From Selaginella moellendorffii (lineage: Eukaryota > Plantae > Lycopodiophyta): a DNA stretch of 64,000 nucleotides. The stretch covers positions 457,438 to 521,437 of the forward strand of contig NW_003314347.1 of the NCBI RefSeq assembly GCF_000143415.4, written 5' to 3'. Shown here piece after piece: positions 1 through 64,000 of this stretch; positions within the stretch are counted from its first letter, which is position 1; each line of letters opens with the position of its first letter. The position numbers and the translations under genes are program-made. Under the pieces are notes generated by a model. That model made no database searches. It saw only the letters and a program-made list of their open reading frames with translations, and was not told the DNA's origin.

Positions 1-164
1 AGGTCAGCGTGGGCGCTCACGAGGTTTAAACTGATCTCTCTCGTACTCTGATCTTCCAATGTTTCTTTTGACTTCAGGCCTTGTCTCTGCTCAAGGCGTC
101 GCTGGTTTCAAAGACTGTGCTCAACGACGTCTTCAAATCCTACGTCTCACAGCGATCCTTTTAG
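1..164 (+). CDS. 3' end of a DUF674-family gene (partial; intron 24-77)
   Basis: Spliced translation VSVGAHE|ALSLLKASLVSKTVLNDVFKSYVSQRSF* resembles the DUF674 C-terminal motif EAL.LLKASL.SK.VL.DVF; GT..AG intron. Confidence 0.7.
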
Positions 165-424
165 ATCAATCATGTCTTCTCTTTCGCGACTTTAATCTAT
201 AGCTGCTACGACGTTTGTGGAGCTTTCTTTAGCTGGTTTCGCTTCTCAAGTTCTCATCCTTTGTAGTAAGGAGTAGTGGCTCTTCGGCTTCTATCTCGGT
301 TGGCGCAGTATGGGCTTTAAAGCCATTGAAAGGGTAAAAAAGTAGCCCTCCACTATAGAACCCTAAAAGTTTTTTCGCTTCGATCTATCGTCAGGGCGGA
401 AGGATTCTCCGGCGCCGCACGGGA

Positions 425-1873
425 ATGGGAAGGATCAGCTTCTTCTTTCTGGTACTCCTCTTTGTGGCATTCACTGCTGCGATCTACAACACCGCTAGAT
501 TCATCGCCGCAAGCGACAGCACTCTCGGCGGCGGGGAGGAGGAGTTCGATTTCAATCCCGGCGGCAAGAAGAAGCTCTTCCACACGGTAGTGACCTCCTC
601 GTCGGGATCTTACGCGCGCTGGCAATGCCGGATCATGTACTACTGGTTCAAGAAGTTCAAGGACCAGCCAGGGTCGGAGATGGGCGGATTCACGAGAATT
701 CTCCACTCGGGAGCTCCGGATGATCTCATGGATGAGATCCCGACCTTCGTTGCCGATCCTCTTCCCTCCGGTTTGGACAAGGTAGCGTGATCTTTGCTTC
801 TTTCTTTCTCCCATACTTTTTTTTTCTTTCTTTCTTTACTTCGCAGGGATACATAGTGCTCCATCGACCTTGGGCTTTCGTCCAGTGGCTTCGCAATGCT
901 ACCATTGAGGAAGAGTACGTTGTTCTACTTTTCTTCGTGTTGCTCGAGAACTTTGGTTACCTCTTTCGCAGCTATATCTTCATGGCCGAGCCCGACCATC
1001 TCATCACGAAGCCTCTTCCAAATCTGGCTTCCAGGCTGCGGCCCGCGGCGTTTCCATTCTTTTACATCACTCCCGAGAAATACGAGCGCGAGGTTGGAAA
1101 GTTTTTCAAAGGACCTGTGCAAGCTGTCGATCCGGTGGGAAATTCTCCTGCGATCATTCACAAGGTACGCAAGGTTTTTCGAGCTTGGGAAAGACTTCCT
1201 CGCAGCTTGGTGGACTTTGCAGGCTCAGCTTCTAAGAATTGCTCCAACTTGGCACAATCTTTCGATTCAAATGAAGCAGGACCCGGAGACTGATAAAGCA
1301 TTTGGCTGGGTTTTGGAGATGTAAGTATAGAGCTCTTTTTTCCTATGGTGTTGTTGATCCTACCGTGTTGTTCATAGGTACGCGTATGCTATTGCTTCCG
1401 CTGTTCACGGTGTGAAGCACACTTTGCGTAAGGACTTTATGATTCAGGTTTGGATTCAATCTACCTAGTTTCTGTGGAGATTGATTTTGCTGATGGTTTC
1501 TCGCAGCCTCCTTGGGATACATCACTGGGAGACAAATATATCATCCATTACACATACGGCTGCGATTACACTCTGGAGGTAGTACACCTACTGTTACGCA
1601 TCCAAATGAAGTTAGCTTCCTCGTCTCAGGGTGTTTTGACGTACGGGAAAGTTGGAGAATGGCGTTTCGATAAGAGATCGTTTACAGCAGGTGCTCCTCC
1701 GCGAAACTTAACACTGCCACCTGCAAATGTCCCAGGAAGTGTGGTACGTTTTTCTCTCATATTATACTTCTTGTCTTATTGTTCGTGCTGCGTCGCGTCA
1801 CTTACAGGCTATGCTTGTCAAGATGATCAACCAGGCAACAGCTGACATACCAAACTGGAAAGCTGGAGAGTAG
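425..1873 (+). CDS. HPAT: Hydroxyproline O-arabinosyltransferase (GT95), 8 exons: 425-781, 847-914, 972-1164, 1223-1320, 1378-1447, 1507-1578, 1630-1743, 1808-1873
   Basis: N-terminal TM anchor; motifs WQCRIMYYW, GGFTRILHSG, MAEPDH, FGWVLEMYAY, HYTYGCDY, GEWRFDKR, LVKMINQATADIPNW; all introns GT-AG. Confidence 0.93.
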
Positions 1874-2061
1874 AAACAAAACCGCGCTTTGGTCTCGCGA
1901 TTCTAATTTTTCTCGGGAAGTAAGCCTGCCTTCGTTTCCTTGACGCCGAAGCTAATGAACTCTGGCTTGCAGCTTGGATATTCGGGGAATGTCCGGACCC
2001 CGTCCGTGAGTGAGATAGCACGAGAAGATAGGTATCTGTCAATCTCAGGCGGCAAGGAAGT

Positions 2062-3102
2062 ATGGATTCTCATCACCAGACGACATGGGTCCGTCGGAAT
2101 AGCAACCCGAAGCTAGAATCCATCTCCGTGCTCGACATTCCTTCGACGGTCCAGCCTTCTGCAGCATCCAAGCACCAGAGCTCGGCAGGCTTTGCTACAA
2201 GTCTCATCATTTTGTCTTGGTACGCATCCAACATTGGAGTTCTCCTGCTCAACAAGTACCTGCTGAGCTACTTTGGATTCAGGTACCCGGTCTTCCTGAC
2301 GATGCTACACATGTGTTCTTGCTCTATCAGCAGCTTCATTGCTGTTGGGTGGCTTAACATCGTCCCCATCCAGTACATCGGATCCCGAAGCCAGCTTCTC
2401 AAGATCGTGGCGCTCAGCTCCATCTTCTCCTTGTCCGTCGTGAGTGGAAACATGTCGCTGAGGTACCTTCCAGTTTCTTTCAACCAGGCTATAGGTGCGA
2501 CGACGCCGTTCTTCACTGCCATCTTTGCCTTCCTCATCACCTGCAAGAAGGAAACAGGGACAGTTTACATGGCGCTGGTCCCGGTGGTCCTGGGAATAGC
2601 TCTAGCCAGCAACGGCGAGCCGCTCTTCAACGTCGTGGGATTTGTAGCTTGCCTTGTGTCCACAGCAGCGAGAGCTCTCAAGTCAGTGGTCCAGGGGCTA
2701 CTGCTCACTTCAGAAGCGGAGAAGCTCCACTCGATGAATCTCCTCATGTACATGGCTCCGATTGCGGTCGTTCTCCTCCTCCCAGCGGCACTCATCATAG
2801 AAGGCAACGTTTTCGGCGTTATAGCGAGCGAGGCCGAGAAGAAGCCGTGGTTTCTGCTGGTTCTCGCCGCCAACATGATGATCGCTTACTCCGTCAACCT
2901 CTTCAACTTCCTGGTTACCAAGCACACGAGCGCTCTCACTCTCCAGGTCCTGGGAAATGCCAAAGCCGCGGTTGCTGCAGCCATCTCGGTTCTTATCTTC
3001 CGGAACCCGGTTACGGTCACCGGACTGACAGGATTCACCATCACCATTCTCGGAGTGATCCTCTACAGTGAGGCCAAGAAGCGTTCCAAGGCTATCTTCT
3101 AG
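2062..3102 (+). CDS. Intronless TPT-family Golgi nucleotide-sugar transporter, UUAT (UDP-uronic acid transporter)-like
   Basis: 346-aa multi-TM ORF with [58 protein letters not shown]. Confidence 0.9.
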
Positions 3103-3234
3103 TCGGGTTTGTCTTTCGCTTAGTATTTTTTTTGTTCTAATTTGTTTATTTGTCCGGAAAATTGTTTTTTTTCAACGATTCTATCCTCCGACGGGGTTTG
3201 TAGCTCTTCTCTCTATTTCTCGTTTTGAATTCCC

Positions 3235-4270
3235 ATGGGGGCGGCTCGAGTTATCCAGCCAGCTTCTGTTCGTAGCAGCAGCAGCAGCAGCTCCACGCTT
3301 TGTTCTTCCGTGGATACCTCTGGAGTGGCATCGTCTTCTTCATTGCCACTCCAGTCGTGTTCTTTGAGCTCCCGGTCGCGACGCAATCTGGGTCTCCGAG
3401 CAGCCACCTCCGAGGCCGAGTGTGCGTTTTCCAGGTCCAGGCTTGTCCAATCCGTCCGTCGCCCAGTTCTTCGAAGAGCTCAGGACACGCAGCAAGAGCC
3501 CAGCTTCAAGACTTTGGCGGTGGAGGACGAAGGTGTGGAGGTGGAAGGCGTGATAAAGGTGGAGAAGGAGAGAACAGCTCGACCATCGTGGGGGTATGTA
3601 TGAGCTCTCCCTTTCGGTGGTGTACTTAAGGTTTTTTCTTTCTCCAGGAGAGTACTTGTTCTAGCTGGAGGAGATTTGCTAGCTTTGCTCGCGTTCGCGT
3701 CGATTGGACGAGCAAACCATGGATCGTCGCCGCTCAGCTGGGACATTTTCAGGACTGCTGATCCTTTCATTGCCGGTACGTTTTCTTCTAGGTGATAAAA
3801 CTTTGGAGCTTACGCTGACGAGTTGTCCATTCAGGGTGGCTGCTGGGAGCTTATTTTCTCGGTGGCTTTGGCCCGGAGGGTCAAGGACTCTACGGCTTGC
3901 GTGGTGCTACCTTTTCAGCAATCAAGTCATGGGGCGTAAGCATTCCCGTAAGTACGAAGTTCTCTCGAAAGACGTAGCTAATAGTTGTATGTGAGCAGCT
4001 GGGCCTAGTCATTCGAACGTTGATCACGGGTCACACTCCGCCGCAAACTTTCATTTTGATCAGTATGGGGAGCACTTTCGTTCTTCTGGTTTCCTGGCGA
4101 ACGCTTTTCACGGCTCTCTTCCCAAATGAGGATACGAGCAGGGACACCAGCGTTAAGAAAGGAAGCATTCTGGAGTTTTTCGAGGTGAAGTAACTTCCAT
4201 TCTAGTTCTAGTGCAAATCTCCTTAACACTTTCTCTTCAGCTTCTAACATCGTTGGTAAGACGATGGTAG
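3235..4270 (+). CDS. DUF3054-family membrane protein with a likely plastid transit peptide; exons 3235-3593, 3648-3775, 3835-3947, 3999-4184, 4241-4270
   Basis: Ser-rich N-terminus; spliced motifs GGDLLALLAFASIGRANHG, TADPFIAGW, C-terminal KKGSILEFFELLTSLVRRW*. Confidence 0.8.
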
Positions 4271-4745
4271 CACAAGGTCCATCGGCTGTAAGCGTTTAAA
4301 GTTTTTAACGAGCTCGTTATCAAACTACTTAGGGAACAAGGTCGGAGTTTTGATTTTTCTAACAGTTTCCACTTTGCGCTAGATACTCACTCGATCCAGT
4401 GGGGCTCAATTCGACTTTTCCAGGTAATTTGGCATCAAAATCATGGGTGCACGTCTACAACATGCTGTGCTTTTTCCAGAGTTTTTCTTCCCTGGCCAGG
4501 ACCGATTCATGCTGCCAGGCATGTTTGAAACGATGCGATTCAAACCAAACCCGGCCAGCGGAAGCAAGCACAGGCACGCAAGTCGTGCCACCCACATTCC
4601 CGAGCTTGTCGAATTATCAAGCCAAAGGTTAAGGTGGCTTTCAAGATAGTCCATCGACGTCCAACCTCGAGGCGCTCGAGAGAGCGAAAGATCATTGCTT
4701 ACACGACGAGAAAGAAAGTTTTCTTTGCAAGCTCGTCAAGTAACG

Positions 4746-5318
4746 ATGTGGTGGTGGTGGCTGCTCCTCGTCATGCTTCTCGACGCAAGGATGATCGCTC
4801 TCACCACAGCGGTAAGCTTTTTTTTTTTCTTTTTTCTTTCGATTCACAGGGAGATCGAAGTTCTTTGGTTTTCGCTGCAGGAGTGTCGCTACGATCTCAC
4901 ATTCTTCCCGAGCAGCGAGTGCTTGGATCGGTCGAGCAGCTCCCCTCGAGTCTCGGTTCTGGTGGAGCTGGGAAACGAGGAGCAGGAATTCGTGATGTGG
5001 GGGCAGTCCGATTTGCCGCAGACAAAGGATCGCTGCGGAGAGACCACGCTGCGGCTGGCGAGCGGCGGCAAATGCTTGGCGGGCATTTGCCAGATGCGAT
5101 TGATACGCTTCTTTGGAAGCTCGGCTTCCTCGAGCTCGGATGATGGAGACTGGCTGCTGCGAGCAGTGAGAATTCAGACCAGCGACAAGAATCTCGTCGA
5201 TTTCAACGTCACCGGACCGATTCCGGTGGATGGCCAGGCCTCGGTGGGAAGCTGTGTCGATTCCACGGAAGAAATCGAGGATTATAGCGATGAAGTGGGT
5301 GACATAGACTGGTCGTGA
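4746..5318 (+). CDS. Secreted PLAT/LH2 (ATS3-like) protein; exons 4746-4811 and 4881-5318
   Basis: Signal-peptide exon (22 codons), phase-0 GT-AG intron, then the pattern ECRY..., ICQMRLIR, DGDWLLRAVRI, F....IP.......C. Confidence 0.6.
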   Translation: MWWWWLLLVMLLDARMIALTTAVSFFFFFFLSIHREIEVLWFSLQECRYDLTFFPSSECLDRSSSSPRVSVLVELGNEEQEFVMWGQSDLPQTKDRCGETTLRLASGGKCLAGICQMRLIRFFGSSASSSSDDGDWLLRAVRIQTSDKNLVDFNVTGPIPVDGQASVGSCVDSTEEIEDYSDEVGDIDWS

Positions 5319-6355
5319 GAGAAATGTGCTCTGTTTGCGAGGAACCCTAAAAACAGAGCATATAGAATTGACCTAAAAACAGAGTGCTCTGTTAGGGTCG
5401 TGGTGGTGGTGTTGTCTTGTCTCGAGCGCACCAAACATTATAAAATCAATGGAGAATTCTTTCAATCCAGCATTCCTTGAGCACGATTTCACGATTCCTC
5501 CCCTTGTTTTTGGGGGTGTAGTTGAGAAATCATCAAGAAATGTAGGTATGGTTGGTTGGTGCTTCTGCATTCTATCACACACAACCCACAACGGAAGCGA
5601 AAACATCAGCTCACTGCCAGATCAATCCAGATACCAAAAAACCCATCAAGAATTTCCATCCTCTCTTTCTCTCTTTCTTTCTTTCCTTTAAATTATGATA
5701 GAAATCTTAGCTAGAATGCACGCTTTCAGCTCTAGGAAGAGAAAACTACTAGCCATCAGCCCGAAAGACATGTTTGGAGCACTGCTTTGCTGTCAAATCT
5801 CTCATTCTCTCATCCATTTCTTAGTGTTTCCTCTCCCTCTCTTTTGTTCCTTTGCGGGATTTTTTGGGTTTTGGGTGTTTGATTGATAGGGAGGAGCAAC
5901 TTCTCGAATGCGACATGTTGCTTACTTGCTGGTGGTCCTCCACCTCCGTGTAACAAGCATCAGTTGGTTTTGTCACAAGAACACACACTTGGGGCGAGCG
6001 AGAAGAAAGGATTTGCCTTCTCTCCAATCTCTCCGGGGATCGCAGCGAGGAAGAAACTCCTCTCCATCGCCCAATTCGAGTCAACTCATACCAGATCTCA
6101 CGTAAGTTTCTAGCAGTTTAAATTTGCATTCCTTTTTCTTGCATCTCATCTCAATCTCATCTCATCTCTATTTTATCTCCCAGTTCCTTTCTTCGTAAAT
6201 AAAGCTTGTCCCTTTTATTCGTTTCGGACATTGGAGTAGCCACACACATTGTGATCGATTAGGTCGCATCACTCTCTCTACGTGGAGCTCTTTGGTGGTG
6301 GTGTTTTTTCCTTTTTCCTCGTCGCTCCCAAAGTTTGGGAAGTTTGCGACTAGCA

Positions 6356-7848
6356 ATGACCGCGGAATCGAGCGCTTGGTGGAGCACGGCCGGAGCTTTG
6401 GCTTTGTCCGTCGTCTCGGCGGTGGCCATTGTCATCTGCAACAAGGCCCTCATATCAAACCTGGGCTTCAACTTCGGTAAGTTTTCAACTTCTATCCTTC
6501 GTTCCTCCTAGATTGAGAAATCCAACGCTTTTAGCTTCTAGAGATGCCAAAGTGCAAAGTTTCAAAGTTTTGATTGTTTGATCTTGGCAGCCACAACTCT
6601 TTCGAGCTGGCACCTCGTGATCACGTACTGCTCGCTCCAGATCGCAAACTGGCTCAACTTTTTCCAGCAAAAGCACATTAACATGCGCGTCGTCATGGCT
6701 TTCGGTGTACTCAATGCATCTTCCATTGCCTTCCTCAACCTCAGCCTGGGCTACAACTCAGTTGGTTTCTACCAGGTAAGCTGAAGTTCTCATACTATAC
6801 AAGCTAATCTTCTTTTCCAGATGACAAAGCTCGCGATTATCCCATGTACAGTTATACTGGAGACAATCTTCCTAGGGAAACACTTCAGGTACCTTCTTGT
6901 GCTTATTAAGTTAGTATACATCCAATGCCTCGTATGGTTTTCTCTTGTTTTTGATGTTCCAGCCACAGGATTCAGCTGTCGCTAGTTATTCTCCTGGGCG
7001 GAGTTGCCGTGGCTACAGTGACGGATCTGCAACTTAACTTTCAAGGAACAGTTTTGTCGCTGTTTGCGATTTTGACAACCTGCATTGCTCAAATTGTAAG
7101 CTTGTGTACATGTTTCGGTTCTTCCAAACTTCTATATAACCTTGTTCTACCAGATGACGAACACGATCCAGAAGGGGTACAAGGTCTCTTCGACCCAGCT
7201 TCTCTTCCAATCTTGCCCCTATCAAGTCACGACATTAATTCTCATGGGTCCGATCTTCGACTTTGCGCTCACCAAGCAAAACGTTTTTGCCTTCGAGTAC
7301 AACCCCAAAGTCGTGGTAAGACAAACTTGATTTCCTGTCACTTTGGAGTGCTCTGACCACACTCTTTTCTTTTTTTTTGTTTTTTCTGGTGTATGTAGAT
7401 GTTTATAGTTTTGTCCTGCTTGATCGCTGTGTCCGTCAACTTTAGCACCTTCTTGGTGATCGGAAGAACCTCTCCTGTCAGCTACCAGGTGCTGGGGCAC
7501 CTCAAGACCTGCCTCATATTGACTTTTGGCTACGTCGTCCTGAAGACTCCGTTCAGCTGGAGAAATATTTCCGGGATCCTGGTAGCTGTGATTGGAATGG
7601 GTCTCTACTCCCTGAGTTCCATCCTGGAAACTCAAAAGGCCACGACAAATCCTCCATCCTCACAATCCCAGGTGAACTTTTCAGCGTGATTCATTGTCTC
7701 GGAAACTTATAATACTTATAATATGATTTTGTAGGTGCACAAGGAAGAGCCTCGAATTGTTATTGACAATGGGAGGCAAAACATTGCCGAGGATGCCACG
7801 ACACTGGCTTCATCGCTTTGGAAGACGGACTCGGACAAAGAGACGTGA
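6356..7848 (+). CDS. UXT: UDP-xylose transporter-like nucleotide-sugar transporter (7 exons)
   Basis: Motifs ALSVVSAVAIVICNKALIS, NSVGFYQMTKLAIIPCTV, TNTIQK..KVSSTQLL, NFSTFLVIGRTSPVSYQVLGHLKT. Confidence 0.9.
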
Positions 7849-10800
7849 ATTTCGGTCAAGATCCAAGCTTTTTTTTCCCAGGCAAGCTACTATCAATCAC
7901 ACTTCCGCGTCTGAATGGATGAACTCGTGTACAGAGAAAGGTCGTGAAAATTGTGTTTAGAGAGCATCCAGAGGTGAGAAAAGCTATCATTCTTTTATAT
8001 ACTGCGATTACTCGACTTGTATAAATGCATGAGTGACGAAACTTTAGATTCAAGGTCTTCGTTGCGAGTCTCTTTTGTTCGTCTATTGCTTTGTAGACTT
8101 GGCTCATCGCTGTGCACAATCTAGCTTTGTTGAGATTTGTTCTTTGGAATAATTGGACAAAAGGGAAACAACTATTTTCGCATAACACAATAAAGAAAAG
8201 TATATCTTTGTATTGCGACTGGTAAAAACTGTGACCCTCGAATCTCTTTGATAGCAACAAGATAAAAAAAATACCACCATCTCGATTTGTGGTCAATCGT
8301 GCTTACGCAGAAATGGTACATTACGTCAGGGCATACGTCGTTGGGTTTGCCTTGGACTATAGCCAACTTGCGACATGTAACTCAGAATTAACTCATCTTT
8401 CTGTCTTGTGAACTTTGAGTCTTCATTCTTTTCCAGATTGTCTAGATTTTATGGCAATCAAGCAAAAGCACTCCCAATTCTGTTCATCTCTTTTGCACAA
8501 ACTTTCCAAGATACCAAAACTCCAAAACTCCAACATCTAGTGTTTTTATTTTTTATTTTTTTTGACTCTACAATAAAGAGCACACAAACACTCACAAACT
8601 CATAGCCCAATTATAAAACGAAAAGTATTATCCCGAGCATCCTTTTATAGAAAATGTGGCGTCGCACTTGCAAGGGAATCATTGGGCCAGAAAGCTGCTT
8701 AGGAATTCCTCTTTCCTGTTATACAGACGAACCAAGGTACAGCTAGAGGAGAATCTCATTGAGAGAAGCATGATAAAATACAAAGACTTAGACCAACACC
8801 TCTGTCTATAAGTGTGGTACGTTGCATTTGGGGCCAATACTTGGGTGATCCTAAACGCTTATGTGGCCTCGTTCCTGATCGATTCAGCTCCTCAGAGCTT
8901 GATGTGTCACGTATGGAGAATCAAATGCTAATCTCATGTATGGTACTACCACCCGCAGGCAAGCCTGAATAGACAATCAGATACCTCACGGCTCTGACCT
9001 TAACGTTTGCATGGTTCTTTAATCGATGCCATCACCTGGTCATGCACTCGTGATGAGGTTTGTTAAGGGAGAAACATAGTTTTCACAGATTAATGCGGGG
9101 ATTTAGCGCCATATAAGTAACCACCGGCAAAGCAGTATATCAATATGGCCCCATCTTGCAGCTGGATCAAGGGATTAAAATTGCCCAAATCGGTCCCATA
9201 GTGTTTGGAGGTGATACGAAATGGGCCAGGCAAAGTTTCCCCAAGTAGCAAGCACCGCCACCCCGCGTTAAATACAAGTTGGCGGGTGTGTTCTTGTAAC
9301 CACAGCCAGCCAGCTTTGTCCAATCCGCAATCTCCCCGGACCCAAGTTTGCAAAGATCAAGATGAAACAAGACTTGCGTGTATACCGACGTTTTTAGGTG
9401 CGAGTGTAAGGATCATATCAGTGTATATACATATATGGTATTCCAGTTTCTCTCAATTGCTTTCGTTTGTTGCGGGAGATTTTCCATAAGAACGTTTGGG
9501 TCGGGCTCAATCTGGTGCCACAGATTTTGCAAGTTCACCCACGAACAAACAAAACTCAGAAATAAGAAAACTAAAAAACGAAAGAACATGAGAAGTTGGG
9601 GAAAGCTTGCGGCTTCGCTTTGATCGGGCACGCATCAGCATCACGGCCCCGTGGTCAGGAATCGGTCATGTTTTGGAGTGACACGACTTGGACGGGTAAC
9701 TTGGTTGTCACGCAAATGCCTCTCCTTTGAAAGAGATAAAATTGGGCTCCAAACTTGTGCACGCATTGTTTAAGCTACATTTTGGGAATTGACTCGAGTA
9801 CTGGCGATGTAACCACCAAACCCAACAAACCTTGCTTTCACAAGAAAACGGGTCCGGATAGAGAGAGAGAGAGAGAGAGAGAAAGGGCTGACCATAAAAT
9901 TTATTAGATCTCCATAAAATTGATTCGACTTGAAATTTTTTTTTAGTGTTTTGTGTGACAGCTGATTGCTCAATCCCAACGGCTGATGATGCTTCAAGGC
10001 TGGGCCTTTGCAAACATGAGCATGGCGTTAGCATTACGTATGAACTTGGGTAAGAAGTTAGATGGATATCCCACTGGGCCTGATTTTCCACCTTTTATTT
10101 AATGGTTTTCTCTTTCTTTGGTTCCTCCTCTCCTCAAGTTGACTCCTCACGTCTGTTTCTCGTGTTCGCAGCACAGGGGAATGTTTGGAGATCACTTGCT
10201 TCATGGATCCACTCTCAACCAATGTAGAATATTATAAAAGCTCGGGAGTGAGGTCACTGGGATTGATTCCATTTGGGTGTACGGAGATCTCCAGGATGGT
10301 GCAGTAGTTTATTGAGTCGGGACATAATGTAAATCTGTTCCATTGCAAACTCTTCCTTCGTTTAAAATTGTTTCCTGAGGATGGATTCAAATTTGTTATG
10401 AACACGAGTGCATTAATGTTTTTAAACACAGCTTGCAATGTTTATGATTTATCTGGGTTATGCTTCGGCCCTCAGGATCACCCAACAGGGAAGTGAAATA
10501 GCCTCATGGATTATAGGCATTGCAGACAAAGAAGAAGTGTGAATGAACAAGCCAGCTCGAGAGAATGGGCAGACTTTTGTTGGACATGGAGGATAGCGGC
10601 TTCCCATCTTGCCAAGAAGAAGAAATTACATATAAAACCTCCCGGGAAATCCGGCTGAAGTCGACGCACTTGTCAAAACGCCGCTCTCGTCCGGCAACAC
10701 ATTGTTTTTGCAAAGGTGATGACGACCAAGACAAAGCAATGCCGCGAGGACCAACAAGTTAGGTCATCGTTTCACATCTCCCTTTCCCGGAGGAGAGAGT

Positions 10801-12798
10801 AACGCTCCAGCGATTGGAGAGATTCCATACGAGATACGTGTTGGAGCTCCAGATCTCCGTACGCGCTCTCTCATGCTCCACGCGAATCTGGTCGGATCCA
10901 GTGGGACAAGCTGGATTGAATGCGTGATTGGAGGGAGATTCCGGGAGATATTCGTGCTAAATCGCATTGCGGGCGCCCTTCCACCGTGACCCCGAGAGCT
11001 GGTCAATGGGGAGCCCACTGGCGGCGCCCGCACGACCCGGGTGCGCCGCACGTCAGCATGGCGCCACGTCAACGTTTGTTTTTGAGGGCGGGGATGTGGA
11101 TTTCTTGGTGGCTCACTGGTACGCGGACAAGCTACCTGTCCGCACATTACTGGATGCCAAATGTCAATGATTTTTCTAGTCAACACTGTAATCAAGATAC
11201 GAGAAATTGAGTGGAATTTCACGTATTGCATCCGCAACTCTTTTGGAAAATTTTGGCGTACCACTATAGCCCCCATAGTCTGAGAGATTTCCTGGATTGA
11301 ATCAACCACCAACTCGGATAATTCGTCAAGGCCAGTCTTCCATGGTGGATTGAAACGCAGAAGTCAACCCGTGAGACGTAGCAAATTGACTGGCAGTAGA
11401 AAATCTTTGACCGCAAGTTAAAAACGAGGCGAACGCTCCGCGAAGGCCGGTATAGTTTGGTTCGCATTGAAACTCTGAACCCTAGGAGGAATAATCAAAA
11501 GCGTCACCTTTTCATTTCTTTCCTCAACCAACATATCCAATGTGTCCCACAACTTTGATATCGCGAAGAACCCGTGCTTCAAAAGTACGCCATGTGTGCC
11601 CCTTATACACGACCCATCGACATGCGGGGCTAGAAACCAATTTTTCCTTTGTCGATCGAATTGAATTGGAGCTTCCAAACGCCATGCCTCTCCAGGCCCA
11701 TCTCCGGTTGGCTCCGGCTCTCAGTCATGCCACGATTTAGCTATGTTGTAAGTTACGAGTCACACACACTCACACACAACCTCTCCAAAGTGGTCCCATG
11801 ACATGAGACACCCCCGAAAGAAATTAAAGTTGGCGAAACAAAGGAAAGAGGGCAAAGCAAAAAAAAAAAAAAAAGGAAGCTCAGGTTGGTTGGTCACGAA
11901 TGGATCGATGGCCTGTCCTTTGGAAAGCAAAGCTTGAGGGGCGGAGGTCATGGCATGTTGCCCGAATCGAGGAGGAGATCTTATCGCCCACACCTGAGAG
12001 ATAGTAAGACTCGCTACGTAGGAGAGCTTGGCATTTCACAATCTCTCTGGCATCCGGGGTGATGGAGTACGGCTGGAATGTCGACACGATGCTTATTATT
12101 CCCCGGGAATATGCGGGAAATAAAGAGGAGAAGTTCAACACGTATTGGGCAGTGGGAATCACTTGGAATCTCTCGCTGGCATCTTTTTCTCGGAGGTGGA
12201 TGGAGTCCCCATCTTGCTTGTTTTGGGGTCGCAGTCGCCTTGACGGCCTACCATCCATCGTTGTCACTTTGCCCTCTCGTGTGCTCTCTCTCTCTCTTTG
12301 CAAGTTCTGCCTTTCCTTGTGGTCGAGTTTTGTGTATATATACATCACTATCCAGTTTGGGGCTCAAGATTGTTTTGGGCAGAAATCACTTCACACTTGT
12401 CTTGAAGCGCAATCCAAATTCTCTGGTTAAGCCAAAGTGCTATATAATATATAAGCTTATATATGACACAAGCACACCAGAGTAAGGTTTTAGAGCACTC
12501 GAAACGTAGCGTGTCTGTGCTTCCCTTGTTAGGTGACTCAATGACCCACGAGTGTTTGTGACTTCAAAGGTGGAAAAGAGGGAAAGAGAGAGAGAGAGAA
12601 GAGAAAAAAGAGAGCGCTCCATTCCATTTTTCAAGGAATCAAGGAAATGCCGCAGCTGGGCATCTGTTGTGGAGCAAGGCGACGGAGGCAATCATCGGGC
12701 AGTGGTTGTGTAGCGCTTGGGGGTGAAGATCCAAACAGAGTTTTATAAAAGGAGACTACTTGCTTTTAGCTGCTGCTTTTTGACCCGTGGCGCCCCAG

Positions 12799-12808
12799 AT
12801 ATAAAAAC
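12799..12808 (+). promoter_or_regulatory. Putative TATA box of the + strand MYB gene
   Basis: ATATAAAA about 50 nt upstream of the ATG at 12855. Confidence 0.4.
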
Positions 12809-12854
12809 CACAAGGAGGATTTGGAGGACTTGCGCCCCTCGAGCGATCGTCGTC

Positions 12855-14429
12855 ATGGGGAGAGCTCCTTGCTGCTCCAAAGTTGGACTCAATCGAGGTC
12901 CCTGGACGCCGGAAGAAGACATGCTACTCACCAAGCACATCGAGCAGCACGGCGAAGGCAACTGGCGGGCACTTCCAAAAGCCGCAGGTCGGTCGAGATT
13001 TGAATTCTTCCAAAGTTCCAAAAAGTGTGATCTCTGATCTTCGATCTTCCTCTCTTCAGGACTCCTGCGCTGTGGAAAGAGCTGCCGGCTGCGATGGGTG
13101 AACTACCTCCGACCAAACGTGAAAAGGGGCAACATTTCGGAGGACGAAGAAGATCTCATCATAATGTTACACGCTCTTCTGGGCAACAGGTGATACACCA
13201 CCCACCAATTCTGTCCCGATTCAATCCGATGCGGTGGCGGCAGCGAAATCGGTGCGCTTGGGCACCGTGATCGCGCCGCGCTCGCATCTGGGCTCTTTGC
13301 AAAATCGTGTTTTGATCCCCAATTCCCCGGTTTTGATGAATGCAGGTGGTCGCTCATCGCGGCTCGGATGCCCGGGCGGACAGACAACGAGATCAAAAAC
13401 TACTGGAACACGCACCTGAGCAAGAAGCTGGCCAGCCGGGGATTGGATCCCAAGACCCACAAGCCCCTCGTCGCCAAATCCTCGCCCAATTCCCCGACCA
13501 AGAAGGGGGATGACAACTCCAATTCCCCCTCGTGCCACAGCAGGGGCGATGATCCGCAGGAGGCGTGGGAGACGACCATGGATTTGGACACGAGCTCCTA
13601 CAGCACTGGCTCGTGCGAGGAGTCCTGCGACGATCGCGACCGGCGCACAGAGTGTCAACCGCCCAAAGTGTGTGCTCGATTGCACAGGAAACGCAAAATG
13701 CCTGTTCTTGGGGACCTTGCCAAGGAGAAGAGTGCCTCCCCTGTTTTGAGCGCAGGCAAAATTGGTGGCGGAGCCACAGAATCATCATCGCTATCAGTGG
13801 GGCAGGAAGAAGAGCGAGAGCAAGATCTCCAAAACACCACCAAGTTTAACTACCCATCGCCTTCCTCGGTCTTCAATCTTTACTCTCCCTCGCCCTCGCC
13901 CTCCAATTCCCACTCCGCCTCCGCCTCCAACTGCGATTCGCCGACAACAATCTCCAAATCCAACACCGCCAGCAGCTCCCAGGATCTTGGCCAAGCTCCT
14001 CCGCTTGTGAGCACCAGTCAACACACGGTGGACTGGAACGATCACGAGCAGCAATTCCAGCTGCGCAGTCAAGTCCAGATGCTCGAGTTCATCGACGATT
14101 TCCTGCTGCGAAAGGATGACGTGATCGTCGCCGGCGGGGATTTGTTCAAGGAGGATTGTAGCGGTGATCAGTTTTGGGACTCGCTGGGAAAGATCGAGCT
14201 CCCCGACTGTTCTTCCGTGTGCCAATCCGATTTGTGGGATGGTCTCACAGAATTCGCATCCAATTCCACCACGCAAGTGGTGCCACCTTCCTCCTCTCCC
14301 CTTCCAGTCGCGGATGGGATCCTCCCCATGATCATCGCCTCCACATCCCCCTCTAATTCTTCTTCCTCGTCCTCCTCGCTTGCTGCCACTCAGGTGAACT
14401 TCCTCCACGACGAGCTCCTCTTTGGCTAG
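12855..14429 (+). CDS. R2R3-MYB transcription factor; exons 12855-12987, 13060-13189, 13346-14429
   Basis: [60 protein letters not shown]; canonical 133/130-nt exon pattern. Confidence 0.95.
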
Positions 14430-17422
14430 TCGTGTACATACATATATATCCCTCTCGCTCGCTCACGCAACCATCTCCCTCTATCTTTTCGTCCTTGATC
14501 TTCTTCTCCTTCTTCGTCTCCAAGATCTCTTTCATTCCTCCCTGTACATTGTACGATTTTGTGGAGTCACCGAGGATCAATCTCCGGGCGATCAACCAAT
14601 ACTGCTGCTAACGGTTTTTCATTTCACGCTTGTCTCTGCCTGTGGGTCATTACATACGTCTACGTAGATAGATACAACACAGCTCTAAAGGGAGGAGGGA
14701 AAACCCAAAATCTCCCAAAGCAACAAAGCAACGTTTCACAAAAACAACAGCAACAAGTTGGCTGGAGGTAACAAAACAAGACTGAAGATCTTTTGGTCAT
14801 GTTCTTGTGCATTTGCAAGTTGCAAGCTACACACAATAGATGGAACACTTTAAAAGCAGAGAATTCAATGAGAGACACAGATTCGATGGGTCGGGAGCTC
14901 TGGCAAGATCTTTGATCTCAAGTTCTCAACGTGGTGGTCGTTTCTTGTGTTTTCTTGTTTCGTCGGCGACAATTACATGATGTTTCATTCAAGATCTTTT
15001 AGCTGGGCATTCCAAGGAAGAAGCTCTAGTGCTGTTTTCTTGTACAAAAGCTCTAAGTTGTCTAAACTAAAATCGAAGTGGGTTTGTTGATGGATGTGGA
15101 ATAAAAACTTTGCTTGCTCCTTGTGTGATGATGCGGTTTACATCACCCGGGATGTATTGCAAGAGGACTCTTGCTCACGCACACTTCGCCACGGAGGTGG
15201 TGGCAATATAGTTTCCATGATTGGCTTTGCTGGGAAAGTGTGTGAACCTCTCGATCACATCGGTGAATCGCGAGATTGGGCTTGATCGAGATTGGGACCC
15301 CGGGTTGTCACTGTGCTACTGGCCCTTGGATCAACCTGAGTGATTGATTGCGATGTGCTTGGTCATGCTGTGATCAGCAAAATGCCTTGTTTGGGCATAT
15401 TTGACAAACAGTACTCAACTTGCGACAGCATTGTGGGGCATTGCGTGCATTGCTGGATCTTTTTGATGCTCTCTTGTACGGTACTTGGAGGAGTTCCATT
15501 CTTCCCCAAAGTTTGAAAGTTTCTCTCCTAGATCGCCCGAGTGCGACAATTTGATCTCCCATTGCGCTGGCCGGGAACTGGAATAATTCAATGATCCAGG
15601 GAGGCATGCGTTCCTGTCTGAACGTAATCGAAGCATGCGGCTCGAGTATTTTGCAAGCTCGCTTGTTGTTTTCCCTTGATGCTCGAGCCGCTCGCTAGTG
15701 AGCTTGTCCATTCCAAACTTTAGTGTTTTTCAAACCTTCAAAAGATTCCACTTCTCCTCTCCTCCTTCGCCTCCCGTTCCCGGTTTTAGAGCGACTAGGT
15801 CCTGGCAATAGGCCCTTGAGCGCCTACTCTACGTGAATAGACATGCTATCTAACACGGACCCGTGGACAAAATAGCTCCAAGGAAATTTCATATAAGCAA
15901 GAAGATCTTTTCTCTTTGCAGCCCAGCTCGGTGACCGGGCGATTGGTGATGTTAACATGCACTTAGAAAGATTGGACTATCCTCCCACGAATGTTATGCG
16001 GTCACCACAAGGACCCTTGAAACTTACACCACTACCTTCCTCAAGGGGCCTTATTTTATGTTCTTGCATGTCTTTTATCGCGTTGTCTCATCCCGGTTCA
16101 CATCTGGGACAAGTTTACGTTCAACACTCATGCTCTCATTCGAATTTTCTTCAAGGCGCCTTATGTTGAACTTGCAGACCCCTGTGCAAAAAGCTGCAGT
16201 GGTTCACATGAAGAAATCAGTTTCTCGCTTCCCGCAAACATTCCTTGGGTGTGCCAGATAAACAAGTCAAGTAGCGGGTTTCGCAACAGTGACAATGTAG
16301 ATAGAATGCCAAATACAACCTTCAATATGAATTTGATATGATCTAGATTCCCTTGCTTCGTTGGTTATCACGTTATTGCTTTATAATAGAAACAAGTTCT
16401 CCATCTCGCTCTCCTGTCTTGTGGGAGGCAACTCAACGTCATTCAACTCGGCCGACACCTCGTAGTTGTCAACCCCAGAATTATTATCAAAATACCCGTA
16501 AGTTGGCGTCATACACATCGTGTTGGGCTGGAGGCTTACACTGTCGGTGTGTACCTTGGCAAGATTCCCAGGTTACTCAACGCTAAACGAAACGGATAAT
16601 ATGCCGCTGCCATCGATACATGTTGCTTGGGCCAGTTTGCAAAGTATATGATTCTTAAAAATCTAAATCAATTGAAGAAAATGCTTGTACCTGTTTGATT
16701 CTTTCGTTCCGTATGTGTATTGCAGCGTTTTCATATAAACATTGAATTTCTTGGCAAGTTCACATTGCTGGCTTTAGAGGAGATCGAGGGCTGTTTCGTC
16801 CATGATTACCTTGCATGCATCATGCTTTGGTGATCAATACTTTGTGATGATTAAAATTGCAGCCACAATGCCAAGCCCATGCCGCACACTATATTTTAAT
16901 AACCCAAAATGCTATAATTCTCATTCCTCCATCCTTGTTGCACCGACACTTAGCAAAGCCTTTTGTGCGCAAAGGCGGTGTGGCACGTAAGCCGCCCCCA
17001 TTGCAACCACTAGAGAAGCAGGCCCAAAAGCTGGAAAAAAGTTTTTTGAGAAGATGATTCCCTCCTTTGTCGAGTCATGCCTGATCGACGATCCACTCTG
17101 GGAATCCATTCGCATTCGCATTAGATTCTCTCCGCTAGCTTTTCATGAATCCCAACAATAGCTCTTTTTCGACCGATCCAGACGTTAGTTTAATACGTCC
17201 ACAGAAAAGAGAAGATCACTCTAACAGTAAGATCGGCGAAAACGATATGGTATGAAAATTATGAGCTGACCCTCAGTGTGGGGCTGGCCACCTTTGCGGC
17301 CGTTTTTCTTCCTTTCACTCGGAGCAAAACCGTGTTTTTGATACTTTCAACCTTGACGTTGCCGGGTAAAAGGCATTAAGTTCTTTTAAAACTTTTATGA
17401 GGTCAACAGGATTTCAACTCGT

Positions 17423-18677
17423 TTAGAACCAGAGGTGATCGGTGTTGCCGGGGACGATGCTGGATCCTTCCACGCCGCTGCTGTCGATGGGCCTCACAAT
17501 CTCCACGTCCCACGACATATCCGAGTGGAACGAGTCCATGATGAAGCTCGAATCGCCCGTGGCGTCGTAGTAGAAAGCGGGCGGGAAGAAATAATCCTTG
17601 AGGGCGATGCTGCTGTCAGCGGTATCGGATATCTCCGAGTAGCTGTGCTCGGACTGGATCAAGTGGTTGACTCGCGTGCTGACTGGTTGAAGCAAGACAC
17701 CACCTTGCAGCGTTGACGAACATTCTTGCGTTACAACTTGAGCTTTGTCGCCGTCGTCCATGGCCAGCTTCGCCACCTTTTCGTCCTGGTGGCAGCTGCA
17801 TGGCGACGACGACTCATTACTGTCCGTGGGTGGAAAGTTGGCGGACGCGCCGGGCTGATCCAACGGCTGATGCGAGTTTGGGTCGATTCCCATGCCCTGT
17901 AGCTTCTTCTTGAGATGTGTGTTCCAGTGGTTTTTGATCTCGTTGTCTGTTCGTCCGGGGAGCCTGGCAGCTATTTTAGACCACCTATGATTTATGAGTG
18001 AGAGGGATGGATTGATTCACGGGGACCATAAACATACTTATGTGAGAAAAATATATAAGAAAAGAACGGGAGATATATTATCATACCTGTTGCCCAGTAA
18101 AGAATGGAGCTTGACGATAAGCTCGTCTTCTTCTTCGGTGATGTTTCCGTGCTTGAGATTGGGACGCAGGTAGTTTATCCAGCGAAGCCTACAGCTCTTC
18201 CCACAACGACGGAGTCCTGCAAGGATCACACTAATCGTTTAAAACGATGCAACTTGAAAATCAAAGTTTTGGAGTTTATATGATAGCACGAGCCTTCTGA
18301 CCACTTCAAGCGACTTCACGAACGAATCAATCAAAAAACGAGTGCTTTGTTTGACAATGCTGCAAGTTACGACAAAGATACTGCAAACATCAAGCTTGAG
18401 CGGAGTATATAAGGGAACAGGGACGTTCTAACTAGCTACAACGCAAACATGGCTTGTCTAGAGGGAATCTAGCAACCACGAGGAAAATCTCAGAGAATGT
18501 AGAGACAAGGAGTGGAATGAGATTTGGGCGGATCAAACCTGCGGCCTTTGGAAGCGTTCTCCAAGACCCTTCGCCGTGCTCGTTGACATACTGCGTGAGG
18601 AGCGTGTCTTCTTCACGTGTCCATGGACCTCTGTTGAGACCGATTTTCTCGCAGCAAGGAGATCGACCCATCTGCAT
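17423..18677 (-). CDS. R2R3-MYB transcription factor; exons 18677-18539, 18216-18087, 17984-17423
   Basis: [60 protein letters not shown]; 130-nt exon 2. Confidence 0.93.
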
Positions 18678-20269
18678 GGCACCACCAACAAGAAAAAGAA
18701 GAAGAGAAACTAGAAAATGCCTGTGGAAGCTTTGGGAAGAACACAGGATGAAGTTCGACTGGGACGAGAAGAATACGCTGGGTGTTATATACGAGATGTT
18801 TGTTTTAAATCAATGTTTTCCGCTCTGCTGGTCTCTTGAAAATGTTCCTAGCTATGAGATAGATGCTTCAGACACACAAGGGACCAGGACCAAGAAAAAA
18901 TATTCATGAGAAAAGAACAAAGCTTGAATCTTTTGACCCCTCAACGAAAGGAAGCTAAAGACTCGTATAGAGATCTAAAAAACCTGTGCCCTGCTTGTCC
19001 CGCCATGCAAACATCACTCCCTTTCTCGCTCGTTAAATCGCGGTAGGATCTCTCAAGAACATGACCACTATACTGTTGATGACTATCGCTACAGTAGGAT
19101 GGACTTTGTGGCATAGCTTGGGCTGGTGCTCTCCACAGAAGCAGCACGAACTACACAGGAGGAAGAAAGAAAAGGTAGAGAAGAAAGTGAAGAAGAATCA
19201 ATGAAGAAGACGAAGAAAGGAGCTAATTGCTGCTGTCCGTGAAGATGAGTGGAGAGAGCAACTTCAAAGAGCTAAAACTTTCACACGACAAACGGTCAGA
19301 CGGGAAACTGGAGCGATCTGGCACTAGTGCTGCCATTCCAGATCGATCAATGTTGTTTGACAACAATGATCTGACACACACAAGACTGTTTTCTTCATCT
19401 CGGTAGCGCCCTTTCTACTGTTGCACAACAAACTATCGCACAGCCGTGGAAGGGAATAATAGTATATAGAAACCTGTTGTATCTCGTACTCTTGCTCCCC
19501 CTCTATAAATTCTCCATAAACTTAAAGCTTCTTCTTCCAGGCCTAGAGAAAAGTCGGCTTCAAACACGCGGCATGGCCATCTTTTAGTGTGTACTGCACA
19601 GAACTCTCCCTTTCAACCAGGTTTTATAGTTTGCCACTTACTAGGCTTAGGTGGTGGAAAAGAAAAAACTGGAGTATTCCTTCTAACGCAGTGATGTTTC
19701 TATCTTATACTTAAGAACCTTGCGCTGGCTTGAGGAGTAGTACTACGAAGTGGCGTAACGAAAGCAAAGCTTGGACAGGGCAGACTGCCACTGAACACTG
19801 CTGCCACTGCCATCCCCAAATGTGATTCGCGAAAGAGGGTGCCACAGTTCTAAAGAGACTGTCGCTATAGGAGAGCTTACGAGGATGTTGAGATATTGCC
19901 GTAAGTTCCTTCACGCACTTCACAGTGATAGTAAATGCCTCGTGACGGCATCTTAAACTCGTACCGTGGCATCTGCATTGCCAGTTCAAAGATTAAATAG
20001 CCCACAACCAAGAACAAAGCGAAGAAAATAAGAAAAACTCTAAGAACGTTGCTGTCCCTTAAGTTTCTCTGGCCATAAATTCGCTGCTACGATAGCTTAT
20101 ATCCTTTCTACGCTTTAAGTTTCACTGCCGTAGCGGATAGATGTCGTTTGGACACTGTTGACCAGAATTGACCATCGTTGACCCATGGACCGTTGAATGG
20201 TTTGTCCTTGTTGACTATGCTGGGTTCGATTCCTGCGCTGGGCGATATTGCCAGGGCTAGGGTTCTTCG

Positions 20270-20915
20270 ATGCGAGCAGTGCCGATCACGGAGGAGAATT
20301 TCCGGCCTTTTGGCCAGCTCCTGGGAAAGATTGGCGACGGATGCGAGTATGGATCGGGAGACGCGCAGCTCAATCTCGCGAATGGGATTCCCAGGTAGTA
20401 CAGGCAAAATGTGGCCGAAATTTCCAGCGGCTCAGTAGTGATTGAGTGAGTGATGGTTCCTTTGCGCAGATTCTATCTCATGGAGCTCAGGAAAACGGGG
20501 CTGCGATTCAAAAGGATAACGCATCACGCCAGGGTCACGCAGTGTCTGGGATCAGTGGGAGCTCATCCTTGGTACATGGCGGTCTCTCTTCCCAGCATTG
20601 TGGATCCTTCATCGCAACACGAGGGCGCTGTTCGATCCAACGCTGGTGGCCACTACTATTTACCTCCCTCTCATGCAAGCGTCCAGGTTTTCAAGATAGA
20701 TGGTCCTCGCTTCATCAAGCTAAACGAAGGAACTTGGCACGCTGGTCCTCTCTTTGGTGATCGAGATTCGATGGTCTTCTACAACTTGGAGCTCAGTGAC
20801 ACCAACGTAAGATCATTTGATCGAGCTTGTATGACCTTTTTTATGTTCTTTTTATTTGCAGGTTGTGGATCACACTACCCACGTGTTTGAGGACGACGTA
20901 CTGATCGAAGATTGA
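20270..20915 (+). CDS. Ureidoglycolate hydrolase/lyase-like (AllA-type cupin) protein, copy 1; exons 20270-20394, 20470-20806, 20862-20915
   Basis: MRAVPITEENFRPFGQ..DAQLNLANGIPRFY, ITHHARVTQCLGS, KLNEGTWHAGPLF, FYNLELSDTNVVDHT. Confidence 0.85.
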
Positions 20916-21094
20916 GGTACAGAGCCTTGGCATTTCATGTGATATTCGAGCGTGATTTTTGTGCTAGGTGATGGCGAGCTTAAACACTTTTTTGCGTGTC
21001 TAGAAAAGCAAATGGTGGAAATGAAACAAGTTCTTTGCGAGCTAAGAATTTCATGTCCCTTGCCATCAAGTTGTCGAGGAGTTCCTTTTGTGCC

Positions 21095-21480
21095 TCGGGA
21101 CACTGACTAGTAGTTGAAGGATGTACGAAATGAGGCTGATGATCCTGGTCGGAAGAAAATTTACGAACGGGATGACTCCCACAGACCATGGCGTCAACTC
21201 CCTGGTATAAATCTTTCTTAATTGAACTGTAACACTGTTAGAATTCTGTGCAGGGTGCTGATTATGGTCGAAAGCCGCCTGCTTTCTGTCGAACACGAGC
21301 GAGCGGATGTTGAGAGTATTCATGTAATTTGCCTCCTGCCAGTCCAGCTCGCTACTTCCGCCAAGAACTCGGGTTCCCTCAGTCAACAGCAAGATGGAAA
21401 TGTTCCAGAAGTCTTTCTTCTTGATGTCGGTCACAAATTCGAGCGGTGGATGATATCCTTTGAAAGGTTTTGCTGCTCCT
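21095..21480 (-). pseudogene. Diverged fragment of the ARM-gene N-terminal TM region (also at about 27850-28230, 50300-50660, 58525-58890)
   Basis: KDFWNISILLLTEGTRVLGGSSELDWQEANY versus KDFWTISALLLTEGTRVFSRSSELEWQQANY in the neighbouring ARM gene. Confidence 0.75.
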
Positions 21481-21870
21481 GAAACTTCTTCTTCGTGGTT
21501 CTGATTCTAATAATGTAACTTTCGTGACAGCGGAAAAGTACGAACTCTATGCTTGGAAAGTTTCAAAACAGCGTGGAGTGGTGACCACAATTTCAGAAAG
21601 GAGATCTTCTATGAAGTGAAGGAAGCTTTATTTTTCATGTTGATTAATGTTTTCTTTCCTATTTAGAGTTCTGTTAGTGAATTACAATTGCGTGAGCGAA
21701 GTTGCTGCGAGTTCAAATCTCCTATGAAGTAAGCTTCTTCTTCTTTGGATGTTGATTGATTTTTTTCTTTCTTTTTTAGAGTTTACGTGAGCAAGTTGCT
21801 GAAACTGAATTTATATTTTATTCTTGACAGCATGACACATTCGAGGCTCTTTCTTTTGGAAAAGGTGAAG

Positions 21871-24329
21871 CTACCCAGCCCTGTGTAAGTTCAATAGGGC
21901 GCTGTTGACGAGCTCCTCGAGGCTGCTGGAATGCTTGGTAAGTCCCACAAAATCCGAAAACGTTAAGAAGTTTTCTTCGTCTGAGGCAGTCGCTAACATT
22001 GCTCCCAGGGACGCCTCCATTTCACCGTCTTCTCTAAAACGTCGCAAGAACCTGGCGTCCTTTGCCACCAAGCTGTTCAGAAGCTCTACGCTATATCGCC
22101 GGATACGATTCAAGCTCCTAGAAGGTGCTGTGTGGGATAGAAGCTCTGTGAATTTTTCGCAAAGCCGTGATTGTTGCGATAGCACGCCTTGTTCAAAGTT
22201 CCGTCTGTCGAGCCAGGGGATTATGGCTGCTGCCAAACCGATGGCTGCCTGCTGTTCCTTGTCCGTGGATTCCAGCACCATCTGGATGATGCGAGATATG
22301 GCTGCTCCAAGCTCCAACTTTTCTTCGTCGTTAAGGTCACCGCACAAGCTTTGCAAAATTGTGGCTGCATGGACTCCAACTGGCTTGGTGAGCATGTTGA
22401 TCAAGCTCTTGAGGGTCTTGCTAACGCCACCTTGTCTGCAGCTTTTGTGCATGAGGAGCCTCGAGCAATTGTTGGGACACTGGAAAACGAGCACAATTAT
22501 GGCTTCCCCGGCTCTCATGCCACCGGTCAACTGGTCGCTGTTCGGTGCGGTTTCTCTCGTAAATATGGCCATCAAGCTTTGGATAACTCCTCCAGTCGCA
22601 CCAATGCAATCTCTAAGCTCGTCCTCGGTTGCTAGCAGCTTGATCACGTCGACTGCCAGGTCTTGTAGCTCCAAATCTTCGAGATTGCATATCCTTTGAA
22701 GACTTCTTACTGCTGGCACTACCGACACCATCTTCTTTCGCAGAGACCGTCCAGAATCTCCTCGCACGCTAGCCAATGTCTTCAAAAGATCGAGTGATGG
22801 ACGGAATACTTCTTTCGACGTTCGTACTTCGTCTTGGATAAATTCAACCAGGATGGAGAGAAGTCCGCTGGTGTGACCGATTCGCACGCATGTCCTGTAA
22901 TCCACGGCTAGCCCGTTGAGGATAGTGAGTCTGTAGCTCTTTTCTTCTAGCACTTCCTCCTGTCTTTCGGGTAAAAGAGCAGTGAGGGCCTCCAGGGATC
23001 CAGGGATAGCGGAAATCCTGAAGCAGTTATGGCTGTGACGAACCAGGTGCTTGATTACTATGGTTGCAGCTTTCCTGATTTCGGCCTCACTAGGATCCTT
23101 CCAGGTGATCATCTCTAAGAGTCTCTCCACAACTCCGGGCGTGGTACCAATCCTCCGTTGCGTTTCTTCCATTGAATCTCCTTTTGAGACAAGAGCTGAC
23201 AGTATGTTGACGCTACCGAGCTGCTCTTCCCTTATGCTTGACTGCAGCTTCTCGACGGTGAAATCGATAAGGTCCATTCCCAGGCCATCAAACACGCTTC
23301 CGTTCAGCGATCGTGAGTACAATGTGTACCAGTACTGCTTCATGGTTTCAATGTCGTCTTGATCAAGCTCACATGTTCGAGTGACTACTTCCAGCAACCT
23401 CTGGTAACGAAGCTTGAATTCCCAATATGTTCTCTCCAGGAGGAATAGCGACGTTTCTGCCAGCATCATCGCGTAAAACACAGTAAGTGCTTGCTCAGTG
23501 TTGTTTCCTTGGGCATTGAAGCCGTGCTCGGCAAGTCGATATACTGAGAAACATGCGGTGACTGTTGCAGAAGCAAGCTGGAGGAAGTACATGAAAAGGC
23601 TGATGATCCTGGTGGGGAGGAACTTTACATACGCGCTTCCCACGCACCAAATTCTTCTGGCAGCGAATCCCTGGTGTAAATCTTTCTTTACTGGTTTTTT
23701 GGAAAGTCGATCTCTACTCACGTTCTGTTCAGAGTGGTCATGGTCCAAGACTCCAGAGAACTTCTCCCATAATCTGGCGCTCTTGTCGAACAGGAACGAT
23801 CTGAAGCCGAGAATTCCCAAGCTGTAATTTGCCTGCTGCCATTCCAACTCGCTACTTCGACTGAAAACCCGCGTTCCTTCAGTCAGCAGCAAGGCCGAGA
23901 TCGTCCAAAAGTCTTTGGCCGGAATGTTGCTCACGAATCCACCGAGGAGAACAACAGTTGCCCAGACGAAGGCCAGTTTCCCGAGGCCAGTGGCGAACTT
24001 TTCAAGAACTGCGAGCCTGAAAGCTATCAGATTTAGCTGCTCTGGTGATCGGGAATTATTCCTTTCCACTGGAGCTGAAGACTTTAAAAAAGTGGAAAGC
24101 TGCTGCAGCTCTGGAGCTGAAGGCTTGGGAGTGGAAGGCTGCTGCTCGACGTCCGGATGTGGGACGACAACGCACTGGTATTGAGGGTTCAAGTGCTTGA
24201 AGGTGGAGAAGCGAGAGCAGAGCCGGAAGAAGGAACTTGAATGGTTACCTCGTCCGCAAAGTGAACGGTACTCTTGGGGGCACCGGCAGACTGTGCCCCT
24301 TGAAACTTTCTGCTGTTCCACGAATCCAT
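21871..24329 (-). pseudogene. TM + ARM-repeat protein (BLE2/At4g14280-like), copy 1; probably disrupted at the 5' end
   Basis: The long ORF has RLAVLEKFATGLGKLAFVWATVVLLGGF and IRRYSVEL...ENF..FS..VGL. The shared MDSWNS ATG at 24329 hits TGA at about 24190 and is out of frame by a 10-nt indel; the listed ORF starts at TTG. Confidence 0.65.
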
Positions 24330-24697
24330 GTTTAGTGTTCAAGGAGTTCTGGGCATTCTGGGCATTCTGGTGACCGTGGTATTGACGACTTCAAAGCCGC
24401 TTGAATGTCTTTCTCATGTTGCTGGCATAAGCAAGTAAGCTACTACTTTCGTTCTATGATAGCACGAGCCTTCCGAGCACTTCAAGCTACTCATCACGAG
24501 CAAATCTATGATAGCACGAGCCTTCTGAGCACTTCAAGCGACTCGTCACGAGCGAATCAATAAAAAACGAGTGCTTTGTTTGACAGTGCTGCAAGTTGCG
24601 ACAAAGACACTGCAAACATCAAGCTTGAGCGGAGTATATAAGGGAATAGGGACGTTGTAACTAGCTACGACGCAAACATGGCTTGTCTAGAGGGAAT

Positions 24698-24907
24698 CTA
24701 GCAACCACGACAAAAAATCTTAGAGAATGTAGAGACAAGGAGTGGAATGAGATTTGGGCGGATCAAACCTGCGGCCTTTGGAAGCGTTCTCCAAGACCCT
24801 TCGCCGTGCTCGTTGACATACTGCATGAGGAGCGCGTCTTCTTCACGAGTCCATGGACCCCTGTTGAGACCGATTTTCTCGCAGCAAGGAGATCGACCCA
24901 TCTGCAT
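24698..24907 (-). pseudogene. Orphan MYB exon 1 plus partial intron 1 (copy of the 17423-18677 gene)
   Basis: [20 protein letters not shown]...LPKAAG with intact GT donor; exons 2-3 absent. Confidence 0.85.
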
Positions 24908-25947
24908 GGCACCACCAACAAGGATAAAGAAGAACAGAAACTAGAAAATGCCTGTGGAAGCTTTGGGAAGAACACAGGATGAAGTTCGACTGGGACGAGA
25001 AGAATACGCTGGGTGTTATATACGAGATGTTTGTTTTAAATCAATGTTTTCCGCTCTGCTGGTCTCTTGCAAATGTTTCTAGTGAGAAAAGAACAAAGTT
25101 TGAATCTTTTGACCCCTTAACGAAAGGAAGCTAGAGACTCGTATAGAAATCTAAAAAACCTGTGCCCGCCATGCAAACATCACTCCCTTTCTCGCTCGTT
25201 AAATCGCGGTAGGATCTAGAACATGACCACTATACTGTTGATGACTATCGCTACAGTAGGATGGACTTTGTGGTATAGCTTGGGCTGGTGCTCCACAGAA
25301 GCAGCACGAACTACACAGGTTGAAGAAAGAAAAAGTAGAGAAGAAAACGATGAAGAATCAATGAAGAAGACGAAGAAAGGAGCTAATTACTGCTGTCCGT
25401 GAAGATGCGTGGAGAGAGCAACTTCAAAGAGCTAAAACTTTCACACGACAAACGGTCAGACGAGAAACTGGAGCACTAGTGCTGCGATTCCAGATCGATC
25501 AATGTTGTTTGACAACAATGATCTCACACACACACGACTGTTTTCTTCGTCTTGGTACCGCCCTTTCTACTGTTGCACAACAAACTATCTCACAGCCATG
25601 GAAGGGAATAATAGTATATAGAAACCTGTTGTATCTCGTACTCTTGCTCTATAAATTCTCCATAAACTTAAAGCTTCTTCTTCCAAAGTCGGCTTCAAAC
25701 ACACGGCATGGCCATCTTTTAGTGTGTACTGCGCAGAACTCTCCCTTTCAACCAGGTCATATAGTTTGCCACTTACTAGGCTTAGGTGGTGGGAAAGAAA
25801 AAACTGGAGTATTCCTTCTCACATAGTGATGTTTCTATCTTATACTTAAGAACCTTGAGCTGGCTCGAGGAGTAGTACTACGAAGTGGTGTAACGAACGC
25901 AAAGCTTGGACAGGGCAGACTGCTACTGAACACTATTGCCACTGCCA

Positions 25948-27745
25948 CAAGCCTCAAATTTGCAGGGCAATTAAGTTTAACATTTTGTAGGGCAAATTTT
26001 CATTTCCTTCTTGTGAATATTACAATTGTCTTTCATTGTGCAAGATAAAAATTAATTTATACCTCCCAATATATAAATATTTATCAACTAATTCAATCAC
26101 ACAAAATCCTTTTTCCTTTTTTTGATGCCATGCATCATAAACATGCCCCTAATTGATCTTGTTGTTGTCATTATCACCATTTAAATAGATGAATATCAAA
26201 TCATTTAAAGTTTCAATCTTTAGAAAGAATTTTGAAGTAGTTTTTAATTGATTTTGATAAGAAAATCCACCTTCAGCACAAATAATGCTCACAAGTATCA
26301 AAGAGATAATTCCATCAAATTAGAATATATATCTGTTATAGAAATATCATCTTTGCATATTTGCCAAGCCACTAACCCATTTTTTGTTAACAGATTATTT
26401 TGCATAATAGTTACAAACTTTGTGAGTTCTCTTTTACATTTTTCCCTATCAACAAAAGGACCATATTGGTTCAGAAAGATATTTAGCCATTTATAAGAGT
26501 TGTTATCCAAGTTTTCCTTATCATTTGAGTAATTCTTTGGGCTGAAAATTTTTGTAGCATTGAATATGCCTATATCCTTTCCCATTCTGGCCAGCATATC
26601 AATGTATAATTTCTAAATACATTCCTTGTTTAAATCTAAGCAAAAGCTCAAGCTCTCATCTCTTTTGCTTTCTGGAATAGGAGTATAATTTAAGGCATGT
26701 TTTTGTTATTCCCCTTTAGCATTTATAAATTTGATAAATTCATCTTTAGTAGCCTCCACAAAATTACTCAAGGGTTTCACAACAAGAGTCTCTTTCAGAA
26801 ATTTTATTTTGATATTTTTTAAAGTACCATCTAAGTACCAAACAATGCTAGTAATATCCACAGTTTCAGCTTTGAAAGATTTTATTCAAATTATTCAATT
26901 CCAGAAGTATATTAGGCAGCATATGAATAGATGATCAATCTCTTTAATACTTCCCCATGAAATAACCAACGTACATTGTGAATTTGAAGCATACCTAATG
27001 TAAATATATTCATAGCATCTTTTAGAGGCCTAAAAGCCATGACTCTTTTTCTAGAAGTATGCAACCATCTATAAATTTGATTGTAGAGCTTTTGAAGAAT
27101 CATAAGCTTAGGAAATGCATGCACAACTTCAATAGCCACTAAACTTTATCTATGTGCTAAGCAATGCACTCTAAGCAAGTGTGGAATGTTATGTTTCAAT
27201 ATTGTCACTAGACTAAATTGTTCTTCAACTATAATAAAAGCTCTATTAGTTCCAATAGCAACAAATTTTCCCTTTTTAAAGTTCATTTCTTCCAAAACCT
27301 TTTTGATGGCTTCATATTTATTTACATCCTTTAATTACCATCAATTTCAAAAAGCAAGTTTTATTCAGACTTTTTTCTTTTTCTTGCATATGGAAAGAGA
27401 TGTATATGATAAGATGAACTTCCAAACTTCTATCAATATTGTTATCCACCATAATGGAAAAGTAAAGATTAGCTTGAATATCTTGGTAAACATCTTTCCA
27501 TCACAGATCTTTTTTATAAACTCTTTCCCACTCATAACATTCATATAAGTCCTATACTCTATGGTGATTGGCATATAAGGCATTAAATTCACACAAAGAT
27601 TTATAGCTTTGTAAAGGTAATCCCTTATTCACAATGAAATACATGTGTTGCATTAAGGAAATCAATTTATTTTTGTGTTGATATTTTTTAGGAGTAATAT
27701 ATTTAAGGATAAATAACCCTTTGCTTCCCAAATAGCCATATGGCA
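25948..27745 (-). mobile_element. hAT DNA transposon, truncated copy (right end and UGH-like gene deleted)
   Basis: Left TIR CAAGCCTCAAATTTGC after cactgcca; decayed transposase; joins the UGH 3' flank at about 27745. Confidence 0.8.
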
Positions 27746-28625
27746 TAGAAAAGCAAATGGTGGAAATGAAACAAGTTCTTTGCGAGCTAAGAATTTCATG
27801 TCCCTTGCCATCAAGTTGTTGAGGAGCTCCTTTTGTGCCTCAGGACACTGACTAGTAGTTGAAGGATGTACAAAATGAGGCTGATGATCCTGGTCGGAAG
27901 AAAATTTACGAACGGGATGACTACCACAGACCATGGCGTCAACTCCCTGGTATAAATCTTTCTTAATTGAACTGTAACACTGTTAGAATTCTGTGCAGGG
28001 TGCTGATTATGGTCAAAAGCCGCCTGCTTTCTGTCAAACACAAGCGAGCGGATGTTGAGAGTATTCATGTAATTTGCCTCCTGCCAGTCCAGCTCGCTAC
28101 TTCCGCCAAGAACTTGGGTTCCCTCAGTCAACAGCAAGATGGAAATGTTCCAGAAGTCTTTCTTCTTGATGTAGGTCACAAACTCGAGCGGTGGATGATA
28201 TCCTTTGAAAGGTTTTGCTGCTCCTGAAACTTCTTGTATTTCACCTCTTCGTCGTTCTGATTCTAATAATGTAACTTTTGTGACAGCGGAAAAGTACGAA
28301 CTCTATGCTTGGAAAGTTTCGAAACAGCGTAGTGGTGACCACAATTTCAGAAAGGAGATCTTCTATGAAGTAAAGGAAGCTTTATTTTTCATGTTGATTA
28401 ATGTTTTCTTTCCTATTTAGAGTTCAGTTAGTGAATTACAATTGCGTAAGCGAAGTTGCTGAGAGTTCGGATCTCCTATGAAGTAAGCTTCTTCTTCTTT
28501 GGATGTTAATTGAATTTTTTCTTTCTTTTTTAGAGTTTACGTGAGCAAGTTGCTGAAACTGAATTTGTATTTTATTCTTGACAGCATGACACATTCGAGG
28601 CTCTTTTTTTTTGGAAAAGGTGAAG

Positions 28626-31055
28626 CTACAGCCTATGTAAGTTCAATAGGGCGCTGTTGACGAGCTCCTCGAGGCTGCTGGAATGCTTGGTAAGTCCCAC
28701 AAAACCCGAAAACGTTAAGAAGTTTTCTTCGTCTGAGGCAGTCGCTAACATTGCTTCCAGGGACGCCTCCATTTCACCGTCTTCTCTAAAACGTCGCAAG
28801 AACCTGGCGTCCTTTGCCACCAAGCTGTTCAGAAGCTCTACGCTATATCGCCGGATACGATTCAAGCTCCTAGAAGGTGCTGTGTGGGATAGAAGCTCTG
28901 TGAATTTTTCGCAAAGCCGTGATTGTTGCGATAGCACGCCTTGTTCAAAGTTCCGTCTGTCGAGCCAGGGGATTATGGCTGCTGCCAAACCGATGGCTGC
29001 CTGCTGTTCCTTGTCCGTGGATTCCAGCACCATCTGGATGATGCGAGATATGGCTGCTCCAAGCTCCAACTTTTCTTCGTCGTTAAGGTCACCGCACAAG
29101 CTTTGCAAAATTGTGGCTGCATGGACTCCAACTGGCTTGGTGAGCATGTTGATCAAGCTCTTGAGGGTCTTGCTAACGCCACCTTGTCTGCAGCTTTTGT
29201 GCATGAGGAGCCTCGAGCAATTGTTGGGACACTGGAAAACGAGCACAATTATGGCTTCCCCGGCTCTCATGGCGATGGTCAACTGGTCGCTGTTCGGTGC
29301 GGTTTCTCTCGTAAATATGGCCATCAAGCTTTGGATAACTCCTCCAGTCGCACCAATGCAATCTCTAAGCTCGTCCTCGGTTGCTAGCAGCTTGATCACG
29401 TCGACTGCCAGGTCTTGTAGCTCCAAATCTTCGAGATTGCATATCCTTTGAAGACTTCTTACTGCTGGCACTACCGACACCATCTTCTTTCGCAGAGACC
29501 GTCCAGAATCTCCTCGCACGCTAGCCAATGTCTTCAAAAGATCGAGTGATTGACGGAATACTTCTTTCGACGTTTCTTCGTCTTGGATAAATTCAACCAG
29601 GATGGAGATAAGTCCGCTGGTGTTACCGATTCGCACGCATATCCTGTGGTCCACGGCTAGCCCGTTGAGGATAGTGAGTCTGTAGCTCTTTTCTTCTAGC
29701 ACTTCCTCCTCTCTTGCGGCTAAAAGAGAAGTGATGGCCTCCAGGGATCCAGGGATAGCGGAAATCCTGAAGCAGTTATGGCTGTGACGAACCAGGTGCT
29801 TGATTACTATCGTTGCAGCTTTCCTGATTTCGGCCTCACTAGGATCCTTCCAGGTGATCATCTCTAAGAGTCTCTCCACAACTCCGGGCGTGGTACCAAT
29901 CCTCCGTTGCGTTTCTTCCATTGAATCTCCTTTTGAGACAAGAGCTGACAGTATGTTGACGCTACCGAGCTGCTCTTCCCTTATGCTTGACTGCAGCTTC
30001 TCGACGGTGAAATCGATAAGGTCCATTCCCAGGCCATCAAACACGCTTCCGTTCAGCGATCGTGAGTACAATGTGTACCAGTACTGCTTCATGGTTTCAA
30101 TGTCGTCTTGATCAAGCTCACACGTTCGAGTGACTACTTCCAGCAACCTCTGGTAACGAAGCTTGAATTCCCAATATGCTCTCTCCAGGAGGAATAGCGA
30201 CGTTTCTGCCAGCATCATCGCGTAAAACACCATAAGTGCTTGCTTAGTGTTTTTTCCTTCGCCATTGAAGTCGTGCACGGCAAGTCGATATACTGAGAAA
30301 CATACGGTGACTGTTGCGGAAGCAAGCTGGAGGAAGTACATGAAAAGGCTGATGATCCTGGTGGCGGACGAAGTTCTTCTGGCAGCGAATCCCTGGTGTA
30401 AATATTTCTTTACTGGTTTTTTGGAAAGTCGATCTCTGCTAACGTTCTGTTCAGAGTGGTCATGGTCCAAGACTCCAGAGAACTTCTCCCATAATCTGGC
30501 GCTCTTGTCGGACACGAACGATTTGAAGCCGAGAATTCCCAAGCTGTAATTTGCCTGCTGCCATTCCAACTCGCTACTTCGACTGAAAACCCGCGTTCCT
30601 TCAGTCAGCAGCAAGGCCGATATCGTCCAAAAGTCTTTGGCCTGAATGTTGGTCACGAATCCACCGAGGAGAACAACAGTTGCCCAGACGAAGGCCAGTT
30701 TCCCGAGGCCAGTGGCGAACTTTTCAAGAACTGCGAGCCTGAAAGCTATCAGATTGAGCTGCTCTGGTGATCGGGAATTATTCCTTTTCACTGGAGCTGA
30801 AGACTTTAAAAAAGTTGAAAGCTGCTGCAGCTCTGGAGCTGAAGGCTTGGGAGTGGAAGGCTGCTGCTCGACTTCCGGATGTGGGGAAAAAACCGACCAC
30901 AACTCACTGGTATATGGGGTTCTAGTGCTTGAAGGTGGAGAAGTTGGAGAAGCGAGAGCAGAGCCGGAAGAAGGAACTTGAATGGTTACCTCGGTACTCT
31001 TGGGGGCACCGGCAGACTGTGCCCCTTGAAACTTTCTGCTGTTCCACGAATCCAT
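28626..31055 (-). CDS. TM + ARM-repeat protein (BLE2/At4g14280-like), copy 2; the only fully intact copy (809 aa, intronless)
   Basis: ATG-initiated ORF with N-terminal hydrophobic helices and a C-terminal ARM-like region. Confidence 0.85.
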   Translation of the reverse strand: MDSWNSRKFQGAQSAGAPKSTEVTIQVPSSGSALASPTSPPSSTRTPYTSELWSVFSPHPEVEQQPSTPKPSAPELQQLSTFLKSSAPVKRNNSRSPEQLNLIAFRLAVLEKFATGLGKLAFVWATVVLLGGFVTNIQAKDFWTISALLLTEGTRVFSRSSELEWQQANYSLGILGFKSFVSDKSARLWEKFSGVLDHDHSEQNVSRDRLSKKPVKKYLHQGFAARRTSSATRIISLFMYFLQLASATVTVCFSVYRLAVHDFNGEGKNTKQALMVFYAMMLAETSLFLLERAYWEFKLRYQRLLEVVTRTCELDQDDIETMKQYWYTLYSRSLNGSVFDGLGMDLIDFTVEKLQSSIREEQLGSVNILSALVSKGDSMEETQRRIGTTPGVVERLLEMITWKDPSEAEIRKAATIVIKHLVRHSHNCFRISAIPGSLEAITSLLAAREEEVLEEKSYRLTILNGLAVDHRICVRIGNTSGLISILVEFIQDEETSKEVFRQSLDLLKTLASVRGDSGRSLRKKMVSVVPAVRSLQRICNLEDLELQDLAVDVIKLLATEDELRDCIGATGGVIQSLMAIFTRETAPNSDQLTIAMRAGEAIIVLVFQCPNNCSRLLMHKSCRQGGVSKTLKSLINMLTKPVGVHAATILQSLCGDLNDEEKLELGAAISRIIQMVLESTDKEQQAAIGLAAAIIPWLDRRNFEQGVLSQQSRLCEKFTELLSHTAPSRSLNRIRRYSVELLNSLVAKDARFLRRFREDGEMEASLEAMLATASDEENFLTFSGFVGLTKHSSSLEELVNSALLNLHRL

Positions 31056-31423
31056 GTTTAGTGTTCAAGGAGTTCTGGGCATTCTGGGCATTCTGGTGAC
31101 CGTGGTATTGACGACTTCAAAGCCGCTTGAATGTCTTTCTCATGTTGCTGGCATAAGCAAGTAAGCTACTACTTTCGTTCTATGATAGCACGAGCCTTCC
31201 GAGCACTTCAAGCTACTCATCACGAGCAAATCTATGATAGCACGAGCCTTCTGAGCACTTCAAGCGACTCGTCACGAGCGAATCAATAAAAAACGAGTGC
31301 TTTGTTTGACAGTGCTGCAAGTTGCGACAAAGACACTGCAAACATCAAGCTTGAGCGGAGTATATAAGGGAATAGGGACGTTGTAACTAGCTACGACGCA
31401 AACATGGCTTGTCTAGAGGGAAT

Positions 31424-31633
31424 CTAGCAACCACGACAAAAAATCATAGAGAATGTAGAGACAAGGAGTGGAATGAGATTTGGGCGGATCAAACCTGCGG
31501 CCATTGGAAGCGTTCTCCAAGACCCTTCGCCGTGCTCGTTGACATACTGCGTGAGGAGCGTGTCTTCTTCACGAGTCCATGGACCCCTGTTGAGACCGAT
31601 TTTCTCGCAGCAAGGAGATCGACCCATCTGCAT
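31424..31633 (-). pseudogene. Orphan MYB exon 1 copy
   Basis: As 24698-24907. Confidence 0.85.
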
Positions 31634-32748
31634 GGCACCACCAACAAGAATAAAGAAGAACAGAAACTATAAAATGCCTGTGGAAACTTTGGGAAGAACA
31701 CAGGATGAAGTTCGACTGGGACGAGAAGAATACGCTGGGTGTTATATACGAGATGTTTGTTTTAAATCAATGTTTTCCGCTCTGCTGGTCTCTTGCAAAT
31801 GTTCCTAGCTATGAGATAGATGCTTCAGACACACAACGGACCAGGACAAGGAAAAAATATTCATGAGAAAAGAACAAAGCTTGAATCTTTTGACCCCTCA
31901 ACGAAAGGAAGCTAGGGACTCGTATAGAAATCTAAAAAACCTGTGCCCTGCTTGTCCCGCCGTGCAAACATCACTCCCTTTCTCGCTCGTTAAATCGCGG
32001 TAGGATCTAGAACATGACCACTATACTGTTGATGACTATCGCTACAGTAGGATGGACTTTGTGGTATAGCTTGGGCTGGTGCTCCACAGAAGCAGCACGA
32101 ACTACACAGGAGGAAGAAAGAAAAAGTAGAGAAGAAAACGAAGAAGAATCAATGAAGAAAGGAGCTAATTACTGCTGTCCGTGAAGATGAGTGGAGAGAG
32201 CAACTTCAAAGAGCTAAAACTTTCACACGACAAACGGTCAGACGGGAAACTGGAGCGATCTGGCACTAGTGCTGCCATTCCAGATCGATCAATATTGTTT
32301 GACAACAATGATCTGACACACACAAGACTGTTTTCTTCGTCTCGGTAGCGCCCTTTCTACTGTTGCACAACAAACTATTGCACAGCCGTGGAAGGGAATA
32401 ATAGTATATAGAAACCTGTTGTATCTCGTACTCTTGCTCTATAAATTCTCCATAAACTTAAAGCTTCTTCTTCCAGGCCTAGAGAAAAGTCGGCTTCAAA
32501 CACACAGCATGGCCATCTTTTAGTGTGTACTGTGCAGAACTCTCCCTTTCAACCAGGTCATATAATTTGCCACTTACTAGGCTTAGGTGGTGGGAAAGAA
32601 AAAACTGGAGTATTCCTTCTCACGTAGTGATGTTTCTATCTTATACTTAAGAACCTTGTGTTGGCTCGAGGAGTAGTACTACGAAGTGGTGTAACGAATG
32701 CAAAACTTGGACAGGGCAGACTGCTACTGAACACTATTGCCACTGCCA

Positions 32749-35258
32749 CAAGCCTCAAATTTGCAGGGCAAACTTTCTTTTCCTTCTTGTGAATATTAGA
32801 ATTGACTTTCATTGTGCAAGATAAAAATTAATTTATACCTCCCAATATATAGATATTTATATGCAAAAAACTTTTTAATACAACTAATTCAATCACACAA
32901 AATCTTTGTTTCCTTTTTTTGATGACATGCATCATAAACATGCCCCTAATTGATCTTGTTGTAGTCATTATCACCATTTAAATAGATAAACATTGAATCA
33001 TCTAAAGTTTCAATCTTTAAAGAGCATTTTGAAGTAGTTTTTAACTGATTTTGATAAAAAAATCCACCTTTAGCACAAGTAGTGCTCACAAGTATCAAAG
33101 AGATAATTTTCCATAGTTCCATCAAATTAGAACATATATTTATCATGGAAATATCATCTTTGCATATTTCCCAAGCCACTAGCTCATTTTTTGTTAACAG
33201 ATTACTTTGCATAATAGTTACAAACTTTGTGAATTCTCCTTTACATTTTTCCCCATCAACAAAAGCACCATACTAGTTCAGTAAAATATTTAGCAATTTG
33301 TAAAAGTTGTTATCCAATTTTTCCTTATCATTTGAGTAATTTTTTGGGCTGAACAATTTTGTAGCATTGAATATGCCTATATCCTTTCCCATTCTGGCCA
33401 GCATATTAATGTGTAATTTCTGAATACATTCCTTGTTTAAATCTAAGCAAAAGCTCAAGCTCTCATCTTTTTTGCTCTCTAGAATAAGAGTATAATCTAA
33501 GGCATGTTTTTGTTATTCCCCTTTAGCATTTATAAATTTGATAAATTCATTTTTAGTAGCCTCCACAAAATTACTCAAGTGTTTCACACTAAAAGTCTCT
33601 TTCAGAAATTTTCTTTAGATACTTTTCAAAGTACCATCTAAATACCTAGCAATGTTAGCAATATTCATAATTTCAACTTTAAAAGATTTTGTTCAAACTA
33701 TTCAATTCCAGAAGTATATTAGGCAGCATATGAATAGATGATCAATCTCTTTAAGACTTCCTCATAAAATAACAAACATACATTGTGAATTTGAAGCATA
33801 CCTAATGTAAATATATTTATAGCATCTTCTAGAGGCTTAAAAGCTATGACTCTTTTTCTAAAAGTATGCAACCATTTATAAATTTGATTGCATAGCTTTT
33901 GAACAATCATAAATTTAAGAAATGCATGCACAACTTCAATAGCCACTAAACTTTATCTATGCGCTAAACAATGCATTCCAAACAAGTGTGGAATGTTATG
34001 TTTCAATCTTGTCACTAGACCAAATTATTTTCCAACCATAATAAAAGCTCCATCAGTTTCAATAACAACACATTTTCCCTTTTTAAAGTTCATTTCTTCC
34101 AAAACCTTTTTGATAGCTTCATATTTATTTACAACCTTTAGTTACCATCAATTTGAAAAAGCAAGTTTTATTCAGACTTTTTTCTTTTTCTTGCATATGG
34201 AAAGAGATGTATATGATAAGATGAGCTTCCAAACTTCTATCAGTATTGTTATCCATCATAATAGAAAAGTAAGGACTAGTTTAAATATTTTGGCAAACAT
34301 CTTTCCATCACACATCTTTTTTGCATTTTACAAACTCTTTCCCACTCATAGCATTCATATAAGTTTTATATTATATGGTGATTGGCATATAGGGCATTTC
34401 TATAAATCTATTAAATTCACACAAAGATTTATAGCTTTGTAAAGGTAATCCCTTATTCACAATGAAGTACATGAGGAAATCAATTTATTTTTGTGTTGAT
34501 CTTTTTGAGCAGTAATATATTTAAGGATAGATAACCCTTTCTTCTTCTTTACTTTCCAAATAACCATAGCTAGTTGATGTTGTTTGGAATTGTTATGCTA
34601 TTTTAAAATTGGTTTTTGAAAAGTCAAAGAACCATCCTTACCAAAAAAATTATCCTTTTTAGCATATACATATATTATTCTTTAATTGCCTTCAACATCT
34701 ATCACAATATACACCTAAGGAAAACTAAGTTTCCACTTAGTTCTAAATGTTTTATTCTTTTTCCTCTTTTTATTGGTTGTAGTATTGGTTTCTTCTTCTG
34801 TTGTTGAAAGATGTTCATCCTCTAATCTGATTTTAAATCTTTCACCAAAAAAGGAATCATAAAGCTCTTGCCTTGCAATATTTTGTTAATTTATATTTCT
34901 TTTCTCCCTCTCATAGGCAATAGCAAAAAATGCTTCAATCCTATGTTGTTGTTGTCACTATCGCTGCTTTCCCATTTGAATTCAATGAAGTTGACATGGA
35001 TTAGGTCTAGGGCAGGTTGTTAAACACTAGGATATTTTTACAATATTCTTAATAATAGTTGATAGAATATTATCTGTACTGCAATGTACGAATTTTCTTT
35101 GCCCAGCAAGTGGCAACACTAAAATATTTCTATACTTCATTAGTGCAAGGTGAAAATTGAACATTTCTTTCAAGTCGCAACATAAATTAGAAATCAGCCT
35201 TCAAATGCAAAGTAAACATGCCTTTGCAGGGCTTTGCAAGGTGCAAAATTGAGGCCTA
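32749..35258 (-). mobile_element. hAT DNA transposon (about 2.5 kb, decayed transposase)
   Basis: TIRs CAAGCCTCAAATTTGC / GCAAAATTGAGGCCTA; 8-bp TSD cactgcca / cattgtca; hAT dimerisation motif LWKIISLI.VST..A.GGF..QNQLKT...SLKIETLD. Confidence 0.88.
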
Positions 35259-35697
35259 CATTGTCATCCCTAAATGTGATTTGGGTGCCACAGTTCTAAA
35301 GAGACTGTCGCTATAGGAGAGCTTATGAGGATGTTGAGATATTGCTGTAAGTTCCTTCATGCACTTCACAGTGATCGTAAATGCTTCGTGATGGCATCTT
35401 AAACTTGTACCATGGCATCTGCATTGCCAGTTCAAAGATTAAATAGCCCACAACCAAGAACAAAGTGAAGAAAATGAGAAAAAATCTAAGAATGTTGCTG
35501 TCCCCTTAAGTTTCTCTGGCCATAAATTCGCTGCTACAATAGCTTATATCCTTTCTACGCTTTAAGTTTCAGTGCCCGTAGCGGATAGATGTCGTTTGGA
35601 CACTGTTGACCACAATTGACTATCGTTGACCAATGGACCGTTAACTTTGGGGTTCGATTCCTGCGCTGGGCGATATTGCCAGGGCTAGGGTTCTTCG

Positions 35698-36339
35698 ATG
35701 GGGCTCAAGCTGCGAGCAGTGCCGATCACGGAGGTGAATTTCCGGCCTTTTGGCCAGCTCCTGGGAAAGATCGGCGACGGATGCGAGTATGGATCGGGAG
35801 ACGCGCAGCTCAATCTCGCGAATGGGATTCCCAGGTAGTGCAGGCAAAATGTGGCCGAAATTTCCAGTGGCTCGATAGTGATTGAGTGAGTGATGGTTCT
35901 TTTGCGCAGATTCTACCTCATGGAGCTCAAGAAAACGGGGCTGCGATTCAAAAGGATAACGCATCACGCCAGGGTCACGCAGTGTCTGGGATCAGTGGGA
36001 GCTCATCCTTGGTACATGGCGGTCTCTCTTCCCAGCATTGTGGATCCTTCATCGCAACACGAGGGCGCTGTTCGATCCAACGCTGGTGGCCACTCCTATT
36101 TACCTCCCTCTCATGCAAGCGTCCAGGTTTTCAAGATAGATGGTCCTCGCTTCATCAAGCTAAACGAAGGAACTTGGCACGCTGGTCCTCTCTTTGGTGA
36201 TCGAGATTCGATGGTCTTCTACAGCTTGGAGCTCAGTGACACCAACGTAAGATCATTCGATCGAGCTATGTTTTCTCCCTTTTTATGTTCTTTTTATTTG
36301 CAGGTTGTGGATCACACTACCCACGTGTTTGAGGACTGA
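35698..36339 (+). CDS. Ureidoglycolate hydrolase-like, copy 2 (C-terminus shortened by a 7-nt deletion)
   Basis: MGLKLRAVPITEVNF...VVDHTTHVFED*; same two introns. Confidence 0.75.
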
Positions 36340-36539
36340 TCGAAGATTGAGGTACAGAGCCTTGGCATTTCATGTGATATTCGAACGTGATTTTTGTGCT
36401 AGGTGATGGCGAGCTTAAACACTTTTTTGCGTGTCTAGAAAAGCAAATGGTGGAAATGAAACAAGTTCTTTGCGAGCTAAGCATTTCATGTCCCTTGCCA
36501 TCAAGTTGTCGAGGAGCTCCTTTTGTGCCTCGGGACACT

Positions 36540-37278
36540 GACTAGTAGTTGAAGGATGTACAAAATGAGGCTGATGATCCTGACTCCCACAGACCATGGC
36601 GTCAACTCCCTGGTATAAATCTTTCTTAATTGAGGACTGTTGAGGACTTCTAGCACTTCCTCCTCTCCTGCTTCTCTCGACGTTTGTGCTCTGGGGAAGT
36701 GCCAGTCTTCGTGCTGCAAGCGAGCAATGTTTCCAACAACACAGCGAATTTCTATAAATTGCTGGATAGAGAAACACGAGCTGAATCAAAAGAACAATCG
36801 ACGAGCGACTGTAACAACTAACATACTCACCAGCCATAGGATAGCCTGGTTTCTCTCCTTAGAGTCGAGCCAGTAAAATTGTGCGTCTTTTAAACCAGGA
36901 TGGAGATAAGTCCGCTGGTGTTACCGATTCGCACGCATATCCTGTGGTCCACGGCTAGCCTGTTGGGGACTTCTAGCACTTCCTCCTCTCTTGCGGCTAA
37001 AAGAGCAGTGAGGGCCTCCAGGGATAGCGGAAAAAAGTGGAAAGCTGCTGCAGCTCTGGAGCTGAAGGCTTGGGAGTGGAAGGCTGCTGCTCGACCTCCG
37101 GATGTGGGGAAAAAGCCGACCACAACTCACTGGTATATGGGGTTCTAGTGCTTGAAGGTGGAGAAGTTGGAGAAGCGAGAGCAGAGCCGGAAGAAGGAAC
37201 TTGAATGGTTACCTCGGTACTCTTGGGGGCACCGGCAGACTGTGCCCCTTGAAACTTTCTGCTGTTCCACGAATCCAT
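36540..37278 (-). pseudogene. Heavily deleted ARM-gene remnant (unit 3)
   Basis: MDSWNS start joined by deletions to EALTALLAAREEEVLE and other fragments. Confidence 0.8.
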
Positions 37279-37646
37279 GTTTAGTGTTCAAGGAGTTCTG
37301 GGCATTCTGGGCATTCTGGTGACCGTGGTATTGACGACTTCAAAGCCGCTTGAATGTCTTTCTCATGTTGCTGGCATAAGCAAGAAAACTACTACTTTCG
37401 TTCTATGATAGCACGAGCCTTCCGAGCACTTCAAGCTACTCATCACGAGCGAATCTATGATAGCACGAGCCTTCTGAGCACTTCAAGCGGCTCGTCACGA
37501 GCGAATCAATAAAAAACGAGTGCTTTGTTTGACAGTGCTGCAAGATGCGACAAAGACACTGCAAACATCAAGCTTGAGCGGAGTATATAAGGGAATAGGG
37601 ACGTTCTAACTAGCTACGACGCAAACATGGCTTGTCTAGAGGGAAT

Positions 37647-37857
37647 CTAGCAACCACGACAAAAAATCTTAGAGAATGTAGAGACAAGGAGTGGAATGAG
37701 ATTTGGGCGGATCAAACCTGCGGCCATTGGAAGCGTTCTCCAAGACCCTTCGCCGTGCTCGTTGACATTACAGCGTGAGGAGCGTGTCTTCTTCACGAGT
37801 CCATGGGCCCCTGTTGAGACCGATTTTCTCGCAGCAAGGAGATCGACCCATCTGCAT
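37647..37857 (-). pseudogene. Orphan MYB exon 1 copy with a +1 frameshift
   Basis: gacattacagcgt versus gacatactgcgt in the other copies. Confidence 0.8.
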
Positions 37858-40750
37858 GGCACCACCAACAAGAAAATGAAGAAACTAGAAAATGCCTGTG
37901 GAAGCTTTGGGAAGAACACAGGATGAAGTTCGACTGGGACGAGAAGAATACGCTGGGTGTTATATACGAGATGTTTGTTTTAAATCAATGTTTTCCGCTC
38001 TGCTGGTCTCTTGCAAATGTTTCTAGCTATGAGATAGATGCTTCAGACACACAAGGGACCAGGACCAAGAGCAAAGCTTGAATCTTTTGACCCCTCGACG
38101 AAAGGAAGCTAGAGACTCGTATAGGGATCTAAAAAACCTGTTGCTTGTCCCGCCATGCAAACATCACTCCCTTTCTCGCTCGTTAAATTGCGGTAGGATC
38201 TCTCAAGAACATGACCACTATACTGTTGATGACTATCGCTACAGTAGGATGGACTTTGTGGTATAGCTTGGGCTGGTGTGCTCCACAGAAGCAGCACGAA
38301 CTACACAGGAGGAAGAAAGAAAAGGTAGAGAAGAAAGTGAAGAAGAATCAATGAAGAAGACGAAGAAAGGAGCTAATTACTGCTGTCCGTGAAGATGAGT
38401 GGAGAGAGCAACTTCAAAGAGCTAAAACTTTCACACGACAAACGGTCAGACGGGAAACTGGAGCGATCTGGCACTAGTGCTGCCATTCCAGATCGATCAA
38501 TATTGTTTGACAACAATGATCTGACACACACAAGACTGTTTTCTTCGTCTCGGTAGCGCCCTTTCTACTGTTGCACAACAAACTATTGCACAGCCGTGGA
38601 AGGGAATAATAGTATATAGAAACCTGTTGTATCTCGTACTCTTGCTCTATAAATTCTCCATAAACTTAAAGCTTCTTCTTCCAGGCCTAGAGAAAAGTCG
38701 GCTTCAAACACACAGCATGGCCATCTTTTAGTGTGTACTGTGCAGAACTCTCCCTTTCAACCAGGTCATATAGTTTGCCACTTACTAGGCTTAGGTGGTG
38801 GGAAAGAAAAAACTGGAGTATTCCTTCTCACGTAGTGATGTTTCTATCTTATACTTAAGAACCTTGTGTTGGCTCGAGGAGTAGTACTACGAAGTGGTGT
38901 AATGAACGCAAAGCTTGGACAGGGCAGATTGCTACTGAACACTATTGCCACTGCTACAATTGTCTCAAATTTGCAGGGCAAACTTTCTTTTCCTTCTTGT
39001 GAATATTACAATTGTCTTTCATTGTGCAAGATAAAAATTAATTTATACCTCCCAATATATAGATATTTATATATAAAAAAATTTTTAATACAATTAATTC
39101 AATCACACAAAATCTTTGTTTCCTTTTTTTGATGACATGCATCATAAACATGCCCCTAATTGATCTTGTTGTAGTCATTATCACCATTTAAATAGATAAA
39201 CATCAAATCATCTAAAGTTTCAATCTTTAAAGAGCATTTTGAAGTAGTTTTTAACTGATTTTGATAAAAAAATCCACCTTTAGCACAAGTAGTGCTCATA
39301 GGTATCAAAGAGATAATTTTCCATAGTTCCATCAAATTAGAATATATATCTATCATGGAAATATCATCTCTGCATATTTACTAAGCCACTAGCTCATTTT
39401 TTATTAACAGATTACTTTGCATAGTAGTTACAAACTTTGTGAATTCTCCTTTACATTTTTCCCCATCAACAAAAGCACCATACTAGTTCAGTAAAATATT
39501 TAGCCATTTGTAAAAGTTGTTATCCAATTTTTCTTTATCATTTGAGTAATTCTTTGGGCTAAACAATTTTGTAGCATTGAATATGCCTATATCCTTTCCC
39601 ATTCTGGCCAGCATATTAATGTATAATTTCTGAATACATTCTTTGTTTAAATCTAAGCAAGAGCTCAAGCTCTCATCTCTTTTGCTCTCTGGAATAGGAG
39701 TATAATCTAAGGCATGCTTTTGTTATTCCCCTTTAGCATTTATAAACTTGATAAATTCATCTTTAGTAGCCTCCACAAAATTACTCAAGTGTTTCACACT
39801 AAAAGTCTCTTTCAGAAATTTTCTTTAGATACTTTTCAAAGTACCATCTAAATACCTAGCAATGTTAGCAATATCCACAATTTCAACTTTAAAAGATTTT
39901 GTTCAAACTATTCAATTCCAGAAGTATATAAGGTAGCATATGAATAAATGATCAATCTCTTTAAGACTTCCCCATGAAATAACTAACATATATTATGAAT
40001 TTGAAACATACCTATGTAAATATATTTATAGCATCTTTTAGAGGCTTAAAAGCTATGACTCTTTTTTAAAAGTATGCAACCATTTATAAATTTGATTGCA
40101 TAGCTTTTGAAAAATCATAAGTTTAAGAAATGCATGCACAACTTGCCACTAAACTTTATCTATGCGCTAAACAATGCATTCCAAACAAGTGTGGAATGTT
40201 ATGTTTCAATATTGTCACTAGACCAAATTATTTTCCAACCATAATAAAAGCTCCATCAGTTCCAATAACAACACATTTTCCCTTTTTAAAGTTCATTTCT
40301 TCCAAAACCTTTTTGATGGCTTCATATTTATTTACAACCTTTAGTTACCATCAATTTGAAAAAGCAAGTTTTATTCAGACTTTTTTCTTTTTCTTACATA
40401 TGGAAAGAGATGTATATGATAAGATGAGCTTCCAAACTTCTATCAGTATTGTTATCCACCATAATAGAAAAGTAAGGACTAGCTTAAATATTTTGGCAAA
40501 CATCTTTCCATCACACATCTTTTTTGCATTTTACAAACTCTTTCCCACTCATAGCATTCATATAAGTCCTATACTCTATAGTGATTGGCATATAGGGCAT
40601 TTCTATAAACCTATTAAATTCACACAAAGATTTATAGCTTTGTAAAGGTAATCCCTTATTCACAATGAAGTACATGTGTTGCATTAAGGAAATCAATTTA
40701 TTTTTGTGTTGATTTTTTTGAGCAATAATACATTTAAGGATAGATAACCC

Positions 40751-41906
40751 TGTAAGGAACCAACTCGCTGAGGTGTCGTAGGCTAAAGGAACCCCGAAAG
40801 CATGACCAAAATGACAAAGAGTTCATCGGATGGGACCAAATCGAAGATCGAGTCCAAGACCAACTCGGAGACCGAGTTCGAGATAGAGTCCAGAATCGAG
40901 TCCGAGGCTGACTCGGGGACCGAGTTTGAGACCGAGTTCGAGACGGAGTCCGAGATCCGAAATTGGGTCCAAGACTGAGTCCGAGGTTGAGTCCGAGGTC
41001 GGGTTTGAGATCGGGTCCGAGATTGAGTCCGAGATCGAATCCGAGACCGAATCCGAAGTCGGATCCGAAATCGAGTCCGAGATCGAGCCAGAGACTAAGT
41101 CCAAATACTAATACGGGTCAAGGGGTGAAAGCCCAAAGCGTGCATCTCCCAGGGGGGGGGGGGGGGGGGGGCTCCAGGCTGTTCTTCGAAGGCTCTTCAA
41201 AGGAGATGATCAAGTTCCTAGCTTGTTCCAGCTTTTAAGCTGGAAGGGAGAACTAAGCAGAGTCAAAATTCTATTTAGAAATTAAGTCGAATGCACTTTA
41301 ATGTGTGGCTTTAAAATTTGTAGAGTCTATCTTGGCCTTTGAGGTTATGTACAAGACTATGGGCCTTCTAACTATGGTGCTGCGGTGCTCCCAGCTCATG
41401 TGGAGTGGTGCCCCACTTGAGTACCTTGTGGCTCATTGGTCCTTGCCCTTCCTAGGGACTTGGGCCTTCCCTTCAGGATAGAAGTGGGGGGGTAGAGGTA
41501 CCCATACCGCACCATTAGGCCACAGTGTTTCGCCCCGATGTCCCGAAGCAAGTGTTGCACCTAAGGCTTGGGATTTAGAGGGTCCCATGATCAAGTCTTG
41601 TTGTACCAAGGGATGTTAGAAACCTTGAGGCTTGGTGTGCTTGGCTGCTTGTGCTTGCGGGGAGTGTAGCCGAACCTTAAGTCCAGTCTAACCTGGGGAG
41701 GGGGATTGGGAGAGATTGGGAATCCGTGGATGGATGGCTAATGCTCCGTTGCTCGTGCAGTGAGTAGCTGAAACCAAGTAGGACCAAGTAGGAGTTGGTA
41801 CCATAGGCGAGAACCTTGGCGAGGGAACTTAGCAAAAGCTAAGGCAATGTCAGACGGATAGACGAGGTAAGCTGGCAAATGGGAAAGGAAAAAATTGTGG
41901 CTTACA
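40751..41906 (+). repeat. 5' LTR (1156 bp)
   Basis: TG...CA ends; direct repeat of 47117-48262. Confidence 0.95.
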
Positions 41907-41909
41907 ATT

Positions 41910-41921
41910 TGGTATCGGAGC
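41910..41921 (+). promoter_or_regulatory. Primer-binding site, tRNA-iMet type
   Basis: TGGTATCGGAGC 3 nt after the LTR end (consensus TGGTATCAGAGC). Confidence 0.9.
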
Positions 41922-41965
41922 CTTTTCCTCAGTTCTAGCGAAGGATAGAGGCGGATTGCTGGGAG

Positions 41966-44900
41966 ATGGCAAGGGCAGGGCGTAAGCGAACCCAGGTGGA
42001 GATGGAACCTCCGCCAGAGCTGGAGCCTCCGGTCGAACAAGAGGCTATGGATGAGGAATCTTTGCATGAGGAGGACTCCAGTGAGGAAACTTCTAAACAG
42101 GAGTCCAGTGGCGAGGTTCGGTCGTCCAAGGCTCGATTGGACGTTCTAGAAGGACAATTGGCGCAGACCAATGCCCTGCTGGAGACTCTCGTACGCAAGC
42201 TAAAGCGTGACAAGAAGTGGAAGAAAAAGCGAAAGATTGTGGATGCTGGCAGCGCAAAAGGTGCGGACCCTTCGGCAGGGACTAAGGCAAAACCAGACAA
42301 GGTCGAACACAGGCAATTCCCAAGTACAAACCAAAACCCCCACTGGTCTTCAAGGGAGTGAACGACTATAAGGTTGTGGAGGATTGGTTTTACGATATGG
42401 AGGACTACTTCTGAGCGTTGCGGTTACCGAGCTCGGAGAAGGTCCCATGTGCAAAACCATACTTGGTAGATAATGCCAAGTCTTGGTGGAGAACAACGGA
42501 GGCCAACGAAGGACCGGTGGTCACTTGGGACATGATGAAGGCGAGGATCCGCGCAATATACGTTCCTCCGAATGCCACTCTGCATCTGAGAGATGAGCTG
42601 AGTAGGCTGAAGCAGACTGGAACCATCCAGGAATATGTGAATGGGTTCATGGCAAAGAGGATACTTGTCACGGACATGGGGGATATGGATGCGTTCCATG
42701 CCTTTATATCAAGTTTGCAAACCTGGGCTCGCGGTGAGGTGATGTGCTGGAACCCGACCAACTACAAGGAAGCGTTGGATGCGGCCATCAAGGTGCATTT
42801 CAACGATAACTTGCGAAAGGGGAACATGACGGGGTCGGGATCCACGTTTAGCAAAGGGGCCAAACCAAGGGGAACGTATAGCAAAGGGAAATTCAAGAAG
42901 AGTTTCTCTAAGAATGAGTCCTCGGGGTTCCAGAAAGGCAAATCCGGTGGCCAGCGAGCGAGTACGTGGGGGAGTCAAGTGAAAAGAGACAAACCCATGG
43001 ATAAGAAGGTCAAGTCGTATAGCAGCATGGGAAACAACGTATGCTACAACTGCGGTGAAGCGGGATACTTTTCGAGGGAATGTCCCTACGCGAAGAAGGC
43101 CAGAGCCAATATGGTTATCAAGTCGGGTGAAGTCCAAACTGAGGTATGTGATCCAGTCCCTAACTCAATGTTACTCATTACACGAGCAACTTTGGTAGAG
43201 AGTTGTTCGCGACATCTACTAGCCCTCCGAGGGAAGCTCGGAGGTAGCTTTGTTAAGATCTTTATTGACACGGGTGCTTCGGATAATTTTGTGGCTGTAG
43301 ACATAGTCCGGCAAGCCAGACTAATGGTGCAGCAACTAGGCGAACCAAGGACTATAGAGTTTGTTCAAGGTAGCTAAAGCACCGATGAGGTACTTCGACA
43401 AGGGAGAGTCGAAGTAGGGACATGGAAAGTAAACATGGATTTCACCGTGTTGGATATGGCGGGATTTGACGTGATCTTCAGAATGGATTGGTTCAATCGG
43501 TTCGTGGTAGCCCTGCATAGACAAGGTAGGAACCTTGTGGTACTAGCGAATGCCCAAGGAAGAAGATCTAGGGTGGAGGCCTAAGATCTAAAGGTAGGGC
43601 AAAGCAAGGCCAAAGATTCCTGCTTAAACTTGGTGTCCACGAGAGGACAACTCACTAAAGGAATTAAGGTAGCCTTTTTGTGCTTACTCTCGGTGAAGAG
43701 TGACAAAAAGACAGAAACGGAAGAAGTACCTTTAGTGATCTAGCGGGTGTTGGACCAATTCCAGGATACCATGCCAGAGGAGCTACCGGCGGGGTTGCCC
43801 CCCGCACGACCGATAGAACATAAAATTGAGCTGGTCGAGGGTGCTGAGGCGGTGGTTCGTCCCCCCTATCGTTTGAACGAAAAAGAACTCAAGGAGCTCA
43901 AGTGCCAACTAGAGGAGTTGGTGGACAAAGGGTATGTTAGGTTGAGCAAGTCGCCGTATGGGGCGCCGGTGTTATTTGTGAAAAAGAAAGATGGTTCTAT
44001 GCGCATGTGCATACACTATCGGTTGCTCAACAAGTATACAAAGAAGAACAAGTACCCTTTGCTAAGAATTGAGGACTTGTTCGATAAGTTGGGAAAGGCA
44101 AAATACTTCTCGAGGATTGACCTAAGGTCAGGATACTGCCAGATCAAGGTAGCTGAGGAAGATGTCGAGAAGATAACCTGTCGAACGAGGTATGGGAGCT
44201 TTGAGTTTCTGGTGATGCCCTTTGGGCTATGCAATGCGCCGGCAACGTTTTCGGCGCTGATGAACCACATCTTTGTACCCTATCTGGATCACTTCGTGGT
44301 CGTCTATATCGACGACATCCTGATCTATAGCGAGACGCTAAAGGAGCATGCCGAACACTTGGCGAAGGTGTTTGAGAAACTAAGGGAACACAAACTGTAT
44401 GCTAAAGAGAGCAAATGTGACTTTGCTCAACAAGAGGTAAAGTTTCTCGGGCATGTGGTGGGCCAGGACAGGCTCAAGGTGGACCCGGAGAAGGTCCAAG
44501 CGATCCAGGAATGGGAGTGACCATCGAGTGTATATGAGTTGAGGGCATTCTTGGGGCTATGCAACTACTATCTAAAGTTTATCAGACACTATTCGAGAGT
44601 AGCCCTGCCCTTAACGGACCAAACAGGAAAAGGGAAGATGGTATGGACAGCGGAATGTGAGGCGGCATTCGTCCACCTCAAAGGGAAATCGAGGAAGACC
44701 CCCGTGTTGGCATTACCAGACTTTGGTAAGGACTTTGAGGTAAAAACGGATGCTTCAGACTTTGCGTTGGGCGCGGTTTTGAAGCAAGACAACTATCCAG
44801 TAGCGTTCTTCTCGAAGAAATTGGACAAGGCTCAACGGAAGTGGCTTGCCCATGAGAAGGAATTGTTTGCGGTAGTCAAGGAGCTCAAGGAGTGGCGACA

Positions 44901-46712
44901 CTACCTTGGGAGACACTTCAAGGTTTACACGGACAATGTGGCAACGAAACACTTCTTGTCACAGCCCGATCTGAGAGGGAAACAAGGTCGGTGGGCCAAT
45001 GCCTTGGCCGAGTTTGATTGCGAGATTCTGTATAAGCCTGGGAAGAGCAACATCGTGGCGGATGCGCTAAGTCGAAAAGCGAGCTTGAGGTTGGCAATAT
45101 CCAGCGCAACAACAACCTTCTGGGACGATGTGCAGACAACATATGAGAACGATGGTCTAGCACAAGAAGTGTTGCTGAGGAACCTAGAGGCAAGGGAAGC
45201 TCACCAGAGAGGTGAGCTGCCAACGGAAGAGAAAACGGGCTATGCGGAACGCAACGGACTCATCTATTACAAGCAAACGAGGGTGTATGTTCCAAAAGGG
45301 GGACTAAGGAAGGTAGCCTTAGAAGAGTGTCATGACGGACTTCTTGCGGGACACGGCGGAGTGCCCAAGACGATGGGCTTACTCAAGAGGAAGTACCATT
45401 AGCCAGATATGGCTAAGGACGTCCAAGACTAAAAGACAAGTCTAACATGTTAGCAGGTCAAAGCCGTGACTAAGGCTAGTGGGGGCTTGTTGCAAAGCAT
45501 CCCAATTCCAGATCGTCCATGGAAATGTCTTACGATGGACTTCATCACGGGACTACCCCCAAGCGAGGGGTTTGATGCGATATTCGTGGTGGTGGATCGA
45601 TTTTTGAAGATGGCACATTTCATACCCACCACAACGGAAGTGGATGTGGAAGGTGTGGCGAAGCTGTTCTTTGAGCAAGTGGTTCGAGTGTGGGGAAGGC
45701 CAAAAGAGATTATCTCAGATCGAGATAAGATCTTCACTAGTAGGTTTTGGAGGACCCTCCTGGAACAGTATCGCACCAAGTTGAAATTCAGCACAGCCTA
45801 TCACCCACAGACAGGTATGGGGTATTAAGTCAAGTTGATGGCACTAACACTTCTTGATAGACGGACAAACAGAAAGGGTGAATAGGCAGCTGGAGGATTA
45901 TTTGCGATGCTATGTCTCAGGAGACCAGACCGATTGGGTAAGTCATTTGGGACTTGCAGAAATGTGTTATAATAACTCACCACATTCGAGCATCGGGGTG
46001 AGTCCATGGGAAGTCATCAATGGGCGAGCCATTGAAGGTCCTATGGAACTCGGCGTGGCTGAGTATCATGGAGAGCTACCCGCAGTGGAGGCATTCACGG
46101 CGGAAAGACTCAACATTTGGAATCTAGTGAGGGATTCCTTGGAACGGGCGCAACAAAGGCAAACCAAGTACGCGAACCAGAAGCGCCGGGACGTAGAGTT
46201 CCAAGCTGGGGAGAAGGTGTGGCTGAACACCAAGAACCTCAGGCTACCAAGTGGGATCAGCCAGAAGTTGACCCAAAGGTAAAAGTGCATGTATTCCTGT
46301 AAATGAATTGATCTGGAGTTCCTTAAGCAGGTTCGCGGGGCCTTACGAGATTGAGGCTCGAATCGGTAAAGTGCCTTACCGTCTCCGACTTCCTCGAGAG
46401 ATGTGGAAGATGCATCCCGTGTTCCACGTGAACTTACTCAAACCGTATTTTGAAGATCCGCTTCGCAAGGACCAAGTAAGACCTTTACCTGAGGTTATCC
46501 AAGGGGAAGAGGAATACGAAGTCGAAGCCATCCTCAATGCGCGCAAGAGCAAGCAACAAGGACGCGAGGTGAGAGAGTTCCATGTGAAGTGGAAAGGATT
46601 TCCACACTACGAAGCAACATGGGAACCGGAGGAGAACCTAGCGAACGCGCGAGATCTAGTGGAGGAATTTCTGCAAGGCAGAACTCTATGTACTTATGCA
46701 AAGTTCAATTAA
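41966..46712 (+). pseudogene. gag-pol: gag-pol polyprotein with in-frame stops, one gag frameshift and two introns in integrase (45815-45860, 46279-46330)
   Basis: CYNCGEAGYFSREC knuckle, protease IDTGAS, RT YIDD, RNase H TDASDFALG, INT HDG..GH, TMDF, SDRD, type-I-like chromodomain YEVEAIL..VKWKGF...TWEPEENL. Segments 42418-45814 share one frame; most stops look like CGA/CAA/CAG/TGG transitions. Confidence 0.93.
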
Positions 46713-47104
46713 AAGTATCAATTTGTGAAGTTGAGCAATGGCATATGTTGGGACCCGAAGGTGCGCCGAAGGTAAGCTAATTAGCATGGGTTAGCTAGGT
46801 CGACCAGGCGTAGGGAGCTACGCCTGACTCCCTGCGGGGATGTCGAATCCGTAGACGTATTCTACGGAGGTTGGGTTCGAGTCCTAACCCCCTAGTAAAG
46901 CAAGGCTGGGTTCAAGTCCCAACCCCATACTAGGGCGTGGTGAGGTGAGGAGTATAGGGACACATATATTCCGTTGTCATGGGCTCTTGGCCGAGGAGGC
47001 TAACTTAGGCACACCGCTAAGTGGGGGGATGCCCCCGGAGACATGGTTAACAAGTCATAGGATCAAAAGAGAGACGTTCGATGTGGGCATCGAACTTTTT
47101 CTAT

Positions 47105-47115
47105 GGGTGGTGGAG
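47105..47115 (+). promoter_or_regulatory. Polypurine tract
   Basis: GGGTGGTGGAG immediately before the 3' LTR. Confidence 0.75.
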
Positions 47116-47116
47116 T

Positions 47117-48262
47117 TGTAAGGAACCAACTCGCCGAGGTGTCGTAGGCTAAAGGAACCCCGAAAGCATGACCAAAATGACAAAGAGTTCATCGGATGGG
47201 ACCAAGTCGAAGATCGAGTCCAAGACCGACTCGGAGACCGAGTTCGAGATAGAGTCCAGAATCGAGTCCGAGGCCGACTCGGGGACCGAGTTCGAGACCG
47301 AGTTCGAGACCGAGTTCGAGACGGAGTCTGAGATCCAAAATCGGGTCCAAGACCGAGTCCGAGGTTGAGTCTGAGGTCGGGTCGATCTCGGACTCGATTT
47401 CGGATCCGACTTCGGATTCGGTCTCGGATTCGATCTCGGACTCGATCTCGGACCCGATCTCGGAGCCAAAGACTAAGTCCAAATACTAATACGGGTCAAG
47501 GGGTGAAAGCCCAAAGCGTGCGTCTCCCAGGGGGGGGGGCTGCAGGGGGTTCCAAAAGTATAGTAGGGATAGTGAGGTCCAGGAACCAGTTTTGAAGGGA
47601 CTCTCCAGTGGGGCTCCCAAACCGACTTGAGGTTGAGATTGGGATCGAGGGGCCTTGGGTGGGAGTGAGCATGGACTTGGCTGGTGCCGGAGGGGCTATC
47701 CAAGGAAGTGCTCAAGAGCAGCTCCCACTCCCGAAAGGGAAACCGATTGCGGTGCTCCCAGCTCATGTGGAATGGTGCCCCACTTGAGTACCATGCGGCT
47801 CATTGGTCCTCGCCCTTCCTAGGGGCTTGGGCCTTCCTTCGGGATGGAAGTGGGGGGGTAGAGGTACCCATACCGGGCCGCTAGGCCACAGTGTTTCGCC
47901 CCAGCGTCCCGAAGCAAGTGTTGCACTCAAGACTTGGGATTTAGAGGGTCCCATGATCAAGTCTTGTGGTACCAAAGGATGTTAGGAACCTAGAAGTTTG
48001 GTGTGCTTGGCTACTTGTGCTTGCGGGGAGTGTAGCCGAACCTTAAGTCCAGTTTAACCTGGGGAGGGGGATTGGGAGAGATTGGGAATCCGTGGATGGA
48101 TGGCTAACGCTCCATTGCTCGTGCAATGAGTAGCTGAAACCAAGTAGGAGTTGGTACTATAGGCGAGAACCTTGGTGAGGGAACTTAGCAAAAGCTAAGG
48201 CAGTGTCAGACGGATAGACGAGGTAAGCCGGCAAATGGGAAAGGAAAAATTTGTGGCTTACA
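47117..48262 (+). repeat. 3' LTR (1146 bp)
   Basis: TG...CA ends followed by the AACCC TSD. Confidence 0.95.
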
Positions 48263-49434
48263 AACCCTTTCTTCTTCTTTATTTCTCAAATAACCATAGC
48301 TAGTTGATATTGTTTGGAATTGTTATGCTATTTTAAAATTGGTTTTTGAAAAGTCAAAGAACCATCCTTACGAAAAAAATTATCCTTTTTAGCATATACA
48401 TATATCGTACATTTTATTCTTTAATTGCCTCCAACATCTATCACAAGATACACCCAAGGAAAACTAAGTTTCCACTTAGTTCTGAATGCTTTATTATTTT
48501 TCCTCTTTTTATTGGTTGTAGTATTAGTTTCTTCTTCTGTTGTTGAAAGATGTTCATCCTCTGATCTAATTTTAAATCCTTCACCAAAAAAGGAATCATA
48601 AAGCTCTTGCCTTGCAATATTTTGTTAACCTATATTTCTTTTCTCCTTCTCATAGGCAATAGCAAAAAATGCTTCAATCCTATGTTGTTGCTGTCACTAT
48701 CACTGCTTTCCCATTTGAATTCAATGAAGTTGACATGGATTAGGTTTAGGGCAGGTTGTTATACACTAGGATATTTTTACAATATTCTTAATAATATTTG
48801 ATAGAATATTATCTGTACTGCAATGTACGAATTTTCTTTGCCCAGCAAGTGGCAACACTAAAATATTTCTATACTTCATTAGTGCAAGGTGAAAATTGAA
48901 CATTTCTTTCAAGTAGCAACGTAAATTAGAAATCAGTCTTCAAATGCAAAGTAAACATGCCTTTGCAAGGCGCAAGGTGCAAAACTGAGGCCTACATTGT
49001 CATCCCTAAATGTGATTTGGGTGCCACAGTTCTAAAGAGACTGTCGCTATAGGAGAGCTTATGAGGATGTTGAGATATTGCTGTAAGTTCCTTCATGCAC
49101 TTCACAGTGATCGTAAATGCCTTGTGATGGCATCCTAAACTTGTACTGTGGCATCTGCATTGCCAGTTCAAAGATTAAATAGCCCACAACCAAGAACAAA
49201 GTGAAGAAAATGAGAAAAAATCTAAGAATGTTGCTGTCCCTTAAGTTTCTCTTGCCATAAATTCGCTGCTACAATAGCTTATATCCTTTCTACGCTTTAA
49301 GTTTCAGTGCCCGTAGCGGATTTGGACACTGTTGACCACAATTGACTATCGTTCACCAATGGACCGTTAACTTTGCTGACTATGCTGGGTTCGATTCCTG
49401 CGCTGGGCGATATTGCCAGGGCTAGGGTTCTTCG

Positions 49435-50104
49435 ATGGGGCTCAAGCTGCGAGCAGTGCCGATCACGGAGGTGAATTTCCGGCCTTTTGGCCAGCTCCTG
49501 GGAAAGATCGGCGACGGATGCGAGTATGGATCGGGAGACGCGCAGCTCAATCTCGCGAATGGGATTCCCAGGTAGTGCAGGCAAAATGTGGCCGAAATTT
49601 CCAGCGGCTCAGTAGTGATTGAGTGAGTGATGGTTCCTTTGCGCAGATTCTACCTCATGGAGCTCAAGAAAACGGGGCTGCGATTCAAAAGGATAACGCA
49701 TCACGCCAGGGTGACGCAGTGTCTGGGATCAGTGGGAGCTCATCCTTGGTACATGGCGGTCTCTCTTCCCAGCATTGTGGATCCTTCATCGCAACACGAG
49801 GGCGCTGTTCGATCCAACGCTGGTGGCCACTCCTATTTACCTCCCTCTCATGCAAGCGTCCAGGTTTTCAAGATAGATGGTCCTCGCTTCATCAAGCTAA
49901 ACGAAGGAACTTGGCACGCTGGTCCTCTCTTTGGCGATCGAGATTCGATGGTCTTCTACAACTTGGAGCTCAGTGACACCAACGTAAGATCATTCGATCG
50001 AGCTTGTATGACTTATGTTTTCTCCCTTTTTATGTTCTTTTTATTTGCAGGTTGTGGATCACACTACCCACGTGTTTGAGGACGACGTACTGATCGAAGA
50101 TTGA
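49435..50104 (+). CDS. Ureidoglycolate hydrolase-like, copy 3 (appears intact)
   Basis: MGLKLRAVPITEVNF...HVFEDDVLIED*. Confidence 0.85.
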
Positions 50105-51057
50105 GGTACAGAGCCTTGGCATTTCATGTGATATTCGAACGTGATTTTTGTGCTAGGTGATGGCGAGCTTAAACACTTTTTTGCGTGTCTAGAAAAGCAA
50201 ATGGTGGAAATGAAACAAGTTCTTTGCGAGCTAAGAATTTCATGTCCCTTGCCATCAAGTTGTCGAGGAGCTCCTTTTGTGCCTCGGGACATTGACTAGT
50301 AGTTACAAAAGGAGGCTGATGATCCTGGTCGGAAGAAAATTTACGAACGGGATGACTCCCACAGACCATGGCGTCAACTCCCTGGTATAAATCTTTCTTA
50401 ATTGAACTGTAACACTGTTAGAATTCTGTGCAGGGTGCTGATTATGGTCGAAAGCCGCCTGCTTTCTGTCGAACACGAGCGAGCGGATGTTGAGAGTATT
50501 CATGTAATTTGCCTCCTGCCAGTCCAGCTCGCTACTTCCGCCAAGAACTCGGGTTCCCTCAGTCAACAGCAAGATGGAAATGTTCCAGAAGTCTTTCTTC
50601 TTGATGTCGGTCACAAACTCGAGCGGTGGATGATATCCTTTGAAAGGTTTTGCTGCTCCTGAAACTTCTTGTATTTCACCTCTTCGTGGTTCTGATTCTA
50701 ATAATGTAACTTTCGTGACAGCGGAAAAGTACGAACTCTATGCTTGGAAAGTTTCAAAACAGCGTGGAGTGGTGACCACAATTTCAGAAAGGAGATCTTC
50801 TATGAAGTGAAGGAAGCTTTATTTTTGCATGTTGATTAATGTTTTCTTTCCTATTTAGAGTTCTGTTAGTGAATTACAATTGCGTAAGCGAAGTTGCTGC
50901 GAGTTCAGATCTCCTATGAAGTAAGCTTCTTCTTCTTTGGATGTTGATTGATTTTTTTCTTTCTTTTTTAGAGTTTACGTGAGCAAGTTGCTGAAACTGA
51001 ATTTGTATTTTTACAATCGAGGTATGATTTTTGGTTTTTTTTTTGGAAAAGGTGAAG

Positions 51058-53070
51058 CTACAGCCTATGTAAGTTCAATAGGGCGCTGTTGACGAGCTCC
51101 TCGAGGCTTCTGGAATGCTTGGTAAGTCCCACAAAACCCGGAAACGTTAAGAAGTTTTCTTCGTCTGAGGCAGTCGCTGACATTGCTTCCAGGGACGCCT
51201 CCACTTCACCGTCTTCTCTAAAACGTCGCAAGAACCTGGCGTCCTTTGCCACCAAGCTGTTCAGAAGCTCTACGCTATATCGCCGGATACGATTCAAGCT
51301 CCTAGAAGGTGCTGTCTGGGATAGAAGCTCTGTGATTTTTTCGCAAAGCTGTGATTGTTGCGATAGCACGCCTTGTTCAAAGTTACGTGTGTCGAGCCAG
51401 GGGATTATGGCTGCTGCCAAACCGATGGCTGCCTGCTGTTCCTTGTCCGTGGATTCCAGCACCATCTGGATGATGCGAGATATGGCTGCTCCAAGCTCCA
51501 ACTTTTCTTCGTCGTTAAGGTCACCGCACAAGCTTCGCAAAATTGTGGCTGCATGGACTCCAACTGGCTTGGTGAGCGTGTTGATCAAGTTCTTGAGGGT
51601 CTTGCTAACGCCACCTTTTCTGTAGCTTTTGTGCATGAGGAGCCTCGAGCAATTGTTTGGACACTGGAGAACGAGCACAATTATGGCTTCCCCGGCTTTC
51701 ATGGCAATGGTCAAGTGGTCGCTGTTCGGTGCGGTTTCTCTCGCAAATATGGCCATCAAGCTTTGGATAACTCCTCCAGTCGCGCCAATGCAATCTCTAA
51801 GCTCGTCCTCGGTTGCTAGCAGCTTGATCACGTCTACTGCCAGGTTTTGTAGCTCCAAATCTTCGAGATTGCATATCCTTTGAAAACTTCTTACTGCTGG
51901 CACTACCGACACTATCTTCTTTCGCAGTGACCGTCCAGAATCTCCTCCCACGCGAGCCAATGTCCTCAAAAGCTCGAGTGATCGACGGAATACTTCTTTC
52001 GACGTTCGTACTTCGTCTTGGATAAATTCAACCAGGATGGAGATAAGTCCGCTGGTGTGACCGATTCGCACGCATGTCCTGTAATCCACGGCTAGCCTGT
52101 TGAGGACTTCTAGCACTTCCTCCTGTCTTTCGGGTAAAAGAGCAGTGAGGGCCTCCAGGGATCCAGGGATAGCGGAAATCCTGAAGCAGTTATGGCTGTG
52201 ACGAACCAGGTGCTTGATTACTATGGTTGCAGCTTTCCTGATTTCGGCCTCACTAGGATCCTTCCAGGTGATCATCTCTAAGAGTCTCTCCACAACTCCG
52301 GGCGTGGTACCAATCCTCCGTTGCGTTTCTTCCATTGAATCTCCTTTTGAGACAAGAGCTGACAGTATTTTGACGCTACCGAGCTGCTCTTCCCTTATGC
52401 TTGACTGCAGCTTCTCGACGGTGAAATCGATAAGGTCCATTCCCAGGCCATCAAACACGCTTCCGTTCAGCGATCGTGAGTACAATGTGTACCAGTACTG
52501 CTTCATGGTTTCAATGTCGTCTTGATCAAGCTCACACGTTCGAGTGACTACTTCCAGCAACCTCTGGTAACGAAGCTTGAATTCCCAATATGCTCTCTCC
52601 AGGAGGAATAGCGACGTTTCTGCCAGCATCATCGCGTAAAACACAGTAAGTGCTTGCTCAGTGTTGTTTCCTTGGGCATTGAAGCCGTGCTCGGCAAGTC
52701 GATATACTGAGAAACATGCGGTGACTGTTGCAGAAGCAAGCTGGAGGAAGTACATGAAAAGGCTGATGATCCTGGTGGGGAGGAACTTTACATACGCGCT
52801 TCCCACGCACCAAATTCTTCTGGCACCGAATCCCTGGTATAAATCTTTCTTTACTGAAGGCTTGGGAGTGGAAGGCTGCTGCTCGACTTCCGGATGTGGG
52901 GAAAAAACCGACCACAACTCACTGGTATATGGGGTTCTAGTGCTTGAAGGTGGAGAAGTTGGAGAAGCGAGAGCAGAGCCGGAAGAAGGAACTTGAATGG
53001 TTACCTCGGTACTCTTGGGGGCACCGGCAGACTGTGCCCCTTGAAACTTTCTGCTGTTCCACGAATCCAT
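51058..53070 (-). CDS. ARM-repeat protein, copy 3, with an in-frame deletion of the first TM block (670 aa)
   Basis: PKPS joined to VKKDLY; about 140 aa missing relative to copy 2; frame preserved. Confidence 0.7.
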   Translation of the reverse strand: MDSWNSRKFQGAQSAGAPKSTEVTIQVPSSGSALASPTSPPSSTRTPYTSELWSVFSPHPEVEQQPSTPKPSVKKDLYQGFGARRIWCVGSAYVKFLPTRIISLFMYFLQLASATVTACFSVYRLAEHGFNAQGNNTEQALTVFYAMMLAETSLFLLERAYWEFKLRYQRLLEVVTRTCELDQDDIETMKQYWYTLYSRSLNGSVFDGLGMDLIDFTVEKLQSSIREEQLGSVKILSALVSKGDSMEETQRRIGTTPGVVERLLEMITWKDPSEAEIRKAATIVIKHLVRHSHNCFRISAIPGSLEALTALLPERQEEVLEVLNRLAVDYRTCVRIGHTSGLISILVEFIQDEVRTSKEVFRRSLELLRTLARVGGDSGRSLRKKIVSVVPAVRSFQRICNLEDLELQNLAVDVIKLLATEDELRDCIGATGGVIQSLMAIFARETAPNSDHLTIAMKAGEAIIVLVLQCPNNCSRLLMHKSYRKGGVSKTLKNLINTLTKPVGVHAATILRSLCGDLNDEEKLELGAAISRIIQMVLESTDKEQQAAIGLAAAIIPWLDTRNFEQGVLSQQSQLCEKITELLSQTAPSRSLNRIRRYSVELLNSLVAKDARFLRRFREDGEVEASLEAMSATASDEENFLTFPGFVGLTKHSRSLEELVNSALLNLHRL

Positions 53071-53406
53071 GTTTAGTGTTCAAGGAGTTCTGGGCATTCT
53101 GGGCATTCTGGTGACCGTGGTATTGACGACTTCAAAGCCGCAAGTAAGCTACTACTTTCGTTCTATGATAGCACGAGCCTTCCGAGCAGTTCAAGCTACT
53201 CATCACGAGCAAATCTATGATAGCACGAGCCTTCTGACCACTTCAAGCGACTCGTCACGAGCGAATCAATAAAAAACGAGTGCTTTGTTTGACAGTGCTG
53301 CAAGTTGCGACAAAGACACTGCAAACATCAAGCTTGAGCGGAGTATATAAGGGAATAGGGACGTTGTAACTAGCTACGACGCAAACATGGCTTGTCTAGA
53401 GGGAAT

Positions 53407-53616
53407 CTAGCAACCACGACAAAAAATCTTAGAGAATGTAGAGACAAGGAGTGGAATGAGATTTGGGCGGATCAAACCTGCGGCCATTGGAAGCGTTCTC
53501 CAAGACCCTTCGCCGTGCTCGTTGACATACTGCGTGAGGAGCGTGTCTTCTTCACGAGTCCATGGACCCCTGTTGAGACCGATTTTCTCGCAGCAAGGAG
53601 ATCGACCCATCTGCAT
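53407..53616 (-). pseudogene. Orphan MYB exon 1 copy
   Basis: As 24698-24907. Confidence 0.85.
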
Positions 53617-54714
53617 GGCACCACCAACAAGGATAAAGAAGAACAGAAACTATAAAATGCCTGTGGAAACTTTGGGAAGAACACAGGATGAAGTTCGACT
53701 GGGACGAGAAGAATACGCTGGGTGTTATATACGAGATGTTTGTTTTAAATCAATGTTTTCCGCTCTGCTGGTCTCTTGCAAATGTTCCTAGCTATGAGAT
53801 AGATGCTTCAGACACACAAGGGACCAGGACCAAGAAAAAATATTCATGAGAATGAATCTTTTGACCCCTCAACGAAAGGAAGCTAGGGACTCGTATAGAA
53901 ATCTAAAAAACCTGTGCCCTGCTTGTCCCGCCGTGCAAACATCACTCCCTTTCTCGCTCGTTAAATCGCGGTAGGATCTAGAACATGACCACTATACTGT
54001 TGATGACTATCGCTACAGTAGGATGGACTTTGTGGTATAGCTTGGGCTGGTGCTCCACAGAAGCAGCACGAACTACACAGGAGGAAGAAAGAAAAAGTAG
54101 AGAAGAAAACGAAGAAGAATCAATGAAGAAGACGAAGAAAGGAGCTAATTACTGCTGTCCGTGAAGATGAGTGGAGAGAGCAACTTCAAAGAGCTAAAAC
54201 TTTCACACGACAAACGGTCAGACGGGAAACTGGAGCGATCTGGCACTAGTGCTGCCATTCCAGATCGATCAATGTTGTTTGACAACAATGATCTGACACA
54301 CACAAGACTGTTTTCTTTGTCTCGGTAGCGCCCTTTCTACTGTTGCACAACAAACTATTGCACAGCTGTGGAAGGGAATAATAGTATATAGAAACCTGTT
54401 GTATCTCGTACTCTTGCTCTATAAATTCTCCATAAACTTAAAGCTTCTTCTTCCAAAGTCGGCTTCAAACACACAGCATGGCCATCTTTTAGTGTGTACT
54501 GTGCAGAACTCTCCCTTTCAACCAGGTCATATAATTTGCCACTTACTAGGCTTAGGTGGTGGGAAAGAAAAAACTGGAGTATTCCTTCTCACGTAGTGAT
54601 GTTTCTATCTTATACTTAAGAACCTTGTGTTGGCTCGAGGAGTAGTACTATGAAGTGGTGTAATGAACGCAAAGCTTGGACAGGGATTGCTACTGAACAC
54701 TATTGCCACTGCCA

Positions 54715-57224
54715 CAAGCCTCAAATTTGCAGGGCAAACTTTCTTTTCCTTCTTGTGAATATTAGAATTGACTTTTATTGTGCAAGATAAAAATTAATTT
54801 ATACCTCCCAATATATAGATATTTATATATAAATTTTTTTTTAATACAACTAATTTAATCACACAAAATCTTTGTTTCCTTTTTTTGATGACATGCATCA
54901 TAAACATGCCCCTAATTGATCTTGTTGTAGTCATTATCACCATTTAAATAGATAAACATCAAATCATCTAAAGTTTCAATATTTAAAGAGCATCTTGAAG
55001 TAGTTTTTAACTGATTTTGATAAGAAAATCCACCTTTAGCATAAGTAGTGCTCACATGTATCAAAGAGATAATTTTCCATAGTTCCATCAAACTAAAACA
55101 TATATCTATTATGGAAATATCATCTTTGCATATTTGCCAAGCTACTAGCTCATTTTTTGTTAACAAATTACTTTGCATAATAGTTACAAACTTTGTGAAT
55201 TCTCCTTTACATTTTTCCCCATCAACAAAAGCACCATACTAGTTCAGTAAAATATTTAGCCATTTGTAAGAGTTGTTATCCAATTTTTCCTTATCATTTG
55301 AGTAATTTTTTGGGCTGAACAATTTTGTAGCATTGAATATGCCTATATCCTTTCCCATTCTAGCCAACATATCAATGTGTAATTTCTGAATACATTCCTT
55401 GTTTAAATTTAAGCAAGAGCTCAAGCTCTCATCTCTTTTGCTCTCTGTAATAGGAGTATAATCTAAGACATGTTTTTGTTATTCCCCTTTAACATTTATA
55501 AACTTGATAAATTCATCTTTAGTAGCCTCCACAAAATTACGCAAGTGTTTCACACTAAGAGTCTCTTTCAGAAATTTTCTTTAGATACTTTTCAAAGTAC
55601 CATCTAAATACCTAGCAATGTTAGCAATATCCACAATTTCAACTTTAAAAGATTTTGTTCAAACTATTCAATTCCAGAAGTATATTAGGCAGCATATGAA
55701 TAGATGATTAATCTCTTTAAGACTTCCCTATGAAATAACCAACGTACATTGTGAATTTGAAGCATACCTAATGTAAATATATTTATAGCATCTTCTAGAG
55801 GCTTAAAAGCTATGACTCTTGTTCTAAAAGTATGCAACCATTTATAAATTTGATTGCATAGCTTTTGAACAATTATAAATTTAAGAAATGCATGCACAAC
55901 TTCAATAGCCACTAAACTTTATCTATGCACTAAGCAATGCATTCCAAACAAATGTGGAATGTTATGTTTCAATCTTGTCACTAGACCAAATTGTTCTTCA
56001 ACTATAATAAAAACTCTATCAGTTCCAATAGCAACACATTTTCCCTTTTTAAAGTTCATTTCTTCCAAAACCTTTTTGATGGCTTCATATTTATTTACAT
56101 CCTTTAATTACCATCAATTTCAAAAAGCAAGTTTTATTCAGACTTTTTTCTTTTTTTTGCATATGGAAAGAGATGTATATGATAAGATGAGCTTCCAAAC
56201 TTCTATCAATATTGTTATTCACTATAATAGAAAATTAAGGACTAATTTGAATATCTTGGCAAACATCTTTCCATCACACATCTTTTATGCATTTTAAAAA
56301 CTTTTTCTCACTTATAGCATTTACACAAGTCCTATACTTTATGGTGATTGGCATATAGGGCATTTCTATAAACCTATTAAATTCACACAAAGATTTATAG
56401 CTTTGTAAAAGTAATCCCTTATTCACAATGAAGTACATGAGGAAATCAATTTATTTTTGTGTTGATCTTTTTAAGGAGTAATATATTTAAGGATAGATAA
56501 CCCTTTCTTCTTCTTTACTTCCCAAATAACCATAGCTAGTTGATGTTGTTTGGAATTGTTATGCTATTTTAAAATTGGTTTTTAAAAAGTCAAAGAACCA
56601 TCCTTACCAAAAAAGTTATCCTTTTTAGCATATACATATATTATTCTTTAATTGCCTTCAACATTTATCACAAGATACACCCAAGGAAAACTAAGTTTCC
56701 ACTTAATTTTGAATGCTTAATTCTTTTTCCTCTTTTTATTGGTTGTAATATTAGTTTCTTATTTTGTTGTTGAAAGATGTTCATCCTCTAATCTAATTTT
56801 AAATCTTTCACCAAAAAGGGAATCATAAAGCTCTTGCCTTGCAATATTTTGTTAATCTATATTTCTTTTCTCCCTCTCATAGGCAATAGCAAAAAATGCT
56901 TCAATCCTATGTTGTTGCTGTCACTATCGCTGCTTTCCCATTTGAATTCAATGAAGTTGACATGTATTAGGTCTAGGGCAGGTTGTTAAACACTAGGATA
57001 TTTTTATAATATTTTTAATAATATTTGATAGAATATTATCTGTACTGCAATGTACGAATTTTCTTTGCCCAGCAAGTGGCAACACTAAAATATTTCTATA
57101 CTTCATTAGTGCAAGGTGAAAATTGAACATTTTTTTCAAGTAGCAACGTAAATTAGAAATCAGTCTTCAAATGCAAAGTAAACATGCCTTTGCAGGGCTT
57201 TGCAAGGTGCAAAATTGAGGCCTA
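54715..57224 (-). mobile_element. hAT DNA transposon copy
   Basis: Same TIRs; TSD cactgcca / cattgtca. Confidence 0.88.
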
Positions 57225-57667
57225 CATTGTCATCCCTAAATGTGATTTGGGTGCCACAGTTCTAAAGAGACTGTCGCTATAGGAGAGCTTACGAGGATGT
57301 TGAGATATTGCTGTAAGTTCCTTCATGCACTTCACAGTGATCGTAAATGCCTTGTGATGGCATCCTAAACTTGTACCATGGCATCTGCATTGCCAGTTCA
57401 AAGATTAAATAGCCCACAACCAAGAACAAAGTGAAGAAAATGAGAAAAAATCTAAGAATGTTGCTGTCCCTTAAGTTTCTCTTGCCATAAATTCGCTGCT
57501 ACAATAGCTTATATCCTTTCTACGCTTTAAGTTTCAGTGCCCGTAGCGGATAGATGTCGTTTGGACACTGTTGACCACAATTGACTATCGTTGACCAATG
57601 GACCGTTAACTTTGCTGACTATGCTGGGTTCGATTCCTGCGCTGGGCGATATTGCCAGGGCTAGGGT

Positions 57668-58331
57668 CTCAAGCTGCGAGCAGTGCCGATCACGGAGGTG
57701 AATTTCCGGCCTTTTGGCCAGCTCCTGGGAAAGATCGGCGACGGATGCGAGTATGGATCGGGAGACGCGCAGCTCAATCTCGCGAATGGGATTCCCAGGT
57801 AGTGCAGGCAAAATGTGGCCGAAATTTCCAGTGGCTCGATAGTGATTGAGTGAGTGATGGTTCTTTTGCGCAGATTCTACCTCATGGAGCTCAAGAAAAC
57901 GGGGCTGCGATTCAAAAGGATAACGCATCACGCCAGGGTCACGCAGTGTCTGGGATCAGTGGGAGCTCATCCTTGGTACATGGCGGTCTCTCCTCCCAGC
58001 ATTGTGGATCCTTCATCGCAACACGAGGGCGCTGTTCGATCCAACGCTGGTGGCCACTCCTATTTACCTCCCTCTCATGCAAGCGTCCAGGTTTTCAAGA
58101 TAGATGGTCCTCGCTTCATCAAGCTAAACGAAGGAACTTGGCACGCTGGTCCTCTCTTTGGTGATCGAGATTCGATGGTCTTCTACAACTTGGAGCTCAG
58201 TGACACCAACGTAAGATCATTCGATCGAGCTTGTATGACTTATGTTTTCTCCCTTTTTATGTTCTTTTTATTTGCAGGTTGTGGATCACACTACCCACGT
58301 GTTTGAGGACGACGTACTGATCGAAGATTGA
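57668..58331 (+). pseudogene. Ureidoglycolate hydrolase-like, copy 4 (start codon deleted)
   Basis: ctagggt^ctcaag: a 12-nt deletion removes the ATG, and there is an in-frame TAG just upstream. Confidence 0.75.
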
Positions 58332-59297
58332 GGTACAGAGCCTTGGCATTTCATGTGATATTCGAACGTGATTTTTGTGCTAGGTGATGGCGAGCTTAAA
58401 CACTTTTTTGCGTGTCTAGAAAAGCAAATGGTGGAAATGAAACAAGTTCTTTGCGAGCTAAGAATTTCATGTCCCTTGCCATCAAGTTGTCGAGGAGCTC
58501 CTTTTGTGCCTCGGGACATTGACTAGTAGTTACAAAAGGAGGCTGATGATCCTGGTCGGAAGAAAATTTACGAACGGGATGACTCCCACAGACCATGGCG
58601 TCAACTCCCTGGTATAAATCTTTCTTAATTGAACTGTAACACTGTTAGAATTCTGTGCAGGGTGCTGATTATGGTCGAAAGCCGCCTGCTTTCTGTCGAA
58701 CACGAGCGAGCGGATGTTGAGAGTATTCATGTAATTTGCCTCCTGCCAGTCCAGCTCGCTACTTCCGCCAAGAACTCGGGTTCCCTCAGTCAACAGCAAG
58801 ATGGAAATGTTCCAGAAGTCTTTCTTCTTGATGTCGGTCACAAACTCGAGCGGTGGATGATATCCTTTGAAAGGTTTTGCTGCTCCTGAAACTTCTTGTA
58901 TTTCACCTCTTCGTGGTTCTGATTCTAATAATGTAACTTTCGTGACAGCGGAAAAGTACGAACTCTATGCTTGGAAAGTTTCAAAACAGCGTAGTGGTGA
59001 CCACAATTTCAGAAAGGAGATCTTCTATGAAGTAAAGGAAGCTTTATTTTTCATGTTGATTCATGTTTTCTTTCCTATTTAGCGTTCTGTTAGTGAATTA
59101 CAATTGCGTAAGCGAAGTTGCTGCGAGTTCGGATCTCCTATGAAGTAAGCTTCTTCTTCTTTGGATGTTGATTGATTTTTTTCTTTCTTTTTTTAGAGTT
59201 TACGTGAGCAAGTTGCTGAAACTGAATTTGTATTTTCTTCTTTACAGCATGACACATTCGAGGTATGATTTTTGGTTTTTTTTTGGAAAAGGTGAAG

Positions 59298-60557
59298 CTA
59301 CAGCCTATGTAAGTTCAATAGGGCGCTGTTGACGAGCTCCTCGAGGCTTCTGGAATGCTTGGTAAGTCCCACAAAACCCGAAAACGTTAAGAAGTTTTCT
59401 TCGTCTGAGGCAGTCGCTGACATTGCTTCCAGGGACGTCTCCATTTCACCGTCTTCTCTAAAACGTCGCAAGAACCTGGCGTCCTTTGCCATCAAGCTGT
59501 TCAGAAGCTCTACGCTATATCGCCGGATACGATTCAAGCTCCTAGAAGGTGCTGTCTGGGATAGAAGCTCTGTGATTTTTTCGCAAAGCCGTTGTTCAAA
59601 GTTACGTGTGTCGAGCCAGGGGATTATGGCTGCTGCCAAACCGATGGCTGCCTGCTGTTCCTTGTCTGTGGATTCCAGCACCATCTGGATGATGGGAGAT
59701 ATGGCTGCTCCAAGCTCCAACTTTTCTTCGTCGTTAAGCTCACCGCACAAGCTTCGCAAAATTGTGGCTGCATGGACTCCAATTGGCTTGGTGAGCATGT
59801 TGATCAAGCTCTTGAGGGTCTTGCTAACGCCACCTTGGCTGTAGCTTTTGCGCCTGAGGAGCCTCGAGCAATTGTTGGGACACTGGAGGACGAGCAAAAA
59901 TATGGCTTCCCCGGCTCTCATGGCGATGCTCAACTGGTGGCTGTTCGGTGCGGTTTCTCTCGCAAATATGGCCATCAAGCTTTGGATAACTCCTCCAGTT
60001 GCACCAATGCAATCTCTAAGCTCGTCCTCGGTTGCTAACAGCTTGATCACGTCTACTGCCAGGTCCTGTAGCTCCAAATCTTCGAGATTGCATATCCTTT
60101 GAAGACTTCTTACTGCTGACACTACCGACACTATCTTCTTTCGCAGAGACCGTCCAGAATCTCCTCCCGCGCCAGCCAATGTCCTCAAAAGCTCGAGTGA
60201 TCGACGGAATACTTTTCTCGACGTTCGTACTTCGAGGAAGTTCCAGTCTTCGTCTTGGATAAACGCAACCAGGATGGAGATAAGTCCGCTGGTGTTACCG
60301 ATTCGCACGCATGTCCTGTGGTCCACGGCTAGCCTGTTGAGGATAGCGAGTCCGTATCTCTGTTCTTCTGGCACTATCTTCTCTCCTGCGGTTAAAAGGG
60401 AAATGATGGCTTCCAGGGATCCAGGGATAGCGGAAATCCTGAAGCAGTTACTCCGGTGACGAAGCAGGTACTTGATTACTATCGTTGCAGCTTTCCTGAT
60501 TTCGGCCTCACTAAGATCCTTCCAGGTGATCATCTCTAAGAGTCTCTCCACAACTCC
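59298..60557 (-). pseudogene. ARM gene copy 4, 3' half only; most divergent copy
   Basis: Begins at GVVERLLEMITW; 5' half and MYB exon 1 removed by a deletion at about 60557. Confidence 0.75.
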
Positions 60558-61195
60558 ACAACTACACAGGAGGAAGAAAGAAAAGGTAGAGAAGAAAGTG
60601 AAGAAGAATCAATGAAGAAGACGAAGAAAGGAGCTAATTACTTCTGTCCGTGAAGATGAGTGGAGAGAGCAACTTCAAAGAGCTAAAACTTTCACATGAC
60701 AAACGGTCAGACGAGAAACTGGAGCACTAGTGCTGCGATTCCAGATTGATCAATGTTGTTTGACAACAATGATCTGACACACACAAGACTGTTTTCTTCG
60801 TCTCGGTAGCGCCCTTTCTACTGTTGCACAACAAACTATTGCACAGCCGTGGAAGGGAATAATAGTATATAGAAACCTGTTGTATCTCGTACTCTTGCTC
60901 TATAAATTCTCCATAAACTTAAAGCTTCTTCTTCCAGGCCTAGAGAAAAGTCGGCTTCAAACACACGGCATGGCCATCTTTTTGTGTGTACTGTGCAGAA
61001 CTCTCCCTTTCAACCAGGTCTTATAGTTTGCCACTTACTAAGCTTAGGTGGTGGGAAAGAAAAAACTGGAGTAGTGATGTTTCTATCTTATACTTAAGAA
61101 CCTTGTGTTGGCTCGAGGAGTAGTACTACGAAGTGGTGTAACAAACGCAAAGCTTGGACAGGGCAGATTGCTACTGAACACTATTGCCATTGCCA

Positions 61196-63733
61196 CAAGC
61201 CTCAAATTTGCAGGGCAAACTTTCTTTTCCTTCTTGTGAATATTACAATTTTCTTTCATTGTGCAAGATAAAAATTAAGTTATACCTCCCAATATATAGA
61301 TATTTATATATAAAAAACTTTTTAATACAACTAATTCAATTACACAAAATCTTTGTTTGCTTTTTTTGATGACATGCATCATAAACATGCCCCTAATTGA
61401 TCTTGTTGTACTCATTATCACCATTTAAATAGATGAATATCAAATCATTTAAAGTTTCAATATTTAAATAGCATTTTGAAGTAGTTTTTAACTGATTTTG
61501 ATAAGAAAATCCACCTTCAGCACAAGTAGTGCTCACAGGTATCAAAGAGATAATTTTGCATAATTCTATCAAATTAAAACATATATCTATCATGGAAATA
61601 TCATCTCTGCATATTTGCCAAGCGACTAGCTTATTTTTTGTTAACAGATTACTTTGCATAATAGTTACAAACTTTGTGAATTCTCCTTTACATTTTTCCC
61701 CATCAACAAAAGCACCATATTAGTTCAGTAAAATATTTAGCCATTTGTAAAAGTTGTTATCCAATTTTTCCTTATCATTTGAATAATTCTTTGGGCTGAA
61801 CAGTTTTGTAGTATTAAATATGCCTATATCTTTTCCCATTCTAGCTAACATATCAATGTATAGTTTTTGAACACACTCCTTATTTAAATTTAAGTAAGAG
61901 CTTAAGCTCCCATCTCCTTTGCTCTCTAGAATAGAAGTATAATTTAAGACATGCTTATGTTATTCCTTTTCAGCATTTATAAACTTGATAAATTCATCTT
62001 TAGTAACCTCCACAAAATTACTCAAGTGTTTCACACTAAGAGTCTCTTTCAGAAATTTTCTTTTGATACTTTTCAAAGTACCATATAATTACCCAACAAT
62101 GCTAGCAATATCCACAGTTTCAACTTTAAAAGATTTTGTTCAAACTATTTAATTCCAGAAGTATATTAGGTAGCATATGAATAAATGATCAATCTTTTTA
62201 AAACTTCCCCATGAAATAATCAACGTACACTGTGGATTTGAAGCATACCTAATGTAAATATATTTATAGCATCTTCTAGAGGCCTAAAAGCCATGACTCT
62301 TTTTCTAAAAGTATGCAACCATTTATAAATTTGATTGCATAGCTTTTGAACAATCATAAGTTTAAAAAATGCATGCACAACTTCAATAGCCACTAAACTT
62401 TATTTATGTGTTAAGTAATGCACTCCAAGCAAGTGTGGAATGTTATGTTTCAATATTGTCACTAGACCAAATTATTTTCCAACCATAATAAAAGCTCCAT
62501 CAGTTTCAATAACAACACATTTTCCCTTTTTAAAGTTCATTTCTTCCAAAACCTTTTTGATGGCTTCATATTTATTTACAACCTTTAGTTACCATCAATT
62601 TGAAAAAGTAAGTTTTATTCAGACTTTTTTCTTTTTCTTGCATATGGAAAGAGATGTATATGATAAGATGAGATTCCAAACTTTTATCAGTATTGTTATC
62701 CACCATAATAGAAAAGTAAGGACTAGCTCAAATATTTTGGCAAACATCTTTCCATCACATATCTTTTTTGCATTTTACAAACTTTTTTCCACTCATAGCA
62801 TTCATATAAGCCTTATACTCTATGGTGATTGGCATATAGGGCATTTCTATAAACCTATTAAATTCACACAAAGATTTATAGCTTTGTAAAGGTAATCCTT
62901 TATTCACAATGAAGTACATGTGTTGCATTAAGGAAATCAATTTATTTTTGTGTTGATCTTTTTGAGCAGTAATATATTTAAGGATAGATAACCCTTTCTT
63001 TTTTCTTTACTTCCCAAATAACTATAGCTAATTGATGTTATTTGGAATTATTATGCTATTTTAAAATTGGTTTTTGAAAAGTCAAAGAACCATCCTTACC
63101 AAAAAAATTATACTTTTTAGCATATACATATATCATACATTTTATTTTTTAATTGCCTTCAACATCTATCACAAGATACACCCAAGGAAAACTAAGTTTC
63201 CACTCAATTCTGAATGTTTTATTCTTTTTCCTCTTTTTATTGGTTGTAGTATTAGTTTCTTTTTCTGTTGTTGAAAGATCTTCATCCTCTGATCTAATTT
63301 TAAATCCTTCACCAAAAAGGGAATTATAAAGCTTTTGCCTTGCAATATTTTGTTAATTTATATTTTTTTTTTCCCTCTCATAGGCAATAGCAAAAAATGC
63401 TTCAATCCTATGTTGTTGCTGTCACTATCGCTGCTTTCCCATTTGCCCTAGTCCTAATCCATGTCAACTTCATTGAATTCAGGTGGTTAGACATCAGGAT
63501 ATTTTTACAATATTTTTAATAATATTAGATAGAATATTATCTATACTGCAATGTAAGAATTTTCTTTGCCCTGCAAGTGGCAACTAAAATATTTCTATAC
63601 TTCATTAGTACAAAGTGAAAATTGAACATTTCTTTCAAATAGCAAGGCAAATTAGAAATCAGTCTTCAAATGCAAGGTAAACATGCCTTTGCAGGGCTTT
63701 GCAGGGCTTTGTAGGGTGGAAATTTGAGGCCTA
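61196..63733 (-). mobile_element. hAT DNA transposon copy
   Basis: TIRs CAAGCCTCAAATTT / AAATTTGAGGCCTA; TSD cattgcca / cattgtct; PVSTTCAEGGFS motif. Confidence 0.88.
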
Positions 63734-64000
63734 CATTGTCTCCCTAAATGTGATTTGGGTGCCATAGTTCTAAAGAGATTGTTGCTATAGAAGAGCTTAC
63801 AAGGATGTTGAGATATTGCTGTAAGTTCCTTCATGCACTTCACAGTGATAGTAAATGCCTTGTGATGGCATCTTAAACTCGTACCATGGCATCTGCATTG
63901 CCAGTTCAAAGATTAAATGGCCCACAACCAAGAACAAAGTGAAGAAAATGAGAAAACTCTAAGAATGTTGCTGTCCCCTTAAGTTTCTCTGGCCATAAAT

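What the first reader, a model, noticed from the sequence alone, without database searches (positions are those of the whole stretch)
41867..41932. Candidate leader intron that excises the primer-binding site, so spliced RNA could not be reverse-transcribed
Seen: a consensus donor GAG|GTAAGC lies in U5 at 41867 and is conserved in the 3' LTR (GAG|GTAAGC, about 48223). A CTTAC branch-like site sits at the LTR end (41901-41905). A pyrimidine tract and acceptor CCTTTTCCTCAG (to 41932; alternative TAG at 41938) directly follow the PBS and lie 33 nt before the gag ATG at 41966. This 66-nt intron would contain the U5 terminus and the whole tRNA-Met PBS. Inference: spliced mRNA would be translation-only, and only unspliced RNA could prime reverse transcription. 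That would explain how the integrase introns survive replication. In retroviruses the major donor lies downstream of the PBS, so this arrangement would be different.
Basis: inference. Interest (0 to 1): 0.9.

Follow-up and report, generated by a model that had tools for sequence, protein, structure and literature searches.

The report
Retrotransposon splices out its primer site
A plant jumping gene (LTR retrotransposon) carries four small introns, each seen removed in public assemblies of probable RNA, and one of them holds the site where copying into DNA starts, which likely stops protein-coding RNA from being copied and would explain how the other introns survive.

Summary
The predicted 66-nt intron is real. 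Contigs from two probable-RNA runs (X1, X2; one study) show the exact GT..AG join 41866^41933, which removes the LTR end and the whole tRNA-Met PBS. The element (40751-48262) matches the Selaginella chromovirus family SM1-Galahad by its dimensions; the describing paper never mentions introns. The published family ORF ends at the stop inside integrase intron 1, so the family propagates with its introns. A run from another study has leader-retained and intron-1-retained contigs. A DNA-like run lists no such join among the rows shown.

Not shown: that leader and integrase splices share one molecule, or that spliced RNA is excluded from reverse transcription. The claimed contrast with retroviruses fails: foamy viruses have their major donor in the LTR. 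The CTTAC 'branch site' is also the LTR terminal inverted repeat. I found no published LTR retrotransposon with this layout; the scan's earlier LTR-intron notes concern fungal copia elements with another design.

The parts
40746..40750 (.). 5' target-site duplication AACCC (partner at 48263-48267)
40751..41906 (+). 5' LTR, 1156 nt, TGTAAG...CTTACA, G20 run at 41152; about 41165-41380 is unrelated to the 3' LTR in this copy
41867..41932 (+). Leader intron, 66 nt, GT-AG: last 40 nt of the LTR, spacer, whole PBS, pyrimidine tract; also holds the start of an upstream ORF (ATG 41879, 19 codons, stop 41938)
   Evidence: junction in X1 and X2; retained in an X3 contig; anatomy
41867..41905 (+). Predicted hairpin pairing the donor GTAAGC with the LTR-terminal GCTTAC
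   Evidence: pair probability 0.57-1.0 in four windows; z -2.0 (5' LTR) and -4.9 (3' LTR copy) in windows chosen after seeing the match; in the 86-nt window 41860-41945 another fold wins, z -0.14
41910..41922 (+). 13-nt tRNA-Met primer-binding site
   Evidence: sequence; tRNA-iMet match recalled; 13-nt Met PBS described for SM1-Galahad
41966..43143 (+). gag up to the second donor (Retrotrans_gag, zinc knuckle); frame break and a stop in this copy
43144..43300 (+). Gag/protease intron, 157 nt, GT-AG; holds the protease DTG motif; its removal puts a stop one codon after the junction
   Evidence: junction in X1; a 28-nt loose end in X3 resembles the gag exon end by eye, and an X2 contig starts at the acceptor; retained in X7 and X4 contigs
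43744..45814 (+). RT, RNase H, integrase zinc finger and core up to HPQT; several in-frame stops in this copy
45815..45860 (+). Integrase intron 1, 46 nt, GT-AG, in-frame stop at 45826; splits the HPQTDGQTE motif before the third catalytic residue
   Evidence: junction in X1, X2 and 1 raw read of X13; retained in an X3 contig; frame change in tblastn of 4 of 4 relatives
46279..46330 (+). Integrase intron 2, 52 nt, GT-AG, in-frame stop; separates the core from the SH3 and chromodomain exon
   Evidence: junction in X1 and X2, on the same contig as intron 1 in each
46331..46712 (+). Last exon: SH3_Tf2-1 and chromodomain, stop at 46710-46712 overlapping ATTAAA
47105..47115 (+). Polypurine-tract-like stretch before the 3' LTR
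   Evidence: sequence
47117..48262 (+). 3' LTR, 1146 nt, with the donor copy at 48223

Best explanation
This is a Ty3/gypsy chromovirus with four spliceosomal introns in which splicing of the 66-nt leader intron removes the LTR end and the primer-binding site, which likely makes spliced RNA translation-only and leaves unspliced RNA as the template for reverse transcription. Shown: all four GT-AG junctions exist in probable RNA of family copies; unspliced RNA stops inside integrase intron 1; the family keeps its introns. Inferred: three RNA classes. Fully spliced RNA would give Gag alone. RNA keeping only the 157-nt intron would give full Gag-Pol with chromo-integrase. Unspliced RNA would be the genome and could not supply an active integrase itself. 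Loss of the PBS would block minus-strand priming and the second strand transfer and also removes the integration end. Because the leader intron is transcribed about 4 kb before the integrase introns, a transcript being spliced would usually lose its PBS first, so intron-less progeny would be rare. A hairpin between the donor and the LTR terminus may hide the donor in genome RNA (predicted only). This window's copy is decayed; the RNA comes from sister copies 90-99% alike.
For: Exact 66-nt junction in X1 and X2. Integrase introns spliced together on one contig in each run, plus 1 raw read in a different study. X3 has leader-retained and intron-1-retained contigs, so both states exist. In X1 (4 of 4 laid records listed) and X2 (5 of 7 listed) no contig has the leader retained. 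X7, DNA-like with 449 contigs and summed depth about 40-220, shows none of the four joins among 15 of 16 rows, although depth-2 joints are listed. The SM1-Galahad consensus, from a family of hundreds of copies, has a 3885-nt ORF with the chromodomain in a separate 309-nt ORF. Here ATG-to-intron-1-stop gives 3885 nt plus stop after allowing 25 nt for two small length differences seen in the laid contigs, and the last-exon ORF is 309 nt. Sister family SM2-Galahad has one uninterrupted ORF, and 28 of 35 fetched relatives with HP[QE][TS] have the motif contiguous. An intron placed in a Ty element is lost on transposition (passage in PMC12786077), so persistence needs a mechanism.
Against: No molecule links the leader joint to the integrase joints: they are on different contigs. 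The leader junction comes from one study, and the RNA status of X1, X2 and X3 is the tool's guess; X3's unspliced contigs could be DNA. X3 appears to mix states (gag intron spliced, leader and intron 1 retained, on different contigs). Three raw-read runs gave no depth at the leader (about 12% of each was read). Contigs drop rare variants, one joint row was hidden and no host genome was available, so rare intron-less copies are not excluded. Co-packaging with template switching could bypass a missing PBS, so packaging exclusion is also needed and untested. The hairpin is not robust to window choice. Conservation of donor and acceptor across copies could not be read (636 difference rows hidden).
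Confidence: 0.62

Rival explanations
1. The leader intron mainly serves translation or RNA processing (it removes an upstream ORF and a structured leader, or its donor binds U1 to control polyadenylation). PBS loss is a side effect, and the introns persist because packaging, export or a separate transcript class selects unspliced RNA by other signals.
For: The intron holds ATG 41879 of a 19-codon upstream ORF ending 28 nt before gag. The foamy-virus LTR donor controls polyadenylation independently of splicing. BARE separates its pools by promoter choice and lack of R. X1 and X2 contigs stop at 46659 and 46669, near ATTAAA at 46708 and well before the PPT, a weak one-study hint of a second, 3' safeguard.
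Against: Eight other ATGs lie upstream in 41381-41866, so removing one may matter little. The intron boundaries tightly bracket the integration end and PBS. The two explanations are compatible.
Confidence: 0.25
2. The spliced contigs come from one processed (intron-less) genomic copy that is transcribed, not from ongoing splicing of intron-bearing elements.
For: X1 and X2 are one study, and each site is shown by a single contig; DNA of those samples was not available.
Against: X7 lists no such joins; an intron-1 junction read occurs in another study. A processed copy would itself derive from RNA spliced at these same four sites.
Confidence: 0.07
3. SM1-Galahad is a defective family with fixed integrase insertions, mobilised in trans by intron-less SM2-Galahad, and the splicing is cryptic host splicing without function.
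For: No intact SM1-Galahad copy was found in the genome and an intact SM2-Galahad exists. This copy has a frame break in gag and eight premature stops. Host introns are just as short (57-65 nt, 4 measured), so cryptic introns arise easily.
Against: Removal of both 3n+1 insertions occurs exactly where the frame changes against 4 of 4 relatives and rejoins conserved motifs. The gag intron has the same logic as the functional copia short-Gag splice. Four clean GT-AG introns at meaningful positions are unlikely by accident.
Confidence: 0.06

Closest known systems
SM1-Galahad, Galadriel-related chromovirus of Selaginella moellendorffii (PMC3350952; read: passages, section 2.1, figures and tables; supplement not read)
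   Same: About 7.5 kb (7512 here), LTR 1146 nt, poly-G tracts, 13-nt tRNA-Met PBS, ORF1 3885 nt, chromodomain in a separate 309-nt ORF; middle ORF 316 published against 318 here.
   Different: The paper reads the 3' end as three ORFs and has 0 occurrences of 'intron' or 'splic'. Here the breaks are spliced introns, with two more in the leader and gag. Sister SM2-Galahad has a single ORF.
Foamy viruses (PMC3694450, PMC7828637; passages) and HTLV-1 (PMC3504254; passages)
   Same: Major splice donor inside the LTR, upstream of the PBS, so spliced mRNAs lack U5 and the PBS; foamy Pol is made from a spliced mRNA; donor access at the LTR is controlled by RNA structure.
   Different: Those introns are long and skip to downstream genes. 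Here a 66-nt intron removes only the LTR end and PBS ahead of gag, and short introns interrupt integrase itself. No envelope; plant host.
Ty1/copia short-Gag splicing, EVD and BARE1 (PMC5580714 passages; PMC3735527 abstract and passages)
   Same: [quoted passage not shown]
   Different: This is a Ty3/gypsy element, where that study found no conserved splicing in Arabidopsis. BARE's translated pool is excluded by lacking R, not the PBS. In EVD the spliced RNA ends early, whereas the gag-spliced X1 contig runs on to 44062. Full-length copia RNA still encodes integrase.
Ogre Ty3/gypsy elements (seen only as cited in PMC6317226 and PMC12786077; passages)
   Same: Plant Ty3/gypsy element that needs splicing to translate the full polyprotein and keeps the intron in the genome.
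   Different: One intron between Gag-Pro and RT; no intron in integrase or over the PBS in the passages seen.
Penelope-like elements (PMC8557442; passages)
   Same: Retroelements that keep introns; a 5'-UTR intron in or spanning the terminal-repeat boundary.
   Different: No tRNA priming or integrase; the intron overlaps an internal promoter, and the paper calls the significance of retention unknown.

Membership tests
Ty3/gypsy chromovirus | Order gag-PR-RT-RH-IN with a C-terminal chromodomain | tested here: met
   Pfam hits in that order
Ty3/gypsy chromovirus | TG..CA LTRs, 5-bp TSD, PBS, PPT | tested here: met
SM1-Galahad | Size, LTR length, poly-G tract, 13-nt Met PBS, ORF lengths 3885/316/309 | tested here: met
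SM1-Galahad | More than 80% nucleotide identity to the family exemplar | not testable with these tools
   exemplar sequence and host genome not held
Galadriel clade | RT/IN phylogenetic placement | not tested
   no tree built; placement taken from the paper
Spliceosomal (U2-type) intron, leader | GT-AG ends removed precisely in RNA | tested here: met
   joint in X1 and X2; RNA status of the runs is the tool's guess
Spliceosomal (U2-type) intron, leader | Branch point at CTTAC | tested here: inconclusive
   not CURAY; also the terminal inverted repeat; no lariat data
Foamy-virus-like leader | Donor inside the LTR, upstream of the PBS, and used | tested here: met
Foamy-virus-like leader | Donor lies in R, upstream of the poly(A) signal | not testable with these tools
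   contigs cannot fix RNA ends; the raw-read runs had no depth there
Copia-type short-Gag splicing | Intron removes protease and creates a Gag stop at the junction | tested here: met
Copia-type short-Gag splicing | Splicing coupled to early 3' end of the Gag mRNA | tested here: inconclusive
   the gag-spliced X1 contig continues about 760 nt past the stop, but contigs do not prove one molecule
Separate mRNA and genome pools (BARE-like) | Only the unspliced pool is packaged and reverse-transcribed | not testable with these tools
   no particle RNA, cDNA or long reads available

The most novel reading that the evidence does not exclude
An LTR retrotransposon lineage that gained true spliceosomal introns inside integrase and made them heritable by putting its own primer-binding site and integration end inside the first intron. 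Any transcript that enters the splicing pathway disarms itself as a genome, the genome RNA cannot encode an active integrase, and a hairpin between the donor and the LTR terminus acts as the genome-versus-mRNA switch.
Probability: 0.45. Interest if true: 0.9.

Novelty: new variant of a known kind. Interest (0 to 1): 0.78.

Why it matters
Reverse transcription normally purges introns, and a 2025 review says plant LTR retrotransposons generally lack them, naming Ogre and EVADE as exceptions. A high-copy family with four introns, two of them needed for integrase, shows that a retroelement can carry obligatory introns. It also offers a small, testable answer to how one transcription unit separates mRNA from genome RNA: a 66-nt intron around the PBS. 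With an intron-less sister family in the same genome it is a natural case for studying intron gain or loss. It also means ORF-based screens misread such families as defective, as happened to SM1-Galahad.

Tried and rejected
No whole genome is held, so copies could not be surveyed. No listed holder was on record as RNA. Raw-read runs X13-X15 mostly showed a host transcript with an LTR fragment (41381-41717) and had zero depth over the leader, which is no evidence either way. Protein searches found no close family members: RT best 65% identity, one Gag relative at 70%, one weak hit for the middle integrase exon. The metagenome scan gave 11 distant loci with no DNA similarity to the element. The LTR-end/PBS pattern had 0 matches in viral contigs. 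The representative-protein search was never run. Rejected as evidence: donor conservation in the 3' LTR (expected from LTR identity), CTTAC as independent branch-site evidence, and motif enrichment. A purine-tract/pyrimidine-tract stem at the register I tested had probability 0 in four windows. Ten paper searches listed no LTR retrotransposon with a PBS-containing intron or integrase introns. The library lacks most subscription papers and Repbase. The five REXdb supplement files held had no hit for Selaginella or intron, and the SM1-Galahad supplement was not read, so unseen supplements could bear on novelty.

Full report
Element. The finding lies at the 5' LTR boundary of a 7512-nt LTR retrotransposon (40751-48262) with TSD AACCC, inserted in a tandem array of host genes. 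Pfam gives gag, zinc knuckle, protease, RT, RNase H, integrase and chromodomain in Ty3/gypsy order. This copy is decayed: a frame break in gag, eight premature stops, 6.4% divergence between the 3' parts of the LTRs, and about 200 nt of the 5' LTR replaced by unrelated sequence.

Observation. Every motif is at the stated coordinate. From sequence alone the case is weak. AGGTAAG is not enriched (4 seen, 6.2 expected), its presence in both LTRs is expected, and CTTAC is the terminal inverted repeat of an LTR that starts TGTAAG.

RNA evidence. I laid 8 of the 23 listed runs on 41180-47110. In one search, contigs of X1 (probable RNA) show four GT..AG joints: 41866^41933 (66 nt), 43143^43301 (157 nt), 45814^45861 (46 nt) and 46278^46331 (52 nt). 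One raw read of X13, from another study, has the 46-nt joint; X13-X15 have no depth at the leader. In one search, X2 (same study as X1, other sample) has the leader joint inside a 1341-nt contig and both integrase joints on one contig. X3 (independent study) has a contig crossing the leader unspliced (41381-42037), a contig retaining intron 1, and a 28-nt loose end at the gag acceptor that by eye resembles the gag exon end. X4 is uninformative for the leader and covers part of the gag intron. X7 behaves like DNA (449 contigs, cover to the end of the stretch, loose ends at the LTR end); it retains the gag intron in a depth-41 contig and shows none of the four joints among 15 of 16 rows. The laid sequences are mostly 90-99% alike, so they come from sister copies. 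Limits: RNA status is a guess, the leader joint comes from one study, joints at different introns are on different contigs, and contigs drop rare variants.

What the introns do to the frames. Integrase intron 1 splits HPQT from DGQTE and contains a stop; the E is the third catalytic residue (recalled). Intron 2 separates the core from the SH3/chromodomain exon. Both are 3n+1, and tblastn of 4 of 4 relatives changes frame at these places. So unspliced RNA cannot encode a complete integrase. The 157-nt intron contains the protease DTG motif, and its removal gives a stop one codon after the junction, the same logic as the copia short-Gag splice. The leader intron contains the last 40 nt of the LTR, the PBS and an upstream ATG. 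The three short introns match host intron size (57-65 nt in 4 measured).

Family. The published consensus therefore carries both integrase introns unrecognised (0 hits for 'intron' or 'splic'). The sister family SM2-Galahad has one continuous ORF. Identity to the exemplar could not be measured, so host and family are inferred from these numbers.

Mechanism. An intron in an LTR element is normally lost on transposition, yet this family amplified with introns it must splice to make integrase. The simplest account is two pools. Spliced RNA has lost the PBS and integration end, so it would be unable to prime or to complete the second strand transfer (from established retroelement replication). Unspliced RNA would be the genome, receiving integrase in trans on Gag-Pol. 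Co-transcriptional order would remove the leader first (inference). The donor can pair with the LTR terminus (probability 0.57-1.0 in four windows; z -2.0 and -4.9 in post hoc windows, but not the best fold in an 86-nt window), which is a candidate switch. Co-packaging with template switching could leak, so packaging exclusion is also needed. Phasing and packaging were not testable. I put this model at 0.62; the main rival (0.25) is that other signals select the genome RNA and the leader intron serves translation or 3'-end control.

Weak hints. Contigs of X1 and X3, from two studies, begin 162 and 159 nt upstream of 41381 in sequence whose last 30 letters match the 3' LTR. If colinear, that is 47586 and 47589, just downstream of a TATA-like stretch and about 635 nt before the donor; X2 and X4 begin at 47646 and 47545. 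This argues against a start site downstream of the donor but may reflect assembly breaks near the poly-G run. X1 and X2 stop at 46659 and 46669, near ATTAAA at 46708, while X3 and X7 go on (one study only).

Comparison. A donor upstream of the PBS is not foreign to retroviruses: the foamy-virus major donor is in R and HTLV-1 U5 is confined to unspliced RNA; HIV-1 has it downstream. BARE separates pools by lack of R. Ogre and EVD have single regulatory introns. Cer1 must skip several splice sites to make its long RNA. Penelope-like elements keep introns for unknown reasons. All these papers were seen as passages, plus the abstract for BARE; PMC2864245, PMC7828637 and PMC9142903 also as passages. 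Ten searches listed no LTR retrotransposon with a PBS-spanning mini-intron or introns within integrase. The scan's earlier notes had nothing for this sequence or genome, and three fungal copia LTR-intron notes with a different, regenerating design.

Verdict. Observation confirmed and the predicted splice found; function likely but unphased. New variant of a known kind, interest 0.78.

Noticed in passing
window 43144-43300: A fourth intron (157 nt) removes the protease active site and gives a Gag-only frame, a copia-like strategy in a Ty3/gypsy element.
   Followed up: yes
window 46708-46780: ATTAAA overlaps the pol stop, and a second strong donor-like site AAG|GTAAGC lies at 46772. X1 and X2 contigs end just upstream, so mRNA may end before the PPT, with the donor possibly suppressing that site in genome RNA. 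No joint was seen from it.
   Followed up: partly
window 41165-41380 versus 47540-47747: The middle of the 5' LTR is replaced by unrelated AT-richer sequence next to the poly-G run. The laid runs carry the 3'-LTR version, which holds the candidate start site, so this copy probably lacks its promoter.
   Followed up: partly
window 41007-41089 versus 47379-47461: An 83-nt piece of the LTR's short-repeat region is inverted between the two LTRs (98% complementary).
   Followed up: no
window 41381-41717 (runs X13-X15, X1): A transcript containing only this LTR fragment, with non-element sequence on both sides in X13-X15, is the main signal in the raw reads: probably a host transcript with an LTR remnant at another locus.
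   Followed up: no
window about 18400-64000: Tandem array of about six 6.2-6.8-kb units, with MYB-like gene pieces, an armadillo-like ORF (21871-24390) and an ORF that by recall resembles ureidoglycolate lyase (no Pfam hit for 49627-50076). The retrotransposon sits in one unit; four others show the empty site.
   Followed up: no
window 13194-14429 (+) and 17423-18016 (-): Two MYB-like genes in inverted orientation (inverted repeat I1).
   Followed up: no

Follow-up and report, generated by a model that had tools for sequence, protein, structure and literature searches.

The classic proof of the movement of LTR elements via RNA is the loss of introns during reverse transcription. In the stretch of Selaginella moellendorffii DNA analyzed here (64,000 nt, hereafter the window), the integrase gene of an LTR retrotransposon is interrupted by two short inserts, designated A and B, which the first-pass annotation had read as spliceosomal introns. 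The locus raises the question of whether A and B are introns and, if they are, how they were kept by an element that is copied from RNA.

Structure of the Element

The features of the element are listed below in the coordinates of the window.

40746-40750, plus strand: left target-site duplication AACCC
40751-48262, plus strand: complete element, 7,512 nt; Ty3/gypsy chromovirus, full-length, decayed, likely of the SM1-Galahad family
40751-41906, plus strand: 5' LTR, 1,156 nt, TG..CA ends, with a 12-nt tandem array and a 20-nt poly-G tract
41910-41922, plus strand: PBS-like sequence, 13 nt
41966-45814, plus strand: predicted exon 1, with gag, zinc knuckle, protease, RT, RNase H, integrase HHCC and the first two catalytic Asp
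45815-45860, plus strand: insert A, predicted U2 intron, 46 nt, phase 1, CAG/GTATGG...TAG/AC
45861-46278, plus strand: predicted exon 2, with the catalytic Glu and the remaining integrase core, open frame
46279-46330, plus strand: insert B, predicted U2 intron, 52 nt, phase 2, AAG/GTAAAA...CAG/GT
46331-46712, plus strand: predicted exon 3, with the GPY/F-SH3 domain and the chromodomain (~46515-46673), open frame
47103-47115, plus strand: imperfect PPT, a purine-rich tract 5' of the 3' LTR
47117-48262, plus strand: 3' LTR, 1,146 nt, TG..CA ends
48263-48267, plus strand: right target-site duplication AACCC

According to the Pfam analysis, the domains follow in the order PF03732, PF00078, PF17917, PF17921, PF00665, PF24626 and PF00385, the last two being found in exon 3 with 54 and 62 bits, respectively. 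With the protease, whose motif was found by eye only, the order gag-(PR)-RT-RH-INT-chromodomain is that of a Ty3/gypsy chromovirus, and the structural hallmarks are present as well, namely, two LTRs with TG..CA ends, a 5-bp target-site duplication, a PBS and an imperfect PPT. We take the PBS-like sequence to be of the initiator tRNA-Met type, a label borrowed from the published description of SM1-Galahad.

The copy in the window is dead: exon 1 contains eight in-frame stops and one frame break, which lies in gag. The LTRs differ by 0.04-0.07 outside the repeat array. Since the TG..CA ends are intact and flanked by a 5-bp target-site duplication, the copy was integrated by an integrase. The exact flanks of the insertion have no second occurrence in the window, and no empty insertion site was detected there by exact flank match. 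The 12-nt array is partly inverted between the LTRs (41007-41089 versus 47379-47461; 83 nt, 98% complementary). The element is located in a host block, present in at least three near-identical copies (30000-40450 and 48400-55700; 95-100% over 300-nt pieces), that includes MYB-like and other gene pieces.

Boundaries and Signals of the Two Inserts

The boundaries were assessed with a homolog-only profile that scored all frame-restoring deletions around each site. For insert A, the GT..AG cut shared first place among 1,102 open candidates with two others; owing to the 2-nt AG repeat on either side of the insert, all three cuts are the same in sequence. For insert B, which is flanked by a 4-nt AGGT repeat, the GT..AG cut scored 123.0 compared with 123.3 for the best of 1,557 candidates, i.e., within 0.3 bit. 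When three registers are allowed at A and 13 at B, the chance that both homology-picked cuts fall on GT..AG is ~0.001. The coordinates, lengths and phases given by the first-pass annotation were exact. Both inserts have the GT..AG ends at homology-defined boundaries by which U2 introns are recognized.

Insert A splits the Asp codon of HPQT-D-GQTE, and insert B is positioned just 5' of the GPY/F motif. As the annotation had proposed, skipping both restores YHPQT-D-GQTERVN and KLTQR-FAGPY and gives a gap-free integrase-chromodomain frame, in which the next stop is at 46710. The in-frame stops that it had reported in the inserts were found at 45826 (A) and 46280 (B), and its branch word CTAAC in A is at 45844, 14 nt from the insert end; insert B of this copy has just a weak branch-like TTGAT at 46308. 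The GC content is 0.39 in A and 0.37 in B versus ~0.50 in the flanking coding DNA, a mild signal, as values this low occur in 189 of 2,727 (A) and 53 of 2,721 (B) same-sized pol windows. No likeness was found between A and B, or between either of them and the rest of the window, beyond 10-11-nt chance matches.

As a host control, the seven introns of one gene in the window (425-1870), which has an open 345-aa frame and presumably resembles hydroxyproline O-arabinosyltransferases, were used; they measure 51-65 nt. In this sample (n=7), B, with its 52 nt, falls within the range, and A is 5 nt under it and shorter than all seven introns.

Probable Assignment to SM1-Galahad

The SM1-Galahad family of S. 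moellendorffii was described as a 7.5-kb multi-copy consensus with LTRs of 1,076 and 1,146 bp, poly-G tracts and a 13-nt tRNA-Met PBS; it has hundreds of copies, ~95% alike, among which an intact one was not found (PMC3350952). According to the same source, the family has a single Gag-Pol ORF of 3,885 bp lacking the chromodomain and, downstream, two short ORFs (316 and 309 bp), of which the second carries a group I chromodomain (PMC3350952). The present element, when unspliced, has an ORF of 3,860 nt when counted from the first ATG, or 3,887 nt between stops, and two further ORFs of 318 and 309 nt; its hypothetical first ORF would measure 4,268 nt without A and 4,646 nt without A and B. The lengths of the element, the 3' LTR and the ORFs, the poly-G tract and the tRNA-Met PBS agree, the 5' LTR measuring 1,156 nt here and 1,076 bp in the consensus. 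The element therefore likely belongs to SM1-Galahad, a match made by dimensions and not by sequence. Breaks at A and B agree with the published ORF lengths, and both inserts were therefore most likely present in the consensus. The pieces treated as separate ORFs in PMC3350952 are here explained as exons; the main text of that paper contains "intron" and "splic" 0 times.

The sister family SM2-Galahad, of the Galadriel clade, is abundant and intact and has one continuous 4,731-bp ORF through the chromodomain (PMC3350952). It shares the domain order and chromodomain I with the present element and differs from it in that the ORF lacks such inserts.

Distribution of the Inserts within the Family and among Relatives

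The first-pass annotation had suggested checking whether the inserts recur in other copies of the family. In contigs of DNA run X1, the internal region is fully covered with a flat summed depth of 0.70-1.14 million per bin, which is not equivalent to copy number, and the assembly may derive from X1. Inside B, the depth is 693k and 681k compared with 519k-910k at nearby exon sites; at 45834 inside A, which is the site of a polymorphic indel, it is only 334k. Together with the ORFs of the SM1-Galahad consensus, these depths indicate that inserts A and B are common to the family and not private to this copy. As for intronless copies, which the annotation had also proposed to look for, a 46- or 52-nt skip was absent from the best-supported 15 of 108 joints in X1, the weakest of which has a depth of 171. 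Some joints were left out of the count, so rare intronless copies may exist.

Four common small indels are listed in X1. Two of them are at 45834 in A (13 and 17 contigs), giving length variants of 46 and 47 nt in the family, and the others affect the terminal stop codon and the 3' non-coding part; none lies within the 4,646 sense-coding nt. In addition, the sequence of 17 contigs departs from this copy immediately inside B, with differences at about 5 of 30 letters, and in them a canonical CTRAY-type branch word replaces the TTGAT of this copy (both by eye). Fixed ends and open exons combined with free changes of length and sequence inside the inserts form the pattern shown by introns. Copies in X1 (41909-47115) differ by C>T and G>A at 408 of 635 places, as expected for methylated, silenced copies.

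Among homologous proteins (357 fetched, 291 aligned), 256 of the 263 spanning A are gap-free across it, as are 154 of the 189 spanning B (7 and 35 gapped, respectively). Distant metagenome loci cross A in 44 of 54 cases and B in 22 of 54 (one alignment), and the remaining loci are broken or end too early. Since distant relatives and SM2-Galahad are uninterrupted, the inserts are derived. The protein searches found no family protein reading through or across the junctions. The best identity for the exon 2 query was 47% among 86 full matches; the other queries gave 59% among 150 matches, and one short match. The closest RT protein showed 65% identity among the 120 matches listed, and none of the 357 fetched proteins exceeded 65% (RT) or 49% (integrase). 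No relatives (0) were present among the 12 pattern matches in viral contigs.

RNA Reads

Family reads numbered 11 in RNA run X21, three in X22 and none in X23, of 9.2 million records each; X23 is accordingly no test. The family is almost silent in these runs. The joined reads that the annotation would have looked for at the two junctions were not listed among the 14 reads of X21 and X22, where a joint is listed only from three reads upward. Three reads cover 46285, inside B, and therefore were either unspliced there or derived from DNA carry-over. By depth arithmetic, one X21 read contributes 95-96 letters to the bin that includes A, while the depth listed at 45834 is 0. This read fits splicing at A and equally, if the depth table disregards read ends, an unspliced read starting at 45815-45816; it is a hint only. 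Splicing of A and B is predicted from sequence.

Explanations for the Interrupted Integrase Gene

In principle, the breaks could be private decay or an assembly artefact in one dead copy, and the eight in-frame stops and the LTR divergence of 0.04-0.07 agree with that. The depth over the inserts across the family, in assembly-independent contigs, and the matching consensus ORF lengths (PMC3350952) have largely refuted this explanation, to which hardly any probability can be assigned. It is also very improbable that ribosomes hop or shift across the inserts with no splicing involved. Frameshifting is common in Gypsy elements (PMC3735527), but both inserts contain in-frame stops, the 46- and 47-nt variants of A would require different shifts, and the boundaries fit the splice consensus and not slippery sites.

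A more serious rival, though still an unlikely one, is a non-autonomous family in which the inserts killed the integrase of a master copy, no productive splicing takes place, and copies were spread by integrase from a partner family, for example SM2-Galahad. The failure to find an intact SM1-Galahad next to an intact and abundant sister family (PMC3350952) is in line with it, as are the lack of a listed RNA junction and the three reads inside B; moreover, flanking AG and AGGT repeats can yield GT..AG ends without selection, and BARE2 parasitises BARE1 likewise (PMC3735527). Against this, two independent inserts both have GT..AG ends and host-intron size (~0.001), and nothing would require the second one to be spliceable once the gene was dead; moreover, the frames of exons 2 and 3 are open and free of common indels, while A varies in length. 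Quite improbable, in turn, is a rarer intronless subfamily that supplies most of the integrase, with spliced RNA also being copied and the intron-bearing copies forming an abundant, quieter majority. Spliced RNA would keep every known cis signal for reverse transcription, and the joints seen are the best 15 of 108 in contigs, which drop rare variants. No intronless joint reached a depth of 171 in those 15, however, compared with 330k-690k for the inserts, no protein among the 357 fetched was closer than 65% (RT) or 49% (integrase), and both breaks are present in a many-copy consensus (PMC3350952).

Proposed Mechanism

A and B are probably two weakly spliced spliceosomal introns, with unspliced RNA being packaged and copied and a spliced minority of transcripts making the full integrase. 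As judged from the sequence, the unspliced RNA encodes Gag-PR-RT-RH and an integrase without the catalytic Glu. Its frame ends at TGMGY-stop, three codons upstream of the Glu; that it stops before the Glu of DDE had been stated by the first-pass annotation. Splicing of A only would end at KLTQR-stop and give the catalytic core without GPY/F or the chromodomain, and splicing of both A and B would give the full enzyme with GPY/F and the chromodomain. The copy was normally integrated and the inserts are family-wide; the template was therefore an intron-bearing RNA, which upholds a further proposal of the annotation.

Under the splicing reading, A and B would be removed weakly, in a minority of transcripts, and translation of this minority would yield full-length integrase, while the unspliced RNA would serve as the packaged and reverse-transcribed genome. 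Spliced RNA would have to be kept out of particles, and the anatomy of the element, which speaks against the reading in this respect, gives no reason why it should escape copying. Because the leader, PBS and PPT are all retained after splicing, exclusion would most likely operate through routing into separate RNA pools, as in BARE1. The likely benefit would be that integrase is made in low amounts compared with Gag and RT. The introns were likely gained by insertion at proto-splice sites, to which the AG and AGGT repeats point, after the split from SM2-Galahad; the absence of both inserts in that sister family makes the gain datable.

A tentative extension, which may well prove wrong, is a two-step switch. 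No splicing would leave a genomic RNA without active integrase, splicing of A would produce a catalytic integrase without the chromatin reader, and splicing of A and B would produce a chromodomain-targeted enzyme. If this were true, host splicing would set both the integrase dose and the landing sites of new copies, and a 50-nt intron would suffice to mark an RNA for packaging.

Comparison with Known Systems

The annotation had contrasted the arrangement with splicing cases located outside the integrase core, but it overstated the paradox. In Ogre (Ty3/gypsy, Tat), translation of RT-RH-integrase depends on the removal of an intron from part of the transcripts, and the intron-bearing copies propagate (PMC6317226, PMC12786077); the paradox of splicing for pol yet copying unspliced RNA is therefore not new (PMC6317226). 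The present element is not an Ogre, as it has no spacer between protease and RT and contains a chromodomain. A 2025 review describes plant LTR elements as generally without introns and names Ogre and EVADE as exceptions (PMC12786077). In BARE1, the RNA destined for packaging forms an unspliced pool of its own, and amplification of spliced DNA copies was unsuccessful (PMC3735527). BARE1, EVADE and Drosophila copia (Ty1/copia) resemble the prediction made here in having alternative splicing inside a single ORF (PMC3735527 and PMC5580714). In these elements, however, splicing breaks the frame to give Gag and unspliced RNA gives the full Pol, whereas in the present element the relation is reversed, the unspliced RNA lacking an active integrase.

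Penelope-like elements keep introns after retrotransposition, and an ORF intron was inferred in the Selaginella family PLE-X1 (PMC8557442), so that Selaginella retroelements may gain or keep introns more often than those of other genera. Those elements have no LTRs or DDE integrase and transpose by another mechanism. Ginger transposase genes contain introns. The GingerRoot DNA transposon, with an integrase-related DDE gene, was found in Selaginella (PMC6839031). As DNA transposons, Ginger and GingerRoot have terminal inverted repeats and lack RT, and introns therefore pose no paradox there; the present element has direct LTRs and RT-RH.

In the full-text literature searched, by title and abstract start, no report of introns inside the integrase of an LTR element was found, the scope of the search leaving subscription journals, Repbase and bioRxiv supplements outside. 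In the portions searched, PMC8226300, PMC13148404, PMC9804982, PMC12130899 and PMC2864245 contain no integrase intron, and "intron" has 0 matches in PMC3783388. What appears to be new is the location in the integrase core and C-terminal domain together with the host-like size, and the intron reading appears to be absent from the papers searched.

Hundreds of copies keeping two essential integrase introns would constitute a minimal natural system for the choice between translating and packaging an RNA, in which spliced and unspliced RNA are only 98 nt apart and have all known cis signals in common. Intact families in short-intron genomes may go unnoticed where pipelines classify elements of this type as broken or non-autonomous, which is what the description of 2012 implied.

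Other donor-like words occur in the element. Right after the zinc knuckle, a strong donor-like GAG/GTATGT is followed by candidate acceptors 43 and 55 nt downstream (43144-43198); with either acceptor, a cut here would shift the frame, which would soon end (by eye), and the product would be an RNA for Gag alone, like those of BARE1 and EVADE. The RNA reads include none over this site. The remaining donor-like words in pol are without a matching branch word and acceptor. A further donor-like word, GTAAGC, is followed after 42 nt by a YAG (46772-46813) in the element's 3' non-coding part.
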